Shown: positions 1 through 64,000 of the stretch, piece after piece | How the letters are laid out: the number at the start of each line of letters is the position of its first letter | Numbering within the stretch: position 1 is the stretch's first letter | The notes under the pieces: model-generated | The model's database searches: none | Told to the model about the DNA's origin: nothing | What the model saw: the letters and a program-made list of their open reading frames with translations, nothing else | Program-made: the position numbers and the translations under genes | Assembly (NCBI GenBank): GCA_934464615.1 | Contig: CAKSKA010000001.1 | Coordinates: 103,159-167,158 of the forward strand | Reading direction: 5' to 3' | Length of the DNA stretch: 64,000 nucleotides | DNA from: an uncultured Eubacteriales bacterium | GTDB lineage: Bacteria; Bacillota; Clostridia; Oscillospirales; Acutalibacteraceae

Positions 1-608
1 ATCTTGATAAATATAAAAATATTTGGGATTTGTATATCAATAACTCTACGGTAGATTCATCTTCCCTTACCGCAGTTACCGGAGATCAGGCGACGGCTGA
101 ATTCACATCCGAAAAGGCTGTTTTTTATCAAAACGGAACTTGGGCATACAGCGATATTAAATCAATAGGCGACGATAATATAGGATATATTCCGATATAT
201 GCCGGAATTGACGACGCGTCCGAAGGACTGAGCTGCGGCACCGAAAACTTTTGGGCAGTAAACAAAAAGGCAAGTGAGGCCGACCGCAAGGCGACTCTTG
301 ATTTTCTTGCATGGGTGGCCACAAGCGATGAAGGCACTACGGCGCTTGCCGAAAATATGGGATTTATTTCTCCGTTTAAATCGGCTAAACCGGTTGATAA
401 TGTTCTTGCAAACATTATGAATAATTATGTAAATGAAGGTAAGTATAATGTTTCGTGGGCATTTAATTATACCCCTAACGTAGATGTATGGCGTGCGGAC
501 CTTGTTTCCGCGCTGGCGTCATATTCTGCCGGAAAAGGTGACTGGGAAGCGGTTAAAACAGCATTTGTTGACGGCTGGGATAAGCAGTATAAAGCTTCAA
601 AACGATAA
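1..608 (+). CDS. ABC transporter extracellular sugar-binding protein, C-terminal part (5' end outside window)
   Basis: Reading frame is open from nt 3 to the stop at 608, with no stop before the window edge. Sits directly upstream of two sugar-permease genes. Sequence looks like a family-1 solute-binding protein C-terminus. Confidence 0.7.
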   Translation, partial: LDKYKNIWDLYINNSTVDSSSLTAVTGDQATAEFTSEKAVFYQNGTWAYSDIKSIGDDNIGYIPIYAGIDDASEGLSCGTENFWAVNKKASEADRKATLDFLAWVATSDEGTTALAENMGFISPFKSAKPVDNVLANIMNNYVNEGKYNVSWAFNYTPNVDVWRADLVSALASYSAGKGDWEAVKTAFVDGWDKQYKASKR

Positions 609-629
609 AATTATTCGGTGGTGATTATT

Positions 630-1526
630 ATGGAACAGCGAAAATACAAGCATGATGCATCCGTGCTTGCCAATAAGGCACAGCGCCGTGCATTGCAAAA
701 ATACTCTCCGCTTTTTTTGCTGCCTACTGTCGCCGCATTTATAATCGGATTTGTATGGCCCTTTTTTCAGGGTATTTACCTCTCTTTTTTCAGATTCAGG
801 ACGCTTTCAAACATCAGTTTTACGGGCGTGTCCAATTATGTCTCGGCATTTACCGATCCATCGTTTTTACGTTCGTTTTGGTTTACGGCACTGTTTACGC
901 TGGTGTCGGTCATCCTTATAAATGTCATAGCTTTCCTTATAGCTTTTGCGCTTACAAAGGGTATAAAGGGTTCGTCGGTTTTTCGTACGGTATTTTTTAT
1001 GCCCAACCTTATAGGCGGCATAGTGCTGGGATATATATGGAAGATAATATTAAACGGCGTAATAATAAAATATTTAAGTTCAACACTTGCGCTTAATGCA
1101 ACCTACGGTTTTATAGGTCTTGTTATACTTGTTTGCTGGCAGCAAATAGGATATATGATGATAATTTATATTGCCGGACTTCAAAACGTCCCAGGCGAAC
1201 TTATTGAGGCGGCGAAAATCGACGGCGCGGGCGGCAGCCAAATACTGCGCTATATAACCTTGCCGTCGGTTATGCCCTCTGTCACCATATGCACATTTTT
1301 AACGCTTACCAATTCCTTTAAACTGTTTGATCAAAACTTGGCGCTTACAGCGGGCGAGCCGGCGCATCAAACCGAAATGCTTGCGCTTAATATTTACAAA
1401 TCTTTTTACGAAAGCACCACAAATATGGGCGTCGGACAGGCAAAAGCCGTTATATTTTTTATTGTTGTGGTTATAATTGCTTTAACGCAGCTATATTTTA
1501 CAGGCAGAAAAGAGGTGCAGCGATAA
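630..1526 (+). CDS. ABC sugar transporter permease (MalF/BPD_transp_1 type)
   Basis: Multi-TM protein with the EAA-type loop IEAAKIDGAGG. ATG 630 is preferred over GTG 618 because GGTGGTGA lies 5-6 nt upstream. Confidence 0.85.
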   Translation: MEQRKYKHDASVLANKAQRRALQKYSPLFLLPTVAAFIIGFVWPFFQGIYLSFFRFRTLSNISFTGVSNYVSAFTDPSFLRSFWFTALFTLVSVILINVIAFLIAFALTKGIKGSSVFRTVFFMPNLIGGIVLGYIWKIILNGVIIKYLSSTLALNATYGFIGLVILVCWQQIGYMMIIYIAGLQNVPGELIEAAKIDGAGGSQILRYITLPSVMPSVTICTFLTLTNSFKLFDQNLALTAGEPAHQTEMLALNIYKSFYESTTNMGVGQAKAVIFFIVVVIIALTQLYFTGRKEVQR

Positions 1527-2371
1527 TGGAAAAATCGAGGAATAACGGTAAAAAGTTTTTGACTTTGTTTTTTTCGCTGTTATCTGTCGTTTGGATAATG
1601 CCCGTGGTAATTGTGCTTGTAAACTCTTTTAAAACAAGCGATTCAATAGCACTGACGCCGTTTTCGCTGCCCAATACGGACAGTTTTGTCGGATTTGAAA
1701 ACTATACAAACGGCATTACGCACGGAAATTATCCGTTTTATATGTCTATTTTTTACAGTTTTGTAATTACGGTGGCGTCGGCGGCGCTTATATTGCTTTG
1801 CACGTCAATGGCAGCTTGGTATATAAGCAGGGTAAATTCGCCCGTTTGCCGTGCGGTATACTATTTTTGCATATTTTCTATGGTTGTGCCGTTCCAAATG
1901 GTTATGTTTACACTGTCAAAAACTGCGGATAACCTTTCGCTTAATACACCGTATACAATACCGGTTATTTATTTGGGTTTCGGTGCGGGACTTGCGGTGT
2001 TTATGTTCAGCGGATTTGTCAAAAGCATCCCTATGGAAATTGAGGAAGCGGCAACCATTGACGGCTGCACACCTTTGCAAACCTTTTTCCTTGTTGACGC
2101 GCCCATAATGAAATCGACCTATATTTCCGTAGGTATACTTGAAGTTATGTGGATATGGAACGATTATCTGCTTCCGTACTTGGTGCTTGACCGTACAAAA
2201 TATATGACAATACCCATACACATACAATTTTTACAGGGCAGTTACGGCAAAGTTGATTACGGCGCTACCATGGCGCTTATAATATTGTGTCTTATACCTA
2301 TAGCAGTGGTATACTTTACAAGTCAAAAGCATATTATTAAAGGCGTAATATCAGGCGCGGTTAAGGGGTAA
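1526..2371 (+). CDS. ABC sugar transporter permease (MalG type)
   Basis: Six predicted TM segments and the EAA loop EEAATIDGC. The start overlaps the upstream stop (TAATG), indicating translational coupling. Confidence 0.85.
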   Translation: MEKSRNNGKKFLTLFFSLLSVVWIMPVVIVLVNSFKTSDSIALTPFSLPNTDSFVGFENYTNGITHGNYPFYMSIFYSFVITVASAALILLCTSMAAWYISRVNSPVCRAVYYFCIFSMVVPFQMVMFTLSKTADNLSLNTPYTIPVIYLGFGAGLAVFMFSGFVKSIPMEIEEAATIDGCTPLQTFFLVDAPIMKSTYISVGILEVMWIWNDYLLPYLVLDRTKYMTIPIHIQFLQGSYGKVDYGATMALIILCLIPIAVVYFTSQKHIIKGVISGAVKG

Positions 2372-2374
2372 AAT

Positions 2375-3856
2375 ATGCGGGCAAACGGTATTTTAATGCC
2401 GATATTTTCATTGTCATCGGATTATCCGATAGGCACTATGGGAAAACCGGCTTACGAATTTATTGATTTTTTGGAAAAAGCAAAACAAACTTACTGGCAA
2501 ATATTGCCCGTAGGCCATACGGGATTCGGCGATTCGCCGTATCAGACGTTTTCGTGCTATGCGGGAAATCCTTATTTTATTGACCTTGAACTGCTTTATG
2601 ATAAAGGGTTGCTGACAAAAAAGGATTTAGAGGAAGAAAAAAGGTATTCGGAAGCGGACGGCGAAAATATAAATTACGGAAGACTGTATAAAACACGGTA
2701 TAAAACGCTTAAAAAAGCCTTCCGACTGTTTGAGGCGGACGAAAATTATACCGCGTTTTGCAATGAAAATGCGTATTGGCTTGAGCCTTACAGTATGTTT
2801 ATGGCGATAAAAGAGATACACGGCTCAAAAGGTATTGAAGATTGGGATATTGAGTATAAATTACGCGATTCCGCAGCGGTTGCGGCTGTGTCAGTACAAA
2901 GTGCCGAAAGTATTGAATTTTATAAATTTTTGCAATACGAATTTTTTGTGCAATGGCAGGCTATGCACGCCTATGCGGCGGCAGCCGGAATAAAAATAAT
3001 AGGCGATATGCCGATTTATGCCGCAGCCGACAGTGCGGATGTATGGAATGAGCCGGAGGTTTTTGCGGTTGATTCCCATATGACTCCCGTTTCGGTTGCG
3101 GGATGTCCGCCGGATGAATTTTCAAAAGACGGGCAACTGTGGGGAAATCCGCTTTACAATTGGGATAAAATGGCGCAAAATAATTTTGAATGGTGGAAGA
3201 GACGTTTAAGTCATAATTTTTCATTGTTTGATATTGTAAGAATAGACCATTTCAGAGGATTCGAATCTTACTACAGCATACCTTACGGTCTTACCGCGCG
3301 CAAAGGCAAGTGGGAAAAAGGTCCGTCCACGACGTTTTTTAACGAGATGAAACGGTGCTTCGGCAATGATATGCCTATAATAGCGGAAGATTTGGGATTT
3401 TTGACAGATGATGTAAGAAATCTGCTGAAAGAAACCGGATTTGCGGGTATGAAGGTGTTGCAGTTCGGCTTCGGCACAGGGCAGGACAGCGAATATCTGC
3501 CCCATAATTATACACGACACTGTGTTGTATATTTGGGTACCCACGATAACGACACCACCGCCGGATGGTTTAAGAATTTGAACGAGAGCGAAAAGGAAAA
3601 ACTGTTTTTGTACGCCGGCATTAAAAACGGTGACGATGTTGTGGAACGTATGATAGATCTTGCGATGGAAAGCGTTGCGGATATATGTATTTTAAGTATG
3701 CAGGATGTGCTGGGACTCGGCAGTCAGGCGCGCATTAATACGCCGTCTACGCTCGGGAATAACTGGCAATTTCGTATGAAAAAGCAAAATACGGACAGTA
3801 TAGCCGAAAGACTTGCCAAAAAAACGGAAGTATACGGCAGGGGCAAAATCGAATAG
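2375..3856 (+). CDS. malQ: 4-alpha-glucanotransferase (amylomaltase, GH77)
   Basis: GH77 motifs seen: GDMPIY, RIDHFRGF, IAEDLGF, GTHDNDT. Length 493 aa is typical for the family. Confidence 0.9.
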   Translation: MRANGILMPIFSLSSDYPIGTMGKPAYEFIDFLEKAKQTYWQILPVGHTGFGDSPYQTFSCYAGNPYFIDLELLYDKGLLTKKDLEEEKRYSEADGENINYGRLYKTRYKTLKKAFRLFEADENYTAFCNENAYWLEPYSMFMAIKEIHGSKGIEDWDIEYKLRDSAAVAAVSVQSAESIEFYKFLQYEFFVQWQAMHAYAAAAGIKIIGDMPIYAAADSADVWNEPEVFAVDSHMTPVSVAGCPPDEFSKDGQLWGNPLYNWDKMAQNNFEWWKRRLSHNFSLFDIVRIDHFRGFESYYSIPYGLTARKGKWEKGPSTTFFNEMKRCFGNDMPIIAEDLGFLTDDVRNLLKETGFAGMKVLQFGFGTGQDSEYLPHNYTRHCVVYLGTHDNDTTAGWFKNLNESEKEKLFLYAGIKNGDDVVERMIDLAMESVADICILSMQDVLGLGSQARINTPSTLGNNWQFRMKKQNTDSIAERLAKKTEVYGRGKIE

Positions 3857-3866
3857 GGGTGTGGTT

Positions 3867-4337
3867 ATGAAAATAAAAAAGGGTGCACTTATATTAAGTA
3901 TTCTTATTCCGCTTGCGGTGGGCGGACTGTCCGCGCTTATATCGGGTTCGGCGATGAAGGCGTTTGAAACGGTAAATAAACCGCCGCTGTCGCCGCCTAT
4001 GGTTGTTTTTCCTATTGCGTGGACCGTACTTTACATCCTTATGGGTATAGCGTCGTATCTTGTTTACAATTCAAACGCGTCGGATAATCGTTCCGTATCC
4101 GCATTGTTTTTTTATGCGGCGCAGTTGGCAGTCAACTTTTTCTGGTCAATTATATTCTTTAATTTAAAAATGTATTTGTTTGCATTTATTTGGCTGTTGC
4201 TGCTTATAGTATTGACGGTTATAACAACGGTAAAGTTTTCTAAAATCAGCACTGCGGCAGGCTGGCTTATGGTGCCGTATTTGGCATGGCTTTTGTTTGC
4301 GGCTTATTTAAACCTCGGCATAGTAATTTTAAACTGA
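3867..4337 (+). CDS. tspO: TspO/MBR family tryptophan-rich sensory protein
   Basis: Five TM segments and a Trp-rich sequence (FPIAWTVLY, NFFWSIIFF, PYLAWLLFAAYLN). Start moved to ATG 3867 because the longer ORF overlaps the malQ 3' end. Confidence 0.8.
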   Translation: MKIKKGALILSILIPLAVGGLSALISGSAMKAFETVNKPPLSPPMVVFPIAWTVLYILMGIASYLVYNSNASDNRSVSALFFYAAQLAVNFFWSIIFFNLKMYLFAFIWLLLLIVLTVITTVKFSKISTAAGWLMVPYLAWLLFAAYLNLGIVILN

Positions 4338-4340
4338 AAT

Positions 4341-4373
4341 AAAACCCGTATCTGTTTTACAGATACGGGTTTT
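4341..4373. terminator. Bidirectional intrinsic terminator between tspO and dnaJ
   Basis: AAAACCCGTATCTG-ttttac-AGATACGGGTTTT: a perfect ~13-bp stem flanked by an A-run and a T-run. Confidence 0.75.
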
Positions 4374-4374
4374 A

Positions 4375-5529
4375 TTAATCGTTAAAAAAGCTTTTAAGTT
4401 TATCCGCAAAGCTCTTTTTGTTTTTATAATTGCTGTCGGTTGTAATGCTGTCAAATTCCTTTAATTTTTCTTTTTGCGCTTTTGTAAGATTTTTAGGTAC
4501 TTCCACTTTCACCTTAACATATTGGTCTCCGCGGCCGGAGTAGCGCAGACGCTGTATGCCTTTGCCGCGCAGTTTAAATTCGTCACCGGACTGCGTTCCC
4601 TCATGTATAGTGAACTTTACCTTCCCGTCAAGCGTAGGTACCGTAATTTCAGCACCTAAGGCGGCTTGTGTAAATGTTATCGGAATTTCGCAGAATACAT
4701 CGTAACCCTCCCGTTCAAAAATCGGATGAGGTCTTACGTTTACATTGATATGCAAATCTCCCGACGGTCCGCCGTTTGTTCCGGCATCGCCGCCGCCGCG
4801 CAGGTTTATTACCTGTCCGTCGTCAATACCGGCAGGTATTTCGATTTCGCGGTCAAGCGTGTGGCGTATTTTGCCCTTGCCGGCGCAGGTGCGGCAGGGC
4901 TTATCAATTATTTTACCGGTACCGCGGCATTGCTCGCAGGGACGCTGTGTTTGTATTGAACCGAACGGTGTGCGCTGTACCGAGGATACGCTGCCCGTAC
5001 CGTGACAGGCAGGACACGTACGCGGAACAGAACCCTTTTCGGCGCCTGTGCCGTCACAATCCTTGCAGTTTTCAATACGCGTTATTTTTATTGTTTTTTT
5101 ACAGCCCTTTGCGGCCTCTTCAAAAGAAATTACGACGTTTGCGGCAGTATCGTTGCCACGCCGCGGCGCATTCGGATTTCTTCTTGCTCCGCCGCCGAAC
5201 ATACTGCCGAATATATCTCCCAAATCGCCGAAATCACCGAATCCGCCGAAACCGCCGCCGAATCCCGATCCGCCGGCGCCTCCGGCACCGAAGTTGGGAT
5301 CGACGCCTGCATGGCCGAATTGGTCGTAACGGGCGCGCTTTTCTTTATCGGACAAAACTTCGTACGCCTCGTTAACTTCTTTAAATTTCTTTTCGGCTTC
5401 GGCATCTCCCGGATTTAAATCCGGATGATATTTTTTTGCGGCTTTACGGTACGCTTTTTTTAATTCATCATCGCTGACGCTTTTATCAACGCCCAGCACT
5501 TCATAATAATCTCGTTTTTCTTCAGCCAA
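4375..5529 (-). CDS. dnaJ: Molecular chaperone DnaJ
   Basis: J-domain with HPD (KYHPDLNP), a G/F-rich linker, and four CxxCxGxG zinc-finger repeats. TTG start 6 nt after AGGAGAG. Confidence 0.97.
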
Positions 5530-5610
5530 AATAATCTCTCCTAATTAACGGGTTTCGGCGGTGGGCAGAGCCGTTATAATAGTCCTGCCCGCCGCCTGCA
5601 TTAAATCAAA

Positions 5611-7455
5611 TTATTTTTTGCTGTCGTCAACGTCTGTGTAGTCGGCATCGTAAACATTGTTGCCGTCAGCGGTCTGTGTGCCGCCGTCGGATGCGCCCTG
5701 TTGTGCGGCACCCTGTGCGTCTGCGGCAGCTTTATATATCTTCTCGCTTACTGCATAAATTTCTTTCTGCAATGCTTCTTGAGAAGCCTTTATTGCCTCT
5801 ATATCCTCACCCTTAAGTTTTTCTTTAAGGTCGTCCTTAGCGGCTTCGATCTTGGATTTTTCTTCCGCGGTAATTTTATCACCGAATTCGCTTATTGTCT
5901 TTTCGGTCTGATAAATCATCTGGTCCGCGCCGTTTCTTACATCAATTGCTTCCTTGCGCTTTTTGTCTTCTGCCGCATACTGCTCGGCTTCTTTAACAGC
6001 CTTATCAATATCTTCTTTGGACATATTTGTGTTGGATGTAATTGTAATGTTGTTTTCCTTGCCTGTGCCGAGGTCTTTTGCTGATACGTGAACTATACCG
6101 TTGGCATCAATATCGAAAGTAACTTCAATCTGAGGAATTCCGCGCGGAGCCGGAGCAATACCGTCGAGGTGGAATACACCCAAGGTCTTGTTGTCCTTTG
6201 CAAATTCTCTCTCGCCTTGCAGTACGTGTACTTCAACAGAAGTCTGACCGTCTGCCGCGGTAGAGAATATCTGACTCTTTTTGGCAGGGATGGTGGTGTT
6301 TCTGTCAATTACCTTTGTGGAAACGCCGCCCATTGTTTCAATACCGAGTGATAACGGAGTAACATCAAGCAGTAAGAGTCCCTTAACGTCGCCGCCGAGA
6401 ACGCCGCCCTGAAGCGCCGCGCCTATGGCTACACATTCATCGGGGTTAATGCCCTTAAACGGTTCCTTGCCCATAAAGTTTTTAATTGCTTCCTGTACGG
6501 CAGGAATTCTTGAAGAACCGCCGACCATAAGAACCTTGTTTATATCGTCTTTGTTGAGCCCCGAATCTGAAAGTGCCTGACGAACAGGTCCCATTGTTGC
6601 TTCTACCAAATCTGCGGTAAGTTCGTTAAATTTAGCTCTTGAAAGTGTGGTTTCAAAGTGTTTCGGACCGTTGGCATCGGCTGTAATAAAGGGCAGGTTT
6701 ATATCGGCCTGTGTCATACCGGAAAGGTCGATTTTGGCTTTTTCGGCTGCTTCTTTAATACGCTGCATCGCCATTTTATCGCCCGACAGGTCAATACCGT
6801 TTTCAGCCTTAAATCCGGCAACTATCCAATCCATTATGCGTTTATCAAAGTCATCGCCGCCGAGTCGGTTGTTACCGGCTGTAGCCAAAACTTCCTGAAC
6901 ACCGTCGCCCATCTCAATTATTGAAACATCGAAAGTACCGCCGCCGAGGTCGTATACCATAACCTTTTGGTCGTTATCCTTATCAATGCCGTAAGCAAGG
7001 GCTGCGGCTGTAGGCTCGTTTATAATTCTCTTAACTTCAAGTCCGGCAATTTTACCGGCATCTTTTGTTGCCTGGCGTTGTGCGTCCGTAAAGTATGCAG
7101 GAACGGTAATTACCGCTTCGCTTACGGTTGTTCCGAGGTAAGCCTCGGCGTCTGCCTTAAGTTTTTGCAGAATAATTGCGGATATTTCCTGCGGTGTATA
7201 GGCCTTACCGTCGATAGTTACGGTATAATCAGTGCCCATTTCACGTTTAATGGAGCTTATTGTTCTGTCCGGATTTGCAATAGCCTGACGCTTTGCAACC
7301 TGACCTACCATACGCTCACCTGTTTTTGAAAATGCAACTACACTCGGTGTAGTTCTGCCGCCTTCGGCATTTGCAATAACAACTGCTTCGCCGCCTTCCA
7401 TAACAGCTACGCAGGAATTTGTAGTACCTAAATCAATACCTATAATTTTTCCCAT
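5611..7455 (-). CDS. dnaK: Molecular chaperone DnaK (Hsp70)
   Basis: Hsp70 signatures [16 protein letters not shown] and [17 protein letters not shown] upstream. Confidence 0.99.
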
Positions 7456-7514
7456 AATTAATTACTCCTTTAATATTCAAAAAGTTATTGTTTATTATAT
7501 AAAGCACTCTCGTG

Positions 7515-8075
7515 CTAATTGGCAACCGATACCATTGCGGTGCGTATAACCGTGTCGCCTGTTTTGTAGCCTTGCTGCAAAACCTGTGCTACGGTGTTTT
7601 CACCGAGATTTTCGTCTTCGGTATGCATTACCGCTTCGTGAAGAGCCGGATCAAATGTGTCACCGACGGCGGCTATGGGGGTAATCGCAAGCGTTTCCTT
7701 TAATGCGGAAAACTGTTTTATTATCATTTCAATACCCTTTATATAATCCGGATTTTGCAAATCCGCTTCGCCCGCACGGTCGATATTATCAATTATCGGC
7801 AACAGTTTCTTGATTAAATCCGCTTTTACAAATTCGCCCACTGATAATTTTTCGCGCTCGGTACGTTTTTTGTAATTGTCAAACTCAGCTGCGGTACGCA
7901 GCAGCATATCGTGCTCTTTTTCAAGTTCTGCCTTAAGTTTTGCCGTTTCGTCTTCCTTTTTCTTTTTATGCTTTTGGGTGTTTTCTTTTTCCGCCTCGTG
8001 TTCGGCTTTGTGTTCGACCTTTTGTTCGGTCTCGTTTGCCTGCTGTTCGGCGGACTGTTTTTCTTTTTCTGCCAA
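7515..8075 (-). CDS. grpE: Nucleotide exchange factor GrpE
   Basis: Lys/Glu-rich N-terminus followed by a GrpE core. Located between hrcA and dnaK. TTG start behind GGAGGAA. Confidence 0.95.
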   Translation of the reverse strand: MAEKEKQSAEQQANETEQKVEHKAEHEAEKENTQKHKKKKEDETAKLKAELEKEHDMLLRTAAEFDNYKKRTEREKLSVGEFVKADLIKKLLPIIDNIDRAGEADLQNPDYIKGIEMIIKQFSALKETLAITPIAAVGDTFDPALHEAVMHTEDENLGENTVAQVLQQGYKTGDTVIRTAMVSVAN

Positions 8076-8077
8076 AT

Positions 8078-9115
8078 CTATTCCTCCATGCCGCTTAGGG
8101 TTTCGGTCAACAGTTCGTTCATACGTTTTGCCGTGTATTCAATACTGGGCAAAATTTGCTCGTACGACATCCTTGTAGGACCTATTACGCCTAAACATCC
8201 TTCATTATTATTACCTGCACGGTATTTTGCAAAAACTATGCCGGTGGGGCGAAGCGCACTGTATGACGTTTCACCGCCGAAAACCACGCCGGCATCTGCA
8301 CTTGATTTGCCTAAAAGCGACAACAATGTATCCCTCTTGTGCATAAGCGCAATAATTTTTTCCGCATATCCCGACAGGAAACTTATATTGTATAAAGCCG
8401 ATTGACCGCTTATACTTACTGCGGAGTTTTCCATATCCGAAATCATAACGCTTAATGTTGAAAACAACGGCATTACGCTGAGTGCCTGAATTCCCAGAGA
8501 GGAAAGCGCCGTTTGAAGCGCAGCGGGATTAAGCTGCGAAATGTTTTTACCTTTAACAAACTCGTTTACCAGTTTATCAAACTGATGTGTAACGTCATAT
8601 GATAAAACATCTGCCGTATGGCACAGCCGACTTCTCGAATGTCCGTCCGAGGTTATAAGAATTATCATTGCAAGACGGTCGGAAAGCTTTAAAAGTTCAA
8701 CCCGTTTTACCCTCGGTCCGGCAGGGGAAATATCCGCTGCTATGGAAGGCAACCCCGTTATTTGACTTAAAACTTTTCCGGCGGTGTCGGGCAATGCGTC
8801 CGGATCTCCCGCAACCTTAGTAAGCGAACTGTCTATATATCCGCGAAGCTCGTCACTCAGCAAATCCTTATCCATAAGCGTTTCTACGTATAATTTATAT
8901 CCTGCGGCAGTCGGAATTCTGCCTGCCGATGTGTGCGGCTGATCGAGAAATCCCAAATTGCAAAGCGTACTCATTTCATTCCTGAGTGTTGCGCTTGAAG
9001 GGGCATTCTCCATAACCTCGCACAGCAGTTTAGAGCCTACCGGCTCGCCTGATATAATGTACATACGTACTATAGCGGCAAGTATTTGCTGCTGCCTTTT
9101 GGAAAGCGTCATCAT
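8078..9115 (-). CDS. hrcA: Heat-inducible transcription repressor HrcA
   Basis: HrcA-like N-terminal winged helix (RQQQILAAIVRMYIISGEPVGSK). First gene of the dnaK operon, preceded by CIRCE. Confidence 0.95.
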   Translation of the reverse strand: MMTLSKRQQQILAAIVRMYIISGEPVGSKLLCEVMENAPSSATLRNEMSTLCNLGFLDQPHTSAGRIPTAAGYKLYVETLMDKDLLSDELRGYIDSSLTKVAGDPDALPDTAGKVLSQITGLPSIAADISPAGPRVKRVELLKLSDRLAMIILITSDGHSRSRLCHTADVLSYDVTHQFDKLVNEFVKGKNISQLNPAALQTALSSLGIQALSVMPLFSTLSVMISDMENSAVSISGQSALYNISFLSGYAEKIIALMHKRDTLLSLLGKSSADAGVVFGGETSYSALRPTGIVFAKYRAGNNNEGCLGVIGPTRMSYEQILPSIEYTAKRMNELLTETLSGMEE

Positions 9116-9133
9116 TTTTCACTTCTTTCGGGT

Positions 9134-9160
9134 TTAGCACTCTAACGCTTTGAGTGCTAA
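9134..9160 (-). promoter_or_regulatory. CIRCE operator (HrcA binding site)
   Basis: TTAGCACTC-N9-GAGTGCTAA, a perfect match to the CIRCE consensus. Lies between the predicted -10 box and the hrcA start. Confidence 0.95.
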
Positions 9161-9168
9161 CAATTATT

Positions 9169-9196
9169 ATTATATTCGCAAAACCGTAAATGTCAA
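9169..9196 (-). promoter_or_regulatory. Sigma-A type promoter of the hrcA-grpE-dnaK-dnaJ operon
   Basis: Minus strand reads TTGACA-16 nt-TATAAT, immediately upstream of CIRCE. Confidence 0.7.
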
Positions 9197-9235
9197 GTGT
9201 TTTTTGAAAAATTTTTTTGACTTTCCCTGACTTTT

Positions 9236-9278
9236 ATAAAAATGCCGTAAAATCCGCTTGTACGGACTCTACGGCATT
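9236..9278 (-). terminator. Intrinsic terminator after the SleB-like gene
   Basis: Minus strand: AATGCCGTA...TACGGCATT stem followed by TTTTTAT. Confidence 0.6.
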
Positions 9279-9282
9279 GTAA

Positions 9283-9927
9283 TTATTTACAAAAAATATG
9301 ATTGCCTATTGTTGTTATTGCAGGGCGGCTCCATATCCATTTGCTTGTTGCGGTTGACGGGTTAAAATAATAAATCGCACCGCCGCTCGGATCAACTCCG
9401 TTAAGCGCATCTCTGGCGGCGGAATAAGCCGAATCGGCTACGGGTTTGTCAAATTGTCCGTCATAAAGGCAGGAAAATGCCCCCGGCTGATATACCACTC
9501 CCGAAATTGTATCCGGAAAGGAAGGGTGTTCCACACGGTTGAGAATTACGGCGCCTACGGCGACTTGCCCTTCATAACTTTCTCCGCGTGCCTCTGCCGA
9601 AATAATACGTGCTAAAAGTCGGTAATCGCTGTCGGAATAATTGCCGGACGAGCCGGAAGTCAAGCCGAGGGCGGCGAGTGTTTTATCTCCCACGATGCCG
9701 TCTGCGGTTAGCTTGTTTGCTTTTTGAAAGGCTTTTACGGCGCTTTGTGTTTTGCTGCCGAAAATTCCGTCCGTACCGCCGGTATCGTAGCCTAATTCGT
9801 TAAGTTTTACTTGTATTGCGCGCACTTCCTCTCCGCGGGAGCCGTAACGGGAGAGTGCCGAACTGTTTATAACCGCACCGCACAGGAATATTGCAAGCAG
9901 TAAAATTGCAAAAATGCGTTTTTTCAT
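9283..9927 (-). CDS. Cell wall hydrolase, SleB-type (PG_binding_1 + Hydrolase_2 domains)
   Basis: N-terminal signal peptide. Peptidoglycan-binding repeat (GSRGEEVRAIQVKLNELGY...GIFGSKTQSAVKAFQ). C-terminal SleB-like core (ARIISAEARGE...VAVGAVILNR). Confidence 0.8.
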   Translation of the reverse strand: MKKRIFAILLLAIFLCGAVINSSALSRYGSRGEEVRAIQVKLNELGYDTGGTDGIFGSKTQSAVKAFQKANKLTADGIVGDKTLAALGLTSGSSGNYSDSDYRLLARIISAEARGESYEGQVAVGAVILNRVEHPSFPDTISGVVYQPGAFSCLYDGQFDKPVADSAYSAARDALNGVDPSGGAIYYFNPSTATSKWIWSRPAITTIGNHIFCK

Positions 9928-9986
9928 AATTATCCTCCGCTTTGTATATATACAATATTATTTGCAAATTCCGGTCGAAAATACAG

Positions 9987-10015
9987 TTGAAAATCATAAA
10001 TAATGGGAGTATAAT
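9987..10015 (+). promoter_or_regulatory. Sigma-A type promoter of the antiporter gene
   Basis: TTGAAA-17 nt-TATAAT, about 35 nt upstream of the GTG start. Confidence 0.55.
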
Positions 10016-10049
10016 TAATTTTCGGAAAAAATTAAAGGGAAATGATTTT

Positions 10050-11246
10050 GTGGATTATTCGGTATTTTTTGAATTGGCAATAATAATTGTTGCCGCTAAA
10101 ACGATGGGGATATTGGCGCGCAAAATAAATGTGCCGCAGGTTGTGGGAGAAATTATTGCAGGTTTACTTATAGGTCCTAATGTTTTGGGGCTTGTAAAAC
10201 CGAGCGAATTTTTATCGTACATGGCGGAACTCGGCGTTATAATGCTTATGTTTGTTGCCGGACTTGAAACCGATTTAAAGGAAATAAAGCGCAGCGGATT
10301 TAAAGCGCTGCTTATAGCCGCCTGCGGTGTTGTTGTTCCGTTTGTTTTAGGATATTTGCTGTACAGCGTTTTTTACGGGTTCGCACCTGTCGGCAGCGAT
10401 AAATTCCTTGAAGGTTTGTTTATAGGCACGGTCATTACCGCTACGTCGGTCGGCATAACGGTAGAAGTTATGAGGGAACTCGGCAAGTTAAAAAGCGCTG
10501 TGGGAACAATAGTGCTAAGCGCCGCAATAATTGATGATGTAATAGGCATTGTTGTGTTGGCGGTTGTATCGGGACTTAAAGGCAGTGCGTCGGCTGCGGG
10601 GGCAGTATTGCTGCGTACGCTGTTATTCCTTGTTTTCAGCGCGGTTGTTGCGTTTATAGGTTATCATCTGTTTAAATGGCTTGATAAAATATCCCCTCAC
10701 CGCAGGCGTATCCCGATATTTTCCCTTGCTTTTTGCTTTGCAATGGCGTATCTGGCGGAGCATTTTTTCGGAATTGCGGATATTACGGGTGCATATTTGG
10801 CAGGTGTAATTCTCTGCAATATAAACGATGCGGCGTATATTGCGCGCAGAGTGGATATAAACTCCTATATGCTTTTCAGTCCCATATTTTTTGCAGGAAT
10901 AGGCATTAAAACCGATTTAACGGGTATAGACGCCGGTATAATAGTTTTCGGTCTGGCATTTGTTGCGGTTGCAATGGCGGCAAAAGTTATAGGCTGCGGC
11001 GGTATGGCAAAGCTGTGCGGATTTTCGGTTTCGGATTCTCTTAAAATCGGCGCCGGTATGATGGCGCGCGGAGAAGTGGCGTTGATAGTCGCCCAAAAGG
11101 GTATGTCGGCAGGCGTTATAGAACAACGGTTTTTTGCGCCGGTAATAATGCTTATAATAATTTCATCCGTATTAACGCCTATAGTTTTAAAATTGCTTTA
11201 CAGAAAAAAAGAAAAAACCGAACCTGTGGGCACTCCGGCACAATAA
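10050..11246 (+). CDS. Cation:proton antiporter (CPA2 / Na_H_exchanger family)
   Basis: About 11-12 TM segments with a family-typical N-terminus (AAKTMGILARKINVPQVVGEIIAGLLIGP). GTG 10050 is preferred because AAAGGGA lies 9 nt upstream. The longer ATG 9942 ORF has a non-homologous leader. Confidence 0.85.
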   Translation: MDYSVFFELAIIIVAAKTMGILARKINVPQVVGEIIAGLLIGPNVLGLVKPSEFLSYMAELGVIMLMFVAGLETDLKEIKRSGFKALLIAACGVVVPFVLGYLLYSVFYGFAPVGSDKFLEGLFIGTVITATSVGITVEVMRELGKLKSAVGTIVLSAAIIDDVIGIVVLAVVSGLKGSASAAGAVLLRTLLFLVFSAVVAFIGYHLFKWLDKISPHRRRIPIFSLAFCFAMAYLAEHFFGIADITGAYLAGVILCNINDAAYIARRVDINSYMLFSPIFFAGIGIKTDLTGIDAGIIVFGLAFVAVAMAAKVIGCGGMAKLCGFSVSDSLKIGAGMMARGEVALIVAQKGMSAGVIEQRFFAPVIMLIIISSVLTPIVLKLLYRKKEKTEPVGTPAQ

Positions 11247-11277
11247 AAAAATCACCGCTTCGGCGGTGATTTTTTTA
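11245..11277. terminator. Intrinsic terminator (bidirectional)
   Basis: AAAAAA-ATCACCGC-ttcg-GCGGTGAT-TTTTTT. Confidence 0.75.
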
Positions 11278-11305
11278 TGTTTTGTGTAACAGTTTAGAGT
11301 CCTGT

Positions 11306-11881
11306 TTAATCATTCTCTTCTGCCTTGTAGTTTTTTAAGAATGTTTCCCACTCCTCTTCGGTCATATCGTCAGTGTGGAATCTTTCGTAAAGGTTGTTAA
11401 TAACTTTTTTGGTGTCGCGCTTAATCAGATGTTTTTCCGTAGCGGAAATTTTGGCCATCCATATGCTTACAATAAATAAAAGCACTACGGGCAAAAGGTG
11501 CTGCCAGTAAAATGCCGGTTTTATATCAACGGCGCCGGAATTCAGTATAAGCAAATCTTTAAGCGGTGAAAATTTTAAAACCGTGGCAATTATGTTTATT
11601 AAAAGCGAAATTAAATCCAGTTTAAAAAACATAAGCACAAAAGCGACGGTATATAAAACCAGAGAAGCAACGGTATTTACAAGGTAATATGTCGGCGAAC
11701 TTGTTACAAATTTAATGCCAAGCGCCAATATTATACCGAAAACAATAAGATAAGCGTAAAAGATTATATAAAAAATTCTTAAATTACAATAAATGCGCTC
11801 GTTTGTCTTGGGGTAGCATATTGATTTTTTGTACTGATATTTTTCAACCAGACGCATAATATTTTCCTGTTGTTTCATCAA
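11306..11881 (-). CDS. Hypothetical membrane protein
   Basis: 191-aa ORF with 4-5 hydrophobic segments and an acidic tail. No family recognised. Confidence 0.55.
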   Translation of the reverse strand: MMKQQENIMRLVEKYQYKKSICYPKTNERIYCNLRIFYIIFYAYLIVFGIILALGIKFVTSSPTYYLVNTVASLVLYTVAFVLMFFKLDLISLLINIIATVLKFSPLKDLLILNSGAVDIKPAFYWQHLLPVVLLFIVSIWMAKISATEKHLIKRDTKKVINNLYERFHTDDMTEEEWETFLKNYKAEEND

Positions 11882-11949
11882 AACACCTCGCTAATATTAT
11901 ACAGGCAAAATATTGTGTTGACAAGTACATTTTTAAAGGGTTATAATCT

Positions 11950-12462
11950 TTGCCGGGAGATGTGAATAATGGCAAGTTTAAATATAGTAATGGTAGAGCG
12001 GAAATTCCGCAAAACACCGGCAATGTTGCGCGTACCTGCGCGGCAACGGGGGCGCGGCTTCATCTTGTAGGACCTTTGGGCTTTAAAATAGAGGATAAAA
12101 AACTTAAACGTGCGGGACTTGACTACTGGCATTTGCTTGATATTTCTTATTACGATAATTTAAGCGATTTTTTTAAAAAGAACAAAGGAGAGTTTTACTT
12201 TTTTACCACAAAGGCGCTGCACACCCACACACAAATAAATTATCCGGATAACTGTTATTTGTTTTTCGGAAAGGAAACGAAAGGCCTGCCCGAAACACTG
12301 CTGCTTGAAAACAGAGACAGGTGCGTGAGGATACCCATGATAAGCGATGCGCGAAGTCTTAATTTGTCAAATTCCGTGGCAATAGGGGTTTATGAGGTGC
12401 TGCGGCAGTGGGATTATCCGCTTTTGCAGAATTTCGGACAGCTGCACGAATATAAATGGTAA
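11950..12462 (+). CDS. trmL: tRNA (cytidine/uridine-2'-O)-methyltransferase TrmL (SpoU family), apparent frameshift near the 5' end
   Basis: EIPQNTGNVARTCAATGARLHLVGPLGF...RAGLDYWH...SLNLSNSVAIGVYE matches TrmL/CspR. The conserved N-terminal strand (MASLNIVMVE) is encoded from ATG 11969 in a different frame (see findings). Confidence 0.8.
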   Translation: MPGDVNNGKFKYSNGRAEIPQNTGNVARTCAATGARLHLVGPLGFKIEDKKLKRAGLDYWHLLDISYYDNLSDFFKKNKGEFYFFTTKALHTHTQINYPDNCYLFFGKETKGLPETLLLENRDRCVRIPMISDARSLNLSNSVAIGVYEVLRQWDYPLLQNFGQLHEYKW

Positions 12463-12536
12463 AAAAGTGTTGAAAATTTACAAAATTGTGTTAAAATAAT
12501 AATGTATGAAAATAAACGGATAAAGGAGTTTTTTCA

Positions 12537-13841
12537 ATGGACGCACTCAACAAAAAAACTATTGAGGATATTGATGTTGCAGGCAAAAAAGTTCTTGTAC
12601 GCTGCGATTTCAATGTTCCGATGAAAGACGGCAAAATCACAAGCGAAACACGCATTATCGGCGCGCTTCCGACAATTAAGTATTTGCTTGACCATAATGC
12701 AAAGGTAATCCTTTGCTCGCATATGGGTAAGCCGCACAGCATTTTTACCGAGGGCTTCGGTCTTTCCAAAAAGGAAAAGAAAGCTGTAGAAGCTTTGCCC
12801 GAAAACGAGAGAGCTGCCGCAACCGCAAAGTATCTTGAAAAAGCAGCTGCGGAAGACGCAAAGAAATTTACTTTAAAACCCGTTGCGGATAAACTTAACG
12901 AATATCTTGACGGCAAGGTTACATTTGCTTCCGATATAATAGGCGACGACGCAAAAGCTAAGGTTGCCGCTTTAACAGACGGCAAGGCGGTATTGCTTGA
13001 GAATGTACGCTTTGACGCAAGAGAAACCAAGAACGATCCCGAGTTTGCAAAAGCGCTCGCTTCCCTGGCTGATATATATGTAAACGACGCATTCGGCACC
13101 GCACATCGCGCACACGCTTCAACCACCGGCGTTGCAGATTATTTACCTGCAGTTTGCGGTTACCTTATCCAGAAAGAAATAACCGTTATGGGTAATGCGC
13201 TTGCAAATCCCGTGCGTCCTTTTGTTGCCGTACTCGGCGGTGCAAAGGTTTCGGATAAAATCGGCGTTATAGAAAACCTTATTGATAAGGTTGATACACT
13301 TATCATAGGCGGCGGTATGGCATATACGTTCTTCCGAGCACAAGGCTCTACAACAGGTACTTCGCTTTGCGAAGAAGATAAACTTGACTTGGCAAACAGC
13401 CTTATTGCAAAAGCAAGGGCAAAGGGCGTTAATTTCGTACTTCCCGTAGATAATATAGTAGGACGCGAGTATGATGAGAATACTGTAAATATGAGAATTT
13501 ATTCCGACTCCATTCCGGACGGCTGGATGGGACTTGACATAGGACCTGTTACACAGGAACTTTTCTCAAAGACCATTCAGGGTGCAGGCACTGTTATATG
13601 GAACGGACCGATGGGCGTTTCCGAATGGAAGAACTTTGCCGCGGGAACAGAAGCGGTAGCTAAAGCTGTTGCTGAATCGGGCGCTATTTCCATCATCGGC
13701 GGCGGCGATTCCGCTGCTGCGGTACAAAACCTCGGTTATGCCGACAAAATGACTCATATTTCAACAGGTGGCGGCGCTTCGCTTGAATTCCTTGAGGGTA
13801 AGGAACTTCCCGGTATAGCGGCGCTTAACGATAAGGATTAG
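12537..13841 (+). CDS. pgk: Phosphoglycerate kinase
   Basis: PGK motifs [30 protein letters not shown] and [14 protein letters not shown]. At 434 aa it is longer than usual because of an N-domain insertion (see findings). Confidence 0.97.
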
Positions 13842-13897
13842 TAAATTTAAAGGCTGACGAATTTTTCCGTCAGCCTTTTCGGATAGGAGATATTTAT

Positions 13898-14665
13898 ATG
13901 AATAAAGCTAAAAGAAAAACAGTTATTGCAGGTAACTGGAAAATGAACAACACACCGGCACAGACAACAGAGCTTATCAATGCTATGAAACCCCTTGTTA
14001 AAGACGCTGACTGCGACGTTGTACTTTGCGTACCGTTTGTTGATATTGCTGCCGCAACAAAAGCGGCTGAGAGCTCAAACATTAAAATCGGTGCCGAAAA
14101 TGTGCATTTTAAGGCATCGGGAGCATATACCGGCGAAGTTTCCGCCGAAATGCTTACCGCGTGCGGCGTTGAATATGTTGTAATCGGTCACAGCGAAAGA
14201 AGAACTTACTTCGGCGAGACCGACCAGACCGTTAATCTGCGTACTTTGGCTGCGCTTAACGCCGGACTTAAGGCAATTATTTGCGTAGGCGAAACATTAG
14301 AGCAGAGGGAACTCGGCTATACCGAAACTCTGCTTAAATTCCAGACAAAAATGGCGCTTACAAATGTTACGGGCGAGCAGCTTAAAAACGTAATTATAGC
14401 TTATGAGCCTGTTTGGGCAATAGGCACAGGCGTTACCGCTACGGCAGAACAGGCAGACGAAGGCAACGGATATGTACGTGCGGCAATTGCGGAAGTTTTC
14501 GGCAATGACGCTGCAGAATCCGTTACGGTACAGTACGGCGGTTCTATGAATGCTAAGAATGCGGAAGAACTGCTCGGCAAAACAAATGTTGACGGCGGAC
14601 TTATAGGCGGCGCATCTTTAAAGGCGGAAGATTTTTCCGTTATAGTTAAAGCCGCTTCAAAATAA
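13898..14665 (+). CDS. tpiA: Triosephosphate isomerase
   Basis: AGNWKMN, VIGHSERR and AYEPVWAIGTG motifs. Confidence 0.97.
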   Translation: MNKAKRKTVIAGNWKMNNTPAQTTELINAMKPLVKDADCDVVLCVPFVDIAAATKAAESSNIKIGAENVHFKASGAYTGEVSAEMLTACGVEYVVIGHSERRTYFGETDQTVNLRTLAALNAGLKAIICVGETLEQRELGYTETLLKFQTKMALTNVTGEQLKNVIIAYEPVWAIGTGVTATAEQADEGNGYVRAAIAEVFGNDAAESVTVQYGGSMNAKNAEELLGKTNVDGGLIGGASLKAEDFSVIVKAASK

Positions 14666-14671
14666 GAATGG

Positions 14672-16213
14672 GTGAAAAATATGAAAAAACCGGTTGTTTT
14701 AACAATTATGGACGGATTCGGTATAAATAAGGAGCATAAGGGCAATGCGATTTATGCTGCAAACACACCGCATCTTGACGAAATATTTAAGGATTGGCCT
14801 ACAACCCAGATAGGCGCTTCGGGCATGGACGTAGGTCTGCCCGACGGACAAATGGGTAACAGCGAAGTCGGACACACAAATATCGGTGCCGGCAGAGTTG
14901 TTTATCAGGAACTTACCCGTATTACAAAATCAATAAAGGACGGGGACTTCTTTAAAAACGAGGCGTTTTTAAAGGCAGTGGAAAACGTAAAGAAAACCGG
15001 CGGTGCGCTGCACCTTATGGGACTTCTCTCAAACGGCGGCGTACACAGCCATATTGAGCATATGTTTGCTTTGGTTGAACTTGCAAAACGCGAGGGAATT
15101 GAAAAAGTTTATATCCATGCTTTGCTTGACGGACGCGATGTTCCGCCGGCTTCCGCAGCGGATTTTATTGATGAAACAAATGCCGAATTAAAGGAAATCG
15201 GCATAGGAAAAATCGCTACCGTTATGGGCAGATTTTACGGTATGGACCGCGACAACCGTTGGGAACGCGTAGGCAAGGCGTATGCCGCACTTGTATACGG
15301 TGAGGGTATTACCACCGACGATGCCGCAGCAGCCGTAAGGAAATCATATACAGAGATTGACGCCGACGGCAAACATATAACCGACGAGTTTGTTCTGCCT
15401 ACCGTAGTAAACGGTACCGAAAGGATTAAATCGGGCGACAGCGTTATATTCTTCAATTTCCGTCCCGACAGAGCAAGGGAAATTACCCGCACATTTGTAG
15501 ATCCCGATTTTACGGGATTTGAAAGAAAAACAGGCAAACTTGACCTTTGCTATGTTTGTATGACGCAGTACGACGCTTCTATGCCGAATGTTGAAGTTGC
15601 CTTTAAACCGGAATCGCTTGATAACACATTGGGCGAGTATCTTGCTAAAAACGATATGACGCAACTGCGTATTGCCGAAACAGAAAAGTATGCGCATGTA
15701 ACCTTCTTTTTCAACGGCGGACGTGAGGTTGAATTTAAGGGTGAGGATAGAATTCTTGTTAATTCTCCGAAAGTTGCAACCTACGATTTACAGCCTGAGA
15801 TGAGCGCCGTTCCGGTTTGCGATAAGGTTTGCGATGCTATTGAAAGCGGCAAGTATGATGTTGTTATATTGAATTTTGCAAACTGCGATATGGTAGGACA
15901 CACAGGCGTGTTTGATGCGGCGGTAAAGGCTGTTGAAACGGTTGATACCTGCGTAGGACGCGTAAAGGATTCCACACTTAAAATGGGCGGTGTTATGTTG
16001 CTGACGGCAGACCACGGCAATGCAGACTGCATGGTAGCTCCGGACGGCTCTCCGTTTACGGCGCATACAACCAACCCCGTTCCGTTTGCCGTAATAGGCA
16101 GGCAGTGCAAACTGCGCAGCGACGGCAGACTCTGCGATATTTCACCTACAATATTAAAGCTGCTCGGCTTGCCGCAGCCCAAAGAAATGACGGGCATTTC
16201 TATAGTTGAATAG
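14672..16213 (+). CDS. gpmI: 2,3-bisphosphoglycerate-independent phosphoglycerate mutase
   Basis: iPGM motifs MDGFG, NSEVGHTNIGAGR, GGVHSH and ADHGNA. Length 513 aa. Confidence 0.97.
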   Translation: MKNMKKPVVLTIMDGFGINKEHKGNAIYAANTPHLDEIFKDWPTTQIGASGMDVGLPDGQMGNSEVGHTNIGAGRVVYQELTRITKSIKDGDFFKNEAFLKAVENVKKTGGALHLMGLLSNGGVHSHIEHMFALVELAKREGIEKVYIHALLDGRDVPPASAADFIDETNAELKEIGIGKIATVMGRFYGMDRDNRWERVGKAYAALVYGEGITTDDAAAAVRKSYTEIDADGKHITDEFVLPTVVNGTERIKSGDSVIFFNFRPDRAREITRTFVDPDFTGFERKTGKLDLCYVCMTQYDASMPNVEVAFKPESLDNTLGEYLAKNDMTQLRIAETEKYAHVTFFFNGGREVEFKGEDRILVNSPKVATYDLQPEMSAVPVCDKVCDAIESGKYDVVILNFANCDMVGHTGVFDAAVKAVETVDTCVGRVKDSTLKMGGVMLLTADHGNADCMVAPDGSPFTAHTTNPVPFAVIGRQCKLRSDGRLCDISPTILKLLGLPQPKEMTGISIVE

Positions 16214-16245
16214 GAATTGCGTAAGAATAAAGGGCTTTTAAAATG

Positions 16246-16286
16246 AAATACGCCCCAAAAGTATAACACTTTTGGGGCGTATTTTT
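16246..16286. repeat. 41-bp direct repeat copy 1 = bidirectional terminator hairpin after gpmI
   Basis: AAATACGCCCCAAAAGTATAACACTTTTGGGGCGTATTTTT: a 14-bp stem with A/T-run flanks. Identical to 18112-18152. Confidence 0.9.
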
Positions 16287-16316
16287 ATCTGTACTTATCC
16301 TGACGAACAGTAAAAA

Positions 16317-16973
16317 TTATTTTTCAACAACATCTTTAACGATTTTGTCAAAATATTTGGATACTATGTGCAGACAAAATTCTTTCATCAAGGTCTCGTT
16401 TTCCTGCTTACTGCCATATATTTTGCCTGTTATCGGTGATTCCAATTCAACCATAAAATTCTGTAATATTGCCATAAAATCTTTTCCTGCAATAATATCC
16501 TTATATCGTTTAATGTACTGCACCAGTATGCCAAAGCGCTCGTGCGACAGTAAAGAATTTACTATTTCCAAAGTTTCTTTTGCATTGTTCATATTATATG
16601 GCAAAACATCTTTTTCAAAATCAAGCCCAAGTTTTTCACAATCATCTCTCATAAAGTTGCCTTTGCCTTGTGCTAATAATTGTAACCCCAGAAAATACTT
16701 TGTTGTGTTGTCGCTAAGTCCTAATTGATTTGCCGTCTTTTCGGCAATTTTGTCCTCGCGAATATCACTGTTCCCAATTAAGTAATCACAAGAAACTCCA
16801 AGATACTTTGCCATTTTCCCGGCAAGAATAATATCCGGATTGCGTTTTCCCAATACATAGAAGTTGATACTCTGCCGTGAACATTCAACAGCATCGGCAA
16901 ACGCACCTTGCGATATGCCTTTTTCAATTAGTAATTGTTCTAATCTTTTTCCGAAAATTTGTTGCGTCGGCAT
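16317..16973 (-). CDS. XRE-family transcriptional regulator (HTH_3 N-terminus, uncharacterised C-terminal domain)
   Basis: HTH region FGKRLEQLLIEKGISQGAFADAVECSRQSINFYVLGKRNPD. ATG 16973 is preferred because AAAGGGA lies 8 nt upstream. Confidence 0.8.
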   Translation of the reverse strand: MPTQQIFGKRLEQLLIEKGISQGAFADAVECSRQSINFYVLGKRNPDIILAGKMAKYLGVSCDYLIGNSDIREDKIAEKTANQLGLSDNTTKYFLGLQLLAQGKGNFMRDDCEKLGLDFEKDVLPYNMNNAKETLEIVNSLLSHERFGILVQYIKRYKDIIAGKDFMAILQNFMVELESPITGKIYGSKQENETLMKEFCLHIVSKYFDKIVKDVVEK

Positions 16974-16997
16974 GGGTATAGTCCCTTTCTGTATATA

Positions 16998-17028
16998 TTT
17001 GTAGCGTAACAATATTTTTTGCTACAAA
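16998..17028. promoter_or_regulatory. Inverted repeat, candidate operator for the XRE regulator
   Basis: TTTGTAGC-N15-GCTACAAA. It abuts the -35 of the + strand promoter and lies in the 5' UTR of the regulator gene. Confidence 0.4.
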
Positions 17029-17031
17029 CAG

Positions 17032-17060
17032 TTGACAAATAAATATCTGTAGCATATAAT
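17032..17060 (+). promoter_or_regulatory. Perfect consensus sigma-70 type promoter facing the toxin-immunity genes
   Basis: TTGACA (17032-17037), 17-nt spacer, TATAAT (17055-17060). Confidence 0.7.
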
Positions 17061-17062
17061 AT

Positions 17063-17091
17063 ATTATAGCAACAACAGTTGTCTGTGTCAA
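17063..17091 (-). promoter_or_regulatory. Perfect consensus sigma-70 type promoter facing the XRE regulator gene
   Basis: Minus strand: TTGACA (17091-17086), 17-nt spacer, TATAAT (17068-17063). Confidence 0.7.
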
Positions 17092-17155
17092 GTCTTGCAG
17101 ATTAAGTTTTGCACTTGTTAAAAAGATTATGATATAACGGGAAGAGGCAAACAAA

Positions 17156-17722
17156 TTGAGTTTAGAAACGGCCGTATTAGTTGCGGCGATAAACGGTGAC
17201 AAGTTAGCACCGAAACTATCAGAAAGTATTAATTATAAACATTGGCTTTCTATTGAGGATATGAGACGATGTTTGCCGTGTGCCGAAAATCATGGAAAAA
17301 TTTATCTAATGGAAGAAATAGCAGAACCTCGTACGCCTTTGCATCGTAACTGCCGTCGCTACCTTGAAAAAATGATAACGATAGACGCCGGAACAGCTAC
17401 GGTAAATGGCACCGAAGGGGCGGATTGGACATTAAAATATGACGGTAAATTGCCAAATTACTATGTTACAAAAAAATATGCAAACGAAAAAGGGTGGAAA
17501 GCAGGAAAATGGTTGTCCGATTTTGTACCCACCGTGATGATGACCGGTGGAATTTATAGGAATGACGATAAACACTTACCGCAAAAAAATGGTAGGATTT
17601 GGTATGAGGCAGACATTAACTATAAATCAGGAAAGCGAAACAAACAGCGTGTAGTATGGTCTAATGATGGCTTAATATTTGTCACATATGACCACTACAA
17701 AACATTTTATGAAATTGTATAA
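17156..17722 (+). CDS. Barnase-family ribonuclease toxin with an N-terminal phage MuF C-terminal-motif remnant
   Basis: The C-terminal ~95 aa align with barnase (KLPNYYVTKK...GRIWYEADINYKSGKRNKQRVVWSNDGLIFVTYDHYKTFYEI). Equivalents of K27, E73, R83, R87 and H102 are retained. The N-terminal WLSIEDMRRCLPCAENHGKIY...PLHRNCR resembles the end of the Phage_Mu_F domain. TTG start behind GAAGAGG. Confidence 0.85.
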   Translation: MSLETAVLVAAINGDKLAPKLSESINYKHWLSIEDMRRCLPCAENHGKIYLMEEIAEPRTPLHRNCRRYLEKMITIDAGTATVNGTEGADWTLKYDGKLPNYYVTKKYANEKGWKAGKWLSDFVPTVMMTGGIYRNDDKHLPQKNGRIWYEADINYKSGKRNKQRVVWSNDGLIFVTYDHYKTFYEIV

Positions 17723-17733
17723 AGGTGAAAAAT

Positions 17734-18018
17734 ATGAAAATCATTGAGTTGGATTTAACCGGATGCAGCTGCTTGTACGACATACATGAAAGAATTAAAA
17801 ATGCATTTGATTTCGACAATGAATATGGTCATAATTGGAGTGCTTTTTGGGATATGCTATGGAGCGAGTGCGACGCTGACAAAATAATAATCAAGGGTGA
17901 GAACACTTTACCAAGCGAACTCGATGAAACAATCGCAAAGCTTCATGAAATATTGGAAAGAAACAAAATTGAGCGAGCGACGTTTGATTGGCCGTTTGAT
18001 TATGAAATAATTTGTTAG
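17734..18018 (+). CDS. Barstar-family ribonuclease inhibitor (immunity protein)
   Basis: LYDIHERIKNAFDFDNEYGHNWSAFWDMLWS aligns with barstar [31 protein letters not shown]; W38 and D39 equivalents are kept. Starts 12 nt after the toxin stop. ATG 17734 lies behind AAAGGTG. Confidence 0.8.
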   Translation: MKIIELDLTGCSCLYDIHERIKNAFDFDNEYGHNWSAFWDMLWSECDADKIIIKGENTLPSELDETIAKLHEILERNKIERATFDWPFDYEIIC

Positions 18019-18111
18019 AAATAATAACAGACAAGATAAAAAGCTGTTGTATACTGATTGCATTGCTTTATCTGTTGCATAGCATAATTTTTTGTTTTGT
18101 CGTAAATAAAA

Positions 18112-18152
18112 AAATACGCCCCAAAAGTATAACACTTTTGGGGCGTATTTTT
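18112..18152. repeat. 41-bp direct repeat copy 2 = bidirectional terminator hairpin after kdgK
   Basis: Identical to 16246-16286. Lies 18 nt beyond the kdgK stop. Confidence 0.9.
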
Positions 18153-18169
18153 TATATTTTTGTGTTAAT

Positions 18170-19192
18170 TCAGCGTTGCACTCTGCCGGAGCCGTCGCCC
18201 TTTGCAAGTTTTTCAACTTCGCTTACGGTTACACGGTTAAAGTCACCCTCTACCGAATGTTTAAGGGCAGATGCCGCAACCGCAAATTCAATGGCATCGG
18301 CAGTGTTTTTACCGGAAAGCAGAGCATAAATAAGTCCGCCGCCGAAACTGTCGCCGCCGCCTACACGGTCGACAATATGCAGGTGATATTCTTTTGAGAA
18401 GCAGTAATCTTTGCCGTCGTAAAGCATACCGGCCCAATTATTGTCCGAAGCGGAAATAGACGTGCGCAATGTAATTGCAACCTTTTCAAAATTAAACTTT
18501 TCCGCCAACTGTTTGGCAACGGATTTATAACCTTCCTTATTTAATTTGCCGCCGTAAATATCTGTGTTTTCCGCCTCAATACCAAATACGTCTTTGGCGT
18601 CCTCTTCGTTGGAAATACAAACATCAACATATTTGCAAAGTTCGCTCATAGCGGCATTTGCTTCCTGTCTTGTCCACAATTTACCGCGGTAGTTTAAATC
18701 ACAGGAAATTTTAACACCGTGGTTTTTAGCGGCAATGCACGCCTGTTTGCATATTTCCACCATATTACCGCCGAGCGCGGGGGTTATTCCTGTAAAGTGG
18801 AACCAATCGGCACCGTCAAATATTTCATCCCAATTAAAATCTTCCGGAACGGCCTTTTGTATTGCTGAGCCTGCGCGGTCATAAATACATACGCTTCCGC
18901 GCTGAGAGGCGCCCTTTTCAAGGTAATATATACCAACCCTGTCGCCGCCGCGCGTAATGTGCGATGTATCTACACCGAAATACCTTAACGAATTTACAGC
19001 CGCCTGACCTATTGCGTGTTCCGGCAACTTTGTTACAAAGGAAGCGTCCATGCCGAAATTCGCAAGGGAAACCGCAACATTTGCTTCACCGCCGCCGAAT
19101 GTGGCTTGCAGTTGATCGTTTTGGAAAAACCTGTAGTATCCGTTTGGTGCCAAACGGAGCATTATTTCACCGAAAGTAACTATTTTAGCCAT
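18170..19192 (-). CDS. kdgK: 2-dehydro-3-deoxygluconokinase (PfkB family)
   Basis: PfkB signatures GGGEANVAVSL and DRVGGGDSFGGGLIYAL. ATG 19192 lies behind AAGGAG and overlaps the eda stop by 8 nt. Confidence 0.88.
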   Translation of the reverse strand: MAKIVTFGEIMLRLAPNGYYRFFQNDQLQATFGGGEANVAVSLANFGMDASFVTKLPEHAIGQAAVNSLRYFGVDTSHITRGGDRVGIYYLEKGASQRGSVCIYDRAGSAIQKAVPEDFNWDEIFDGADWFHFTGITPALGGNMVEICKQACIAAKNHGVKISCDLNYRGKLWTRQEANAAMSELCKYVDVCISNEEDAKDVFGIEAENTDIYGGKLNKEGYKSVAKQLAEKFNFEKVAITLRTSISASDNNWAGMLYDGKDYCFSKEYHLHIVDRVGGGDSFGGGLIYALLSGKNTADAIEFAVAASALKHSVEGDFNRVTVSEVEKLAKGDGSGRVQR

Positions 19193-19832
19193 TGTTTCTG
19201 CACTCCTTAACAATTTTTACCGATTTTTCGCACAAAGCGGTTATTTCATCAAATTTACCGTTATCAATTAAATCGGCTGTTACCATATAAGAGCCGCCGC
19301 AGGCACATATTACCGGACAGGATATATATTCCGCAAGATTTTTAAGCGAGATACCGCCTGTGGGCATTACTTTAAACATGGGGAACGGCGCACTCATGGC
19401 TTTGATCTTTGCAAGTCCGCCGGATTGTTCGGCAGGGAAGAACTTAAGCACCTTAAGTCCGAGTTTATATGCCGTGTGGTAATCCGTAGGAGTAGTGCAG
19501 CCGGGGAAAATATCAATATTCCTGCTTTGCGCGTACTTTACAAGTTCCGTATCAAGTCCCGGTGTTACAATAAATTTTGCACCGGCATTGATTGCTTGGT
19601 CAATCTGTTCTGTTGTAAGAACCGTTCCGGCACCTACAGCCATTTCGGGATGTGCCTTGCTCATAATTTCAATTGCTTTTGCCGCGCCTGCCGCACGGAA
19701 TGTAACTTCCGCCACGGGAACACCGCCTGCACACAACGCGTCTGCCAACGGCTTAGCGTCACGCTCGGGATTGTTCAGTTTAATTACCGGAACAACACCG
19801 ATTTCGGTTACTTTGTCTGCTATGTAACTCAT
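19185..19832 (-). CDS. eda: 2-dehydro-3-deoxyphosphogluconate (KDPG) aldolase
   Basis: KDPG/KHG aldolase family pattern (GVPVAEVTFR, GAGTVLT, LKFFPAEQSGG). Paired with kdgK. Confidence 0.88.
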   Translation of the reverse strand: MSYIADKVTEIGVVPVIKLNNPERDAKPLADALCAGGVPVAEVTFRAAGAAKAIEIMSKAHPEMAVGAGTVLTTEQIDQAINAGAKFIVTPGLDTELVKYAQSRNIDIFPGCTTPTDYHTAYKLGLKVLKFFPAEQSGGLAKIKAMSAPFPMFKVMPTGGISLKNLAEYISCPVICACGGSYMVTADLIDNGKFDEITALCEKSVKIVKECRNNG

Positions 19833-19963
19833 TTAAAACACCTCTTAAGTATTTACATATATGTTATACAAGGTATGGAAAATATATATGTATTTATCTT
19901 GTACAACACAATGATAATATTTTACGTCGAGGCAGTCAACAACGATATTACGAAATATGCAAA

Positions 19964-20662
19964 CTATTTTACGATGTTTTTCTCCTTCATCATCCTTGCA
20001 ATATAAACAAAGGGCGTATCAAGCAGGCTTGTAAAAATATATATAACGTAACTTGAAATTACTATGGAAATCAATGTTTTATTATCATAAACACCGAAAA
20101 ATGCCGTAAAATTGAATATAACGGTATTTACTATTTGCGAAATAAGTGTTGAAAAGTTGTTTCTGAACCATAAAAAGCGATGTCTGTCGCCGCTTTTTTC
20201 AGATGTAAGATCCCACCATTTGTGGTATAAAAACACATCAAGACGCTGCGATACGGCATATCCCAATATGCTTGCCGCCACAAGACGCGGTGTTGTGGAA
20301 AATATTACAGACAGGCTTTCCCGTGCAAAGTCGTTTTCGCTTGGTGTATATAAAAACCAAAATTGCGAAAGGCCGAGCATTGCAACTGCTGCAAAAATGC
20401 CTATGTATACGGCTTTGTTTGCTGCTTTTTTTCCGTAATTTTCACTTAAAATATCCGTTATAAGATATGTGCTTGCAAACAAAACATTTCCGAGCGTCTG
20501 CTCCATACCGAAAGCGCGTATTAAAAGCAGCACTTCAATATTTGCCAAAACGGTGGCGATTACCGTAAAAGCAAACAGTCCGGACTTTCCGAAAAGGCGG
20601 TATGCCAGCAGCACGCCGCCGTAGATTATAACAACCGATAGTAAAAGCAATAATTCATTCAT
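19964..20662 (-). CDS. Queuosine-precursor transporter, YhhQ/VUT (DUF165) family
   Basis: Multi-TM protein with family-like motifs (FASTYLITDILSENYG, GYAVSQRLDVFLYHKWW, STLISQIVNTVIF) resembling E. coli YhhQ. Confidence 0.75.
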   Translation of the reverse strand: MNELLLLLSVVIIYGGVLLAYRLFGKSGLFAFTVIATVLANIEVLLLIRAFGMEQTLGNVLFASTYLITDILSENYGKKAANKAVYIGIFAAVAMLGLSQFWFLYTPSENDFARESLSVIFSTTPRLVAASILGYAVSQRLDVFLYHKWWDLTSEKSGDRHRFLWFRNNFSTLISQIVNTVIFNFTAFFGVYDNKTLISIVISSYVIYIFTSLLDTPFVYIARMMKEKNIVK

Positions 20663-20760
20663 TAGTTTTTTCTCCTTAGCGTGACAGGATTCGAACCTGC
20701 CGCGGTTTCGCTCGCCGCCTTTTAGATTGCGGCTTTGCGTTTATTTTTGCAAGGCGTCAT
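20663..20760 (-). promoter_or_regulatory. Structured 5' leader of the YhhQ-family gene, candidate preQ1-type riboswitch (class not determined)
   Basis: Minus-strand CGCCUU can pair either with AAGGCG about 35 nt downstream or with the SD AAGGAG. There are internal hairpins GCGG-CGAGCGAAA-CCGC and CAGG-UUCGAAU-CCUG. Genes of this family are often preQ1-regulated. Confidence 0.3.
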
Positions 20761-20834
20761 ATTTCAAGTTTTGAGGCAATGTATTATGCAAAATTTTGTT
20801 TCGTAGGCGTGACAGGTTCGAGTCCTGTCATGCT

Positions 20835-20869
20835 AAAAAGGCTGCAAAAAACTTTCGTTTTTTACAGCC
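20835..20869 (-). terminator. Intrinsic terminator after nfnB
   Basis: Minus strand: GGCTGTAAAAAAC-gaaa-GTTTTTTGCAGCC followed by TTTTT. Confidence 0.7.
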
Positions 20870-20947
20870 CGGTTACATTCCTAAAGTCCATAGTTTTGTT
20901 TTGTGACAGGATGGTTACGAACTGTCAGTTATTTAAATGTATAAAAC

Positions 20948-22372
20948 TTATTTGTTTTTATTTTTAATGTACTCGTCAATAGCCGCTGCCGCATTCTTTC
21001 CGGCACCCATTGCAAGTATAACCGTTGCAGCGCCCGTTACCGCGTCGCCGCCGGCAAATATGCCTTCTCTCGAAGTCTGTCCGGTTGCTTCATCCGCAAT
21101 AATTCCGCCCCACTTTTGCGTTTCAAGATCGTGTGTTGTGGATTTTATAAGCGGATTGGGCGACGTACCCAGCGCCATAATTACGCAGTCAACATCAATC
21201 TCAAATTCACTGTTTTCCTTTACAATAGGTCTGCGTCTGCCTGATGCGTCCGGCTCGCCGAGTTCCATTTCAATACATTTAATTCCCGTAACAAATCCGT
21301 TTTTCGGATCCCTGCGGTCGTTTTCGTTCCTGTAACCGTAGATTTCCACCGGATTTGTAAGCGTTTTGAAGATTATGCCTTCCTCCATGGCATGTTCAAC
21401 CTCTTCATGCCTTGCGGGTAATTCTTCCATACCTCTGCGGTATATTATGTAAACCTCTGCGCCAAGACGTTTTGCACATCTTGCTGCGTCCATGGCAACG
21501 TTACCGCCGCCTACCACCGCAACTTTTTTCGGATGCTGCACAGGTGTGTCGCTGTCGGGGGTATAGGCTTTCATAAGATTGATTCTTGTTAAAAATTCAT
21601 TTGCAGAGTAAACGCCTTTGTAGTTTTCACCCGGTATATTCATAAATTTGGGCAGTCCTGCACCGGAGCCTATAAATACCGCCTCAAAACCGTATTCATC
21701 AAGCAGTTCGTCGACCGAGAAAGTCCTGCCTATAACGGTGTTGGTCTCTATTTTAACACCGAGTTTTTTAAGTCCTTCTATTTCGGTTTGCACTATGGAT
21801 TTCGGCAGTCTGAATTCCGGAATACCGTAAACCAAAACACCGCCTGCAACGTGCAGCGCTTCAAAAACGGTTACTTCGTAACCCATTTTTGCAAGATCGC
21901 CCGCACAGGTAAGTCCCGAGGGACCTGAGCCTACAACCGCTACTTTGTGACCGTTGCTTGTTAATTTCTTTTTAATGTCATTATCAACAGTAGAATTGTG
22001 ATAATCGGCAACAAATCTTTCAAGTCTGCCTATGCCTACGCTTTCCGCCTTTATACCGCGCACACATTTGCCTTCGCACTGTTTTTCCTGCGGGCATACC
22101 CTGCCGCAGACTGCCGGAAGGGAAGAGGAAAGCGCAATTACGTCATATGCGCCTTCAAAATCGCCTTCGGCAACTTTGGCAATAAACTCCGGAATGTGTA
22201 TTTTTACGGGACATCCGGAAATACACGGTTTTGTTTTGCAGTTAAGGCAGCGCTTTGCTTCGCTTACGGCGTCCTGTGCGCTGTAACCCAACGCTACCTC
22301 GTCAAAGTTTTTATTGCGTATATCTGCCGGCTGCACCGGCATTTCGTGCTTTTTAGGCGACATATCAGCCAT
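20948..22372 (-). CDS. nfnB: NADH-dependent reduced ferredoxin:NADP+ oxidoreductase subunit B (GltD-like)
   Basis: N-terminal Cys clusters (CLNCKTKPCISGCPV; CGRVCPQEKQCEGKC). Two Rossmann GxGxxG motifs (VVGSGPSGL, VVGGGNVAMD). ATG 22372 behind AAGGGGG overlaps the nfnA stop by 8 nt. Confidence 0.82.
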   Translation of the reverse strand: MADMSPKKHEMPVQPADIRNKNFDEVALGYSAQDAVSEAKRCLNCKTKPCISGCPVKIHIPEFIAKVAEGDFEGAYDVIALSSSLPAVCGRVCPQEKQCEGKCVRGIKAESVGIGRLERFVADYHNSTVDNDIKKKLTSNGHKVAVVGSGPSGLTCAGDLAKMGYEVTVFEALHVAGGVLVYGIPEFRLPKSIVQTEIEGLKKLGVKIETNTVIGRTFSVDELLDEYGFEAVFIGSGAGLPKFMNIPGENYKGVYSANEFLTRINLMKAYTPDSDTPVQHPKKVAVVGGGNVAMDAARCAKRLGAEVYIIYRRGMEELPARHEEVEHAMEEGIIFKTLTNPVEIYGYRNENDRRDPKNGFVTGIKCIEMELGEPDASGRRRPIVKENSEFEIDVDCVIMALGTSPNPLIKSTTHDLETQKWGGIIADEATGQTSREGIFAGGDAVTGAATVILAMGAGKNAAAAIDEYIKNKNK

Positions 22373-23213
22373 TGTTTTGCGCCCCCTTAAAAAGATTGCA
22401 GGTTTCTTCGTATTTATGCTTTTCAAAATCTGCATACATATTGCTTCTTGACATTGCTTCGTCAAAGTCAATTTCGTGTCCGTCAAATTCAGGACCGTCA
22501 ACACAGGCAAACACGGTCTTTCCGCCGACGCTCAATCGGCATCCGCCGCACATACCCGTGCCGTCTATCATAATCGGATTCATGGAAGCCACTGTTTTAA
22601 CGCCGTATTCGCGTGTTAAATTGCACACAAATTTCATCATTATCAGCGGACCTATCGTTATAACTTCGTCAAACTGTTCGCCGCTGTCAAGCAATTCTTT
22701 AAGCGCATCGGTAACAAGTCCTTTTTTGCCCGCGGTGCCGTCGTCGCTTACAAGTATATAGCGGGATGATGCTTTTTTAAACTCATCCTCTAAAATAACA
22801 AGGTCCTTGTTTCTGAATCCTGTTATTGCGGTAACGTCACAGCCGGATTCGTGCAGTTTTTTTGTAACGGGGTAGGCAATTGCACAGCCTACGCCGCCGC
22901 CTATAACGGCAACCTTTTTAAGTCCCTCGGTGTGAGTCGGCCGACCGAGAGGTCCTACGAAATCCTCAATAAAACCGCCCTCATTTTTCTCGGCCAGTTT
23001 TTTTGTTGTTGCGCCTACAATTTGGAATATTATTGTAACGCTGCCGCTGCTGCGGTCAAAATCGGCTACGGTAAGCGGTATGCGCTCTCCGTTTTTATCG
23101 GTGCGCAGAATTATAAACTGACCGGGCTCAACCTTTTTTGCAACTGCAGGGGCTTCTATATCCATTAAAACCACTGTCGGATTAAGCACTTTTTTGCGCA
23201 GTATCCTATACAT
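22365..23213 (-). CDS. nfnA: NfnA / PyrK-like FAD-binding electron-transfer subunit
   Basis: Ferredoxin-reductase-like fold with a C-terminal [2Fe-2S] motif (GTGMCGGCRL...ACVDGP). Paired with the GltD-like subunit. Confidence 0.82.
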   Translation of the reverse strand: MYRILRKKVLNPTVVLMDIEAPAVAKKVEPGQFIILRTDKNGERIPLTVADFDRSSGSVTIIFQIVGATTKKLAEKNEGGFIEDFVGPLGRPTHTEGLKKVAVIGGGVGCAIAYPVTKKLHESGCDVTAITGFRNKDLVILEDEFKKASSRYILVSDDGTAGKKGLVTDALKELLDSGEQFDEVITIGPLIMMKFVCNLTREYGVKTVASMNPIMIDGTGMCGGCRLSVGGKTVFACVDGPEFDGHEIDFDEAMSRSNMYADFEKHKYEETCNLFKGAQNNG

Positions 23214-23349
23214 CAGTTATTCCTCCAATATAAAAAGTATAACGCGTATATTATACTATAAGTATTGAACAAAATCTACATTTTTGTTGAAATTAATTTT
23301 TAGAATGATATAATATAGGCAAAATTGGTTGAAATGAGGGAAGATTTAC

Positions 23350-25683
23350 ATGCGCGATATAATTTGTTTTGATAAGGGCTGGAGATTTCATAAAGGCAAT
23401 ATAGAATATCCCACACCGAATGCAAAAGGCATTATGTATTCACAGGCGAAAACAAAGCGGAAGGAATACGGACCGGCATCTGTAAATTATGACAGTGCAC
23501 CTGATTCTTACGATAAATCAAAGGGCATTAACCCTGACAGATGGGATAATGTGGATCTTCCGCATGATTATATGATAGAGTGTGTACCGAATGAAAACAA
23601 CAATAATGCTCTTGGTTACGTTAAATATGAAAATGCGTGGTATGTAAAGCGTTTTAATATTGATAAATCTGATGAGAGCAGACGCTTAAAGTTGTATTTC
23701 GAGGGCGTTGCGACTCATGCAACCGTGTATGTAAACGGTTGCCTTATGTGCCATAACTTTTGTGGATATACCTCTTTTGAAATAGATTTTACCAACATTG
23801 CACGCTTCGGGGGAGAAAATGTTGTGTCGGTATATGTTTCGACCGATGAAAAAGAGGGCTGGTGGTACGAAGGCGGTGGAATTTACAGACACGTTTGGCT
23901 GATAAAAACACATCCGGTGGCAGTTGACCTATACGGCGTTTACGCAAAAAACAAGTATAATGGTGACGGCAATTGGGAAACATTAGTAACAACTACCGTA
24001 CGTAATGATTTATTCGAAGATTTTTCGGGCAGGATTAAAACCGAACTTATTGACAAAAACGGAAATGTTATTTGTGAAAAATATGATAGTTTTTGTGTCG
24101 AACGTAAATTCAAAGTCGATATCAAACAACCTTTTAATGTTGAAAATCCGCAGCTCTGGGATATTGATGCTCCGAATATGTACAGCGTTAAAACAGTAAT
24201 TTATGATGCGAACGGCAATATTGAAGATGAAGTTACAACACCGTATGGATACAGGACAGTGGAATTTTCGTCAAAAGGATTTTTCCTTAACGGCAAAAAG
24301 CAAATAATAAAGGGTGTTTGTTGTCATCAGGATTACGGTATAACCGGCAAAGCCGTACCTGATAACATTCATCGCTATCGCATGCGGCTTATGAAAGAAA
24401 TGGGCGCAAATGCACTGCGTACATCGCACTACCCTAATGCTATTGCAACAATGGATGCCTGCGATAAGTACGGCGTTATGGTAATGAACGAAACCAGATG
24501 GTTTGAGTCTACAAAAGAGGGACTTGAACAACTTGAAATGCTTATAAAAAGAGATCGTAACAGACCTTGTGTTATTATGTGGAGCATAGGAAATGAAGAA
24601 CCTTTTTTTGCAACGGATGAAGGCAGACGCATTGCGGAGGATATGTATGCGTTTGCAAAACGGCTTGACGATACAAGACCTGTCATGGCAGCAATTTCCC
24701 ACACGCCGGCAAACGCAACAATAAACGGTATAAACGATGTTATAGGTGTTAACTACAATTTGCCGGACTATGACATTTTGCATGAAAAATTTCCGGATAA
24801 AGCCATTTTTGCGTCGGAATGTTGTGCTACGGGCACAACACGCGGTTGGTACTTACCCAATGACGATAAACACGGCAGAATTTACGGCTATGACAGGGAT
24901 ACAAATAATTGGTTCAGGGGTAGGGAAAATACATGGAAATTTTTAATGGAAAGAGATTTTATCTGCGGCGGATTTCAGTGGGCAGGTACGGAGCATAGGG
25001 GAGAAACCGTCTGGCCGAGACTTTGCTCTGCTTCGGGGGCATATGATTTGTTCTTGATAAAAAAGGATGCTTTTTATCAAAACCTTTCACACTGGACGGA
25101 CAGGCCGATGTTGCATATACTGCCGCATTGGAATATGTTCGGTTTTGAAGGTCAGGAAATTTTAGTTCAGGTGTACAATAATTGTGAGGAAATAGAGCTT
25201 TTTGTTAACGGCGAAAGCATGGGTACACAAAAGATGGAAAAATACAGCCGTGCTTCTTACAATGTTGTTTATAAACCGGGTGAAATTACCGCAATCGGTA
25301 GAATAGGCGGCAATGATGTTGCCGTACAAACAATTAAAACCACCGGTAAGGCAGTAAAACTTAAACTTGAACTGCAAAATGGGGATGATATTAAGGCAAA
25401 TGGCAACGATATTGCGGTTATACATTGCACCTGTCTTGATGAAAACGGACTTTTTGTTCCGGATGCGGATCCGTTTGTCAGCTTTACAACAAACGGACTC
25501 GGTATTGTGGTGGGTACGGGAAGCGATAATACCGACCATAATTTGCCGTCTTGTCCGGATAGAAAAATGTATGCCGGAGTAATAGCTGTTGCGGTAAAAC
25601 TCGGTACCGGAAGCGGCGTCTTAAGTGTTTATGCAAGTGCAGATTCGATGATACCTGCAAGGATAGATATTCCGATTAATTAA
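23350..25683 (+). CDS. Glycoside hydrolase family 2 (beta-galactosidase/beta-glucuronidase-like), cytoplasmic
   Basis: GH2 layout: N-terminal sugar-binding domain (FEGVATHATVYVNG), then a TIM barrel with NALRTSHYP and WSIGNEE. No signal peptide. Confidence 0.85.
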   Translation: MRDIICFDKGWRFHKGNIEYPTPNAKGIMYSQAKTKRKEYGPASVNYDSAPDSYDKSKGINPDRWDNVDLPHDYMIECVPNENNNNALGYVKYENAWYVKRFNIDKSDESRRLKLYFEGVATHATVYVNGCLMCHNFCGYTSFEIDFTNIARFGGENVVSVYVSTDEKEGWWYEGGGIYRHVWLIKTHPVAVDLYGVYAKNKYNGDGNWETLVTTTVRNDLFEDFSGRIKTELIDKNGNVICEKYDSFCVERKFKVDIKQPFNVENPQLWDIDAPNMYSVKTVIYDANGNIEDEVTTPYGYRTVEFSSKGFFLNGKKQIIKGVCCHQDYGITGKAVPDNIHRYRMRLMKEMGANALRTSHYPNAIATMDACDKYGVMVMNETRWFESTKEGLEQLEMLIKRDRNRPCVIMWSIGNEEPFFATDEGRRIAEDMYAFAKRLDDTRPVMAAISHTPANATINGINDVIGVNYNLPDYDILHEKFPDKAIFASECCATGTTRGWYLPNDDKHGRIYGYDRDTNNWFRGRENTWKFLMERDFICGGFQWAGTEHRGETVWPRLCSASGAYDLFLIKKDAFYQNLSHWTDRPMLHILPHWNMFGFEGQEILVQVYNNCEEIELFVNGESMGTQKMEKYSRASYNVVYKPGEITAIGRIGGNDVAVQTIKTTGKAVKLKLELQNGDDIKANGNDIAVIHCTCLDENGLFVPDADPFVSFTTNGLGIVVGTGSDNTDHNLPSCPDRKMYAGVIAVAVKLGTGSGVLSVYASADSMIPARIDIPIN

Positions 25684-25739
25684 ATGTAAAATATAAGCCG
25701 ACTGCAAAACTTTGCGGTCGGCTGACATTATTATTGTTA

Positions 25740-26816
25740 TTATTTGAAAAATTTATCTACTGTTTTTTCACAGTATTCGTTAAGCGAATCGAAGTCCATT
25801 ATATCTATAAAGTATTTTTCCATTTGGTCGTGCAGTGCTTTTGCGGTCTGCAGTGATGAAATTGCCGCACCGAGAAGTTCCTTTGCAATGCGTTTGTTGA
25901 AATTTAATTTTTGACGGTTGCGGTTTAGTTTTGCCATATCCGTAAAACGCCTTGAATGTATGCGTCTGGCAGGGGAATCAATGCTCATAAAATCGTTTTC
26001 CGTGCAGAAGGCGAGGGATAATTCCGGAATTATTATGTGATCCGTTATATCGCCCGGCAACAAAGCGTTTTTAACGGTTATAATTTCATATCCGTTTTTA
26101 AGCGCAATGTCGCGAATCACCGACATAAACACACTGCTTACCGCACCGTATTTGTCGGATATTATTATTTGGCGGTCGCTTTCTTTTGTAATTGTATCAC
26201 CGTAAAATACAAGACCGTCGGGAGTGATTCCGCTTAAAAACCTTACCCATTCCCGTCCTTTTTTATCGGTAGGCGGCAAGTTGGCTTTTGCGGCGGCACA
26301 GGCAAATTTAACGGTTTTTTCAATATCGGCGGCACTAAGTTGTGCTGCAAAACCGTATTTTGCAATTTGACCGGCAGCGGTTATATATTGTGCGGCTTTT
26401 TTGTGATATGCACTGTTCAGCGCAAATAAATCAAGCAGCTTTTCTCTCTTTCCGTCAAGGCCTTTTTCATTCCAAAAATCACCTGTATTTATTATCTGTT
26501 CGCAAACGGCGGGATACTTCGGCTCCACAATATGCGGCGCGGTGCCGTCAAGTATAATTTTTTTGCAGTCGGGCAGTATTACCGCGTCAAGCGAAAACGG
26601 ATCGGAACTGCACGGGCATAGTATGCACTTTTCGCCCATACCTGCGGCCTTTTTGGCGATTTTTTTCATAAGCGATGATTTTCCCGTGCCGGGGCCGCCT
26701 TTTATTATGTATGCAAGCCAGCCGTCGTGTACATCGTAACTGTTTTTAAATTCGTTTATAAATCCTTCGGCGGAATTGGCTCCCAGAAAATATCGCGGCA
26801 AAAAATCAAGATTCAT
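25740..26816 (-). CDS. P-loop NTPase of unknown function
   Basis: Walker A GGPGTGKSS near the N-terminus. 358 aa. Resembles the uncharacterised Firmicutes ATPase family I recall as PRK06851; this was not verified. Confidence 0.55.
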   Translation of the reverse strand: MNLDFLPRYFLGANSAEGFINEFKNSYDVHDGWLAYIIKGGPGTGKSSLMKKIAKKAAGMGEKCILCPCSSDPFSLDAVILPDCKKIILDGTAPHIVEPKYPAVCEQIINTGDFWNEKGLDGKREKLLDLFALNSAYHKKAAQYITAAGQIAKYGFAAQLSAADIEKTVKFACAAAKANLPPTDKKGREWVRFLSGITPDGLVFYGDTITKESDRQIIISDKYGAVSSVFMSVIRDIALKNGYEIITVKNALLPGDITDHIIIPELSLAFCTENDFMSIDSPARRIHSRRFTDMAKLNRNRQKLNFNKRIAKELLGAAISSLQTAKALHDQMEKYFIDIMDFDSLNEYCEKTVDKFFK

Positions 26817-26872
26817 ATAAATACCTCCGTAGTTTTTTTAAGTCTTTACATAATATTCCCGAATATTTGTCT

Positions 26873-26901
26873 TTGACACATTAAAAAAATTGTGATAAAA
26901 T
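26873..26901 (+). promoter_or_regulatory. Promoter of rnpB
   Basis: TTGACA-17 nt-TAAAAT with an extended TGA. The predicted start (~26908) coincides with the 5' end of the P1 helix. Confidence 0.65.
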
Positions 26902-26907
26902 AAAAAT

Positions 26908-27235
26908 GAGTTAATTGAACGGCTGCGTGTGGCAACACATGAGGAAAGTCCGAGCCCCGCAGGACAGGATAGCAGCTAACGGCTGCCGATGGTGACATTA
27001 GGGAAAGTGCAACAGAGATATACCGCCGCATATTAAGCGGTAAGGGTGGAAAGGCGAGGTAAGAGCTCACCGGCTGTCCGGAGACGGAACAGCCCTGTAA
27101 ACCCTATCCGGAGCAACGCTGACAAAGGCTATACACTTGTCCGGTGTGCCTTGAAAAGCGGCTTGAGCGTCGGAGCGATCCGACGTCGAGACAGATAGTC
27201 GTTCACGACAGAACTCGGCTTACAGATTAACTCGT
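26908..27235 (+). ncRNA. rnpB: RNase P RNA, bacterial type A
   Basis: Universal GAGGAAAGTCCG (P4 5' strand), GGTAAGAGCTCACC, and 3' ACAGAACTCGGCTTACAG. Terminal P1 pairing GAGTTAAT / ATTAACTC. Confidence 0.9.
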
Positions 27236-27237
27236 TT

Positions 27238-27267
27238 AAAAGCAATGCATTTTACGGCATTGCTTTT
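27238..27267 (+). terminator. Intrinsic terminator after rnpB
   Basis: AAAGCAATGC-attttacg-GCATTGCTTTT. Confidence 0.75.
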
Positions 27268-27358
27268 ATAATTTAATTTAAATTTTCAATTTAAAACGCT
27301 TGACAAAAAATGGCGACACATATATAATATATACCGTGACTATTGGAGGGGAAATTCT

Positions 27359-27856
27359 GTGATATTGGATTTAAAAAAGGCTTTTATAACAGAAAATTAT
27401 TCCTCTGCGGTAGAATATGACCTTGATTTGTCGGATATTTCTTACGGTGCGCTGCATCCGCTGCGCGATCCCGTAAAAGTTTCGGCAAAGGTTGAAAACC
27501 GTGCCGGTGTTGTACTGTTAAGTATACACTGTACTGCTTTTTACAATGCACCGTGTGACCGCTGCGGCGAGGAATGCACAGAGGAAATTGCGGTGGATAG
27601 TGAGTATATCCTTGCTACCGAACTTGAAAATGAGGATAATGACACTATCCTGCTTGTAAGCGACATGGAGCTTAACTTGGACGAGCTTTGCAGGACAGAC
27701 GTATTGCTTCATATCCCGACGAAGCATCTCTGCAGTAAAAATTGCAAGGGCATTTGCTCAGGCTGCGGGAAAAATCTTAACAGGGAAAAGTGTATCTGTC
27801 CCCCACAGGAAACAGATCCGCGACTTGCACCGTTGGCACAGCTGTTGAAAGATTAG
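27359..27856 (+). CDS. yceD: YceD/DUF177 family protein (large ribosomal subunit accumulation)
   Basis: C-terminal Cys cluster CSKNCKGICSGCGKNLN. Conserved position directly upstream of rpmF. GTG start behind GGAGGGG. Confidence 0.8.
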   Translation: MILDLKKAFITENYSSAVEYDLDLSDISYGALHPLRDPVKVSAKVENRAGVVLLSIHCTAFYNAPCDRCGEECTEEIAVDSEYILATELENEDNDTILLVSDMELNLDELCRTDVLLHIPTKHLCSKNCKGICSGCGKNLNREKCICPPQETDPRLAPLAQLLKD

Positions 27857-27887
27857 AAAATTAAGTATTTTAAGGAGGATTACCGAA

Positions 27888-28070
27888 ATGGCAGTACCGA
27901 AGAGAAAAACCTCTAAAGCAAGAAGAGATAAAAGAAGAAATAACCTTTGGAAATTGAGTGCTCCGACTCTTGTAAAGTGTTCACACTGCGGCGCTTATAA
28001 AAGACCGCACAGACTTTGCACTGCTTGCGGATATTACGACGGCCGCGAAGTAATAAAAGTTGAAGACTAA
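27888..28070 (+). CDS. rpmF: 50S ribosomal protein L32
   Basis: MAVPKRKTSKARRDKRR with CxxC...CxxC zinc-ribbon cysteines. Confidence 0.95.
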   Translation: MAVPKRKTSKARRDKRRNNLWKLSAPTLVKCSHCGAYKRPHRLCTACGYYDGREVIKVED

Positions 28071-28143
28071 TCAGATTTTTTATGGGTAGGGAAGGAGTAA
28101 GATATTCCTTCTCTATTTTGTTATTTTACGGGAGGTGCGGAAG

Positions 28144-29457
28144 GTGTCTGTTATTGTCAAAAGCGTAGATGTAGGCTCGCCGGCATATAAGTGCGGTATC
28201 AGAAGCGGCGATACGTTGATTTCCATAAACGGCAATGAGATCGTTGATGTCTTGGACTACAGGTTTTACCAGAGCGACAGTAAACTGAAACTGGAGTTTA
28301 TATCGGCAGACGGCAAAATACGCCAAAAAACCGCACGGAAAAAAGAGTATGATGAGTTAGGGCTTGAGTTTGAAACTTACCTTATGGACAAGCAGCATTC
28401 CTGCAGGAATAACTGCGTGTTCTGTTTTATAGACCAAATGCCGCCGGGTATGCGTCAAACTCTTTATTTTAAGGACGACGATTCGCGCCTTTCGTTTTTG
28501 TTCGGCAATTATATAACGCTTACCAATATTACGGAACATGAAATAGAACGTATTATAAAAATGCATATAAGCCCCATAAATATATCGGTGCATACCACCA
28601 ATCCGGAACTTCGCGTTAAAATGATGAAAAATCGTTTTGCCGGTAAAGTTTTATCAATTATGGACCGCTTTAACAGCGCCGGCATTGCAATGAACTGCCA
28701 GTTGGTGCTGTGTCCCGATATTAATGACGGGGAGGAGCTTCGGCGTTCCCTTAACGACCTTACAAAAATGGAAAATGTGCATTGTATAGCAGCCGTTCCG
28801 GTAGGGCTTACAAAATACAGGGATAATTTGCCGGATTTGCAGTCGTTTAATAAGCAAACTGCGTCGGCAGTGTTGGATATTATGGAAGAATTCGGAAATA
28901 TGTGCCTTGATAAATACGGAGAACGCCGTGTTTACGCCGCGGACGAATTCTATCTTTTAGCGCAACGCGAAATACCCGAAGCGGATTTTTACGGAGATTT
29001 TTTGCAGCTTGAAAACGGCGTAGGACTTTGGTCGCTGCTACGGCATGAAGCGAGAAACGCAATAGCGGAAACCGAAGCTGCACCCGAACACCGCAAAATA
29101 TCGGTCGCAACGGGCAAGGCAGCATATCCGCTTTTGTGCGAAATTGCAAGCGATATACAACAAAAATGGCCGAACATAGACTGTACGGTTTATATGATTA
29201 AAAATAATTTTTTCGGTGAGAAAATAACCGTATCGGGACTTGTTACCGGCGGTGATATAATAGATCAGCTTAAAGGAAAAGACTTAGGCAGCGAATTGCT
29301 TATACCGTCGTCGATGTTAAGATATTCCGGCGATATGTTTTTGGATGATGTAACGGTAGAAAATGTTGAGGAAAGTCTTAATGTTAAACTTACCGTGGTA
29401 GACAATAACGGGCAGGATCTTATAGATGCATTCTTAGGAATTCAGGAGGGGAAATAA
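28144..29457 (+). CDS. PDZ + radical-SAM-like + DUF512 domain protein
   Basis: N-terminal PDZ (GSPAYKCGIRSGDTLISING) and the CRNNCVFCF cysteine motif. GTG 28144 is preferred because GGAGG lies 8 nt upstream. The tracked ORF starts at 28135. Confidence 0.72.
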   Translation: MSVIVKSVDVGSPAYKCGIRSGDTLISINGNEIVDVLDYRFYQSDSKLKLEFISADGKIRQKTARKKEYDELGLEFETYLMDKQHSCRNNCVFCFIDQMPPGMRQTLYFKDDDSRLSFLFGNYITLTNITEHEIERIIKMHISPINISVHTTNPELRVKMMKNRFAGKVLSIMDRFNSAGIAMNCQLVLCPDINDGEELRRSLNDLTKMENVHCIAAVPVGLTKYRDNLPDLQSFNKQTASAVLDIMEEFGNMCLDKYGERRVYAADEFYLLAQREIPEADFYGDFLQLENGVGLWSLLRHEARNAIAETEAAPEHRKISVATGKAAYPLLCEIASDIQQKWPNIDCTVYMIKNNFFGEKITVSGLVTGGDIIDQLKGKDLGSELLIPSSMLRYSGDMFLDDVTVENVEESLNVKLTVVDNNGQDLIDAFLGIQEGK

Positions 29458-29705
29458 TGGATTTCAGATATGATACACAGTTGCTTATAGAAGGCGAAAA
29501 TTTAGATGAAGATGCAATAAACGAATATTTTGTAAATAATTTTAAGGGCGATTGCCTTTTGGCAGTGGGTGACGAAAACCTTATAAAAATACATTTTCAT
29601 ACCAACGAGCCGTGGCAGGTACTTGAATACTGCGCTACACTCGGCGAAATTTTTGATATAGTTGTAGAGGATATGGACCGCCAGTCGCGCGGACTGAAAG
29701 GTTAG
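29457..29705 (+). CDS. Small protein resembling the middle domain of FakA/YloV (DAK2-fusion) proteins
   Basis: GDCLLAVGDENLIKIHFHTNEPWQVLEYCATLGEIFDIVVEDMDRQ resembles the GDSLVVVGD..KVHVHT..PG.VLEY..G.L..I.I.NM..Q segment. The start overlaps the upstream stop (TAATG). Confidence 0.5.
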   Translation: MDFRYDTQLLIEGENLDEDAINEYFVNNFKGDCLLAVGDENLIKIHFHTNEPWQVLEYCATLGEIFDIVVEDMDRQSRGLKG

Positions 29706-29716
29706 GAGGGGGTTAT

Positions 29717-31039
29717 ATGGCAAAACCCGTAGTTGCGGTAGTCGGCAGACCTAATGTCGGCAAATCGACGCTTTTTAATAAACTTGTGGGTAAAAGACTT
29801 TCCATTGTTGATGATACCCCCGGCGTTACGCGCGACAGAATTTACGGCGATGCCGAATGGTCGGGCAGACGTTTTATGTTGATAGATACCGGCGGTATAG
29901 AGCCGAAAACCGACGATATAATACTCGCTTCCATGCGTAATCAGGCAAAATTGGCTGTTGATATGGCGGACGTTATAATTTTCGTTACAGATTTACGCTC
30001 CGGTGTTACCGCCGCTGACAGCGAAGTTGCCGCGATGCTGCAAAAAAGCGGTAAACCCATAGTTTTGTGTGTTAATAAATGCGATACCGTAGGTCAGCCG
30101 CCGCTTGATTTTTATGAGTTTTACAATTTAGGTCTCGGCGATCCCATAGCCGTATCCTCAGTACACGGACACGGCACAGGCGATTTGCTTGACGCGGTGT
30201 TTGAACATTTGCCTGCGCAAACGGAAGAGGATGACGATGAATCCGTAATTAATGTTGCGGTAATAGGCAAACCTAATGCAGGTAAATCCTCGCTTATCAA
30301 CTGCCTTGCAGGGGAAGAAAGGTCCATTGTGTCCGATATTGCAGGTACTACGCGCGATGCGATAGATACTATGGTGGAAAACGAAAACGGTAAATTTAAT
30401 TTTATTGATACTGCGGGACTGCGCAGAAAAAGCCGTGTTGACGACAATATTGAAAAATACAGTATTTTGCGCGCGCAAATGGCGGTTGAGCGCAGCGATG
30501 TTTGCGTAATTATGATAGACGGTGCAGAAGGATTTACCGAGCAGGACTCTAAAGTAGCGGGGCTTGCCCTAGACCAAGGCAAAGCCTGTATTATTGCCGT
30601 AAATAAATGGGACATTGTGGATAAGGACGGTCATACCATGGACTCTTACCGCAAAAAACTTATGAAGGATTTTTCCTTTATGTCATATGCCCCGATTATT
30701 TTTATATCCGCCAAAACAGGCCAGCGTATAGACAGACTGCTTGAACTGATTAAATATGTAAACGAACAAAATTCCATGCGCATTTCCACGGGTATGTTAA
30801 ATGATGTGCTTGCCGATGCCACTGCACGCGTACAGCCGCCTACCGATAAGGGCAGACGCCTTAAAATATTTTATATAACGCAGGCGTCCACACGTCCGCC
30901 GACATTCGTGTGCTTTTGCAACCGTGCGGATCTGTTCCATTTTTCATACCAACGCTATCTTGAAAATCAAATAAGGTCTACTTTCGGACTTGAAGGTACA
31001 CCGGTACGGTTTGTTATAAGAGAAAGAGGAGATAAATAA
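29717..31039 (+). CDS. der: Ribosome-associated GTPase Der (EngA)
   Basis: Two tandem GTPase domains (GRPNVGKST / DTGG; GKPNAGKSS / DTAG / NKWD) plus a KH-like C-terminus. Confidence 0.96.
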   Translation: MAKPVVAVVGRPNVGKSTLFNKLVGKRLSIVDDTPGVTRDRIYGDAEWSGRRFMLIDTGGIEPKTDDIILASMRNQAKLAVDMADVIIFVTDLRSGVTAADSEVAAMLQKSGKPIVLCVNKCDTVGQPPLDFYEFYNLGLGDPIAVSSVHGHGTGDLLDAVFEHLPAQTEEDDDESVINVAVIGKPNAGKSSLINCLAGEERSIVSDIAGTTRDAIDTMVENENGKFNFIDTAGLRRKSRVDDNIEKYSILRAQMAVERSDVCVIMIDGAEGFTEQDSKVAGLALDQGKACIIAVNKWDIVDKDGHTMDSYRKKLMKDFSFMSYAPIIFISAKTGQRIDRLLELIKYVNEQNSMRISTGMLNDVLADATARVQPPTDKGRRLKIFYITQASTRPPTFVCFCNRADLFHFSYQRYLENQIRSTFGLEGTPVRFVIRERGDK

Positions 31040-31716
31040 TGTTACCGTATATTATAGCGTTCGCTGTTGCCGTAGCGGCATATCTTTTCGGCAGTATTAA
31101 CTTTGCAATAATATTTTCCGGCGCATTTAAAAATGTGGATGTACGCAATTACGGTTCGGGTAATGCCGGTGCCACCAATGTTTTAAGGGTGGCAGGTAAA
31201 AAGGCAGGCATACTCACTTTTGCTGCTGATGCGTTTAAAGGTGCTATGTCAAGCACACTGGGATTTTTAATATTTAAATATGTGCTTTACAATTTCGGCG
31301 GCACGGTACATCCCGTATTCTGCGGTCCGTACGGCGCGTTTATATGCGGAATTTTATGTATGATAGGCCACTGCTGGCCGATTTTCTTTCAGTTCCGCGG
31401 CGGCAAAGCGGCGGCAACCAGTGTTGGTATTTTTGCCGTTTGCTGTTGGCCGGCAATTGTTGCCGGACTTGTGGGATTTGCCGTTACGGTTGCGGTAAGA
31501 CGCATGGTGTCGCTCGGCTCCTTGGTGGCAACCGTTATAGTTGTGGCAGGCACAGGCATCGCTGCGTTTACGGGTTTTTACGGCAGCGGTGTTAATCCGT
31601 GGGTTATAACGGTTATTTCGGTTTTGCAGGGGTTGCTGGTGTTTTTGCGGCATAAGGATAATATAGAACGGCTTGCAAACGGCAAGGAAAAGCAAATTGA
31701 TATAAAAAAGGACTGA
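31039..31716 (+). CDS. plsY: Glycerol-3-phosphate acyltransferase PlsY
   Basis: PlsY motifs GSGNAGATN and FRGGKAAAT. Multi-TM protein. The start overlaps the der stop. Confidence 0.92.
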   Translation: MLPYIIAFAVAVAAYLFGSINFAIIFSGAFKNVDVRNYGSGNAGATNVLRVAGKKAGILTFAADAFKGAMSSTLGFLIFKYVLYNFGGTVHPVFCGPYGAFICGILCMIGHCWPIFFQFRGGKAAATSVGIFAVCCWPAIVAGLVGFAVTVAVRRMVSLGSLVATVIVVAGTGIAAFTGFYGSGVNPWVITVISVLQGLLVFLRHKDNIERLANGKEKQIDIKKD

Positions 31717-31720
31717 TATT

Positions 31721-32713
31721 ATGGCAAAAATAACAGTGCTGGGCGCCGGCGGATTCGGAATTGCCCTGTCAATTTTAGCCTACGGCAACGGTCATACGGT
31801 GGCAATGTGGACACCGTTTGAACAGGAAGCCGATATGTTAAAAACCAACCGCACAAACGAAAAACTTTTAAAGGATATTTTTATACCGCAAAATATAGAT
31901 ATAACTACGGATATATCGGTCTGTAAAACGGACGATTTGACCATAGTTGCGGTTCCGTCGTATGCTGTGCGGCAAACGGCAAAAAAAATAAAGGAAGTCG
32001 GCGGTAATTCCGTTGTGGCCTGCGTTGCAAAGGGATTTGAAAAGGGCACGATGCTCAGAATGTCGCAGGTGTTGGAAGAAGAACTGCCGTGCCGCCCGAT
32101 AGTGGCACTTACAGGTCCGTCGCATGCGGAAGAAGTATCGCGCGGCGTGCCTACTTCAATTGTGGCGGCAAGCAAGGACATTGCTGCGGCGCAAACCGTA
32201 CAGAAAATACTCAGCAATGAAAATATGCGCCTTTATACCGATACAGATGTAATCGGCGCGGAACTCGGAGGAGCGCTTAAAAACGTAATTGCGGTTTGCG
32301 TGGGATTTTGCAACGGCCTCGGCCTCGGCGACAACACAAAGGCGGCGCTTATTACGCGCGGACTTGCCGAAATGATGCGTCTCGGCAAAAAAATGGGAGC
32401 CGATCCGCATACGTTTGCAGGTCTTACGGGCATAGGCGACTTGGTAGTTACATGTATGTCGGTACATTCGCGGAATAATCGGTTCGGCACCCTTGTGGGA
32501 TCCGGTATGCCGGTAGAGCAGGCGCTTAAAACGGTGGGTACGGTGGAAGGCTATTATGCCGCCGACACCGCAAGGCTTCTTTGCGAAAAGTATAATGTTG
32601 AAATGCCTATAATTACCGAATGCTGCAAAGTGTTGTATGACGGAAAATCACCGGCGGCGGTACTTAAAGACCTTATGAACAGACCGGTAAAACCCGAAAA
32701 GGATACATATTGA
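31721..32713 (+). CDS. gpsA: NAD(P)H-dependent glycerol-3-phosphate dehydrogenase
   Basis: N-terminal GAGGFG Rossmann motif, plus GALKNVIAV and GLGDNTKAALITRG motifs. Confidence 0.95.
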   Translation: MAKITVLGAGGFGIALSILAYGNGHTVAMWTPFEQEADMLKTNRTNEKLLKDIFIPQNIDITTDISVCKTDDLTIVAVPSYAVRQTAKKIKEVGGNSVVACVAKGFEKGTMLRMSQVLEEELPCRPIVALTGPSHAEEVSRGVPTSIVAASKDIAAAQTVQKILSNENMRLYTDTDVIGAELGGALKNVIAVCVGFCNGLGLGDNTKAALITRGLAEMMRLGKKMGADPHTFAGLTGIGDLVVTCMSVHSRNNRFGTLVGSGMPVEQALKTVGTVEGYYAADTARLLCEKYNVEMPIITECCKVLYDGKSPAAVLKDLMNRPVKPEKDTY

Positions 32714-32717
32714 AATT

Positions 32718-32759
32718 AAAAGAGTTTGAATGATGAAAACATCATTCAAACTCTTTTTT
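32718..32759. terminator. Bidirectional intrinsic terminator between gpsA and ligA
   Basis: AAAAGAGTTTGAATGATG-aaaa-CATCATTCAAACTCTTTTTT. Confidence 0.8.
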
Positions 32760-32789
32760 AACAAATAAGATAATTCCGCTTAAACGGTT

Positions 32790-34784
32790 TTATAATTCAA
32801 TCAATTCTTTAAGGCGTGTTTCGTCTATTATTTCCACACCGGCTTTTTCGGCTTTGGCCTTTTTGCTACCGGCATCCTCGCCGCAAAGCAGTATATCGGT
32901 TTTGCCCGATACGGAGCCTGTGACCGTCGCACCCAAATTTTTCATTATCTCGGTAAGTTCGTCCCTTGTTTTGCTGCTGAATTTACCGGTAATTACAACG
33001 GTTTTGCCGTAAAAATAGCCGTTTTCGTCGGCATTTGCGGTGCTGCTTTTTTCAACGGTTATAAATTTTTGCAGGTTTTCAAATTCGGCTCGGTTTTCTT
33101 CATTTTTAAACCAGAGGTGAATTTCGCGGTTCATTATCTCACCTATTCCGTCTATCTGCGTAAAATCATAATCGCCGTATACTGCTGTGCGGAATTTTTC
33201 AATATCGCCGCCGAATACCGAGTCTATAAGGCTCGCCGCCGATTTTCCGCAAAGATTTATATTAAGCGCAACCAACAGCCGTGCAAGCGAAGTGTGGGCG
33301 GCGGAATTAAGCGATTTTTCAAGATTTTCGTAGGACTTTTCGCCAAAGCCCTCCATATTTATTATTTTCTCCTTATGCTGCGGCAGGGAAAATATATCGC
33401 ACAAATTTTTTATCCAACCGCGCGACATAAATTTGTAAAGGGTTGCCTCGCTTAATCCGTCTATATCAAGCGCATTTTTGCTTACAAAATGCGTGTATTT
33501 TTTTATTTGCCTGCCGGGACAGGCGGCATTTGTACAGTAAAGCACACGCACGGGCGTATCGCCGTTTTCTGTGATTTTTATTACGGTATCGCTGTCGCAC
33601 ACAGGACATTTTTTGGGTATATCCGCAGTATAGTCCCGCCTGTTTTCAAGTTCTGCCGTAATGTTGCGCTCAACATGCGGTATAATCATATTCCGTTTTG
33701 AAACGGATATTTTATCCCCCGTTTTAAGTTTTAAATTTTCAATAAACGTTATATTATGCAGCGATGCCCTTTCCACATTTGTGTTGTCGATTTCAACCGT
33801 ATCAAATTCGGCTATAGGGGTTAACTGACCTGTCCTTGAAATATTCCATTTAATGTTTTTAAGCACTGTATCAAAATGCGGATCGCCGAATTTAAAGGCT
33901 ATTCCGTCCTTAAAATGATGTGATGTTCTGCCTTGGGCCGCACCGTACGAAACGCTGTCAAACGAAAAGACAATGCCGTCTATGGGGTATCCCTTTTTTA
34001 ATGCATAATCTTTAAGGGCGTTGATTTTTTCAAGCGTTGTATCTACAGTGTCATCTGCCGTAAGTGTGTCGTGCGGTATCATGGTAAAGCCGAGTTTTTC
34101 AAGCCGCTTTAATTTTTCAAGTTTGCTGTCTGTGTCGTTAAATCCCACAAGTACGTTAAAAGGTATAAACGAAACGCCGCGTGCGGCGCACACAGCGGAA
34201 TCAAGCTGCCTTACGGAGCCCGATGCCAAATTACGCGGTGTTGAATATTTGTCCTCGTCATTTTCTATTTCGCTGTTAATTTTCTCAAATGTGGCTACAT
34301 CAATAAATGCTTCTCCGCTTATTTCCAATTTTTCTTTGCAGTTTATTTTTTGCGGAACATTCACAAAAACACGCGCGTTGTGCGTAATATCTTCGCCCTG
34401 TATGCCGTCACCGCGTGTTGCGGCGGCAACGATTACACCGTTTTCGTAGGTTATTTTTACGGTAAGTCCGTCAAGTTTCAATGCCAAATATCCGTCGCTT
34501 TGCTTTGCCATATCATACACATCTGCGGCGTTTTTTGTTTTGGCAAGAGATAAAAGCGGTATATCGTGCGTAACCTTTTTAAGTTCGCTTAAAACTTCAT
34601 ACCCTGCACGCATTGTGGGGGAGTCGCTGCGGACGTATCCTGTTTCCGTTTCAAGACGGCTCAGTTCGTCAAAAAGTGCGTCATACTGTGCGTCCGACAG
34701 CGAGGGATTATTTTTATTGTAATATTCATCACAACATTTGTTAAGATATTTTACAAGGTAGTCAATGCGTTCTCTTTTATCCAT
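32790..34784 (-). CDS. ligA: NAD-dependent DNA ligase
   Basis: Adenylation KLDG motif, C4 zinc finger (CPVCDS...CTNAACPG), HhH region and a C-terminal BRCT domain. Confidence 0.96.
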   Translation of the reverse strand: MDKRERIDYLVKYLNKCCDEYYNKNNPSLSDAQYDALFDELSRLETETGYVRSDSPTMRAGYEVLSELKKVTHDIPLLSLAKTKNAADVYDMAKQSDGYLALKLDGLTVKITYENGVIVAAATRGDGIQGEDITHNARVFVNVPQKINCKEKLEISGEAFIDVATFEKINSEIENDEDKYSTPRNLASGSVRQLDSAVCAARGVSFIPFNVLVGFNDTDSKLEKLKRLEKLGFTMIPHDTLTADDTVDTTLEKINALKDYALKKGYPIDGIVFSFDSVSYGAAQGRTSHHFKDGIAFKFGDPHFDTVLKNIKWNISRTGQLTPIAEFDTVEIDNTNVERASLHNITFIENLKLKTGDKISVSKRNMIIPHVERNITAELENRRDYTADIPKKCPVCDSDTVIKITENGDTPVRVLYCTNAACPGRQIKKYTHFVSKNALDIDGLSEATLYKFMSRGWIKNLCDIFSLPQHKEKIINMEGFGEKSYENLEKSLNSAAHTSLARLLVALNINLCGKSAASLIDSVFGGDIEKFRTAVYGDYDFTQIDGIGEIMNREIHLWFKNEENRAEFENLQKFITVEKSSTANADENGYFYGKTVVITGKFSSKTRDELTEIMKNLGATVTGSVSGKTDILLCGEDAGSKKAKAEKAGVEIIDETRLKELIEL

Positions 34785-34923
34785 AAAATCTTCCTTACAG
34801 TTATTATAGAATATATTTTACCATAATTTTAAAATATTTTAAATAAATTTTCCGAATTTCTTTTTTTGTTCATAATTTTAGGTTATAATTACAATGCTTA
34901 TTTACATAAACGGAGATGAAAAT

Positions 34924-37554
34924 GTGTTAAGTCTTAAAAACATTAAAAAGGATTATATTACGGGCAACGAAACGGTGCAGGCGCTTAAAGGCGTAAGTAT
35001 AGACTTTAGGAAAAGCGAGTTTGTATCCATTCTCGGTCAGTCGGGCTGCGGTAAAACAACGCTGCTTAACATTATCGGCGGACTGGATAAATATACAAGC
35101 GGCGACCTTATTATAAGCGGCAGATCCACTAAAGAATTTAAGGACAGGGATTGGGACGCTTACCGCAACCATTCCGTAGGTTTTGTTTTCCAAAGCTATA
35201 ACCTTATTCCGCACCAAACGGTGCTTTCGAATGTTGAGTTGGCCCTGACGCTTTCGGGTGTATCTAAAAAAGAACGCCGCCAAAAAGCCATAGACGCACT
35301 GACAAAGGTAGGGCTTGCGGATCAGATAAACAAAAAGCCCAATCAAATGTCGGGCGGACAAATGCAGCGCGTTGCAATTGCAAGGGCGCTTGTTAATGAT
35401 CCGGAAATATTGCTGGCGGATGAACCCACAGGCGCGCTTGACTCCGCTACAAGTATACAGGTAATGGATATTTTAAAGGAAATATCCAAGGAAAAACTTG
35501 TAATAATGGTAACGCACAATCCCGAACTTGCGGAAAAATATTCAACAAGGATAATACGCGTGCTGGACGGAGAGGTTGTAAGCGACAGTAATCCGTATAC
35601 GGACGAGAGCGTGCTGCCGAAACCCGAAACAGACAAAAAAGCATCAAAAAAGGGAAGGCTTAAATCAATGTCGTTTTTTACGGCACTGTCATTAAGTTTC
35701 AATAACCTTATGACTAAAAAGGGCAGGACTTTTATGACTGCCTTTGCAGGCAGCATAGGAATAATAGGTATAGCCCTTATTTTATCAATATCCGCGGGAC
35801 TTGAAGCATATATTGCCAAAGTAGAGGAGGATACGCTGTCGGGTTATCCGGTAACTATCGAAGAATCCGCGGTGGATTTTACAAGCATGATGAAATCCAT
35901 GATGGGCAAGGATAAGGATACCGCACAGCAGGAAGAAGGCAGAATTTACTCAAACGATGTAATAGTGGATATGATGCAGGCGTTTTCTTCCGGTTCTGCC
36001 GAAAACAACCTTACCGATTTTAAAAAGTATATAGAAAACGGAGATACCGGTATTAAGGATTTGGTTACCGATATACAGTATCAGTACTCTACGCCTATGA
36101 ATATTTATAAAGCCGATACTTCCGACGGTATTGTGCAGGTAAATCCGGGCTGGGTGTTTGAAAAATTGGGAATGACATCGTCCGCACAGCAAAACAACAG
36201 CGTTATGAAAAGCATGACAAAGTCGGACGTATGGGCGCAATTGCTTGATAATGACGAACTTATAAATTCGCAATACGATGTAATTGCCGGAAAGCTGCCG
36301 GAAAATTCACACGAAGCGGTTTTAATAGTTGATAAAAACTCCCAGGTAAGCGACTATACCCTTTACACTCTCGGTCTGCGCGATTTTTCCGAAGTTGAGG
36401 AATTAATGAAAGCAATTATGGCAAATGAAGAATACGAAGTTAAATCCTCGTCATATTCTTTTGATGATATTTTGGGACTTGAGTATAAATTGCTTGTTAA
36501 TACCGACTGTTATGAAAAGGAAAACGGCGTTTGGACAGATAAAAGCAACGATGAAATTTATATGATGAACAAAATAAAAGACGCCGTTACCGTAAAGATA
36601 GTGGGAATATTAAAACCCAATAAGGATGCGACAGCCACGGCAAGTATAGACACGGTGGCGTATAAATCGTCACTTATGACAGAACTTGTAAATGCCGTAA
36701 ACGACAGCGAAATAGTAAAGGAACAAAAGGAAAACAGCGATACGGACGTATTTACCGGACTTAAATTTGCGGGCGGCGAGAAGACCGATTTAACCTACGA
36801 GCAGCTGCAGGAATATATGAGCACATTGCCGCCGCAAAAAGCTGCCGAAATGCAAAGCTATATGCAGCAAATGAAGCAGGCGGGTATGAGTGACGAAAAA
36901 ATACTTGAGGCGTTTGCTTCGTCGGTTGTAAAAACATCAGAGTCGACTTATGAGGAAAATCTTGACAAAATGGGTGTTTCGGAACTTGACAGCCCGTCGG
37001 TTATAAACATTTATCCCAAAGATTTTGCCGCTAAGGACGATATTGCCGATATTATAAGCCGTTATAACGACACGGTGAGTGAAACCGATAAAATCACCTA
37101 TACCGATTATGTCGGAATAATGATGTCCTCGATAACGACTATAATAAATGCCATAAGTTATATACTTATAGCGTTTGTCGCGATTTCACTTGTTGTATCT
37201 TCGATAATGATAGGAATTATAACCTACATTTCCGTACTTGAACGTACAAAGGAAATAGGTATTCTGCGCGCAATAGGCGCTTCCAAACGGGATGTGTCCA
37301 GAGTGTTTAACGCCGAAACGCTGATTATAGGATTTGTTGCCGGCGCTATAGGAATAGGAATTACATTACTGTTGACAATTCCGATAAATGCGCTTATAAG
37401 GAATATTGCAAAAATTTCGGCTACCGCCGTTTTGCCGTGGCAGGGCGCCGTAATTCTTGTAATTATAAGCATGCTGCTTACTTTCCTTGCGGGTACATTC
37501 CCGTCAAGAGTGGCGTCTAAAAAAGATCCCGTAATAGCACTTCGTACTGAATAA
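34924..37554 (+). CDS. MacB-type ABC transporter, fused ATPase + FtsX-like permease
   Basis: Canonical NBD: Walker A GQSGCGKTT, Q-loop VFQSYNL, signature MSGGQMQRVAIARAL, Walker B LLADEPTGALD, H-loop VTHN. This is followed by TM1, a ~440-aa extracytoplasmic domain and three C-terminal TMs. GTG 34924 lies behind GGAG; the tracked ORF starts at ATG 34894. Confidence 0.85.
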   Translation: MLSLKNIKKDYITGNETVQALKGVSIDFRKSEFVSILGQSGCGKTTLLNIIGGLDKYTSGDLIISGRSTKEFKDRDWDAYRNHSVGFVFQSYNLIPHQTVLSNVELALTLSGVSKKERRQKAIDALTKVGLADQINKKPNQMSGGQMQRVAIARALVNDPEILLADEPTGALDSATSIQVMDILKEISKEKLVIMVTHNPELAEKYSTRIIRVLDGEVVSDSNPYTDESVLPKPETDKKASKKGRLKSMSFFTALSLSFNNLMTKKGRTFMTAFAGSIGIIGIALILSISAGLEAYIAKVEEDTLSGYPVTIEESAVDFTSMMKSMMGKDKDTAQQEEGRIYSNDVIVDMMQAFSSGSAENNLTDFKKYIENGDTGIKDLVTDIQYQYSTPMNIYKADTSDGIVQVNPGWVFEKLGMTSSAQQNNSVMKSMTKSDVWAQLLDNDELINSQYDVIAGKLPENSHEAVLIVDKNSQVSDYTLYTLGLRDFSEVEELMKAIMANEEYEVKSSSYSFDDILGLEYKLLVNTDCYEKENGVWTDKSNDEIYMMNKIKDAVTVKIVGILKPNKDATATASIDTVAYKSSLMTELVNAVNDSEIVKEQKENSDTDVFTGLKFAGGEKTDLTYEQLQEYMSTLPPQKAAEMQSYMQQMKQAGMSDEKILEAFASSVVKTSESTYEENLDKMGVSELDSPSVINIYPKDFAAKDDIADIISRYNDTVSETDKITYTDYVGIMMSSITTIINAISYILIAFVAISLVVSSIMIGIITYISVLERTKEIGILRAIGASKRDVSRVFNAETLIIGFVAGAIGIGITLLLTIPINALIRNIAKISATAVLPWQGAVILVIISMLLTFLAGTFPSRVASKKDPVIALRTE

Positions 37555-37565
37555 AGGGGAAAAAT

Positions 37566-38261
37566 ATGGCAAAATTCAATCTTTCAATTTTGAAAAACGA
37601 GGACGGAAATTACAAGCACCTGCTTTATTTGCTGGTGGTACCGGTTTACCTTACCGTGTTTTTTATATGCGAAGCCGTTGTTAAAGACGATTACTATGTA
37701 ACGTATTTACCTATTGACGATAAAATACCGTTTAACGAGTGGTTTGTTATACCGTATTGCTTGTGGTATGTATACCTTGTGGGAATAGGGCTTTATCTTG
37801 TGTTTAAAGACATACCGCAATTTAAAAAATATATGCTTTGTTTGGGTTCGTCCTTCCTTGCGGCTTCGTTTCTTTTCCTTTTTTGGCACAACGGGCAGGA
37901 TTTAAGGGTTAATATCGACGTCCCCGCAAATTTTGCACAGGCATGGGTTAAATCGCTGTATGCGGCGGATACAAACACAAATGTGTGTCCCAGTTTGCAC
38001 GTTGTGGGTTGCTTTGTAGGTGCTTTTGCCGTGTTCAACTGCAAAAAACTTAACCGTCCGTATATAAGGATTTTAACCGTGATTTCCGCCGCTGTTATAA
38101 GCATTTCCACGGTATTTATTAAGCAGCACTCAATAGTTGATGTAATAGTCGCCGTGCCGTATTCGTTTATATTTTACTTTGCGGTTTATGTAATACCGAA
38201 GGTTATACAAAAGCGCAATTTACATAAAAAGGCATACGGCGCCGATATACAGGAAAAATAA
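37566..38261 (+). CDS. PAP2-superfamily integral membrane protein (PAP2_C / lipid phosphotransferase-like)
   Basis: Six hydrophobic segments with CPSLH and KQHSIVDV, which resemble the C2 and C3 (HxxxD) motifs of PAP2 enzymes. Confidence 0.55.
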   Translation: MAKFNLSILKNEDGNYKHLLYLLVVPVYLTVFFICEAVVKDDYYVTYLPIDDKIPFNEWFVIPYCLWYVYLVGIGLYLVFKDIPQFKKYMLCLGSSFLAASFLFLFWHNGQDLRVNIDVPANFAQAWVKSLYAADTNTNVCPSLHVVGCFVGAFAVFNCKKLNRPYIRILTVISAAVISISTVFIKQHSIVDVIVAVPYSFIFYFAVYVIPKVIQKRNLHKKAYGADIQEK

Positions 38262-38283
38262 ATATAAATTTACGGCTAAAAAG

Positions 38284-38325
38284 CAGGAAAAGGGTACAAA
38301 AACACCCCTTTTCCTGTTGTTTTTT
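38284..38325 (+). terminator. Intrinsic terminator after the PAP2 gene
   Basis: CAGGAAAAGGG-loop-CCCTTTTCCTG followed by TTGTTTTTTT. Confidence 0.75.
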
Positions 38326-38386
38326 ATCGGGTTATATTATATAATAATATAGTATGGATAATTATTACAAAAGCGGGAGAGCATAA

Positions 38387-41300
38387 ATGAAGCAATATGA
38401 TATATTTGCCGGTGCTGATGAACTGTTTGGGAAAAACGCCGATTCTTATGTTACTTATGCGCCGAATCTGTCGCAGGGCGTTGTATTTGATAAACGGTTT
38501 TTAAATTCATTAAAAGACGGTGCAAAATACGGCGCACGCGCTTTAAAGTGCATCAGAATTACAGAGGATTGCGATTTGCCTGCGCGTATAATAGGGTTTT
38601 ATAAAGTAGAGGACGGTCTGGCACGCAAATGCAAATATGCGGATGTAGGCGCTTTTGCGGTGTACAGCGAAATATTGCCGGGCAGTTTAAATCTTGTAAA
38701 CCCAAAAGCCGCGCAGTATGCGTTTTCAGCGGCGGCGCTTAAAAATCCGTCGGCAAAGTTTTATTGTGTAAATAACGATTTTTTTGCACCTGTACCTGTT
38801 TGGTCAAGCGTTATAAAAAAAACTTATATGCAAAAATACGGTCAGGATATAACCGAAAATTTAATTATGCTTTTCGAGGACGCAAAGGGCTGCAAGCGTT
38901 TCAGAAACAGATATTACGCCTTGACGGCGGAACTTGTAACGGATAATTTTTTGCGTCCGCTTAAAGATATATGCGTCGGTTCCGGTATATCGCTTTACGG
39001 CAGCAAAGCGTTTTCGCTGTCTGTCGCGGAGCAGGTATTGCCGAACAACGCACTTATAGGTATTTGCGATATTTACGACAAACTTTTCCTTTACTGTCCC
39101 GCAGAGTTGCTTGACGGTGCGTTTTTACGCAGATATATACGATTTTTTACATCATTCAAACCGCAGAAAATTGCCGCGGTGTTTTCCGACAATGATATAA
39201 AAAAGCTCTCGCTTAAAAGACTGGCGGCGTTTGCCGACAGACTGCTTGCCGGAGGAATAAGACAGTTCTGTATACCGCAGGGTACGGCGCAAAAAGGCAC
39301 AGACGGTAAAAAAGTGCAAATTTTGAAAAAGTACATACAAAATAATGCCGCCTTGCTTGATACGGGGGAGAGGATAAGCGATGTATTGGCGATTTATCCC
39401 TATTCTTCCGCGGCGGGCAACTTTTGTGCAAATAATATCGGTGCTGTTAAGGAATTCAACACCGTTACGCAAAAGGGAATTGATTTGCTTAACCGTGCCG
39501 ATATACTGTATGACGTTGCGTCGGAGCGCAGTCTCGGCCAGGAAATTAAAATAAGCGGAGCGCTGATAAGCGCCGCAAATAATAAGTATACCTGCCTTGT
39601 GCTGATGCCGTGCGATACACTGACACCCACCGCTGCCGGATTTATACTTAAATACACCGAAAACGGCGGCAGGGTTTATTGCATTGGCGAAAAGCCGTTA
39701 CTTATAGACGGTGTACAAAACAGCCGTATAGACGAAATATCGCAAAGAATCAAGCGCATAGGCGCAAAAGAAATATCACAGTTAAGGGCGGAGAGAACCC
39801 CGTTGTTTGATGATAACTGCATAGACGTTTATTGCTGTAAACTGCCCGACGGCAGCAAACTGTCCTTCGCGGCAAATATAAACGGGGACAGCGGCAGCGT
39901 AAGTTTTGCTTCGTTTGAAAATATTGCGGCGGTTGACACCGTTAACCGTGAACTTTTACCGGTAAATTTAAGCAATAAAATAGGCAAAGTTGCAGGAAAA
40001 CAGGTTATCGACCTTAAAAATTTTGAAAACTCCCATGCGGTTTTCCGCATAGGCGATATACCGCTGCAAAAGCCTAAACAGCCGGAGTATTTGAATTTAT
40101 CACCGTACTTTGATTTGACCGACAGCGGCGACAACACTTTTGTTATAAACAAATGCAGTGTGCGTAAAACCAACGGCAAATGGTCTGCACCTACGTGCAT
40201 AAAAAATGCTCTTAAAAATATGCAACGCGCGTCCCGCAAAAATATTACGGACTTAAAATTTGATTTTGAAATACGCGACTGCGAAAAAATAGGGGATATG
40301 CTGCTTTATTTTGAAAATCAGGCGCCGTATTCCGTATTTATAAACGACATACCCGTAAAAACGGCAGGGGAACCGACTGATATAAGAGAATTTGTTAAAG
40401 AAGGCGTAAACAGTATCCTTATCCGTTCCGAAAGTTTGGTGCAGCGCTTGAAAACGGAAGAAACGGCAATTTCCTGCCTGTTTATTTCAGGAAAGTTTGC
40501 GGTTGTGTCGACTGCTCCCGTAAGGAATGAAAAGTTTGCGGTACGCACAAAAAATGAATTTGTAATTACCGCGTTGCCTGCCGCCGTAAATATAGAACGG
40601 CTGACCGAGAACGGATTTTGGTTTTTCGGTTCCGATATGCTGCTGACTCAGCGTTTCACGTTGGAAGGAGAACCTGACAGCGCCGCACTGCTTAGATTTA
40701 AAAAGTTTAACGCTTTGTGTGCCTGTGTATGTGTAAACGGTGTTGATACAGCGGATATATGGGCACCGCCGTTTAAAACGAACGTGGGAAAATATTTACG
40801 CAAAGGCGAAAACGAAATAAGTATTCGTATTTTTGCGGATAATACAAATCTGCATGCACTTGACGGAATAACGGATGATAATGTCAGTCTTGAGCCCCTC
40901 GGTGCCGTACTGTTTACGGGGGATGAGGAACAGACCGATTATATTTGCTTAAAAGACGTTACCAAAACCTACGTTGACGGCGGAAAAACAATTTACGCCG
41001 TACGGGATGCCGATATAAATATAGGAATCGGAGAATTCACCGTGATTTACGGACCGACAGGCTCGGGTAAAACAACATTGCTTAACATTATCGGCGGAAT
41101 TGACACCTGCGACAGCGGCACGGTTTGCATAGAGGAAAATGATATAAACGAATATTCCGAGTCACGTTTGGCGGATTACAGGCGCAAAAATATCAGTTTT
41201 ATTTTTAAAGACGGCAATCTTTTGGATTATTTAACCGTAAACGATAATATAACGCTGTTTTGCGACAGCAAAAATCAGGTGCTTGATAACCGATTGGTTT

Positions 41301-41635
41301 TGCGTTCCGTAGGACTTGAGGACAAAGCGGACTGTACTGCCGCAAAACTTACCTTGTGCGAACAGCAAAAGGCGGCAATAGCAGGGGCGGTTGCTAAAAA
41401 TCCGCAAATAATACTGTGTGACGAACCGCTTGGAAAACTTAAGCAAAGCGATGCCGCCGAGGTTTTAAATCTTTTAAGAGAAACCTGCAGACTTACAGGC
41501 AAAACCGTAATAATTGCTACGGATAATAAAGCGCTTTGTGCGGCGGCTGACCGTGTTATAACGATCAGCGACGGCTGTATTACGGCAAACGAAGTAAATC
41601 CGAAACCGGCAAAGCTTGAAGAAATAGAGTGGTGA
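38387..41635 (+). CDS. Large cytoplasmic protein: ~850-aa uncharacterised (glycosidase-like) N-terminal module fused to a degenerate ABC ATPase domain
   Basis: The C-terminal ~230 aa have Walker A GPTGSGKTT and Walker B ILCDEP, but FIFKD for the Q-loop, LTLCEQ for LSGGQ, and ATDN for the H-loop. No TM segment or signal peptide is evident. The N-terminal module has jelly-roll-like GxNxIxIR strands. Confidence 0.8.
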   Translation: MKQYDIFAGADELFGKNADSYVTYAPNLSQGVVFDKRFLNSLKDGAKYGARALKCIRITEDCDLPARIIGFYKVEDGLARKCKYADVGAFAVYSEILPGSLNLVNPKAAQYAFSAAALKNPSAKFYCVNNDFFAPVPVWSSVIKKTYMQKYGQDITENLIMLFEDAKGCKRFRNRYYALTAELVTDNFLRPLKDICVGSGISLYGSKAFSLSVAEQVLPNNALIGICDIYDKLFLYCPAELLDGAFLRRYIRFFTSFKPQKIAAVFSDNDIKKLSLKRLAAFADRLLAGGIRQFCIPQGTAQKGTDGKKVQILKKYIQNNAALLDTGERISDVLAIYPYSSAAGNFCANNIGAVKEFNTVTQKGIDLLNRADILYDVASERSLGQEIKISGALISAANNKYTCLVLMPCDTLTPTAAGFILKYTENGGRVYCIGEKPLLIDGVQNSRIDEISQRIKRIGAKEISQLRAERTPLFDDNCIDVYCCKLPDGSKLSFAANINGDSGSVSFASFENIAAVDTVNRELLPVNLSNKIGKVAGKQVIDLKNFENSHAVFRIGDIPLQKPKQPEYLNLSPYFDLTDSGDNTFVINKCSVRKTNGKWSAPTCIKNALKNMQRASRKNITDLKFDFEIRDCEKIGDMLLYFENQAPYSVFINDIPVKTAGEPTDIREFVKEGVNSILIRSESLVQRLKTEETAISCLFISGKFAVVSTAPVRNEKFAVRTKNEFVITALPAAVNIERLTENGFWFFGSDMLLTQRFTLEGEPDSAALLRFKKFNALCACVCVNGVDTADIWAPPFKTNVGKYLRKGENEISIRIFADNTNLHALDGITDDNVSLEPLGAVLFTGDEEQTDYICLKDVTKTYVDGGKTIYAVRDADINIGIGEFTVIYGPTGSGKTTLLNIIGGIDTCDSGTVCIEENDINEYSESRLADYRRKNISFIFKDGNLLDYLTVNDNITLFCDSKNQVLDNRLVLRSVGLEDKADCTAAKLTLCEQQKAAIAGAVAKNPQIILCDEPLGKLKQSDAAEVLNLLRETCRLTGKTVIIATDNKALCAAADRVITISDGCITANEVNPKPAKLEEIEW

Positions 41636-41639
41636 AAAT

Positions 41640-44558
41640 ATGATTTTTAAGTTGTTAAAAAAGGAAATTGTCGGGAATATCGGCAGATTTGCATCCATAG
41701 CCTTAACCACACTTATAGGCGTTGCGTTTCTGTCGGGATTCTGGTCCGGTGTGCCGGATATGGAAAAAACGGCAGACGACTATTATATTAATTCAAATTT
41801 TCACGATATTAAAATAAATTCGGACAAAGGCTTTACAAAACAGGATTTAAAAGCAACCGAGGATCTGGATTATGTAAAAAAAGCACAGGCGGTATATTCG
41901 TTTTACTGCCTTGCCGGTATAAACGAAGCCGGCAGTTATACAACGTATGTAAGAAGCGTTAATATGGATACGCTTCAGGCAAATGATGCCGGTATAATAG
42001 ATACTCCGCAGCTTATTGAAGGCAGTTATCCCGTTACAAACAATACCTGCCTTATGGTACGCTCGGCAGCGCTTAAATCCGATGTTAAAATAGGCGACAG
42101 AATATATTTAACCACAAATACGGATAACTGCACAACCACCGTGTTTACCGTAACGGGTTTTGTAAGCGATCCGGAATTTACATCGGGAATAAAGGAAAAT
42201 GCGCCCGTAGGCAGCTCTAAAACCGAGATGGCAATTTATGTAAGCGAAAACATTTTTGTACCCGATGCAATGTATAACGAAATATTGTTAAAACTCAATA
42301 CGACACTCTCGCTTTCTTCTTTCGGTAAAAAATATGCGTCTGCCGTGCAGGAAGCAAAAACACAACTTTCCCTTATAGGCGAACAGCGCTCAAGCGATTT
42401 CAGCAATGATATGTCAGGTCAGTATCAAAGCGACATTGATAAAGCGCAAAGGCAGTACGAGTATATTAAAAGCGAATCCGAAGGCAAACTTAAATCTTTA
42501 AAAGACGCAATAGCCGCTGCCGAAAAAAGAATACCGGAACTTGAAACCGAAATTGAGGCGGCCAAGGCCGACCTGCAACAAAAAAAGCAAGAACTCGATA
42601 AAGTGTCCGCAAACGCTTCGGGACGTGTAACGTCCGGTACCGCAAGCGCCGCCGGCGAGACGGGCTCGTCATCTTCTTCGTCTTCCGCACCGTCGGCTCC
42701 CGCGCAAGACAGCGAGTATGAAAAGGCGCTTGCCGCATACAACAGCGCGCAGGAAGCATTAAACCAAAAAGAAAAAGAACTTGATAACAAACGTAATTCT
42801 TTGGTTACCTATAAAGCGGAATATACGGCGCTTGAAAAAACTTATGAGCAGCGGATGAACAGTGCCGAAAGAAATCTTGAACAGGTAACGAGTGACGGCA
42901 GCGATGACTACACGCAGGCATGGTATGTATATACAAGGGACGATAACGTAAGCTATAAGAGTTTTGTTGCAAATATTAATAAAATAAAGGCTATGGCATT
43001 TTTGTTCCCGCTGCTTTTTTACAGTGTTGCAATAGCGGCGGTGTTAAGTACCGTTACGCATACATTTACACAACAGCAAAAACGCATGGGGCTTATGCTG
43101 GCACAAGGACTTAACCGTAAAACCGTATTTGTACATAACTGCGCTTTTGTGCTTTCGGCAACCCTTGCCGGAAGCGTAGTCGGTTGTATATTGGGTATAA
43201 CGGTATTGCCGCAAATTATGTACCGCACATACAGCGTTGTATTTGATTTTCCGCCCATAAAAATACGCTTTGTGCCGTATGTTGTTTTGGGCAGTATTGT
43301 TTTAACGGTTTTGCTTGTGCTTGCGGTATCCGTATTAAAGCTTAAAGACCTTATTAAGCAAACGCCGGCAAGCCTTATACAGCAAAAGCAGTATGTAAAA
43401 GGCAAAAAAGTACCGGCGGAAAAAGGTTTTATTTGTAAAAGACTGAACATACAGTGGAAAACTGCCGTTAGGAATGTATCGCTTTATAAAGGCAGGGCAT
43501 TTGTATCGCTTTTAAGCATTGCAGGGTTTACCGCCCTTATTTTTGCATCATTCGGAATTTTAAATTCGGTAAGTTCGCTTGAAAATAAACAGCACAATTT
43601 GCAGCCTTATGACGTTTCGGTGCAGCTGCGTGTTGCCGATTATACATCCAAACCCGAAATTATGCAGTATTTGGAAAACGGGGAAAAGGTAAGCGATTAC
43701 ACATATGTTCATACCGCACAGGTAAAGACGCTTGTAAACGATAAAACAGTGGAAATTACGGTATATGCACCGACGCAGACCGACAAATTCACACAGTTTA
43801 TAAAACTGGATTCTGCCATAGGCAAAAACGAACTCGGCAGCAGCGATGTAATAATAAGCCGTAATTTTGCAAAGCAAAACAAGGTAAAAAAAGGCGACGG
43901 ACTTACGTTTATTATAGGCGGCAAGCAAACCGAGCTTACGGTAACTGCAATAGTGAAAAACTATATAGGCAATTTTGCCGTGGTGGGCTCCGATATATAT
44001 TCCGACAGTTTTGCCGACGGTAAATTTACACCTGCATTGCTTATTAAAAACAGCAGCAGTATTGAAGATACCGCACAACAGGCAACCGAACTTATGGGTA
44101 CGGGCGACGTCGGCACGGTAAATTATACTGCGGATACATTCGGCATTTTTAAGGGAACTGCCGAAAGACTTACAAAAGTTATAATAATGCTTATAATAAC
44201 CGCAGGTGTTTTGTGTGTGGCAGTGCTTTATTCGGCAGCGGATATAAATATTTGTGAGCGCACTGCCGAGTTTGCAAGGCTGCAGATACTCGGTTGCGGC
44301 AAATCCGGCGCAGCGGCTTATGTTTACCGCGAAAATGCAATTATTGCGGCGCTCGGCCTTATTATAGGACTTATTGCCGGTGTAATTTTAAATACGGCGG
44401 TAATGTCGGCTGCGGATATGAGCGATGTAATGTTCAGCAGAAGTATAAGTCCTGTCTCTTTTGCGGCGGCAATAGCTGCGGCTGTGGTTTTTGTACTTAT
44501 ACTTAATACCGCAACAAGGATAAGGATAGGCAAAATAAGCACGGAGGATACAAACTAA
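41640..44558 (+). CDS. ABC transporter permease with two fused FtsX/MacB-type 4-TM units
   Basis: Eight predicted TMs arranged 1+3 / 1+3. There are large extracytoplasmic domains after TM1 and TM5. The first carries a coiled-coil hairpin split by a Ser-rich linker (GETGSSSSSSSAPSAP). Starts 4 nt after the upstream stop. Confidence 0.85.
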   Translation: MIFKLLKKEIVGNIGRFASIALTTLIGVAFLSGFWSGVPDMEKTADDYYINSNFHDIKINSDKGFTKQDLKATEDLDYVKKAQAVYSFYCLAGINEAGSYTTYVRSVNMDTLQANDAGIIDTPQLIEGSYPVTNNTCLMVRSAALKSDVKIGDRIYLTTNTDNCTTTVFTVTGFVSDPEFTSGIKENAPVGSSKTEMAIYVSENIFVPDAMYNEILLKLNTTLSLSSFGKKYASAVQEAKTQLSLIGEQRSSDFSNDMSGQYQSDIDKAQRQYEYIKSESEGKLKSLKDAIAAAEKRIPELETEIEAAKADLQQKKQELDKVSANASGRVTSGTASAAGETGSSSSSSSAPSAPAQDSEYEKALAAYNSAQEALNQKEKELDNKRNSLVTYKAEYTALEKTYEQRMNSAERNLEQVTSDGSDDYTQAWYVYTRDDNVSYKSFVANINKIKAMAFLFPLLFYSVAIAAVLSTVTHTFTQQQKRMGLMLAQGLNRKTVFVHNCAFVLSATLAGSVVGCILGITVLPQIMYRTYSVVFDFPPIKIRFVPYVVLGSIVLTVLLVLAVSVLKLKDLIKQTPASLIQQKQYVKGKKVPAEKGFICKRLNIQWKTAVRNVSLYKGRAFVSLLSIAGFTALIFASFGILNSVSSLENKQHNLQPYDVSVQLRVADYTSKPEIMQYLENGEKVSDYTYVHTAQVKTLVNDKTVEITVYAPTQTDKFTQFIKLDSAIGKNELGSSDVIISRNFAKQNKVKKGDGLTFIIGGKQTELTVTAIVKNYIGNFAVVGSDIYSDSFADGKFTPALLIKNSSSIEDTAQQATELMGTGDVGTVNYTADTFGIFKGTAERLTKVIIMLIITAGVLCVAVLYSAADINICERTAEFARLQILGCGKSGAAAYVYRENAIIAALGLIIGLIAGVILNTAVMSAADMSDVMFSRSISPVSFAAAIAAAVVFVLILNTATRIRIGKISTEDTN

Positions 44559-44563
44559 AAAAA

Positions 44564-44584
44564 GCCCTCCCGTAAGGGAGGGGC
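44564..44584 (-). terminator. Intrinsic terminator after acpP
   Basis: Minus strand: GCCCCTCCC-ttac-GGGAGGGC followed by TTTTTTT. Confidence 0.65.
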
Positions 44585-44593
44585 AAAAGCAGA

Positions 44594-44824
44594 TTACTGT
44601 TTGTTTGCTTCAATGTATTTTACAAGGTCACCGATTGTTTTGATATGTTCGATTTCCTCGTCGGGAATTTCAACATCAAATTCATCTTCAATGGACATAA
44701 GCAACTCAACAACATCAAGGCTGTCAGCGCCGAGATCCGCGGCTATGTCCGATTCCATTGTCATTTTATCAGTCGAAGCATCAAGCTGATCCGCAAGTAT
44801 TTCTTTTATACGTTCAAAAACCAT
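44594..44824 (-). CDS. acpP: Acyl carrier protein
   Basis: 76 aa with the phosphopantetheine site GADSLDVVEL. ATG 44824 lies behind GGAGGAAAA. Confidence 0.9.
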   Translation of the reverse strand: MVFERIKEILADQLDASTDKMTMESDIAADLGADSLDVVELLMSIEDEFDVEIPDEEIEHIKTIGDLVKYIEANKQ

Positions 44825-44957
44825 AATAAATTTTCCTCCTAAATAATTTAAGTGCAAAACTTTCCATATATTGTTCAAGACTTGCACAGTAAACTATATA
44901 TAGAATAATTACAAAACTCCGATTTGTCAACAGTTTTTTTAAGGGAAGTGTAAATAT

Positions 44958-46052
44958 ATGACCTCGTTTTTCGGGAATAAAGTTAAAATCAGCGTATCCG
45001 GCGGCAGTCATACCGAGTGTATTTCCGGCAGTATTGAAGGTTTGCCGGCAAATATTAAAATAGATGAAGATTATATAGCAAGGCAAATGGCACGCCGTGC
45101 CCCCGGCACCGATCCCACGGCGACTTCCCGAAAGGAGCCGGACCGTGTGGAATTTACCGCAGGTGTTAAGGAAGGTAAAACAACGGGCGAAAAAATTGAA
45201 ATAGTAATCCGCAACACCAATACAAAATCGGGCGACTACGATAATTTAAAATACACTCCGCGGCCGTCACACGCCGATTATCCGGCTTATGTTAAGTATA
45301 ACGGTACCGCGGATATGCGTGGCAGCGGACATTTTTCGGGCAGGATGACGGCGGTTTTGGTCGCCCTCGGCAGTATTTGCAGATTACTGCTGCGCGAGAA
45401 GGGTATTACCGTCGGCGGACACGTATTTAATATAGGCGATGCATTTGATGCTCCGTTTGATCCCGTTAAGGTTGATGCCGAAACATTAAATAATTTAAGC
45501 GACAAATATTTTGCCGTACAGGACGACAGCGCGAAAGAAGAAATGGAGCATTTAATACTTTCCGCAAAACAGCGCGGCGACAGTATAGGCGGTTGCGTGG
45601 AAATTGCCGTAACAGGTATGCCTGTGGGCATAGGTAACCATATGTTCGGCGGTGTTGAAAATGTTATATCGGCGGCAGTGTTTGGGGTGCCGGCGGTAAA
45701 GGCAGTGTCCTTCGGCGCGGGATTCGACTTTGCGTTCCTTTGCGGAACCGAGGCTAACGATCCGTATTATTTTGACGGCGACAGGGTTGTAACGGCAACC
45801 AACAACTGCGGCGGAATTTGCGGCGGAATGACGACGGGTATGCCTATTATTATAAAAGCGGCGCTGAAACCCACACCGTCGGTATTTGCGGTGCAAAATA
45901 CCGTAAATCTGCAAACACACGAGAATGTAACACTGCAAATTGAGGGCAGGCACGATCCCTGCATTGTACCGCGCGCCTTGCCTGCGGTGGAAGCAGCAGC
46001 GGCAATAGCGGTTACAATGTTACTGGCGGAAGATAACGCACTTAATTTATAG
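44958..46052 (+). CDS. aroC: Chorismate synthase
   Basis: Chorismate synthase pattern (GGSHTEC, RPSHADY, GRMTA, GGISGG-like [16 protein letters not shown]). Confidence 0.93.
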
Positions 46053-46099
46053 TTGCAAATAAATCATTATTAAAGTATAATGTTTCAGTGGTGATAAAT

Positions 46100-47533
46100 A
46101 TGTCAAAAGAAAAAATGGTAAAAGAAATTACTTCAATGGATGAAGATTTCGCAAAATGGTACACAGACGTTGTATCTAAAGCGGAACTTATGGATTATTC
46201 ATCCGTTAAAGGTTGTATGATAATCCGCCCTTACGGCTATGCAATATGGGAAAATATACAGCGCATTATGGACGGTATGTTTAAGGCTACCGGACACGAA
46301 AATGTTTATATGCCTATGTTTATTCCCGAAAGCTTGCTTGAAAAGGAAAAGGATCATGTAGAGGGATTTGCACCGGAAGTTGCGTGGGTGACTTACGGCG
46401 GCAATGAAAAATTGGAAGAAAGACTTTGTGTTCGTCCTACTTCCGAAACACTGTTTTGCGACCACTATAAAAATGTAGTTCATTCTTACAGGGATCTGCC
46501 GAAACTTTACAATCAGTGGTGCAGCGTTGTACGCTGGGAAAAAACCACACGTCCTTTCCTGCGCTCAAGGGAGTTTTTGTGGCAGGAGGGGCATACAATA
46601 CACGAAACCGCCGAGGAGGCAAAGGCCGAAACGGTAAGAATGCTTGATGTTTACGCCGAGTTTTGCGAGAAGTACCTTGCAATGCCGGTAGTTAAGGGCG
46701 TAAAGACCGAAAAAGAGCGCTTTGCGGGAGCCGAAGATACATATACAATAGAAGCATTGATGCATGACGGAAAAGCGCTTCAAAGCGGGACCTCGCATTA
46801 TTTCGGCGACGGTTTTGCAAAAGCGTTCGGCATACAGTTTACAGACAGAAACAATAAGTTGTCAACTCCTTATCAAACTTCATGGGGTTCAACAACACGC
46901 CTTATCGGTGCTGTAATTATGACGCACGGCGACGACAACGGTCTTGTTTTGCCGCCGGCAGTAGCTCCTGTGCAGTTGGTTGTAGTACCCATTGCGTCGC
47001 ATAAAGCCGGCGTTACGGAGAAAGCGCGTGAAGTTTACGAGCGCGCACTTAAGGTTTGCCGTGCTAAAATTGATGAATCCGAGCAGACACCGGGCTGGAA
47101 ATTTGCAGAGTATGAGATGAAGGGTGTTCCGCTTCGCCTTGAGATAGGCCCGAGGGATATTGAAAATAATTCCTGCGTGCTTGTCCGCAGGGATAACGGG
47201 GAAAAGGCCGTTATAAGCCTTGATGAGCTTGAAACAAAAATTCCGGAACTGCTGCAGGCAGTACATGACGGACTTTACGAGAAGGCGTTGGCAAGGCGCG
47301 AGGCTATGACATACGACGCACACGACCTTGACGAAATGATTAAAACGGCTGACGAAAAGCCGGGATTTATCCGCGCTATGTGGTGCGGCGAGCGCGAATG
47401 CGAGGACAAACTTAAAGAGGTTGCCGGTGTTACTTCACGCTGTATACCGTTTAACCAAAAACAAATTTCCGATAAATGCGTTTACTGCGGTAAACCCGCA
47501 AAGCATATGCTTTATTGGGGCAAGGCTTATTAA
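46100..47533 (+). CDS. proS: Proline--tRNA ligase (archaeal/eukaryotic-like type)
   Basis: Class II aaRS motifs (FRxE-like [19 protein letters not shown]), a C-terminal Zn-binding domain and a terminal Tyr. ATG 46100 is preferred over GTG 46088. Confidence 0.94.
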
Positions 47534-47544
47534 TTGATTAATGC

Positions 47545-47579
47545 AAAAAGGCGTTGAGAAGAAAATCTCAACGCCTTTT
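47545..47579. terminator. Bidirectional intrinsic terminator between proS and paralog 1
   Basis: AAAAAGGCGTTGAGA-agaaaa-TCTCAACGCCTTTT. Confidence 0.8.
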
Positions 47580-47591
47580 AATTTTGTAAAA

Positions 47592-49064
47592 TTATTTTAA
47601 ATATTTATATACCGCCGCAGTTTCAAAGCCTAATTCCGCAAAATCGGATTTGCTTTTTTCATCAAAGGCATAGTATATGCCGTTTACATTTGCAAACTGT
47701 TTTTTATACTTTTCAATGTAAATGTTGTTTTTAAATTTCGGCAGCTGCATATAAGCGGATTTGCCGTTGCCGGCTTTTGCACATATATCCAAAGTTCTTG
47801 CTGCGGGGCGGTCAAACACATTTTTTTCTATTACAAAATTTTCAGAATAGTTTTCGTGGTTTTGCCATGATTTAATGTATGCGGAATCAACCGTCTTGTT
47901 GCCGTGTCCGTATCCGCCCAGTCTGCAAAAATTGTAACCGAAATAAGTATTCACAAATCCGTTATCCGTTACGTTTGGTTGTGTATTAAAAAATTCAAAG
48001 GTGTATTCGCAAGTTTCAAACAGGCAATATCTTGTTATAAAATCGCGGAAAACGGATGGCTTTTCTTCATGCCAGTGATATTGCGGAGAAACGCCGGAAT
48101 CGAATTGCTGATAAATATAGCAATGGTCCCAGACAAAATTATCGCAGGAATGCCAGCAACCGCCGCCTCCTCCCATTCTGAGATGTTCGCCCGGGCGTGT
48201 ACAGTTACCGCCGCCCCAACCGAAAACGCAGTAACTTACTGTAATGTTGCGGCTGAAATTTGCCCAAAATGCTCCTCTGCCGTAAACAAATTCAATATTG
48301 TTAATACTTATATCGTGTGCATAATTTGTAGGATTGGTATCGGCAGGCCTTGAGTTCATATTTATACAAATTTCGCTGTATACCTCCGTCGGATTTCCCT
48401 CATCACAATACATATACAACTTGCCGTCTTTGTCCGGCTCACTTGCAAATTCGGTGTTTATCATAAAATCCGTATTCTTTTTAAGGTCTTTAAAATAATA
48501 CTTTTTATTGCCGTATGTACTGCCGTAGTTAAATACTATTTCCGGAATATCCGTATCCGGCAGCGGAATACTTAAACACCACACGTTTTTTATATTTGTC
48601 ATAACCCAGGCTGCGTAAGTCTTTCCGTCATAACATGCACGTATCTGCGGTTTCCTGCCCTCGCCGTAGGCGGAGTAACTTACACCGCTTGCCGCCTTTA
48701 AAACCCCGTAAAAGACATCATTACGGCGAAGATACACGGTATCCCCGTCGCAGTATTTATAAGAGTTTACCTTTTCAAGACTTGCCCAAGCCGTCTGCGG
48801 AGTTTTGCCGTCATTATTGTCATCGCCGTCTACGTTTACGTAATATGCTGTGTTTTTACAAGGCAGGGAATCATTATTGTACAATATCATATCCCGAAGA
48901 TCATCACCAAGCCTGTCTATATTGTTTATATATTCCGCTGTTGCAAAACCGTCGGCGTCATTTGCCAGCATATCAATTTTTTTGCTGTATTCATCCGTTG
49001 TCATAATATGTTTCGGAGGACAGTAGGGAATATAAGCGGTACTGTTAGAAAGTTTGCTATCCAT
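47592..49064 (-). CDS. Beta-helix-like protein family, paralog 1 (no signal peptide)
   Basis: Shares the family motifs YYV..DGDDNNDGK..TAW, GDTVYLRR, SYSAYG, DHCYIYQQFDSGVSPQY and CLFETCEYTFEFFN. Strong GAGAGGAG RBS. Has its own terminator. Confidence 0.85.
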   Translation of the reverse strand: MDSKLSNSTAYIPYCPPKHIMTTDEYSKKIDMLANDADGFATAEYINNIDRLGDDLRDMILYNNDSLPCKNTAYYVNVDGDDNNDGKTPQTAWASLEKVNSYKYCDGDTVYLRRNDVFYGVLKAASGVSYSAYGEGRKPQIRACYDGKTYAAWVMTNIKNVWCLSIPLPDTDIPEIVFNYGSTYGNKKYYFKDLKKNTDFMINTEFASEPDKDGKLYMYCDEGNPTEVYSEICINMNSRPADTNPTNYAHDISINNIEFVYGRGAFWANFSRNITVSYCVFGWGGGNCTRPGEHLRMGGGGGCWHSCDNFVWDHCYIYQQFDSGVSPQYHWHEEKPSVFRDFITRYCLFETCEYTFEFFNTQPNVTDNGFVNTYFGYNFCRLGGYGHGNKTVDSAYIKSWQNHENYSENFVIEKNVFDRPAARTLDICAKAGNGKSAYMQLPKFKNNIYIEKYKKQFANVNGIYYAFDEKSKSDFAELGFETAAVYKYLK

Positions 49065-49154
49065 AAAAAAACTCCTCTCAAATGATGTTGTCGATATAAT
49101 TAATATATCATAAAATTTCCGACAATTATATCAAAAAATAATTCATTTTTAAGT

Positions 49155-49196
49155 TAAAAAACGCAATAATCCCGTAATTTAAATTACGGGATTATT
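49155..49196 (-). terminator. Intrinsic terminator after paralog 2
   Basis: Minus strand: AATAATCCCGTAATTTAAATTACGGGATTATT followed by GCGTTTTTT. Confidence 0.75.
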
Positions 49197-49208
49197 TAAT
49201 TTTGACGT

Positions 49209-50756
49209 TTATTCGCTGTAAATATATACAGAGTCGGTATCTGCACCGGTTTTTATAAGTTTGTTGATTTCATTCTCGTTAAACTTATACATGACATTAT
49301 TAATATTTGCGAATTTTTTGTCTTTTTTCTGTATATAAATATTGTTGTTGATTTTCGGCATTTTTTCGTAACTTAAAGTATTGCCCGAAGCCGACTGCTC
49401 GTACGATATAACTTCGAGTGTTAAGGCTGCGGCACGATCAAACAGGTTATATTCTATTTGGCAGTCAATACAGGTGTTTTCGTGTCCCCATGATTTTACG
49501 TATGCGCTCATTGAAGTCTTTGTGCCGAAACCGTAACCGCCTTTGCGGCACAGATTGTATGCAAAATACATACCTTCAAAACGGTTTTCAAGTGTATTTT
49601 TTTGGGAATTAAAGTACTCAAGGGTATATTCGCAGCCTTCAAACAAGCAGTTGGTGGTTTTAAAATCTTTAAATACAGACGGTGCTTCTTCCTCTCCGTC
49701 ATACTGGGGAGAAACACCGGAGTCAAACTGCTCATAAAAATAGCAGTGATCGTAAACAAAGTTATCGCAGCCGTGCCATGCACCGCTTCCGCCGCCGTAT
49801 CTTACGCCGCCTTTGGTGTCGGCAAATCCGCCGCACCAACCTATTATGCAGTAGGACATAAGTATATTTTGACTGTCTGTCGGCCAGAAAGGTCCGCGGC
49901 CGTGCAATAATTCAAGGTTGTTTATTGTTACATCATGCAGTTTTTTACCCGATGTTATTACCTGTGTATCAAGCGGTAATTCAATATCTGCAAAGACCTC
50001 TCCGGGATTTCCACCGTCGTAATAAACGTAAGCGCACATATCAATTTTGCCCTCTTCAACGGTAGGACCGCAGTATACAAAATCAAAATTCTTACTTAAT
50101 TTTGAAGGTTTTACTTTTTTGTCACCGCAGATTTCGTTGCCGTCTTTGTCGGTAAATAAAATATGTCCCATATCCTGTTGGGAGAATCTTTTGCTGTACT
50201 TCCATACGTTTTCTGTATCGGTCTTTTCCCAAGTGCCGTTGTCAGGGCCGTTTGTTGAGGCTACTATTCTCGGTTTATAACCCTCGCCGTAGGCGGAATA
50301 AGTCATTCCGTTCCTTGCAGACAGCGAACCGCGGAATGTATCTCCGCGACGGAAAAGGACGGCATCGCCTTCATTATAAGTATTCATACTGTTTACTTTT
50401 TCAAGAGTTTTCCATGCCGTTTTTTCCGATTTACCGTCGTTATTGTCATCACCGTCGTTAGATACATAGTAAGCGGTACCGGTAAAGGAAACGGATTCCT
50501 CATTGTATTTTATCTGTTCTTTAAGACGGTCGGTAAGATCGTCGACCTTTTTGTTAAACGCATCATCGGCAGTTGAAAAATTTGCGGTTTTAAGCAAATC
50601 CTTAAGTTCTGCCTGATACTCCTCGGTTGTCATTATGTTTTTAGGCTTAACGTACTTGTCTCCGTCTCCGCCGCCTTTTGTTTTTTTACAGGCTGATGCG
50701 GTAAAAATCAGGCAAATACATAAAATGAGTGCAGATAAATTTTTAATTTTTTTCAT
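49209..50756 (-). CDS. Beta-helix-like protein family, paralog 2 (lipoprotein)
   Basis: Signal peptide with a lipobox-like TASAC. The same family motifs are present. AAGGAG RBS. Confidence 0.85.
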   Translation of the reverse strand: MKKIKNLSALILCICLIFTASACKKTKGGGDGDKYVKPKNIMTTEEYQAELKDLLKTANFSTADDAFNKKVDDLTDRLKEQIKYNEESVSFTGTAYYVSNDGDDNNDGKSEKTAWKTLEKVNSMNTYNEGDAVLFRRGDTFRGSLSARNGMTYSAYGEGYKPRIVASTNGPDNGTWEKTDTENVWKYSKRFSQQDMGHILFTDKDGNEICGDKKVKPSKLSKNFDFVYCGPTVEEGKIDMCAYVYYDGGNPGEVFADIELPLDTQVITSGKKLHDVTINNLELLHGRGPFWPTDSQNILMSYCIIGWCGGFADTKGGVRYGGGSGAWHGCDNFVYDHCYFYEQFDSGVSPQYDGEEEAPSVFKDFKTTNCLFEGCEYTLEYFNSQKNTLENRFEGMYFAYNLCRKGGYGFGTKTSMSAYVKSWGHENTCIDCQIEYNLFDRAAALTLEVISYEQSASGNTLSYEKMPKINNNIYIQKKDKKFANINNVMYKFNENEINKLIKTGADTDSVYIYSE

Positions 50757-50890
50757 ATAAGCGCTCCTTACATCTTTATAGGATAATTATAACATATAAA
50801 AATAAATAAATATAGCAAAAAATAACTTATTTATTTGTACAAATTAAACTTGTTTTATGTATTAATCGGATGTAAAAATGAAATATATAT

Positions 50891-50921
50891 AAAAAAACCT
50901 CCCGTGTAACTGCACGGGAGG
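50891..50921 (-). terminator. Intrinsic terminator after paralog 3
   Basis: Minus strand: CCTCCCGTG-cagtta-CACGGGAGG followed by TTTTTTT. Confidence 0.8.
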
Positions 50922-50933
50922 GGGGAAACAGCG

Positions 50934-52364
50934 TTATTCGCTGAATATATACACGGAATCAATGTCGGCGTCAAGTCTTTCAAGTGTAATTTTTGCAGCC
51001 TTATTGAATTTGTATATAATATGATTAATGTTTGCAAAGTTTTTATTGCTCGGTTCAATATAAACATTGTGAGAAAGTTTGGGGATACTTCCGTAATCTA
51101 CTTCAAAACCGCAATCGCCGAAATCATGTCCTATTATTTCAATAGACATATCGGCTGCACGGTCAAATATATTGTGGGCAATTTCGCACTTTTTACAGGT
51201 GTTTTCGTGTCCCCAGGATTTAACATACCTGCTTTGTGTTGTCTTGTCACCGAAACCATATCCGCCCTTACGGCAAATGTTATAATTAAATACCATGTTG
51301 TCGTAGCCGTTAAATCTTACGGGCTTTTGTGTATGGAAATATTCAAGGGTATATTCACAATTTTCAAATACACAATCAGTTGTTTTAAAGTCTTTAAAAA
51401 TGCCGGCTGTTTCATCTTTCCAGTGGTATTGCGGTGTAACGCCCGAGTCAAATTGCTGGTAGATATAGCAGTGGTCAAATGTCATTTTATCACAGGAAAG
51501 CCATCCGCCGCCGCCGCCGCCGTAGCGTATTTGTTCTTTTTTGCTTATAAGCATACCGCCGGTCCAACCGCAAACGCAATAACTCATAGAAATGTTTTTA
51601 CTGTTTGCGGTAAAGAAAAAGTCCTGTCCGTAGCGCAGCTCAAGGTTTTTAATGGCAATATCGTGCGCATTACCGCCTATTGTTATAATACTTGCGTTGC
51701 TTTTACTGCGGCGGCTTATATCTATTTGATTGAATATATCGTTCGGGTTGCCCTTTTCGCAGCGTAAATACAGTTTATTGTCAAACGGTTCCTCGCTTGA
51801 AACTTCACCTGCAAATACAAAGTCAAGATCGTTTTTAAGGTCTTTAACACTTAATTTCTTTTCTGCATAACATTCGCCGTCGTTAAAGACTATAACGCCT
51901 ATGTCAAAATCGTTATCCAGCACTTTACTGTAGCACCAAATTCCTTCTGTGTCGGTCTTTTCCCAAGTGCCCAGCTTACCGTTATGCGCCCAAAATACCT
52001 GCGGTTTTGCGCCTGTGCCGTAAGCGGAATATGAAACGCCGTTTTGCGCAACTATATTTTCATACCATGTATCGCCTCTGCGCAGTAAAAGTGCATCGCC
52101 TGCAGTAAATGTGTGGGAATTGGCTTTGCCGAGGGTTTTCCACGCTGTTTCGGGGGAAGTACCGTCGGCACTGTCGTCACCGTCATTTGATACATAGTAA
52201 TTTGTTCCCGACTCGCTGCGTAAATCATCTGTATTTGCGCGAATCATATCTTTTGCATCCTCGGTAAGTTTATCAAGTTTATTGTAAAATTCTTCGTCTG
52301 CCGTAGTAAAATCAGGTGTTTTTGCAAGTTCTTCTATAGCAAGGCGATATTGCTTTTCATCCAT
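50934..52364 (-). CDS. Beta-helix-like protein family, paralog 3 (no signal peptide)
   Basis: Family motifs present. Starts at the Met that is internal in the lipoprotein paralogs. AAGGAG RBS, 19 nt after the paralog 4 stop. Confidence 0.85.
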   Translation of the reverse strand: MDEKQYRLAIEELAKTPDFTTADEEFYNKLDKLTEDAKDMIRANTDDLRSESGTNYYVSNDGDDSADGTSPETAWKTLGKANSHTFTAGDALLLRRGDTWYENIVAQNGVSYSAYGTGAKPQVFWAHNGKLGTWEKTDTEGIWCYSKVLDNDFDIGVIVFNDGECYAEKKLSVKDLKNDLDFVFAGEVSSEEPFDNKLYLRCEKGNPNDIFNQIDISRRSKSNASIITIGGNAHDIAIKNLELRYGQDFFFTANSKNISMSYCVCGWTGGMLISKKEQIRYGGGGGGWLSCDKMTFDHCYIYQQFDSGVTPQYHWKDETAGIFKDFKTTDCVFENCEYTLEYFHTQKPVRFNGYDNMVFNYNICRKGGYGFGDKTTQSRYVKSWGHENTCKKCEIAHNIFDRAADMSIEIIGHDFGDCGFEVDYGSIPKLSHNVYIEPSNKNFANINHIIYKFNKAAKITLERLDADIDSVYIFSE

Positions 52365-52383
52365 AATGAATTCTCCTTAATTC

Positions 52384-53802
52384 CTATTTGCTGTAAATAA
52401 ATCGGTTATCCTCTGCAAATTTTAATTCTTCAAAATCGGCATAGGTAGTTTCGTCAAAGGCATAGTCTATTTCATTTACGGTTGCAAAAGGCTTGCCTTT
52501 TGGCTCTACAAATAAATTTTGCTTTATAAGCGGAAGTTGACTGTATGAAAAACTGCGGTCATTGTTTCTGGCACAAATCGAAATTGAATGTTCGGCAGCC
52601 TCGAAAAACACATTATTTTCAATAACGCAGTTTTTACTGTGATTTTTATGGTTTTGCCAGGCTTTTAAATATGCGGAGCCGTTTGTCTTATCACCGAATC
52701 CGCAGCCGCCGTTAAAGCACAAATTATAACCGAAATACATATTTTCAAATAAATCGTCGTCGCGGTTTGTTTGCGTCTGGAAATATTCAAGCGTGTATTC
52801 GCATTTTTCAAAAAGGCAGTCAGTCGTTATAAAATCTTTAAAAATGCTGGCGTCGGCTTCACGGTAATGGTATTGCGGGGTAACGCCGGAATCAAACTGT
52901 TGATAGATATAACAGTGGTCAAAAACCATATTATTACAGGAATGCCAGCATCCCGCGCCGCCGCCGAAACGCAGCGGATTATCTTTGCTGATATATGCGC
53001 CGCCGGTCCAACCGCAAATGCAATAACTGACAAAAATATTTTTGCTGCCGGCGACAAAGAAAATATCATGTGCGTAGTTAAGTTCCAGATTTTTTATTGT
53101 AATGTCATGCGCACCGCCCGGCATTTTTATAATGCTTGCCTGAGTTTTGGTTATAAAACTGATATCTATATTGTCAAACACTTCATTCGGGTTTCCCTCG
53201 TCGCATCTGAGGTACAACCTGCCGTCCGCCGCATCATCACAAGGGAATATATAAACAAAATCCAGATTATCGGTTATATGCTTTAAAGTGTACTTCTTTT
53301 GTGCGTACTTCTCGCCGTTGTTAAATACAATAACACCTATGTCCTTATCGGCTAATTTGCAGTCGTAAAGCCAAATGCCGTCGGTTTCGGTCTTTAACCA
53401 TGCATTTTCTTTGCCGTTATGGGCAGCGTAAACTTTCGGTTTTGCACCGCTGCCGTATGCCGAGTATGTAACTCCGCTTTGCGCCGTCATATTCTCATAC
53501 CATTTATCTCCGCGGCGCAGCAACAGTGCATCACCACTGTTGTATTTATGCTCGCACGCTCTTTTAAGCGTTTTCCATGCGGTGTCGGGGGATAAGCCGT
53601 CTGCGTCGTCATTTCCTTGGGATTCTGAAACGTAATAGTTTGTACCGTCCAAGCTTGACGCGTCATCGCGGTTTTCAGTTATCATTTTGCGCAAGTCGTC
53701 CCTAAGGCTGTTTAATTTATCATAAAACACATCTGTTGCAGTTGAAAAGTTTTCTGTTTTACAAAGTTCAAGCAGACGCTCTCTGTATTCTTTTTCAGTC
53801 AT
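52384..53802 (-). CDS. Beta-helix-like protein family, paralog 4 (no signal peptide)
   Basis: Family motifs present. ATG 53802 lies behind GGAGG. The longer tracked ORF (to 53874) would overlap paralog 5. Confidence 0.82.
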   Translation of the reverse strand: MTEKEYRERLLELCKTENFSTATDVFYDKLNSLRDDLRKMITENRDDASSLDGTNYYVSESQGNDDADGLSPDTAWKTLKRACEHKYNSGDALLLRRGDKWYENMTAQSGVTYSAYGSGAKPKVYAAHNGKENAWLKTETDGIWLYDCKLADKDIGVIVFNNGEKYAQKKYTLKHITDNLDFVYIFPCDDAADGRLYLRCDEGNPNEVFDNIDISFITKTQASIIKMPGGAHDITIKNLELNYAHDIFFVAGSKNIFVSYCICGWTGGAYISKDNPLRFGGGAGCWHSCNNMVFDHCYIYQQFDSGVTPQYHYREADASIFKDFITTDCLFEKCEYTLEYFQTQTNRDDDLFENMYFGYNLCFNGGCGFGDKTNGSAYLKAWQNHKNHSKNCVIENNVFFEAAEHSISICARNNDRSFSYSQLPLIKQNLFVEPKGKPFATVNEIDYAFDETTYADFEELKFAEDNRFIYSK

Positions 53803-53824
53803 AAATTCCTCCGTGAAAACAAGG

Positions 53825-55366
53825 TTATTCGCAGAACATATAAACGGCACCGGTCTCAACTCCGAGTCTTTCAAGTTCCTCGTATGTCTTTTCGTTATAT
53901 TTATAGGTTATACCGTTTATATTCGCGAACTTTTTATCTTTTTTCTGAATGTATATATTGTTGTTCAGTTTCGGAATACGCTCATAACTCTTTGTATTGC
54001 CGGATTCAGACTGCTCATAACCTATTATTTCAAGCGTATTGGAGGCTGCACGGTCGAATACATTGTACTCTATTTTGCAGTCATAGCAGCTGTTTTCGTG
54101 TCCCCAGGATTTTACATAAGAGCTTGCCGAGGTCTTATCACCGAAACCGTAACCGCCTTTTCTGCAGAAGTTATAACCAAAGTAAAAATTCTCAAAGCTG
54201 TTTTTCAAGCTGTTTTTCTGGGTGTTAAAATATTCAAAAGTGTACTCGCAAGCCTCGAACAAGCAGTCTGCTACTTTAAAGTTTTTAAATATTGCGTCAA
54301 CATCATCACTGCCGTTATATTGCGGAGAAATGCCGGCATCAAACTGTTGCTTAAAATAGCAGTGGTCGTAGGTAATTGTGTCGCAATCCCTCCAAGCGCC
54401 TCCGCCTCCGCCGAGTCTTGTGTTATTGCTGTCATAGTTTCCGCCAACCCACGAGGACTGACAATAACTCATTGTAATGTTTGTATATCCTGTGCTGAAG
54501 AAGTGGTCGGTACCGAAATACAGGTCAAGATTATTAAAAGTTATGTCGTGTGAACCCGCTGCAAGACGTAATTGCTCGTTTCCTACAGAAAATTCAATGG
54601 TATCAAATCTTTCTGCAGGGTTGCCTTCGGTGCTGTACATATAAACTTTAAAGTCCACCGGTCTGTCGGTAGCTTTGCCGAACATATATGTAAATTGTTT
54701 GTCCTTTTTAAGCTTGCTGCGGCCGGATACCTTATCAGCATAATCTTCGTTTTCGGTGCCTACATTAAATACAACACTGCATATATCCTGCGCGCTTAAT
54801 TTTTCGCTGTACACCCAAATATTTTCGTCGTCTGTCTGTGTCCACTCTCCCTCTTTGCCGTCTATGGAGCAGTAGAACTTAGGCTTGAATCCCGTTCCGT
54901 ATGCGCTGTAAGAAACGCCGCTTTGCGCGGATATACTGCCTCTCCAAAATCCGCCGCGTTCAAACAGAACAAGGTCGCCTTCGTTTAATTTTGTACTGTT
55001 AATTTTATCAAGCGTAGCCCAGGCAGTGCTTTCCGATTTACCGTCATTACTGTCGTTGCCGTTATTTGATACATAGTATTTTGTACCGGTACATTCGGTA
55101 ATGTCATCGGTATTGTATTTTATCATTTCTTCAAGCCTGTTTCCGATTTCGTCGATCTTTTTAAGTCCGGTTTCGTCAAGGGTAGAGAAATTCTGCGTAT
55201 CAAGCAGCTTTTGCAGTTCGGAATGATATTCCTCCGTAGTCATAAGGTTTTCGGGGATAACAAACTTGCCGTCACCCGTACTGCTTTTGCTGCCGTTGCA
55301 GGCGCAAAGCGTTAAGCACATGCAAACAGCAATAAACAATGCCGATAATTTTACGGTTATTTTCAT
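53825..55366 (-). CDS. Beta-helix-like protein family, paralog 5 (lipoprotein)
   Basis: Signal peptide with lipobox LCAC. Family motifs present. Closest to paralog 6. Confidence 0.85.
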   Translation of the reverse strand: MKITVKLSALFIAVCMCLTLCACNGSKSSTGDGKFVIPENLMTTEEYHSELQKLLDTQNFSTLDETGLKKIDEIGNRLEEMIKYNTDDITECTGTKYYVSNNGNDSNDGKSESTAWATLDKINSTKLNEGDLVLFERGGFWRGSISAQSGVSYSAYGTGFKPKFYCSIDGKEGEWTQTDDENIWVYSEKLSAQDICSVVFNVGTENEDYADKVSGRSKLKKDKQFTYMFGKATDRPVDFKVYMYSTEGNPAERFDTIEFSVGNEQLRLAAGSHDITFNNLDLYFGTDHFFSTGYTNITMSYCQSSWVGGNYDSNNTRLGGGGGAWRDCDTITYDHCYFKQQFDAGISPQYNGSDDVDAIFKNFKVADCLFEACEYTFEYFNTQKNSLKNSFENFYFGYNFCRKGGYGFGDKTSASSYVKSWGHENSCYDCKIEYNVFDRAASNTLEIIGYEQSESGNTKSYERIPKLNNNIYIQKKDKKFANINGITYKYNEKTYEELERLGVETGAVYMFCE

Positions 55367-55395
55367 ATTTTTTTCCTCTTCTATATGCGGTTTAA

Positions 55396-56931
55396 TTATT
55401 CGCAGAAGAAATAAACCGCACCCGTTTCAACACCGAGTTTTTCAAGTTCCTCGTATGTTTTTTCATTGTATTTATAGTTGGTTCCGTTTATGTTCGCAAA
55501 TTTTTTGTTCTTTTTCTGTATATAGATGTTGTTATTCAGTTTCGGAATACGCTCATAACTCTTTGTATTTCCGGATTCCGCCTGCTCATATCCTATTATT
55601 TCAATAGTAGTAGAAACTGCACGGTCAAATACATTGTATTCTATTGTGCTGTCGTAGCAGGTGTTTTCATGTCCCCAAGATTTAATATAAGCGCTTTGCG
55701 ACGGCTTATCGCCGAAGCCGTAACCGCCGTTCCTGCAGAAATTGTAACCGAAGTAGAGATTTTCGTATCTGTTATCAAGATGGTTCTTTTGTGTGTTGAA
55801 ATATTCAAGCGTGTATTCGCAGCTGTCAAACAGGCAGTCCTTTGTTATAAAGTCTTTAAATACGGCTGCGGTTTCCTCCTGAGAGTTGTATTGCGGAGTA
55901 ACGCCTGAGTCAAACTGTTGCTTAAAATAGCAGTGGTCGAATACAAGATTGTCACTGTCGCGCCAAGAGCCGCTGCCGCCGCCGAGTCTGACAAGATTTC
56001 CGTCATATGCGCCGCCTGCCCAGTTTGATATGCAGTAAGACATTATTATATTTTTAGGCGATGTTGCCCAATAGCCGTTCATACCGAAGTACATATTGAG
56101 GTTGTTGAGGGTTATGTCGTGTCCGCCGTCGGGAATGCTTACCTGTTCACCGGCCAAAGATATTTCTATTGTGTTGAATCTTTCCGCCGGATTTCCCTCG
56201 GTGCTGTACATATAAATTTTAAAGTCTATCGGTCTGTCGGTAGCTTTTCCGTACATATATGTAAACTGCATATCCTTTTTCAGTTTTTCACGTCCGGATA
56301 CTTTGTCGGCGTATGTTTCGGTTTCCTCGTCAACATTGAAAACAAGACTGCATACATCCGCTGTGCTCATTTTTTCGCTGTAAACCCAAATGTTTTCGTC
56401 TTCTGTCTGCGTCCATTCGCCGCTTTTGCCGTCTGAAGAACAGTAGAATTTAGGCTTAAATCCTGTGCCGTATGCACTGTAGGAAACGCCGCTTTGCGCA
56501 GATATGTAGCCGCGCCAAAAACCGCCGCGCTCAAACAAAACAAGGTCACCTTCCTCAAGTCGTGTATTGTTTACTTTTTTAAGTGTAGCCCACGCAGTTT
56601 CGGGAGTTTTGCCGTCATTATCGTCGTTACCTTTATTTGATACATAGTATTTTGTACCGGTACATTCGGTAATGTCCTCGGTGTTATATACTATCATTTC
56701 TTCAAGTCTGTTACCGAGTTCGTCAATTTTTTTAAGTCCCTCTTCATCAAGTGTGGAGAAGTTTTGCGTATCAAGCAGCTTTTGCAGTTCTGCATGATAT
56801 TCTTCCGTAGTCATAAGATTTTTAGGAACGACAAATTTGCTGTCGCCTGTACCGCCTTTGCTGCCGTTGCAGGCACAAAGTAACATGCAAAGGCAAATCG
56901 CCATTGCTGTCAGTTTTAAAAATTTTTTCAT
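55396..56931 (-). CDS. Beta-helix-like protein family, paralog 6 (lipoprotein)
   Basis: Signal peptide with lipobox LCAC. Family motifs present. Confidence 0.85.
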   Translation of the reverse strand: MKKFLKLTAMAICLCMLLCACNGSKGGTGDSKFVVPKNLMTTEEYHAELQKLLDTQNFSTLDEEGLKKIDELGNRLEEMIVYNTEDITECTGTKYYVSNKGNDDNDGKTPETAWATLKKVNNTRLEEGDLVLFERGGFWRGYISAQSGVSYSAYGTGFKPKFYCSSDGKSGEWTQTEDENIWVYSEKMSTADVCSLVFNVDEETETYADKVSGREKLKKDMQFTYMYGKATDRPIDFKIYMYSTEGNPAERFNTIEISLAGEQVSIPDGGHDITLNNLNMYFGMNGYWATSPKNIIMSYCISNWAGGAYDGNLVRLGGGSGSWRDSDNLVFDHCYFKQQFDSGVTPQYNSQEETAAVFKDFITKDCLFDSCEYTLEYFNTQKNHLDNRYENLYFGYNFCRNGGYGFGDKPSQSAYIKSWGHENTCYDSTIEYNVFDRAVSTTIEIIGYEQAESGNTKSYERIPKLNNNIYIQKKNKKFANINGTNYKYNEKTYEELEKLGVETGAVYFFCE

Positions 56932-56995
56932 TTTTTACCTAACCTTTCTTTTCCGCATAGGGATTTTTATAAACAGCACATTTTGTGCAATTATA

Positions 56996-58543
56996 CTATT
57001 CGCAAAACAAATAAACGGAGCCATGTTCAATACCGGTTTTTTCAATATCAAAATATGTTTGCTTATTGTATTTATAATCGGTCTTGTTTATTATGGCAAA
57101 GCGTTTATCCGCTTTTTGAATATATATATTATTTTTAAGCTGCGGCATATGCTCAAAACTCAGTTCGGTTTTACCGGACGCTTTTGTATAGCCGTTTATT
57201 TTTATTGTGCTTAAAACAGGTCTGTCAAACAAATTGTATTCCATACAACTGTCATAAAAACAGTTCTCTCCCACATCGGCCTTTATGTATGCACTTTGCT
57301 GCGGTTTTGTACCGAAACCGTATCCGCCGTTTCGGCAGAAATTATAACCGAAATACAGGTTTTTATAGCAGTTATCCGATTTTTTGGGTTGTTGGTTAAA
57401 ACACTCAAGTACGGTATCGCAATATTCAAATATACAATGGCTTACGCTGAAATCCTTAAAAATAGCGGAAGCTTCGTCCAGATCCGTACGATACTGCGCC
57501 GTAACCGAAGTGTCAAACTGCTGATAAAATCGGCAATATTTAAAACTTATGCCGTCACAATCCCGCCATGCACCGCTGCCGCCGCCGTATCTTACATTAT
57601 TTGCGTCATAATGACCACCAACCCAGGAGGAACAGCAGTAACTCATACTTATGTTTTTAAGCGAAGTGCCCCAAAATCCGTCAATTCCGAAATAGAGATC
57701 GAGATTGTTAAAAGCAATATCATGTGCGCCGTTTGCAACGGATAACTGGTGGTTGTCAACGGAAAATTCAATGGTATCAAATCTTTCAGCAGGGTTGCCT
57801 TCGGTACTGTACATATAAATTTTAAAATCTATCGGTCTGCCGGTGGATTTTCCGCCCATAAATGTAAACTGTAAATCTTTTTTTAGTTTTTCGCGGTTTT
57901 CCATTTTTTCGGCATACGCTTCGCCTTGGGCGCCTGCATTAAATACGATACAGCCTATATCGCTTGCACTCAGTTTTTCGTTGTATACCCAAATATTCTC
58001 GTCGTCCGTCTGCGTCCATCCGGCGCTTTTACCTTCTATTGAACAGTAGAATTTCGGCTTAAATCCCGTGCCGTAAGCGCTGTAGGAGATACCGCTTTGG
58101 GCAAATATTGTGCCGCGCCAAAAACCGCCGCGTTCAAACAAAACAAGGTCGCCGTCATTAAAACGGTAATTGTTGATTTTTTTCAGCGTTGCCCAAGCCG
58201 TTTCAGGCGATTTGCCGTCATTATCGTCGTTACCGTTGTTGGATATATAATACTTTGTACCGGTACATTCGGTAATTTCTCCGCCGCTGTAAATTATCAT
58301 TTCATTAAATTTGTCACCAAGCTCGTCAATCTTTCCAAGCGCGTTTCCGTCAAGCGTAGTAAAGTTTTCCGTATCAAGTAAATGCTGCAGTTGTGTGTGG
58401 TATTCTTCCTCTGTCATAAGATTTTGAGGTTTTGCAAACACATTATTGCCGACATCACCGTCATTGCCGCTGCCCTTATCGCAGCCGCAAAACAATATAC
58501 ACAGGCAAAGAAGTATCAAAATGCCGAGATTAGTTTTTTTCAT
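56996..58543 (-). CDS. Beta-helix-like protein family, paralog 7 (lipoprotein)
   Basis: Signal peptide with lipobox FCGC. Family motifs present. First gene of the run. Confidence 0.85.
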   Translation of the reverse strand: MKKTNLGILILLCLCILFCGCDKGSGNDGDVGNNVFAKPQNLMTEEEYHTQLQHLLDTENFTTLDGNALGKIDELGDKFNEMIIYSGGEITECTGTKYYISNNGNDDNDGKSPETAWATLKKINNYRFNDGDLVLFERGGFWRGTIFAQSGISYSAYGTGFKPKFYCSIEGKSAGWTQTDDENIWVYNEKLSASDIGCIVFNAGAQGEAYAEKMENREKLKKDLQFTFMGGKSTGRPIDFKIYMYSTEGNPAERFDTIEFSVDNHQLSVANGAHDIAFNNLDLYFGIDGFWGTSLKNISMSYCCSSWVGGHYDANNVRYGGGSGAWRDCDGISFKYCRFYQQFDTSVTAQYRTDLDEASAIFKDFSVSHCIFEYCDTVLECFNQQPKKSDNCYKNLYFGYNFCRNGGYGFGTKPQQSAYIKADVGENCFYDSCMEYNLFDRPVLSTIKINGYTKASGKTELSFEHMPQLKNNIYIQKADKRFAIINKTDYKYNKQTYFDIEKTGIEHGSVYLFCE

Positions 58544-58730
58544 ATCAGTTGTCCCTTTATATAATGTACTTTAATATATAAATATAATTTATAGATAAAA
58601 TAGGAAAAGCATAATAAACAAAAATATCGCCTAACATAACCATTATACAGTGTGATTTTACCATATATAAACGACTATTTCAATAAGAAATTAATTTTTT
58701 AAAAAAAAATAAAAAATAGTGAAAAAACAC

Positions 58731-58759
58731 TTGCTTTTTTTGCGGTTTTATGATATTAT
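58731..58759 (+). promoter_or_regulatory. Strong sigma-A promoter of the S10 operon with an A-rich UP-like element
   Basis: TTGCTT-17 nt-TATTAT with an extended TGA, preceded by ~40 nt of A-tracts (58691-58730). Confidence 0.7.
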
Positions 58760-58927
58760 CTATCAGTACGTTACTGCGTACAGATATGCGATGATGTGGG
58801 AGGTGGCTGACCTCGAGTCAGGGAATTTCCACGGAGTATGTCCGATTTTAAACCGGGCGATAGAAACTTATCAACCAAGAGCTTACGGTACTTGCGAACC
58901 GTACAGCACACGGCTGCAAAGCCGTAC

Positions 58928-58962
58928 CCGGATTTTACTGTAACCCCAGTACATCCGGTTTT
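58928..58962 (+). terminator. Terminator-like hairpin inside the rpsJ leader (candidate attenuator)
   Basis: CCGGAT-tt-TACTG-taacccCAGTA-c-ATCCGG followed by TTTTAT, about 75 nt upstream of the rpsJ start. Confidence 0.45.
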
Positions 58963-59035
58963 ATAATGTGCGAACACGAAACGCACGAAACGGTGTAAGT
59001 TTTGCCCGCCAACCCAACAAGGAGGCGACAATAAC

Positions 59036-59347
59036 ATGGCAGTAAAGGAAAAGATTCGTATAAGAATCAAAGGTTACGATCATGCTCTTGTAGATCAGTC
59101 TGCAGAAAAGATCGTTGAAACCGCAAAGCGTACAGGTGCCCGCGTTTCCGGTCCCGTACCGCTTCCGACCGAAAAAGAGGTCGTAACAATTCTGCGCGCT
59201 GTTCATAAATATAAGGACAGCCGTGAGCAGTTCGAAACAAGAACTCACAAAAGGCTTATCGACATTCTCAGACCTTCCAACAAAACTGTTGAGGCTCTGA
59301 CAAGTCTTGAGCTTCCCGCAGGCGTTGAGCTTGAAATAAAGCTTTAA
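59036..59347 (+). CDS. rpsJ: 30S ribosomal protein S10
   Basis: [10 protein letters not shown]...SGPVPLPT...HKRLIDI. AAGGAGG RBS. Confidence 0.98.
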
Positions 59348-59403
59348 TAAGCGCTGCGTGGTCAAGTCGGTATTTCCGACCAATAACCAAAGGAGGATAA
59401 AAA

Positions 59404-60036
59404 ATGAAAAAAGGTATCGTAGGTAAAAAGCTCGGTATGACTCAGCTTTTCGATGCTAACGGTAACGTTGTTCCCGTAACCGTAATTGAGGCAGGACCTT
59501 GCGTTGTTGCTCAGAAAAAGACGGTTGAAAACGACGGCTACGAAGCAGTACAGATAGGCTACGGCGATCTCAAAGCTTCTAAAGTAAACGGTCCTATGAA
59601 GGGACATTTTGCAAAGGGCGATGTAGCTCCCAAAAAAGTTCTTCGTGAACTTCGTCTTGAAGACACTACCGGTTTGAATGTCGGCGACATACTTAAGGCT
59701 GACATATTCGCCGAGGGCGATTTCGTTGATGTTCGCGGAACTTCCAAAGGTAAAGGCTATGCCGGCACTATTAAGCGCTGGAATTTCCATCGTCTTAAGG
59801 AATCACACGGTACAGGCCCTGTTGCCCGTCACGGCGGTTCGCTCGGCGCTTGCTCAAGCCCGTCACGTGTATTCAAAGGCAAAAAAATGGCAGGTCACTT
59901 GGGTAATGAACGCGTAACGGTTCAGAACCTGAGCGTAGTAAAGGTTGACTCTGAAAATAACATTATTGCCGTTAAGGGTGCGGTTCCCGGTCCCAAAGGC
60001 GGAATAGTTGTTCTTTTTGACAGTGTCAAAGCATAA
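59404..60036 (+). CDS. rplC: 50S ribosomal protein L3
   Basis: GIVGKKLGMTQLFD...VTVIEAGPC... Conserved operon order. Confidence 0.98.
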   Translation: MKKGIVGKKLGMTQLFDANGNVVPVTVIEAGPCVVAQKKTVENDGYEAVQIGYGDLKASKVNGPMKGHFAKGDVAPKKVLRELRLEDTTGLNVGDILKADIFAEGDFVDVRGTSKGKGYAGTIKRWNFHRLKESHGTGPVARHGGSLGACSSPSRVFKGKKMAGHLGNERVTVQNLSVVKVDSENNIIAVKGAVPGPKGGIVVLFDSVKA

Positions 60037-60053
60037 GGGAAGGAGTGTTTTAA

Positions 60054-60677
60054 ATGCCTAATGTAGCAGTAGTTGATATGGCCGGTAAAAATGTCGGCGA
60101 AATCACTTTAAGCGACGCCATTTTCGGTATTGAGCCGAATGCAGTGGTTATGCATATGGCCGTTGTAAATTATCTTGCAAATCAGCGCCAGGGCACTCAG
60201 TCCACTTTAACCCGTACCGAAGTATCGGGCGGCGGTAAAAAACCGTGGCGCCAGAAAGGTACAGGCCATGCACGTCAGGGTTCTACAAGAGCTCCGCAGT
60301 GGCGTCACGGCGGTATCGTTCATGCACCGAAGCCGAGAGATTATTCTTACTCTCTCAATAAGAAAGTTGCAAGACTTGCATTAAAGTCTGCTCTTTCCGA
60401 TAAAGTTGTTAACAATTCTCTCATCGTTCTTGATGAACTTACTGTTGACGCTTACAAAACAAAAGTTGTTGCCGATTGCCTTAAAGCCATCGGTGCGCAG
60501 AAGAAAACTCTCATCGTATTAGCCGATAATAATGCTTTTGCTGTTCGCAGCATAGCAAATATTGCGGGAGTTAAATCCGCGCAGGTAAACACCATTAACA
60601 CTTACGACATTATTAATGCCGATACACTTGTGGTTGTTAAGGGTGCAGTTGCTAAATTAGAGGAGGTGTATGCATAA
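60054..60677 (+). CDS. rplD: 50S ribosomal protein L4
   Basis: [19 protein letters not shown] motif. Confidence 0.98.
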
Positions 60678-60970
60678 TGAAAGCCGCACAGGATATCATT
60701 ATAGCTCCGGTTATAACCGAAAAAAGCATGACAGGAATTGCCGATAAAAAGTACACCTTTAAAGTTGCAACCGATGCAAACAAAATTGAAATTGCAAATG
60801 CAGTTGAGCAACTTTTTAAAGTTGAAGTTGCAAAGGTAAATACAATTTCGGTTCGCGGTAAAGCCCGCAGAATGGGACGTTACGAAGGCTATACTTCCGC
60901 TTGGAAAAAAGCAATAGTAACACTTAAAGCAAATTCTAAGCCGATTGAATTCTTTAACGGTTTAATGTAA
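60677..60970 (+). CDS. rplW: 50S ribosomal protein L23
   Basis: [10 protein letters not shown]...YTFKV... motif. Conserved operon order. Confidence 0.97.
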
Positions 60971-61061
60971 TTTGTCCCAAACGGTGAAATTAATTTATTT
61001 AATTTCCGGTGATGTATGAAGTCGCAAGACTTCGCTAAGCCAATTTAGGAGAGTGAAAAAC

Positions 61062-61892
61062 ATGGCAATAAAGCATTACAAGCCTACTACTCCGGGACGC
61101 CGCGGTATGACAACAATGGATTATTCCGAACTGTCAAAAGTAGCACCCGAGAGAAGTTTGCTTACAGCTATTAAGAAAAATGCGGGCCGTAACAGTTACG
61201 GACGCATAACCGTTCGCCACAGAGGCGGCGGAAACCGCAAAAAATACAGAATTATAGATTTCAAGAGGGAGCGCTTCGGCGTTGAAGCCACCGTTCTCAC
61301 ACTTGAGTACGATCCTAACCGTTCTGCATTTATTGCACTTGTACAGTATACCGACGGTGAAAAGCGCTACATTATAGCTCCTATAGGACTTAAAGTAGGC
61401 GACACCGTAGTAAGCGGTCCCGATGCCGACATTAAACCCGGTAACGCACTTCCGCTTATAAACATTCCTGTAGGTACATTCCTTCATAATATTGAGCTTT
61501 ACCCCGGCAAGGGCGCGCAGCTTGCACGTTCCGCAGGTAACATGGCTCAGCTTATGGCTAAGGAAAACGGCATGGCACTTTTGCGTTTGCCGTCAGGCGA
61601 GCTCCGTAATGTTCCGGCAAACTGCATGGCTACGGTAGGCCAGGTAAGCAACCCCGAACACAGCAATGTAAATTACGGTAAAGCAGGCCGCAAACGTCAT
61701 ATGGGTTGGCGTCCTACAGTCCGCGGTTCTGTAATGAACCCGAATGACCACCCGCACGGCGGTGGTGAAGGTAAGTCACCTGTCGGCCGTCCCGGCCCTG
61801 TAACCCCTTGGGGTAAACCGGCTCTCGGCTATAAGACAAGAGATAAGAAGAAGCGTTCAAACAAGTATATTGTTAAGCGTCGTTCTAAGTAG
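61062..61892 (+). CDS. rplB: 50S ribosomal protein L2
   Basis: [15 protein letters not shown]...HPHGGGEGK motifs. ATG 61062 lies behind GGAGAG. Confidence 0.98.
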
Positions 61893-61912
61893 TCTACGGA
61901 AGGAGAATAATT

Positions 61913-62185
61913 ATGGGTAGAAGCATTAAAAAAGGTCCTTTCGTGCAACCTGTTTTGCTTAAAAGGATTCAAGAGATGAACGAAGCCGGCGAGAAGCGAG
62001 TTCTCAAGACCTGGTCACGTTCTTCAACCATATTCCCTGATTTCGTTGGACACACGATTGCTGTTCACGACGGACGCAAACATGTTCCGGTATATGTAAC
62101 TGAGGATATGGTAGGTCACAAGCTCGGCGAATTTGCTCCCACAAGAACATTTAAGGGACACGCCGGTGCAAAGACAACAAAATAA
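61913..62185 (+). CDS. rpsS: 30S ribosomal protein S19
   Basis: GRSIKKGPF...[17 protein letters not shown]. Confidence 0.98.
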
Positions 62186-62203
62186 GCGGAAGGAGAGTAA
62201 ACA

Positions 62204-62542
62204 ATGGAAGCAAGAGCTACTTTAAAATATGCTCGTATTTCACCCCGTAAGGTGAAAATAGTTATGGATCTTATTCGTAACCAGGATGCTGACAAAGCTA
62301 TGGCTATTCTCAAATTTACTCCTAAGTCCGCTTGTGAGTATTTAGAGAAGCTGTTGGCTTCAGCAATGGCTAATGCCGATTTCAATCACCATATGGATGT
62401 TTCAAAGCTCTATGTTGCAGAGTGCTTTGTTTGCCCCGGTCCTACATTAAAGCGTATTCGCCCGAAGGATCACGGCCGCGCACACCGCATATTGAAGAGA
62501 ACAAGCCATATGACTATCGTTCTTAAAGAACGTGAAGACTGA
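62204..62542 (+). CDS. rplV: 50S ribosomal protein L22
   Basis: ARISPRKVKIVMDLIR...GPTLKRIRPKDHGRAHRILKRTSH. Confidence 0.98.
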   Translation: MEARATLKYARISPRKVKIVMDLIRNQDADKAMAILKFTPKSACEYLEKLLASAMANADFNHHMDVSKLYVAECFVCPGPTLKRIRPKDHGRAHRILKRTSHMTIVLKERED

Positions 62543-62558
62543 TAAAGGAGGTTAAATT

Positions 62559-63224
62559 ATGGGCCAGAAAGTTAATCCGCACGGTTTCCGTGTAGGCGTA
62601 ATTAAAGACTGGGATTCCCGTTGGTTCGCCAATGACAATGTCTTCGGAGATACTTTGGTTGAGGACTATAACCTCCGTAAGTATTTGAAAAAGACACTTT
62701 ATGCTGCCGGCGTAGCAAAAATTGAAATAGAGCGTACCGCTTCAAAGGTAAGACTCCATATTCACTGTGCAAAGCCCGGTATCGTAATCGGCCGTAACGG
62801 TTCTGAAATTGAGAAGCTCCGCGTTATCTGTGAAAAGAAACTCGGTAAGCCTGTAAATATCAATATCGTTGAGGTTAAAAATGTAGACGGTAACGCTGTT
62901 CTCGTAGCAGAAAGCGTTGCAGATCAGCTTGAAAAGCGTGTTTCTTTCCGTCGTGCTATGAAGATGGCTATCAGCCGTGCTATGAAGTCCGGTGCAAAGG
63001 GTATCAAGATTTTGGTATCAGGTCGTCTCGGCGGTGCAGAAATTGCAAGAAGCGAGCAGTATCACGAAGGTACAATCCCGCTTCAGACTCTTCGCGCGGA
63101 TATCGACTACGGTTTTGCAGAAGCTGCAACAACCTACGGACGTATCGGTGTTAAGGTTTGGATTTATAAGGGCGAAGTTCTTCATGATTCAAGAAACAAT
63201 CGTAAGGAAGGGGGAGCCCGCTAA
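62559..63224 (+). CDS. rpsC: 30S ribosomal protein S3
   Basis: [13 protein letters not shown]...[12 protein letters not shown]. Confidence 0.98.
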
Positions 63225-63649
63225 TGTTATTACCAAAGCGTGTTAAATACCGCAGAGTTCAGCGCGGACGTTTGACCGGTGCTGCTACACGCGGTACTAC
63301 CGTATCTCACGGAGATTACGGCCTTCAGGCTTTAGAGCCGGCGTGGATCACCTCTAACCAGATAGAGGCAGCCCGTATTGCCATGACTCGTTACATTAAA
63401 CGTGGCGGTCAGGTTTGGATTAAAATATTCCCGGATAAGCCGATAACCGAAAAACCGGCTGAAACCCGAATGGGTTCCGGTAAAGGTTCTCCGGAGTATT
63501 GGGTAGCCGTTGTTAAACCGGGCAGAGTAATGTTCGAAATCGGCGGCGTAAGCGAGGAATTAGCTAGAGAAGCTATGCGTCTCGCAGCAAACAAACTTCC
63601 TATAAAGTGTAAGTTTGTTACTAAGCAGGAAATGGGTGGTGAGCAGTAA
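63224..63649 (+). CDS. rplP: 50S ribosomal protein L16
   Basis: [11 protein letters not shown]...[19 protein letters not shown]. Confidence 0.98.
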
Positions 63650-63855
63650 TGAACGCAAAAGAAGTCAGAGAATTAACTTTACCTGAACTTAATGATAAGT
63701 TGGCAAAGCTTAAGGAAGAACTCTTTAATCTCCGTTTTCAACTTGCCATTAACCAGCTCGATAACCCTACGCGTATAAACGCTGTTAAAAAAGACATCGC
63801 ACGGGTAAAAACAGTTATCCGTGAGTTAGAGCTTAAAGACAGCGCTAATGCTTAA
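63649..63855 (+). CDS. rpmC: 50S ribosomal protein L29
   Basis: [17 protein letters not shown] motif. Confidence 0.97.
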
Positions 63856-63874
63856 GAGTGGGAGGTACAGCTAA

Positions 63875-64000
63875 ATGAGCGAAAGAAACCTTCGTAAAGA
63901 AAGAGTGGGCAAAGTTGTAAGCAATAAAATGGATAAAACCGTTGTAGTTGCTATTGAGGACAACGTTAAGCATCCGCTTTATAAGAAGATTATTAAAAAC
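63875..64000 (+). CDS. rpsQ: 30S ribosomal protein S17 (3' end outside window)
   Basis: ATG 63875 behind GGGAGG. Translated by hand as [42 protein letters not shown], typical of S17. Confidence 0.9.

Follow-up and report, generated by a model that had tools for sequence, protein, structure and literature searches.

Type VII ABC systems such as MacB, FtsEX, LolCDE, BceAB and YbbAP are seen as ATP-driven mechanotransmitters with small, canonical ATPase subunits. The ATPases MalK, MetN, ModC and OpuAA have accessory domains, which are C-terminal, comprise 100-150 residues and are not enzyme-derived. Degenerate sites occur in the heterodimeric ABC proteins TAP1/2, CFTR and TM287/288, where each is paired with one consensus site. 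ABC proteins with non-canonical motifs may bind ATP yet not hydrolyse it efficiently, and mutagenesis of ABC ATPases has shown that loss of the H-loop His or of the signature Ser/Gly alone nearly abolishes hydrolysis. In YbbAP(-TesA) and BceAB, the permease is a single pseudo-symmetric polypeptide that binds two ATPase copies (PMC12646458). Among the glycosidases of family GH106, the Ram106B subgroup is found in Thermotoga, Caldicellulosiruptor and Thermoclostridium (PMC6828813).

The window, a stretch of 64,000 nucleotides from an uncultured Clostridia bacterium, encodes a 1082-aa protein in which the ATPase subunit carries an 850-aa enzyme-derived module and catalytic residues have been shed in both halves, a departure from the type VII norm. 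The fusion is a genuine new domain architecture within the type VII ABC systems. The initial annotation had called this architecture undescribed; no description of a pseudo-glycosidase/ABC architecture was found in the searchable literature either, and the NCBI label of an orthologue is the generic 'ATP-binding cassette domain-containing protein'. The best overall explanation, which we hold with moderate confidence, is a degenerate GH106-ABC fusion acting as a subunit of an FtsX-permease complex. For the identity of the protein and the loss of canonical catalysis our confidence is high, whereas the mechanism as a scaffold or switch is proposed tentatively.

The fusion gene and its partner permease

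The locus contains the following features.

38280..38330, + strand: GC-rich hairpin, then a T-run, directly after the stop of the PAP2 gene (consensus evidence only)
38375..38381, + strand: Shine-Dalgarno-like GGGAGAG, 5 nt 5' of the fusion-gene ATG
38387..41635, + strand: fusion gene, 1082 aa, GH106-derived module (pseudo-glycosidase, as judged from its motifs) and degenerate type VII ABC nucleotide-binding domain
41640..44558, + strand: permease partner of 972 aa with 8 TM, built from two MacB-type 4-TM/FtsX modules fused in one chain
44565..44582, - strand: terminator-like hairpin separating the permease gene from a convergent gene for the acyl carrier protein (the latter positioned by comparison with the orthologous locus L002)

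The ORF 38387..41635 (+) starts with an ATG. The upstream hairpin reads CAGGAAAAGGGT...ACCCCTTTTCCTG TTGTTTTTT, and the terminator scan reported its stem on the - strand (38311-38288). It probably sets the fusion operon apart from the upstream genes. When the 1082-aa protein was scanned for TM segments (Kyte-Doolittle, 19-aa window, threshold 1.6), none was found, and the protein has no signal peptide, as in the Ram106B-type relatives. The scan and Pfam thus agree with the earlier description of a large cytoplasmic module without TM segments that lies N-terminal to a MacB/FtsE-type ABC domain and adjoins an FtsX permease.

The fusion could be an artefact of gene calling or of assembly, the latter a concern already raised in the initial annotation, with two separate genes, for a glycosidase and an ABC ATPase, wrongly joined. 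The reading frame is unbroken in the window and recurs in five nearly identical sequences whose assemblies (NCBI, ENA and Logan) are independent. About 10 divergent clusters of orthologues show the fused frame over its full length; P0002, for example, is 32% identical to the 1082-aa protein over 1042 aligned residues, junction included. In the AF2 model of the protein, a linker of only about 10 residues lies between two confidently folded parts. No point in support of an artefact was found, its probability is negligible, and the join is genuine; the artefact reading is refuted. We also looked for an internal start that would give a separate ATPase. This was ruled out, since after M751 no further in-frame ATG precedes the ABC domain, and no suitably spaced start codon follows the GAGGA-like sequence at the junction.

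The permease gene begins 4 nt past the stop codon of the fusion gene. With the same scan settings, 8 TM segments were found in the 972-aa protein, which is matched twice by PF02687; MacB_PCD was matched by an orthologue. Ectodomain 1 (aa ~39-450) contains a coiled-coil insertion of about 190 aa, and ectodomain 2 covers aa ~639-846. The 4-TM FtsX modules, the large ectodomains between TM1 and TM2 and the adjoining ATPase gene are those of a type VII system. We identify the 1082-aa protein as the cytoplasmic subunit in a membrane complex of the type VII ABC kind (MacB/FtsEX-like), with the 8-TM FtsX permease as its partner. Like those of YbbAP and BceAB, the permease is one chain (972 aa) that combines a pair of FtsX modules with a pair of MacB-type ectodomains, and by this analogy a 2:1 stoichiometry of ATPase to permease would be expected. 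It differs from them in having 8 instead of 10 TM segments and a long coiled coil inserted in ectodomain 1. The hydrolase of YbbAP-TesA is periplasmic and active, whereas the hydrolase-like part of the fusion is cytoplasmic, joined to the ATPase and predicted to be catalytically dead.

The fusion and permease genes overlap or lie at most 4 nt apart in 8/8 orthologous loci, with their order conserved. The fusion does not always neighbour a double-FtsX permease. It is always closely followed by an FtsX permease that has a coiled-coil ectodomain, but the one in L016 has a single 4-TM module and the one in L003 lacks ectodomain 2. Distant relatives of the permease pair with an ordinary canonical 233-aa ATPase.

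Ancestry and decay of the N-terminal module

The N-terminal 850 aa gave no Pfam match at E<=0.01, so the curated threshold of PF17132 was not reached. As a correction to the initial annotation, the module has an origin that can be identified. The homology emerges only with profiles built with stand-alone relatives; 49/49 stand-alone relatives match PF17132. When a profile of the fused proteins alone was used, GH106 structures were reached only via the last jelly roll (BT_0986 residues 1015-1072, E 4.6e-07). Searching with the family profile gave matches to structures of GH106 enzymes at 1e-56 to 3e-54 (6q2f and 5mqm/5mwk). In hhalign, the fused family was aligned to the stand-alone family over 777 columns (probability 100, E 2.4e-97), with query residues 45-827 pairing with template positions 100-949.

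The full-length AF2 model, built from a 73-sequence alignment, reached a pLDDT of 91.5 and a pTM of 0.79; a model from a two-sequence alignment (pLDDT 33.6) was set aside as uninformative. The best Foldseek match of the full-length model was 6q2f (E 5.9e-21, 868 columns), and 5mwk was also matched (E 3.7e-18). The N-terminal ~850 aa are clearly a divergent, truncated homologue of the GH106 (Ram106B-like) alpha-L-rhamnosidase-type glycosidases. The module comprises the following parts.

aa 1-44, 38387..38518, + strand: fused-family-specific N-terminal segment (MEKYN... consensus), standing where stand-alone enzymes have their first ~100 residues
aa 45-330, 38519..39376, + strand: GH106 catalytic-region remnant
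aa 331-470, 39377..39796, + strand: alpha/beta middle domain with the motif YTCLVLMPC...GGRVYCIGEKP..LIDG
aa 471-845, 39797..40921, + strand: beta-sandwich, then two jelly-roll (GH2 galactose-binding-like) domains

The glycosidase-like segments noticed earlier by eye are borne out. The stand-alone relatives match PF02837 and PF22666 (GH2 galactose-binding-like domains), and a few match PF08532 Glyco_hydro_42M and PF22369 GLMA_2nd (GH42-type middle domain). The quoted peptides were found at aa 401-437 (YTCLV...GEKP), aa 672-682 (EGVNSILIRSE) and aa 806-818 (KGENEISIRIFAD). The best-conserved parts of the module are its non-catalytic GH domains. The middle domain is well conserved with the stand-alone family at Y401, G427-G428, P437 and D441-G442, and N583, N653, G673.N675, G702.F704, G743..F746, N784 and G807.N809 are conserved in aa 471-845.

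Thus, the multi-domain fold of catalytic-region remnant, alpha/beta middle domain and jelly rolls is shared with BT_0986 (5mqm/5mwk) and RHA-P (6q2f). The fused protein differs from these enzymes in lacking the first ~100 residues, in the substitution or deletion of D-E-P, the base Glu and other pocket motifs, in carrying an ABC domain and in its place in housekeeping synteny instead of a sugar-utilisation locus.

The catalytic residues were mapped with PMC6828813 and the RHA-P alignment, and the motif columns scored were those 95-100% conserved among 63 stand-alone enzymes. The catalytic general base of BT_0986 is E593, which lies in LSE.F in Ram106B-like enzymes (PMC6828813); its metal-binding Asp/acid motif is D458/S459/E461, corresponding to F-T-D-E-P in close relatives. 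Template positions 1-99 of the stand-alone family have no counterpart in the fused protein; the catalytic region is therefore incomplete, and the missing part would form the first barrel strands. The columns PFWSWND, GGFF.H.R.GL and YDE..WPSG are gaps in all fused proteins. In the 1082-aa protein, N129-N130-D131 stands at the D-E-P position, a motif that is unconserved across the fused family, Y204-G-S206 at the T-G-H position and V265 at that of the catalytic-base Glu, and the H..Y...G.RKRDYPP loop is deleted. D-E-P, T-G-H...E, P-G.D, S...Q, the catalytic-base Glu and RKRDYPP were recorded as changed or deleted in all 10 fused proteins; the catalytic-base column holds a Glu in 3/10 of them, compared with 97% of the stand-alone relatives. 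None of the 10 keeps the full catalytic set, and the 1082-aa protein keeps no part of it.

Since nearly every invariant active-site motif is gone and the first ~100 residues of the catalytic region are missing, the module is, judged by its sequence, a pseudo-glycosidase and not a plausible enzyme. This is a correction to the enzyme-like fusion partner of the initial annotation. An R171/R173/R175 cluster is invariant and E380 is conserved in the fused family, and a remodelled new active site in the remnant is possible.

The degenerate ABC domain

aa 853-1070, 40943..41596, + strand: MacB/FtsE/LolD-type ABC domain

The ABC domain had been placed in the last ~230 aa. This agrees with the match of Pfam ABC_tran (PF00005) at aa 873-1015 (79.6 bits, cutoff 25) and with the NCBIfam FtsE, MacB and LolD models at aa 853-1065. 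The FtsE equivalog TIGR02673 scored 144.2 bits, below its curated cutoff of 264.85, so the protein is not FtsE itself. In Foldseek, the ABC part of the AF2 model matched MacB, MJ0796, BceA, LolD, FtsE and YbbA with a TMt of 0.83-0.91, the TM-score being 0.91 with the MacB NBD 5lj9. Like the type VII NBDs (MacB, FtsE, LolD, BceA, YbbA, HrtA and YtrE; TM-scores of 0.83-0.91 normalised to the target), the fused ABC domain has the same fold and Walker A and B motifs, and its gene directly precedes one for an FtsX-type permease. It is 26-36% identical to the solved type VII NBDs and differs from them in its 850-aa N-terminal extension and in the loss of four motifs.

Walker A (GPTGSGKTT, aa 889-897) and Walker B (IILCDEP, aa 1008-1014, including the catalytic Glu E1013) are intact, as is the conserved Tyr of the 'KTY' on the N-terminal side of Walker A. 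The Q-loop Gln is replaced by K941, the LSGGQ signature by LTLCEQQ (aa 988-994), the D-loop SALD by LGKLK and the H-loop His by D1046. The degeneracy of the domain, with no Q-loop Gln, LSGGQ or H-loop His, was absent from the initial annotation. Walker A GK[ST] and the Walker B Asp are each kept in 9/10 fused proteins, whereas the Q-loop Gln, the signature and the H-loop His are each found in only 1/10 cluster representatives, the His also in P0002. In the P0008/L003 lineage, Walker A and B are lost as well and the full-length protein is kept. In the fused protein P0010, both the signature and the Q-loop remain canonical. Past the Q-loop, the fused family conserves L945, T/V951 and an invariant N954. 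Related permeases have 233-aa ATPases as their partners; these ATPases show 40-44% identity to the fused ABC domain, share its P..E.IEW C-terminal tail and have all canonical motifs.

From these motifs, we predict that the ABC domain binds ATP and hydrolyses it poorly. Slow hydrolysis would be possible, because the 1082-aa protein has retained E1013 and the Lys of Walker A, and motif loss in either half is not proof of lost activity. Because the fused ABC domain carries defects on both faces, both dimer sites would be degenerate, unlike those of TAP1/2, CFTR and TM287/288. We considered whether pairing with a canonical ATPase, such as the MacB-like protein encoded upstream, could act as a rescue in a heterodimer. 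This was rejected, since the fused domain has defects on its Walker/H-loop face as well as on its signature face; moreover, one orthologue pairs with a single-module permease, which should form a homodimer.

Divergence, selection and possible roles

The family size was determined by an exhaustive HMMER search at 50% clustering, which returned about 10 clusters of fused proteins, followed by 1898 stand-alone proteins with lengths of ~950-1040 aa. Word-index homology searches found two relatives only, with the single N-terminal module and with a 10-sequence profile alike. The fused clusters are 26-38% identical, and both members with a named taxon belong to the Acutalibacteraceae. The fused genes lie in housekeeping synteny with der, plsY, gpsA, ligA, acpP, aroC and proS, and no sugar-metabolism neighbours were found at the fusion locus.

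When five genomes were compared, the identities were 0.32/0.39/0.30/0.33 for the fusion and 0.32/0.39/0.30/0.32 for the permease, as against 0.70 for ligA, 0.72 for aroC and 0.64 for the neighbouring MacB-like gene. Fusion and permease thus diverge in parallel, which, like their tight spacing, supports a complex of the two. The dN/dS values relative to a conspecific were 0.17 for the fusion (from 27 substitutions only, 17 synonymous and 10 non-synonymous), 0.14 for the permease and 0.10 for aroC. The ORFs are intact in every lineage examined, with ~1000-1085 codons for the fusion and 587-985 for the permease and with identities down to ~23%. Dozens of invariant residues remain in the non-catalytic domains of the fused family. 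The pair evolves fast but under purifying selection; the high rate could reflect relaxed constraint instead of a specific new role. The fused protein, the permease and their tight coupling are thus maintained in an uncultured lineage of gut Clostridia, and the fused family is a rare, conserved and previously undescribed membrane-complex subunit.

The gene of a cytoplasmic GH106 (Ram106B-like) glycosidase joined the 5' end of an ordinary MacB-type ATPase gene of ~233 aa, apparently in the ancestor of a small lineage that includes the Acutalibacteraceae. After the fusion, the glycosidase part was stripped of ~100 residues at the start of its catalytic region and of nearly its whole active site, and the ATPase part lost the Q-loop Gln, LSGGQ, D-loop and H-loop His, with Walker A and B retained. 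We predict that neither half is a normal working enzyme. The ABC domain may mainly dock the 1082-aa protein on the coupling helices of the permease and perhaps also act as an ATP-binding switch with slow or absent hydrolysis. For the N-terminal module, a non-catalytic role as scaffold or sensor is the most likely; its retained middle and jelly-roll domains could form a scaffold, a dimerisation clamp or a ligand sensor on the cytoplasmic side. In this view, the complex would keep the extracellular coiled-coil ectodomain in place or modulate it, and not perform rapid ATP-powered mechanotransmission. Should this hold, the fusion would be a clear natural case of double pseudoenzyme exaptation and a test case for an ABC scaffold without efficient hydrolysis.

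Alternatively, the ABC domain may still be active, with the GH106-derived module as a regulatory domain that senses a ligand and turns the transporter on or off. Such a domain would be analogous to the regulatory domains of MalK and MetN, but N-terminal and far larger. The intact Walker A, Walker B Asp-Glu and 'KTY' Tyr, the conserved L945, T/V951 and N954, the good conservation of the non-catalytic GH domains and the purifying selection on the gene are consistent with a working motor. We consider it rather unlikely, because the Q-loop Gln, LSGGQ, D-loop and H-loop His are jointly lost in nearly all members, where loss of the H-loop His, or of the signature Ser/Gly, is by itself enough to nearly abolish hydrolysis. 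In addition, one lineage without Walker A and B keeps the full-length protein and the sugar pocket is largely dismantled. Another reading is that the module is still a hydrolase with a remodelled active site, acting on a glycoconjugate of the cytoplasm in concert with its export or extraction through the permease. No fused protein has a full catalytic set (here N129/N130, S206 and V265 are found and the RKRDYPP loop is deleted), ~100 first residues of the stand-alone catalytic region are absent and the locus has no sugar-metabolism neighbours. Thus, processing of a glycoconjugate is very improbable, even though the overall GH106 fold is kept with high model confidence, 3/10 fused proteins have a Glu at the catalytic-base column and the type VII system YbbAP has a partner hydrolase, albeit a periplasmic one (PMC12646458).

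The gene pair might also be a relic that drifts under weak constraint and has no specific function. The decay of catalytic motifs in both halves, the identity of only ~31-32% for fusion and permease between genomes with ~70% for ligA and aroC, and the progressive reduction of the permease in some lineages (no ectodomain 2 in L003, a single module in L016) would fit such a drift. However, a relic is improbable in view of the ORFs that are intact in every lineage down to ~23% identity, the dN/dS of 0.17 and 0.14, the dozens of invariant residues in the non-catalytic domains and the strictly conserved position, order and tight coupling of both genes. A further reading is a hydrolysis-independent, ABC-shaped transmembrane device, where the exapted dead glycosidase would serve as the cytoplasmic input and its state would be relayed via the FtsX permease to the extracellular coiled coil. 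The input might be the binding of a cytoplasmic glycan, a sugar-phosphate or an envelope precursor, or the clamping of two ABC domains. We regard this device as unlikely; if true, it would be a signalling or structural type VII variant and the first ABC subunit made from two pseudoenzymes. A role in defence found no support, as PADLOC models gave generic ABC and coiled-coil matches only.

In CAZyme and transporter inventories of gut metagenomes, the fused proteins should be counted neither as glycosidases nor as active transport ATPases. The stand-alone relatives adjoin GH2, GH78-like, ROK and FGGY sugar genes. Beside a stand-alone relative in L004, two ORFs of 1018 and 719 aa were considered as a second fused gene and found to encode a GH2 beta-galactosidase and a GH78-like protein.

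The fusion gene and its occurrence

The fusion of a long N-module to an ABC domain is encoded in a neighbourhood of housekeeping genes that is syntenic across the orthologous loci, in the order der, plsY, gpsA, ligA (-), an 886-aa MacB-like ABC-FtsX gene, fusion, permease, acpP (-), aroC and proS. The features around it are:

34894-37554, +, 886-aa MacB-like protein: ABC domain with fully canonical motifs, TM1, ectodomain of ~450 aa, FtsX module
37566-38261, +, PAP2-superfamily membrane protein: weak Pfam matches, six hydrophobic segments
5 nt 5' of the fusion ATG, +, ribosome-binding site GGGAGAG, read from the sequence
38387..41635, +, fusion gene: ORF of 1082 aa
41640-44558, +, permease gene: 972 aa, start 4 nt 3' of the fusion stop

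A hairpin followed by a T-run is found 3' of the PAP2-like gene, which suggests that the fusion ORF opens its own transcription unit.

The initial annotation had described a protein of 1082 aa with no TM segment and an ABC domain at its C-terminal end, and the ORF, a hydropathy scan and the profile matches agree with this. The scan gave no membrane segment in the fusion and eight in the 972-aa permease. ABC_tran of Pfam matched aa 873-1015, and the FtsE, MacB, LolD and DevA models of NCBIfam matched aa 853-1065, all under their equivalog cutoffs. Since the FtsE equivalog model has a cutoff of 265 bits and the fusion scored 144, it is not FtsE. The peptides quoted in the annotation were all located, at aa 401-437, 672-682 and 806-818.

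An assembly error joining two genes would make the fusion an artefact, for which there is next to no chance. It is contradicted by five near-identical 1082-aa copies that were assembled independently (NCBI, ENA and Logan; contigs as long as 272 kb), and by about ten divergent clusters that span the junction. These clusters (1009-1085 aa) were found when 1.84 billion cluster representatives were searched exhaustively with HMMER, and they match the N-module end to end; the ABC domain at the C-terminus is common to them, and their identity to the window's fusion is 26-37%. The fused homologue P0002 aligns over 1042 residues, junction included, at 32% identity. No in-frame ATG was found between M751 and the ABC domain. 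The same fusion, suggested earlier as something to look for in other genomes, is thus present there and is rare, with about ten clusters at the 50% identity level. It appears taxonomically narrow, the two members from named taxa being an Acutalibacteraceae MAG (locus L003) and Candidatus Equinaster intestinalis (Acutalibacteraceae).

The N-module and the GH106 enzymes

Besides the fused clusters, the same HMMER search gave 1898 proteins at E<=0.001, mostly stand-alone and of 950-1040 aa. A profile including these relatives matched the structures of the GH106 alpha-L-rhamnosidases 6q2f (RHA-P) and 5mqm/5mwk (BT_0986) at 1e-56 to 3e-54, and PF17132 Glyco_hydro_106 was matched by 49/49 of those tested. 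Some also matched GH2 galactose-binding-like domains and a few GLMA_2nd and Glyco_hydro_42M, which supports the likeness to a GH42 middle domain and jelly rolls noticed by eye in the initial annotation. The stand-alone relatives adjoin GH2, GH78-like, ROK and FGGY sugar genes.

The alignment of the fused to the stand-alone family with hhalign had a probability of 100 and an E-value of 2.4e-97 over 777 columns (fused 45-827, stand-alone 100-949). The full-length fusion was modelled by AlphaFold2 from a 73-sequence alignment with a mean pLDDT of 91.5 and a pTM of 0.79. When this model was compared to the PDB with Foldseek, a check proposed before, the best match was the GH106 enzyme 6q2f (E 5.9e-21, 868 columns), with BT_0986 at 3.7e-18. 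The N-module is thus homologous to the GH106 enzymes and has the same fold; unlike them, it reaches no family-model threshold, and its 850 aa gave no Pfam match.

For 63 stand-alone relatives, the columns with a conservation of 80% or more were compared to ten fused proteins, and hhalign was concordant.

Table. Active-site segments of stand-alone enzymes and their state in fused proteins
PFWSWND, GGFF.H.R.GL, YDE..WPSG (N-terminal, ~first 100 residues): no counterpart in the fused family
F-T-D-E-P (97% conserved): C-V-N-N-D in the window's fusion; not conserved among fused proteins
T-G-H...E: Y-G-S...S in the window's fusion
P-G.D.L and S...Q.G: lost in the fused family
Catalytic-base Glu, LSE.F: V265 in the window's fusion; Glu in only 3/10 fused proteins
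H.L..Y...G.RKRDYPP loop: deleted in the fused family

In BT_0986, the counterpart of the F-T-D-E-P Asp is D458, which binds the metal, and the catalytic base is E593 (PMC6828813). The fusion does not qualify as an active GH106 enzyme, as it has neither the base Glu nor the D-E motif and its catalytic region is incomplete; the absent N-terminal segment would have supplied the initial strands of the catalytic barrel. P0012, the closest stand-alone relative, has all catalytic motifs. Retained in the fusion are marker residues of its middle domain and its jelly rolls, Y401, G427-G428, P437, D441-G442, N583, N653, G673.N675, G702.F704, G743, F746, N784 and G807.N809. Because GH106 homology and these residues go together with the loss of the active-site motifs, the N-module is, as judged from its sequence, most probably a pseudo-glycosidase whose ancestor was a cytoplasmic enzyme of the GH106 type. 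The invariant cluster R171/R173/R175 and the conserved E380 of the fused family could mark a binding site.

The ABC domain and its permease

In Foldseek, the ABC part of the model matched MacB, MJ0796, BceA, LolD, FtsE, YbbA, HrtA and YtrE with target-normalised TM-scores of 0.83-0.91.

Table. ABC motifs in the window's fusion
Kept: conserved Tyr (KTY) N-terminal to Walker A; Walker A (GPTGSGKTT); Walker B (IILCDEP)
Lost: Q-loop Gln (K941 at its position); signature (LTLCEQQ instead); D-loop (LGKLK instead); H-loop His (D1046 at its position)

Of the representatives of ten fused clusters, 9/10 have kept Walker A and 9/10 the Asp of Walker B; the Q-loop Gln and the signature are each kept in 1/10 (both in P0010) and the H-loop His in 1/10 (P0009), as well as in P0002. 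The P0008/L003 lineage has lost both Walker motifs and retained the full-length protein. ABC proteins hydrolyse ATP efficiently only with the Q-loop Gln, the signature and the His of the H-loop in place. Since these are all missing, the fusion domain is not a canonical ABC ATPase and is predicted to bind ATP with little or no hydrolysis. As its defects lie on either face of the ATP sandwich, neither of the two sites in a dimer would work normally. Just 3' of the Q-loop, L945, T/V951 and the invariant N954 are conserved across the fused family, and we read this segment as the contact to the coupling helix of the permease. Within the ABC domain, the window and its 99%-identical conspecific contig L002 differ non-synonymously at one codon only, 1046 (41522-41524, H-loop), which is Asp in the window and Asn in the homologue P0001. 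The same position is His in P0002 and Asn in its cluster representative P0003; it seems free to vary.

An FtsX-type permease gene follows the fusion gene directly, the two overlapping or lying no more than 4 nt apart, in 8/8 loci with enough sequence (window, L001, L002, L003, L013, L015, L016 and L017). The window's permease has 8 TM in two MacB-type modules and ectodomains at aa ~39-450 and ~639-846, the first interrupted by a coiled coil of ~190 aa that includes a Ser-rich stretch. Four other loci have the same plan; the second ectodomain is missing from L003, and the permease of L016 consists of a single 4-TM module. As to whether the fusion always neighbours a double-FtsX permease, which the initial annotation asked, the adjacency holds and the double module fails in L016. 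Because L003 and L016 are reduced elsewhere, the first ectodomain and its coiled coil are the constant part.

The insertion lies at aa ~235-425 and contains the Ser/Ala-rich low-complexity stretch …SGTASAAGETGSSSSSSSAPSAPAQ…. Distant relatives of 1050-1200 aa from Clostridiales Family XIII, Streptococcus suis and Lagierella have a similar coiled coil, and the ATPases they pair with are normal and 233 aa long; this subfamily of permeases seems to be uncharacterised. In the lineage without Walker motifs (L003:15-5203), the permease, which lacks the second ectodomain, also had no Pfam FtsX match. In L016:10001-14901 the single-module permease has 587 aa, and a radical-SAM/SPASM and AraC cluster lies between the MacB-like and the fusion gene.

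Distant permease relatives, for example P0159 (Clostridiales Family XIII MAG) and P0171 (Streptococcus suis), with 23-26% identity to the window's permease, are preceded by ordinary 233-aa ATPases. These ATPases are 40-44% identical to the fusion ABC domain and have the C-terminal P..E.IEW tail in common with it. They are canonical in all motifs (GPSGAGKTT, FVFQ, LSGGEQQ, LLCDEPTGALD, VTHN), whereas the fusion domain has lost the Q-loop, signature, D-loop and H-loop.

Divergence, function and surroundings

For the same five genomes, mean pairwise identity was 70% for ligA, 72% for aroC, 64% for the MacB-like neighbour (its ABC domain 78%), 32% for the fusion (ABC domain 41%, N-module 30%) and 31% for the permease. 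Pairwise values ran nearly in parallel, with 0.32/0.39/0.30/0.33 for the fusion and 0.32/0.39/0.30/0.32 for the permease, which fits two subunits of one fast-evolving complex.

Our results show a cytoplasmic fusion of a GH106-derived module without catalytic apparatus to a MacB-type ABC domain without hydrolysis and communication motifs, its gene tightly coupled to, and co-diverging with, that of an FtsX permease bearing an extracellular coiled coil. In the favoured reading, the ABC domain may chiefly anchor the protein to the permease and perhaps also act as a switch that is occupied by ATP. The kept non-catalytic GH domains could form a scaffold, clamp two copies into a dimer or offer a surface for ligand binding, and the complex would set or stabilise the conformation of the ectodomain rather than cycle rapidly.

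That the ABC domain is still an active motor, with the N-module as its regulatory sensor, is rather unlikely: the Walker motifs are mostly kept, and the other motifs are nearly always lost. A drifting relic is improbable. The pair diverges fast; every fusion and permease orthologue is a full-length ORF, and dN/dS against L002, from small counts, was 0.17 for the fusion (17 synonymous, 10 non-synonymous), 0.14 for the permease and 0.10 for aroC. Because of the full-length ORFs and these ratios for the pair, the two genes are maintained. Very improbable is a re-modelled hydrolase, considering the invariant Arg cluster on one side and the incomplete catalytic region on the other.

The accessory domains known from other ABC ATPases are small, lie at the C-terminus and do not descend from enzymes; here, in contrast, the added module is ~850 aa, N-terminal and GH106-derived. 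A literature search found no paper describing this fusion, and an orthologue is named at NCBI only 'ATP-binding cassette domain-containing protein'. The permease system is of the type VII ABC kind (PMC12646458), and within it the fusion architecture is new.

The MacB-like gene lies directly upstream of the fusion in 5/6 informative loci and ~7 kb upstream in L016. The PAP2 gene between them is confined to the window lineage, the 5' end of L002 being a matching gene fragment; it was not at this position in L001, L013, L015 or L017. The PADLOC defence-system profiles PDLC01990/PDLC01991, named CARF_m8--CARF_Beta-galactosidase_LolE_TM, would represent another architecture in which a domain resembling a glycosidase is linked with a membrane module of the LolE/FtsX type. 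They were matched only by the FtsX part of the 886-aa protein; the fusion gave no match. Two neighbouring ORFs, one of 490 aa (47592-49064, -) and one of 515 aa (49209-50756, -), had no Pfam match at E<=1e-4 and are also present, likewise unannotated, in L002. Three further features fit a core region of a Clostridia chromosome:

3036-3111, +, tRNA-Ile(GAT)
26907-27238, +, bacterial RNase P class A RNA, 262.8 bits
58783-58863, +, S10-Clostridia ribosomal-protein leader, 41.8 bits

Follow-up and report, generated by a model that had tools for sequence, protein, structure and literature searches.

The locus

The window, that is, the whole stretch of 64,000 nucleotides that we analysed, contains an open reading frame (ORF) that joins a glycoside-hydrolase-like module to an ABC ATPase domain (NBD), followed by the gene of a large permease. 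The features considered here are:

34894-37554, + strand: upstream MacB-like NBD-FtsX protein, 886 aa, motifs fully canonical
38284-38325, + strand: intrinsic terminator after the PAP2 gene, with an 11-bp stem (CAGGAAAAGGG / CCCTTTTCCTG) and then TTGTTTTTT, read from the sequence
38387-41635, + strand: fused ORF, 1082 aa, with a GH106-like module, a short linker, and then a degenerate ABC NBD
38387-40924, + strand: N-terminal GH106-like module, ~846-850 aa (AF2 model, pLDDT 84.7)
40925-40939, + strand: flexible linker, residues 847-851 (pLDDT < 50)
40937-41635, + strand: ABC NBD of the MacB/FtsE/LolD type, residues 851-1082 (Pfam, NCBIfam, alignments, Foldseek)
41640-44558, + strand: double-FtsX permease in a single chain, 972 aa (two FtsX stretches in Pfam, AF2 model, Foldseek)

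The fused ORF presented neither a signal peptide nor a transmembrane (TM) segment, and a GGGAG ribosome binding site lies 5' of its start. Translation of the NBD on its own was ruled out: the frame is continuous, and residues ~800-941 contain no Met. The intrinsic terminator sets the fused-gene operon apart from the upstream genes; a terminator scan reported the same hairpin on the opposite strand. The upstream NBD-FtsX gene is a neighbour of the fused gene in most orthologous loci, and its protein was our internal reference for motif comparison.

The fused NBD belongs to the ABC ATPase superfamily, within the type VII (MacB/FtsE/LolD) clade. Pfam ABC_tran (PF00005) matched residues 873-1015 with 79.6 bits (cut-off 25); the canonical upstream NBD (34894-35640) scored 120.8 bits against the same model. 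The best-scoring NCBIfam models were FtsE, DevA, MacB, LolD, and DarD, and MJ0796, MacB, BceA, and LolD topped the list of PDB sequence matches. At the structural level, the NBD model aligned to the E. coli MacB NBD with a TM-score of 0.81 (Foldseek).

The permease gene begins 4 nt past the stop of the fused gene, and all nine loci examined in relatives, as well as strain L043, have it 3' of the fused gene. Its model displayed eight long TM helices and two Porter-like outer domains, one after the first TM helix of each FtsX half. In this model, short cytoplasmic helices separate the halves, and residues 230-419 form a long coiled-coil hairpin whose poly-Ser tip is disordered. The best Foldseek match was YbbP (9ge6), which binds two YbbA (PMC12646458). 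By analogy, two copies of the fused NBD per permease would be expected. The single-chain permease and its best structural match back, by the same analogy, the homodimer that the first-pass annotation had taken as its premise.

Motifs of the fused NBD

We placed the motifs residue by residue using alignments to MJ0796, E. coli MacB, and the upstream NBD (33% identity):

41051-41077, + strand: Walker A, GPTGSGKTT, residues 889-897, intact
41207-41209, + strand: Q-loop position, K941, Gln in 12 of 12 stand-alone sister NBDs
41348-41362, + strand: signature, LTLCE, residues 988-992, replacing LSGGE/Q, with both glycines gone
41408-41428, + strand: Walker B, IILCDEP, residues 1008-1014, Asp and catalytic Glu intact
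41429-41443, + strand: D-loop, LGKLK, residues 1015-1019, replacing TGALD
41522-41524, + strand: H-loop position, D1046, canonically His, and Asn in strain P0001/L043

Intact Walker A and Walker B motifs next to four degenerate ones had been claimed by the first-pass annotation, and the alignments placed every motif accordingly. FIFKD stood opposite FVFQQ at the Q-loop (Gln to Lys), LTLCEQQKAAIAGA opposite LSGGQQQRVAIARA at the degenerate signature, LGKLK opposite TGALD at the D-loop (Asp to Lys, K1019), and ATDN opposite VTHD at the H-loop (His to Asp). Regarding the residues expected in a catalytically competent NBD, the domain presents the Walker A Lys-Ser/Thr, the A-loop aromatic residue (the Tyr of TKTY), and the Walker B Asp and Glu, and it lacks the Q-loop Gln, the signature glycines, the H-loop His, and the D-loop Asp.

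Twelve stand-alone NBDs that adjoin homologous permeases in other genera are all fully canonical. The four positions that are degenerate in the fused NBD are invariant among these sister domains, so it departs far beyond ordinary family variation. The fused NBD shares with them a Cys preceding DEP in Walker B, which is unusual.

N-terminal module

The fold of the N-terminal module combines a partial barrel, a GH42M-like middle domain, and beta-sandwich domains, and it resembles GH106 alpha-L-rhamnosidases. Its best Foldseek matches were 6q2f (E 2e-20) and 5mwk (E 4e-16), over 864-881 columns. A Pfam scan of the fused protein with an E-value limit of 0.01 reported no GH model. Distant stand-alone relatives of the module, of ~990 aa and from the same bacterial family, matched Pfam Glyco_hydro_106 (PF17132), and they appear to have no signal peptide, as judged by eye on two N-termini.

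The multi-domain fold matches that of the Ram106B-type GH106 enzymes (BT_0986, 5MQM/5MWK; RHA-P, 6Q2F; PMC6828813). In contrast to them, the module lacks the first ~100 aa and thus the PFWSWN and GGFxxHxRxGL motifs, and it carries replacements at the DE of FTDEP, the His of TGH, the Asp of PGxD, and the aligned general-base Glu. We aligned 43 stand-alone proteins with 10 fused ones and compared the conserved columns, with the roles of the catalytic and metal residues taken from PMC6828813. These columns hold N129, N130, S206, Y236, and V265 in the window protein, equivalences that are approximate in this region of low identity, and they vary across the fused family. As far as the alignment can be read, the module appears to have replacements at all the catalytic and metal positions of its Ram106B-type relatives. 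This dead GH106 module is possibly glycan-binding.

Distribution and evolution of the fused family

Full-length syntenic fused orthologues were retrieved from 13 of the 20 genomes of the genus searched and from nine 50%-identity metagenome clusters; the genome and metagenome-cluster searches found none outside the genus of the window organism. The family surfaced through an exhaustive HMMER search. Word-index searches, run with either the full protein or its N-terminal 850 aa, retrieved nothing beyond the 99% cluster and unrelated ABC proteins, and a single-protein scan of the genome contigs gave no match. An alignment-based scan of the genome contigs was swamped by Walker A pattern matches to ordinary NBDs.

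Among the fused NBDs, degeneration is graded, ranging from a nearly canonical one (G213, with LSSGQ and the Gln, Asp, and His present) to total loss (G209), where Walker A and Walker B are gone as well. Walker A or Walker B was lost in two lineages (G209/P0072 and P0076), whose permeases are shortened to 587 and 720 aa. The Walker B Glu-to-Gln substitution occurs naturally in two orthologues (G208 and G202). The tree implies that motifs were lost independently in at least three lineages. We computed the retention of each position over 18 non-redundant fused NBDs: it was 0.89 for the A-loop Tyr, 0.89-0.94 for the Walker A G-K-T-T, and 0.94 for the Walker B Asp, and it fell to 0.17 for the Q-loop Gln (3/18), 0.11 for the H-loop His, and 0.00 (0/18) and 0.28 (5/18) for the first and second signature glycines.

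Five independent assemblies of the species carry the same NBD motifs, and their sole difference is the H-loop Asp/Asn, which is also the only non-synonymous NBD difference between the window strain and P0001/L043. Between strains, dN/dS was ~0.17 for the fused gene, 0.14 for the permease, and 0.10 for aroC. Intact ORFs of more than 1000 aa are present in all 13 same-genus copies and in the nine relatives retrieved by the exhaustive search. The fused gene is neither an artefact nor a pseudogene. Sequencing error and strain-specific decay were ruled out by the five assemblies, the strain dN/dS, and the degenerate orthologues. The first-pass annotation had pointed to the orthologues as a check of the substitutions, and its claim held there: canonical motifs are not the rule, and the degenerate state extends across the lineage under purifying selection.

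Among the same-genus genomes, identity to the window protein was 26-48% for the NBD and 25-39% for the permease. In the same genomes, the neighbouring genes were far more conserved (65-74% for AroC and 81-87% for ProS), and stand-alone NBDs from different families presented a median identity of 68%. Judging by these identities, the pair of fused NBD and permease evolves at an accelerated rate. Such rapid change in both partners would also fit a system under weak selection. Synteny of aroC/proS with the ancestral stand-alone system was not found in four other genera, and ligA lies near the stand-alone system in one of the four (G226).

Both the dead GH106 fold and the graded degeneration within one genus lie beyond what had been seen in the earlier annotation.

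Discussion

We consider it probable that the fused ORF and the double-FtsX permease form a type VII ABC complex, in which the NBD became degenerate after the fusion and works as a docking or regulatory module, not as a motor. The ORF at 38387-41635 would be the cytoplasmic subunit of a MacB/FtsEX/YbbAP-like complex with the downstream permease. From the observed domain identities, motif states, fusion, graded loss, purifying selection, and conserved gene order, we propose that a canonical stand-alone NBD was fused behind a cytoplasmic GH106-like protein in the ancestor of the genus. The ancestral motifs would have been GPSGAGKTT / FVFQ / LSGGE / LLLCDEP / TGALD / ITHN, and the catalytic residues of the GH106-like protein would have gone before the fusion or soon after. 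The pair would then have evolved two to three times faster than its neighbours, and the NBD would have lost the Q-loop Gln, the signature glycines, and the H-loop His, together with the D-loop Asp in the window species. The lost residues are those closing the ATP sandwich and catalysing hydrolysis. Walker A is kept, as are the Tyr of the A-loop, the Asp-Glu of Walker B, and the segment after the Q-loop, a putative permease contact. Two fused copies may dock on one permease, and this docking or regulatory module may tether the dead glycosidase to it.

Considering the composite-site geometry of ABC NBD dimers (PMC7756269), a single fused NBD would give defective parts to both composite-site halves, so that no consensus ATP site would be formed with any partner; the domain thus probably binds nucleotide and hydrolyses it poorly or not at all. 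Nucleotide binding with little hydrolysis, as initially claimed, is the best-supported reading of the motifs, with the binding residues retained and the catalytic and sandwich residues not, and the fused NBD may have a regulatory or scaffolding role. Some residual activity is possible, since the Walker B Glu is intact and changes at the H-loop are tolerated elsewhere (His to Asn/Gln in some ABC proteins, such as ABCC1, cited in PMC7756269). Nucleotide binding itself would be dispensable at least in those orthologues that lack Walker A or Walker B.

We find it unlikely that the fused NBD is a working, slower, non-canonical ATPase, whose low turnover drives mechanotransmission via the permease. 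Four motifs are affected together, the signature glycines gave way to the bulkier Leu and Cys, which are expected to hinder the gamma-phosphate contact across the dimer, and two orthologues (G208 and G202) carry the classic hydrolysis-dead substitution. Moreover, catalytic positions vary freely among lineages, and the H-loop Asp/Asn varies even among strains. However, the A-loop, Walker A, and the Walker B Asp-Glu would suffice for low turnover, and other ABC proteins tolerate certain changes at the H-loop (PMC7756269). Both Glu1013 and Lys895 are present, at positions that 78-94% of the lineages retain, which would be hard to explain were nucleotide chemistry irrelevant.

The far faster evolution of the pair relative to its neighbouring genes, its absence from 7 of the 20 same-genus genomes searched, and the two lineages without Walker motifs and with permeases of 587 and 720 aa could also suggest a functionless, decaying relic, with motif loss due to relaxed selection toward pseudogenisation. 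We regard this as very unlikely, since frames of more than 1000 codons remain open in the 13 same-genus copies and nine relatives despite 26-37% identity, strain dN/dS is 0.14-0.17, the retention across columns is non-random, and both the order of the genes and their translational coupling are conserved. It seems highly improbable that the fused NBD forms a heterodimer, with one active site left, together with a canonical NBD from another locus. The same genome does encode a canonical NBD and FtsX-type permease pair (G000:C13:34519-37465), and heterodimeric ABC exporters commonly have one degenerate site (PMC7756269), but the known asymmetric pairs split their defects (Walker B/H-loop vs. signature) and leave one consensus site. 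In the fused NBD, the defects fall on both faces (Q-loop and H-loop; signature and D-loop), so neither composite site should be consensus with any partner, and the operon has no second conserved NBD gene at the loci examined.

To our knowledge, among the mechanotransmission ABC systems (MacB, LolCDE, and FtsEX), all characterised members need ATP hydrolysis by canonical NBDs. The window system has in common with them the NBD family, the FtsX-type transmembrane fold, and the order of NBD and then permease, whereas the fused NBD lacks the Q-loop Gln, the LSGGQ glycines, the D-loop Asp, and the H-loop His of their canonical NBDs. Another close system is E. coli YbbAP(-TesA), also type VII (9GE6/9GE7/9GE8; PMC12646458): YbbP is a single-chain permease with two pseudo-symmetric FtsX halves and a Porter-type outer domain on each, as in the window permease, and YbbA belongs to the same MacB/LolD/YbbA clade as the fused NBD. 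However, YbbP has 10 TM helices including a linking pair and no coiled-coil hairpin, whereas the window permease model has 8 with the hairpin; YbbA is a small canonical ATPase, whereas the fused NBD is degenerate and is preceded by a module of 850 aa; and a TesA-like partner was not identified at the window locus.

The natural loss of catalytic motifs with nucleotide binding kept is found in heterodimeric exporters (TM287/288, TmrAB, CFTR NBD1, and Pdr5), where the degenerate site is a structural or regulatory ATP site (PMC7756269). In these exporters, of the type I/IV fold class and not type VII as the window system, the defects are divided between two NBDs, so that one consensus site always remains. 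In the fused NBD, presumably a homodimer, both faces are defective and both sites would be degenerate.

The fused system is confined to one uncultured gut genus of Clostridia, and the fused protein would be a rare double pseudoenzyme. We know of no characterised type VII ABC system (MacB, LolCDE, FtsEX, BceAB, HrtBA, YbbAP) that is not ATP-driven. Our literature search found no description of a type VII system with a presumably homodimeric NBD degenerate on both faces, nor of an NBD fused to a glycoside-hydrolase fold. The series from canonical stand-alone NBDs to the fused near-canonical G213, then to binding residues only, and finally to complete loss is a natural experiment on which NBD functions –docking, nucleotide sensing, dimerisation– outlast hydrolysis.

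Cytoplasmic accessory modules on NBDs, such as the Wzt carbohydrate-binding domain and the regulatory domains of MalK and MetN, offer a possible means of coupling ligand recognition to a transporter; they are C-terminal, of 100-150 aa, and sit on active ATPases. In contrast, the fused module is N-terminal, of 850 aa, derived from an enzyme fold, and sits on a degenerate ATPase. A more specific proposal, which we consider quite unlikely, is that the complex is a type VII ABC machine turned into a hydrolysis-independent transmembrane switch: a cytoplasmic glycan would be bound by the dead GH106 module, and this binding, together with ATP occupancy of the degenerate sites, would set the conformation of the long extracellular coiled-coil hairpin of the permease. 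If true, the system would serve signalling or scaffolding, gated by ligand or nucleotide, without counterpart among described ABC systems. A rhamnose-containing cell-wall precursor would be one example of a candidate glycan.

Operon context and motif state of the fused NBD

The fused gene is a member of its own operon. In and around this operon, the window has the following features:

34894-37554: upstream canonical MacB-like NBD-FtsX fusion, 886 aa (Pfam ABC_tran, 120.8 bits)
38284-38325: stem-loop with a T-run, after the upstream PAP2 gene
38387-41635, + strand: fused gene, 1082-aa ORF, with ribosome-binding site GGGAG before its ATG
41640-44558: permease gene, 972 aa, starting 4 nt past the fused-gene stop

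Pfam recognized ABC_tran alone in the fused protein (residues 873-1015, 79.6 bits) and two FtsX domains in the permease. For the C-terminal domain of the fused protein, the top-ranking NCBIfam models were FtsE, DevA, MacB, LolD, and DarD.

We aligned the fused NBD to MJ0796, E. coli MacB, and the upstream MacB-like NBD, and the alignments bore out every motif call of the first-pass annotation, which had described a domain degenerate at four motifs. Walker A (GPTGSGKTT) and Walker B (IILCDEP) are intact, as is the A-loop Tyr. The Q-loop Gln is replaced by Lys (K941), the signature LSGGQ by LTLCE, the D-loop TGALD by LGKLK, and the H-loop His by Asp (D1046). At these four motifs, the domain lacks what a catalytically competent NBD has. 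An artefact was ruled out, since the five sequences of the 90%-identity cluster (NCBI, ENA, and Logan assemblies) carry identical motifs. The C-terminal tail "...P....ERIEW" (window 41609-41632, residues 1075-1082) lies outside the classical ABC motifs and is conserved between fused NBDs and canonical stand-alone NBDs (loci L054-L065); it may serve as a contact element found with this permease family only.

Distribution and synteny

A word-index search found no homologues outside the 90%-identity cluster. When the N-terminal 850 aa were searched exhaustively with HMMER, nine co-linear proteins were retrieved (1009-1085 aa, 26-36% identity), all with the NBD at the C-terminal end. Their loci share synteny with the window: ligA (- strand) lies upstream of the fused gene at four of nine and the MacB-like gene at three of nine; acpP (- strand) and aroC lie downstream of the permease at all eight loci with a long enough contig, followed by proS where the contig reaches. 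The permease gene directly follows the fused gene at 9/9 loci and is shortened at two, to 587 aa beside fused protein P0076 (L041) and 720 aa beside P0072 (L042), with weak or no Pfam FtsX match. In the window, a PAP2-family membrane protein gene (37566-38261) follows the MacB-like gene and precedes the fused operon; none was called in this position at the three relatives' loci with both the MacB-like and the fused gene (L033, L037, L038), so it is no conserved part of the cluster.

We searched 101 related genomes with a profile: 13 of 20 same-genus genomes (the window's own counted) had full-length fused matches, all with intact frames, and other genera had no full-length fused match. There, the profile matched two separate genes, a stand-alone GH106-like protein of ~990 aa and a stand-alone NBD of ~240 aa, the latter immediately followed by a permease-gene homologue. 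The nearest stand-alone NBDs came from Oscillospiraceae, Ruminococcus, and Faecalibacterium-type MAGs. In another family of the order (L072, genome G226), ligA lies ~3.6 kb upstream of a canonical stand-alone NBD-permease pair, which hints that the ancestral system may already have been near ligA; this linkage was not seen in three other genera checked. The window's own genome also contains, outside the window, a stand-alone GH106-like paralogue (C10:63420-64826, 1061-aa frame) and a second system with a canonical stand-alone NBD and an FtsX-type permease of ~768 aa (C13:34519-37465).

Graded loss of NBD motifs

Twelve stand-alone NBDs from several families of the order were strictly canonical, with nearly identical motifs (GPSGAGKTT, FVFQFYN, LSGGEQQRV, LLLCDEP, TGALD, ITHN), and share with the fused NBDs an unusual Cys before DEP. 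The fused NBDs form a gradient. The G213 copy is almost canonical (LSSGQ; Gln, Asp, and His kept), G205/P0074 has LSAGQ and His to Asn, and G207 has LSVGE and His to Gly; most other lineages, the window among them, are without the Gln, the Gly-Gly, and the His. In G208 and G202, the Walker B Glu is naturally Gln. The motif of these two (L051, L052) reads IICDQP, a change at the catalytic base, and Glu to Gln is the laboratory substitution for trapping ATP-bound NBD dimers. P0076 has lost Walker B and G209/P0072 both Walker motifs; taken with the shortened permeases of these two lineages, this suggests further decay of the system as a whole. In a maximum-likelihood tree of full-length proteins, the near-canonical members are short branches in one clade; on this tree, the other clade, G204, and P0076 must each have degenerated on their own.

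Fraction of 18 non-redundant fused NBDs retaining residues invariant in the stand-alone set
Post-Q-loop N-L…T..E-N: 0.83-1.00
Walker B Asp: 0.94
Walker A G-K-T-T: 0.89-0.94
A-loop Tyr: 0.89
Walker B Glu: 0.78
D-loop Asp: 0.72
Signature second Gly: 0.28
Q-loop Gln: 0.17
H-loop His: 0.11
Signature first Gly: 0.00

A pseudo-glycosidase module

The AF2 model of the fused protein (mean pLDDT 84.7, pTM 0.73) best matched, over its full length, the GH106 rhamnosidases RHA-P (6q2f) and BT_0986 (5mwk, 5mqm), and its C-terminal domain MacB and MJ0796. Stand-alone relatives of the module match Pfam Glyco_hydro_106. We aligned 43 stand-alone and 10 fused proteins, with the barrel region at about 20% identity, and took the roles of the DE motif, His, Asp, and general-base Glu from the Ram106B study (PMC6828813). 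At that identity, the barrel motifs conserved among the stand-alone proteins (PFWSWN, GGFxxHxRxGL, YDExxWPSG, FTDEP, TGH, PGxD, the aligned general-base Glu, HLxxYxxxGxRKRD) are deleted or replaced in all ten fused proteins, whose middle and beta-sandwich domains keep their structural Gly, Asn, and Phe. The module thus lacks the catalytic features of GH106 and is a pseudo-glycosidase.

Fast evolution under constraint

Identity to the window proteins, all taken from the same genomes
ProS: 81-87%
LigA: 69-71%
AroC: 65-74%
MacB-like: 54-72%
Fused NBD: 26-48%
Permease: 25-39%
GH106-like module: 27-36%

The fused gene and permease therefore evolve together, much faster than their surroundings; stand-alone NBDs of different families have a median mutual identity of 68%. 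Despite this, the frames of the pair are open and constrained. Nei-Gojobori counts against the sister strain (L043) gave 17 synonymous and 10 non-synonymous differences for the whole fused gene (dN/dS 0.17), 5 and 1 for its NBD (0.06), 22 and 11 for the permease (0.14), and 6 and 2 for partial aroC (0.10). These counts, though small, point to purifying selection. The sole amino-acid difference in the NBD is Asp/Asn at the H-loop position.

Proposed role and alternatives

By sequence and fold, the complex belongs to the type VII NBD and permease superfamily. The permease model (AF2, pLDDT 81) consists of two MacB-like halves; in either half, a single TM helix precedes an outer Porter-like domain, after which come three further TM helices. 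Structurally it is closest to E. coli YbbP, then BceB, LolE, and MacB. The complex would work most like YbbAP, a type VII ABC system. In YbbAP, two YbbA bind one YbbP, one at each coupling helix (PMC12646458), and by analogy one permease would carry two fused-protein copies. One NBD contributes Walker A/B and the A-, Q-, and H-loops to a composite ATP site, and the other contributes the signature (PMC7756269). The window NBD is defective on both faces, so neither site would be consensus, whichever NBD is the partner, another copy of itself included.

The binding residues are selectively retained, an argument that in most lineages nucleotide binding would still matter; for normal hydrolysis, the lost sandwich and catalytic residues argue the opposite. 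This pattern favours an ATP-binding, hydrolysis-poor subunit, and the fused protein is probably a docking or regulatory one, which would anchor the dead GH106 module on the permease. Residual, non-canonical ATPase activity would suit the Walker B Glu kept in most fused NBDs; with four motifs hit at once in the window NBD, we consider it unlikely. The two lineages with lost Walker motifs and shortened permeases would suit a weakly selected relic, and the intact frames and low dN/dS values make this reading of the pair more doubtful still. Heterodimerization with a canonical NBD has a candidate partner in the same genome (that on C13); as it would also leave both sites non-consensus, it seems very improbable. 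Our searches of the literature found no description of a type VII system whose NBD is doubly degenerate, or of a GH-NBD fusion.

In the permease model, a long extracellular coiled-coil hairpin made of two long helices (230-326 and 354-419) is part of the first outer domain. The hairpin tip is disordered (pLDDT <50) and corresponds to a poly-Ser/Ala/Gly low-complexity stretch (window 42615-42701, residues 326-354). The MacB-like protein (34894-37554 in the window; compared with L038 and L073) varies from 878 to 1004 aa within the genus, with identity to the window copy down to about 42-54% in one clade, and is conserved less than ligA, aroC, or proS.

Follow-up and report, generated by a model that had tools for sequence, protein, structure and literature searches.

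Seven tandem β-helix paralogs beside the S10 operon as candidate members of an unclassified glycoside hydrolase family

Results

Seven paralogous genes between proS and the S10 operon

Analysis of the window, the whole 64,000-nucleotide stretch of DNA from an uncultured Eubacteriales bacterium, showed seven consecutive minus-strand open reading frames (ORFs) of 472 to 515 amino acids at positions 47592 to 58543, exactly where the original prediction had placed seven paralogs of these sizes (Table 1). The neighbors of the array are aroC-proS at one end and rpsJ-rplC-rplD at the opposite end, and its proposed location between proS and the S10 operon was confirmed both by the ORFs and by an independent gene call. 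No non-family ORF was present inside the array in either the ORF list or the gene call, and no further copies were found in the rest of the window. Within the window, no transporter, regulator, or other CAZyme lies beside the array, and the same is true of the closest relatives, where the contexts consist of housekeeping genes. The paralogs are 40 to 76% identical pairwise, and all of the shared motifs quoted in the prediction are visible in their alignment. The spacers from par7 to par1 are 64, 29, 22, 19, 177, and 144 nt, the first four of which, linking paralogs 7 to 3, reproduce the values given earlier.

Some features of individual genes were apparent. First, par1 has a 20-residue N-terminal extension that is common to its own clade of homologs, and par3 has an ortholog located elsewhere (P0049, 68% identical). 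Second, a TTG-started ORF for par4 that runs to 53874 and overlaps par5 is a mechanical artefact, and the independent call on the source contig likewise gave 472 amino acids; a ggagg ribosome-binding site (RBS) precedes the ATG of this shorter form. A Shine-Dalgarno-like sequence is also found upstream of the par7 start. Finally, a second, internal start giving a cytoplasmic isoform of the lipoprotein genes was considered and rejected, since the Met position is conserved merely as M/L/I and no RBS precedes it.

Table 1. Genes and candidate transcription signals of the array (positions in the window)
Feature	Position	Strand	Description
Hairpin between convergent proS and par1	47546..47579	.	Scored on + strand; A4 and T4 flank the stem
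par1	47592..49064	-	490 aa; without signal peptide; probably monocistronic; adjoins proS
Promoter-like sites upstream of par1	49107..49152	-	Consensus match only
Terminator-like palindromic hairpin after par2	49165..49196	-	
par2	49209..50756	-	515 aa; lipoprotein type (...FTASAC/K); probably monocistronic; copy used for modelling
Intrinsic-terminator-like hairpin after par3	50898..50921	-	CCTCCCGTG...CACGGGAGG, 9-bp stem, then T7
par3	50934..52364	-	476 aa; without signal peptide; closes proposed five-gene unit
par4	52384..53802	-	472 aa from ATG of MTEKEY; without signal peptide
par5	53825..55366	-	513 aa; lipoprotein type (...TLCAC/N)
par6	55396..56931	-	511 aa; lipoprotein type (...LLCAC/N); 76% identical to par5
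par7	56996..58543	-	515 aa; lipoprotein type (...LFCGC/D); opens proposed five-gene unit
Two overlapping sigma-70-like promoter candidates upstream of par7	58642..58683	-	Consensus match only

Terminators had been predicted only after paralogs 3, 2, and 1, and hairpins were indeed found at these three sites; the one common to proS and par1 is likely a bidirectional terminator. The hairpin scan showed no terminator-like hairpins after par6, par5, or par4 and only a weak 5-bp hairpin after par7. The promoter candidates upstream of par7 read TTGAAA-17-TAAAAT with an extended TG and TTTATA-18-TATAAT, and those upstream of par1 read TTAAAA-16-TATAAT with a TG and TTGATA-16-TATGAT. This purely computational pattern is consistent with the proposed three transcription units of five, one, and one genes (par7 to par3, par2, and par1).

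Locus history and divergence of the paralogs

The comparison of the proS-rpsJ interval proposed with the prediction showed that arrays are present but unannotated in other genomes. In related genomes, the copies that stand head-to-head with rpsJ number 1, 2, 3, or 5, compared to 7 in the source array, and this position is conserved in five contigs. Given the conserved synteny, the earlier view that the array was inserted between universally conserved loci was rejected; the locus is ancestral. The predicted lineage-specific expansion holds for the copy number at the locus, which has grown in the lineage (1, 2, 3, 5, 7), but not for the family itself, which is widespread.

The paralog tree shows a deep split between a lipoprotein clade (par2, par5, par6, and par7) and a clade lacking signal peptides (par1, par3, and par4). 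Lipoprotein signal peptides were assigned by pattern inspection: the four N-termini begin with MKK, followed by a hydrophobic stretch, the lipobox Cys (ASAC, LCAC, LCAC, and FCGC for par2, par5, par6, and par7, respectively), and a Gly/Ser/Asp-rich linker. The same pattern was seen in 50 of 84 close homologs, and the split between lipoprotein and cytoplasmic forms is ancient. Thus, the suggestion that these are surface proteins stands for four copies but not for the three copies of the old, separate cytoplasmic clade. The dN/dS values of the paralogs are 0.14 to 0.18 (0.14 for par5 versus par6) with dS>1, and all seven are under purifying selection; recent amplification or pseudogenisation was ruled out by the dS>1 and the dN/dS of ≈0.15.

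Predicted two-helix head and right-handed β-helix body

The AlphaFold2 model of par2 (pLDDT 94.2, pTM 0.90) bears out the two structural elements that had been proposed, a helical head of about 45 residues and a β-helix, both of which are modelled with confidence. The head comprises residues 44 to 83 (helices 44 to 54 and 65 to 83) and sits on a right-handed parallel β-helix spanning residues ∼95 to 515, with regular three-strand repeats from ∼95 to 491; the linker after the lipobox has a pLDDT of <50. All significant Foldseek matches of the model are β-helix proteins. The top matches in the PDB are all glycoside hydrolases, namely, GH120 XylC, GH136 lacto-N-biosidases, and GH141 BT_1002 (E 5e-9 to 5e-7), and these are followed by capsule lyases, GH110, GH28, and PLs. 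The Foldseek TM-scores versus every solved GH are low, at 0.25 to 0.44.

Profile searches did not place the proteins in a well-characterised family. Every Pfam and NCBIfam model stays below its threshold with all of the paralogs; for instance, the best paralog scores 13.7 bits with PF13229 (Beta_helix) compared to a gathering threshold of 25.9 bits, which is passed by some multidomain relatives. Pfam/NCBIfam and other searches gave no functional annotation for the family, in agreement with the original prediction that its function is unknown, and literature searches revealed neither a characterised family matching the array proteins nor a link between GRE and GH127.

A large family with conserved carboxylates

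The family comprises 2,285 cluster representatives (50% identity) at E≤1e-30, corresponding to thousands of members across Clostridia and extending to Bacteroidota. Related proteins carry source names that suggest Clostridia of animal guts, an observation with no direct bearing on an HMO niche. Three polar residues stand out among diverse representatives (par2 numbering): D345 in QQFDSG (142 of 147), Q351 in PQY (139 of 147), and E380 in CEYTxEYF (138 of 144). An Asn ladder (N401, N437, and N472) is likewise present, and conserved Cys residues occur once per coil. A metal cluster or a disulfide set was considered for the Cys-rich block; an internal Cys stack was judged likelier because the conserved Cys recur in this way in the cytoplasmic and exported clades alike.

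The relatives back the glycan-active role that had been proposed, both by their fusion partners and by their genomic context. SLH modules are present in 18 of 39 multidomain members, and further partners include dockerin, PF00756 esterase, GDSL/SGNH acylhydrolase, dienelactone hydrolase, Cu_amine_oxidN1, and BspA-type LRR. A Sunxiuqinia indica PUL holds a member together with SusD, GH88, Hepar_II_III, GH3, GH97, SASA, GH31, and GH78, and other relatives adjoin GH127, GH35, GH43, and GDSL genes.

Sequence relationship to GH136 is confined to the N-terminal part

GH136 proteins are the only known relatives that are significant by sequence. The PDB entries 7v6m, 6kqs, 7v6i, and 5gqc match at E 1e-21 to 4e-14, and the E-values of the PDB matches as a whole extend to 6e-13; some 100 residues are aligned, with hhalign probabilities of 97.9 to 99.8% between the array family and GH136. 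The GH136 set was collected with a Bifidobacterium LnbX gene of L007 that was rebuilt to mend its frameshift; a search with a 110-aa LnbX fragment gave short fragment ORFs only. The NCBIfam LnbX model (NF047897) matches at E 4e-11 at best and 23 to 41.5 bits versus a cutoff of 2500, at model positions ∼35 to 147 of 1498 only, and the per-column confidence of the profile-profile alignment is about 0 past par2 residue ∼180. With confidence, the homology can be placed in the N-terminal cap and first coils, that is, the first ∼100 β-helix residues. A shorter form of the start motif is found in many β-helix proteins, phage baseplate proteins included.

In ErLnb136, the catalytic acid/base and nucleophile are an Asp pair seven residues apart, D568/D575 (PMC7335108). 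The corresponding D-x6-D motif (GNGDGQAWDAD) is present in the fetched GH136 sequences, including BsaX (P0276), and absent from all seven paralogs and the family consensus; in a forced alignment with the array family, it lies within an insertion. GH136 enzymes depend on an obligate helical partner, LnbY/GH136I, whose coding sequence is adjacent or fused; no such partner gene or domain was found in the array. The possibility that the helical head is a miniature or fused LnbY/GH136I was not supported: hhalign of the head versus one putative GH136I partner (L015:7894-8712) gave a probability of 0.1%, although this is a weak test, with one sequence compared over a short stretch. The HMMER alignment that runs on into ErLnb136I α8 and the linker is of low identity, and there were no fused GH136I-II proteins among the GH136 sequences collected.

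Discussion

The reading that best fits these data, to which we give a probability of about 60%, is that the paralogs are diverged members of an unclassified group of right-handed β-helix enzymes that cleave glycosidic bonds, a candidate new GH family whose relationship to GH136 would be distant. In each protein, the two-helix head packs on a ∼420-residue β-helix, and substrate binding and catalysis would take place on the face of consecutive coils carrying D345, Q351, and E380. We infer that the chemistry is hydrolytic, with D345 and E380 as the likeliest candidates for catalytic carboxylates. As to compartments and substrates, we infer that par2, par5, par6, and par7 are exported and lipid-anchored on the external face of the membrane, where they may attack polymers or large oligosaccharides, and that par1, par3, and par4 remain in the cytoplasm and finish off imported fragments, the two sets together making up a glycan-degrading system that probably acts on esterified glycans of plant cell walls or of glycoproteins. 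The duplicates are old, divergent, and under purifying selection, which suggests different linkage or substrate specificities. Weighing against this reading are the housekeeping surroundings of the array and its closest relatives, the low TM-scores versus every solved GH, and the restriction of confident GH136 homology to the N-terminal part.

A more specific proposal, which is unlikely, makes the family an evolutionary sister of GH136. It would be a new CAZy family with its own head, in which the D-x6-D loop has been replaced by an Asp/Glu(/Gln) centre on successive coils, and the head would make a separate LnbY/GH136I subunit dispensable. The proteins would be exo-enzymes like GH136 and the GH121 "biosidases," freeing short oligosaccharides, e.g., β-L-arabino-oligosaccharides, from side chains of plant glycoproteins or of pectin. 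The extracellular lipoproteins would supply the cytoplasmic set, and the family would in some lineages be functionally coupled to an uncharacterised short glycyl-radical enzyme.

Among the alternatives outside hydrolysis, polysaccharide lyases acting by β-elimination on uronic-acid polymers, in which a conserved Arg/Lys would be the base and acidic residues would bind Ca2+, are improbable. PL1, PL3, PL6, PL9, and PL31 have the β-helix fold, and Foldseek also gives the K1 capsule lyase, rhamnogalacturonan lyase 5olq, Pel9A, and alginate lyases; however, these rank lower with lower TM-scores, and hydrolases account for the top structural relatives and for every relative that is significant by sequence. 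By sequence, 5olq gives a weak 45-residue match (E 0.006) at the N terminus only, a Pel9A-like Pfam model stays below threshold in relatives, and the paralogs fall outside PL1, PL3, and PL9. R319 and K161 are near-invariant across the representatives, yet the best-conserved polar residues are Asp, Glu, and Gln, and there is no Ca2+-binding Asp cluster with Arg. Finally, the Bacteroidota PUL homolog adjoins GH88, a processor of lyase products, but this PUL has its own separate Hepar_II_III-type lyase.

Another improbable alternative concerns the substrate: the enzymes may remodel or recycle glycans of the cell's own envelope (capsule, secondary cell-wall polymer, or S-layer glycan) instead of degrading dietary or host glycans for nutrition. 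The locus next to the S10 operon, a core-genome position conserved across five related genomes with no transporters, regulators, or other CAZymes close by, favors this, as do the wall-anchoring SLH or Cu_amine_oxidN1 modules often fused to relatives and the close homologs elsewhere whose neighbors are housekeeping genes and genes of the cell envelope, for example, FtsW, Mur ligase, and Ddl. Turnover and recycling could likewise be served by a surface/cytoplasm pairing. However, the dockerin, esterase, and GDSL fusions, the Bacteroidota PUL, and the GH127/GH43/GH35 neighbors point to exogenous plant-type glycans, and 5 to 7 divergent copies are more typical of nutrient-acquisition CAZymes.

The adhesin-like role raised in the original prediction found no support, and it is very unlikely that these are noncatalytic β-helix surface adhesins or glycan-binding proteins of the PfbA type. 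β-Helix adhesins are known, four copies are surface lipoproteins, and relatives carry BspA-type LRR modules. Against this, three of the seven copies and one entire ancient clade have no export signal, acidic/polar residues are near-invariant in about 150 diverse representatives, and esterase fusions and sites within catabolic clusters suit enzymes; PfbA is only among the weak Foldseek matches (E 0.02 to 0.06, probability 0.1 to 0.2). True GH136 lacto-N-biosidases, releasing lacto-N-biose from human-milk or mucin-type glycans, are effectively refuted by the absent catalytic motif and absent partner and by a profile match lost beyond the first coils, even though GH136 is the sole known family with significant sequence similarity.

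The β-helix module of this family has at least about 2,300 50%-identity clusters, and standard annotation labels it "hypothetical" or gives it the name of an attached esterase; CAZyme profiling of animal-gut Clostridia probably misses a substantial, much-duplicated glycan-degrading capacity. The seven copies offer natural variants, both surface and cytoplasmic, for defining specificity, and D345 and E380 are direct targets for mutation. The increase from one to seven copies at a fixed site beside the S10 operon is a clean natural case of in situ tandem expansion, and the kinship with GH136 could show the origin of the GH136 dependence on a helical partner.

Several known systems resemble the array proteins to different degrees. 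Phage tailspike/tail-fibre depolymerases and DUF1565/Pel9A-like proteins have the same fold and a short N-terminal YYVS..G.D.N.G start motif, but the match is weak (E 1e-3 to 1e-5) and extends over just ∼40 residues, and the array proteins, unlike tailspikes, have no trimerisation or particle-binding domains. Prophage tailspike/depolymerase remnants were rejected, as the PHROG matches are weak and limited to this ∼40-aa motif and the window is core chromosome without phage context. The GH120 β-xylosidase XylC (3VST) is the best Foldseek match (E 4.7e-9, TMq 0.44), a β-helix glycoside hydrolase with its catalytic Asp/Glu on neighboring coils; however, GH120 has an extra β-sandwich domain, and the RMSD versus the par2 model is 8 Å. 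GH141 BT_1002 (5MQP; E 2e-8, TMq 0.39 to 0.41), an α-L-fucosidase of the rhamnogalacturonan-II PUL, is likewise a β-helix glycoside hydrolase and acts on a complex plant pectic glycan, but its TM-score is low and its RMSD is about 12 Å. The likeness to both is at the fold level, with no sequence similarity to the paralogs even at E≤10. GH136 (LnbX of B. longum, BsaX, TnX, and ErLnb136; 5GQC, 7V6I, 7V6M, and 6KQS) comes closest: it is a right-handed β-helix, occurs in gut Clostridia, and has in common with the array proteins the N-terminal cap sequence GTxYYVS-GDDxNDG-S...W/FKTLxKVN...GDxVLxxRG...AYGxGxKP. Its systems, like the array family, include extracellular as well as intracellular versions (PMC7335108). 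The paralogs lack the catalytic D-x6-D motif and an LnbY partner and are therefore not members of GH136. Compared to GH136, their catalytic region is not alignable, their conserved carboxylates D345 and E380 lie 35 residues apart on successive coils, and their body is about 100 residues shorter, with a built-in 45-residue two-helix head in place of the LnbY/GH136I partner.

Array layout and expression signals

Seven consecutive minus-strand ORFs of 472 to 515 aa each lie between aroC-proS and the S10 operon. The window is core chromosome and comes from a 272-kb ENA metagenome contig of an uncultured member of the Clostridia. No further family copies were found in the rest of the 64-kb window. 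The paralogs, numbered par1 to par7 from the proS end to the rpsJ end, share 40 to 76% pairwise identity, with par5 and par6 as the top pair (76%). The original prediction of seven tandem paralogs was borne out, since the ORFs, their sizes, and all of the motifs it named were recovered in the alignment. All seven start codons are preceded by a Shine-Dalgarno-like sequence. For par4, the start is the ATG at 53802; a longer ORF from a TTG overlaps par5, and a separate gene prediction for the source contig likewise gives 472 aa.

The spacers from par7 to par3 are 64, 29, 22, and 19 nt, as had been claimed, and the remaining two are 177 and 144 nt. Terminator-like hairpins were predicted 3′ of par3, par2, and par1, the last one common to proS, and no convincing one was found within the par7-par3 stretch, in agreement with the claim that terminators follow these three genes only. 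These hairpins fit a predicted arrangement of one five-gene transcription unit plus two single genes. At the other end, the S10-Clostridia leader is located in the 492-nt par7-rpsJ intergenic region. This means that the par7 promoter candidates and the S10 promoter/leader would stand back-to-back within ∼100 to 150 nt of very AT-rich sequence.

The translations of the antisense ORFs inside the paralog genes are hydrophobic and of low complexity, and several paralogs have such an ORF opposite one shared conserved region; these ORFs resemble shadows of the coding frame rather than genes. The tRNA-Ile(GAT) call is probably a false positive, falling as it does inside a well-supported 4-α-glucanotransferase ORF. 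The very large ABC ATPase/permease pair lies upstream of acpP-aroC-proS, and synteny over this block extends to the related contig L017.

Features in the window and related loci on other contigs
Feature	Contig	Position	Strand	Detail
par1-par7 array	window	47592-58543	-	seven ORFs
par7 promoter candidates	window	58642-58683	-	
S10-Clostridia ribosomal-protein leader	window	58783-58863	+	RF03136, 41.8 bits
Antisense ORFs	window	51021-51767; 52771-53286; 53813-54553	+	171-248 aa
Class A RNase P RNA (bacterial)	window	26907-27238	+	RF00010, 262.8 bits
tRNA-Ile(GAT) call	window	3036-3111	+	ARAGORN; probably false
GH77 4-α-glucanotransferase ORF	window	2375-3856		Pfam E 7.5e-176, residues 8-472
ABC ATPase + FtsX/MacB-type permease	window	38387-44558	+	1082 aa + 972 aa
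Extra tandem pairs, MAG SIG565	L001; L004	4411-7580; 712-3692		
GRE/activase-linked family loci	L018; L013; L009	6261-8989; 15600-18319; 4720-7756		
Bifidobacterium LnbX-type GH136 gene	L007	7875-13015		frameshift near 8400, run of N

Age and expansion of the array

In a neighbor-joining tree that combines the seven paralogs with 77 close homologs, there is a deep split between two clades, one with a lipoprotein signal peptide (par2, par5, par6, and par7) and one without a signal peptide (par1, par3, and par4). A lineage-specific triplication gave par5, par6, and par7, and par2 and par3 have orthologs in other genomes (61% and 68% identity, respectively) that are closer than any paralog in the array. 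The dN/dS ratio was 0.14 to 0.18 with dS above 1 in the youngest pairs, and dS was saturated in the remaining pairs, values that indicate that the copies are old and functional.

The head-to-head position with rpsJ is kept in five contigs from related genomes (RplC/RplD 88 to 95% identical), and the copy number there varies from one (L016), two (L017), three (L003), and five (L002) to the seven of the window. The synteny of L017 is exactly that of the window: rpsJ, a lipoprotein copy, a cytoplasmic copy, and then proS-aroC-acpP-FtsX-ABC. This layout, together with the conserved rpsJ-side position, shows that the locus is ancestral and expanded in situ, and the proposal that the array had been inserted between two conserved loci does not stand. 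The Oscillospiraceae MAG SIG565 carries, besides a five-copy rpsJ array, extra tandem pairs that are much more divergent (28 to 29% identical to the window paralogs). At least 12 family copies were seen over four loci, so that the expansion is genome-wide in the SIG565 lineage.

A β-helix family with conserved acidic residues

No Pfam model scored above threshold (the best, Beta_helix, gave 13.7 bits against a cutoff of 25.9), and NCBIfam gave no match past one partial one. An AlphaFold2 model of par2, built from a 76-sequence alignment, reached a pLDDT of 94.2 and a pTM of 0.90. After a signal-peptide helix and a disordered linker, it has a two-helix head (residues 44 to 54 and 65 to 83), followed by a regular β-helix with three strands per coil from about residue 95 to the C terminus. 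All Foldseek matches of this model in the PDB were β-helix proteins, with glycoside hydrolases at the top: GH120 XylC, four GH136 lacto-N-biosidases, and GH141 BT_1002 (E values of 5e-9 to 5e-7). The model and the Foldseek run thus agree on the fold that had been predicted. However, the TM-scores were only 0.25 to 0.44, which means that there is no close structural relative; a viral library returned generic tail-fiber and depolymerase β-helices in a similar range.

A word-indexed search found 288 relatives, all unnamed or "hypothetical" and mostly from metagenomic Clostridia. An exhaustive search by profile gave 2,285 cluster representatives at E ≤ 1e-30. Relaxing the cutoff to E ≤ 1e-10 raised this to 11,996, but the weaker hits of the larger set may include proteins, such as GH136 enzymes, with only the N terminus in common. 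The family has neither a Pfam or NCBIfam model nor a functional name, and no characterized member was found in the literature searched. Over about 147 diverse representatives, K161 and W176 (par2 numbering) were 100% conserved and an Asn ladder (N401, N437, and N472) about 100%, followed by D345 (97%), E380 and R319 (96% each), and Q351 and E259 (95% each). D345, Q351, and E380 are kept in all seven window paralogs. By strand periodicity, D345/Q351 and E380 are placed in equivalent strands of successive coils in the model, and it is in such positions that the catalytic residues of β-helix glycosidases sit.

We favor, with a probability of roughly 0.6, the reading that the paralogs are β-helix enzymes that cleave glycans, most probably by hydrolysis with D345 and E380. 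The four lipid-anchored surface copies would attack polymers, the three cytoplasmic copies would finish the imported fragments, and sequence divergence among the copies would give different specificities. Polysaccharide lyase chemistry at the same β-helix, instead of hydrolysis, is unlikely.

Genomic context of relatives

Many family members are multidomain proteins of 700 to 2,700 aa with the module at one end. Their partner domains include SLH (18 of 39 multidomain members), type I dockerin, Cu_amine_oxidN1, BspA-LRR, and several of esterase type, namely, PF00756 esterase, prolyl-oligopeptidase-type and dienelactone-hydrolase α/β-hydrolases, and GDSL/SGNH acylhydrolases. A homolog in the Bacteroidota member Sunxiuqinia indica lies at the center of a PUL that also encodes SusD, GH88, a Hepar_II_III lyase, GH3, GH97, a SASA esterase, GH31, and GH78. 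On two metagenome contigs, homologs adjoin GH127, GH35 or GH43, GDSL esterases, and AraC regulators, and another homolog adjoins one GDSL esterase. Such contexts speak for a catalytic module active on carbohydrates, whose targets would be complex, esterified glycans, probably of plant origin.

Around the closest homologs, as around the window array, the genes are housekeeping ones with no transporters or regulators, and the substrate here is therefore inferred only through homology. Such a setting could also suit enzymes directed at the cell's own envelope glycans, a doubtful alternative in view of the relatives' contexts. Noncatalytic binding is quite improbable beside the same contexts and the conserved acidic residues.

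Three independent loci place distant family members near an orthologous short glycyl-radical enzyme (GRE; 656 to 687 aa, 54 to 60% identical among the loci) and its activase; in L018, 12 nt separate the activase from the start of the family gene. This GRE falls under every NCBIfam cutoff, with the PFL2/glycerol-dehydratase class and HypD as the nearest models. GH127 occurs at two of the three loci and GH43 at one, and the GRE looks like an uncharacterized subfamily tied to glycan catabolism. The window itself has no such GRE.

Relationship to GH136

Among known proteins, par1-par7 have significant sequence similarity to the GH136 lacto-N-biosidases alone, and the match stops after the N-terminal cap and the first coils (about residues 83 to 190 of par2). 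Profile-profile alignment against genuine GH136 sequences, including the crystallized B. saguini enzyme, gave an overall probability of 99%, but per-column confidence collapsed past the first coils. No counterpart was found in this alignment of the catalytic motif GNGDGQAWDAD, whose D-x6-D is D568/D575 of ErLnb136 (PMC7335108). GH136 enzymes also require a helical partner, LnbY/GH136I (PMC7335108, PMC8106489), and no gene or domain of this kind is present at the array. The two-helix head showed no similarity to one putative GH136I partner protein, and a run-on alignment of the head into the end of ErLnb136I was unconvincing. With homology confined to the N terminus, the catalytic motif missing, and no partner, par1-par7 share N-terminal ancestry with GH136 without being members, and true GH136 activity is very improbable. 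Phage baseplate, DUF1565, and Pel9A-like proteins also give weak matches to a far shorter version of the start motif (YYVS..GDD.NDG).

For the Bifidobacterium LnbX-type gene, on a metagenome scaffold, the gene caller gives only a 154-aa fragment. A search with an LnbX fragment returned only short ORFs, which may be because of gene fragmentation of this kind.

Judged against Pfam/NCBIfam and the literature searched, this is a candidate for a new β-helix family of GHs (or PLs) and a remote sister of GH136, and it offers CAZyme discovery a sound, useful lead. It is not a categorically new type of system. The surface/cytoplasm split proposed for the array parallels the extracellular and intracellular versions of GH136 systems (PMC7335108).
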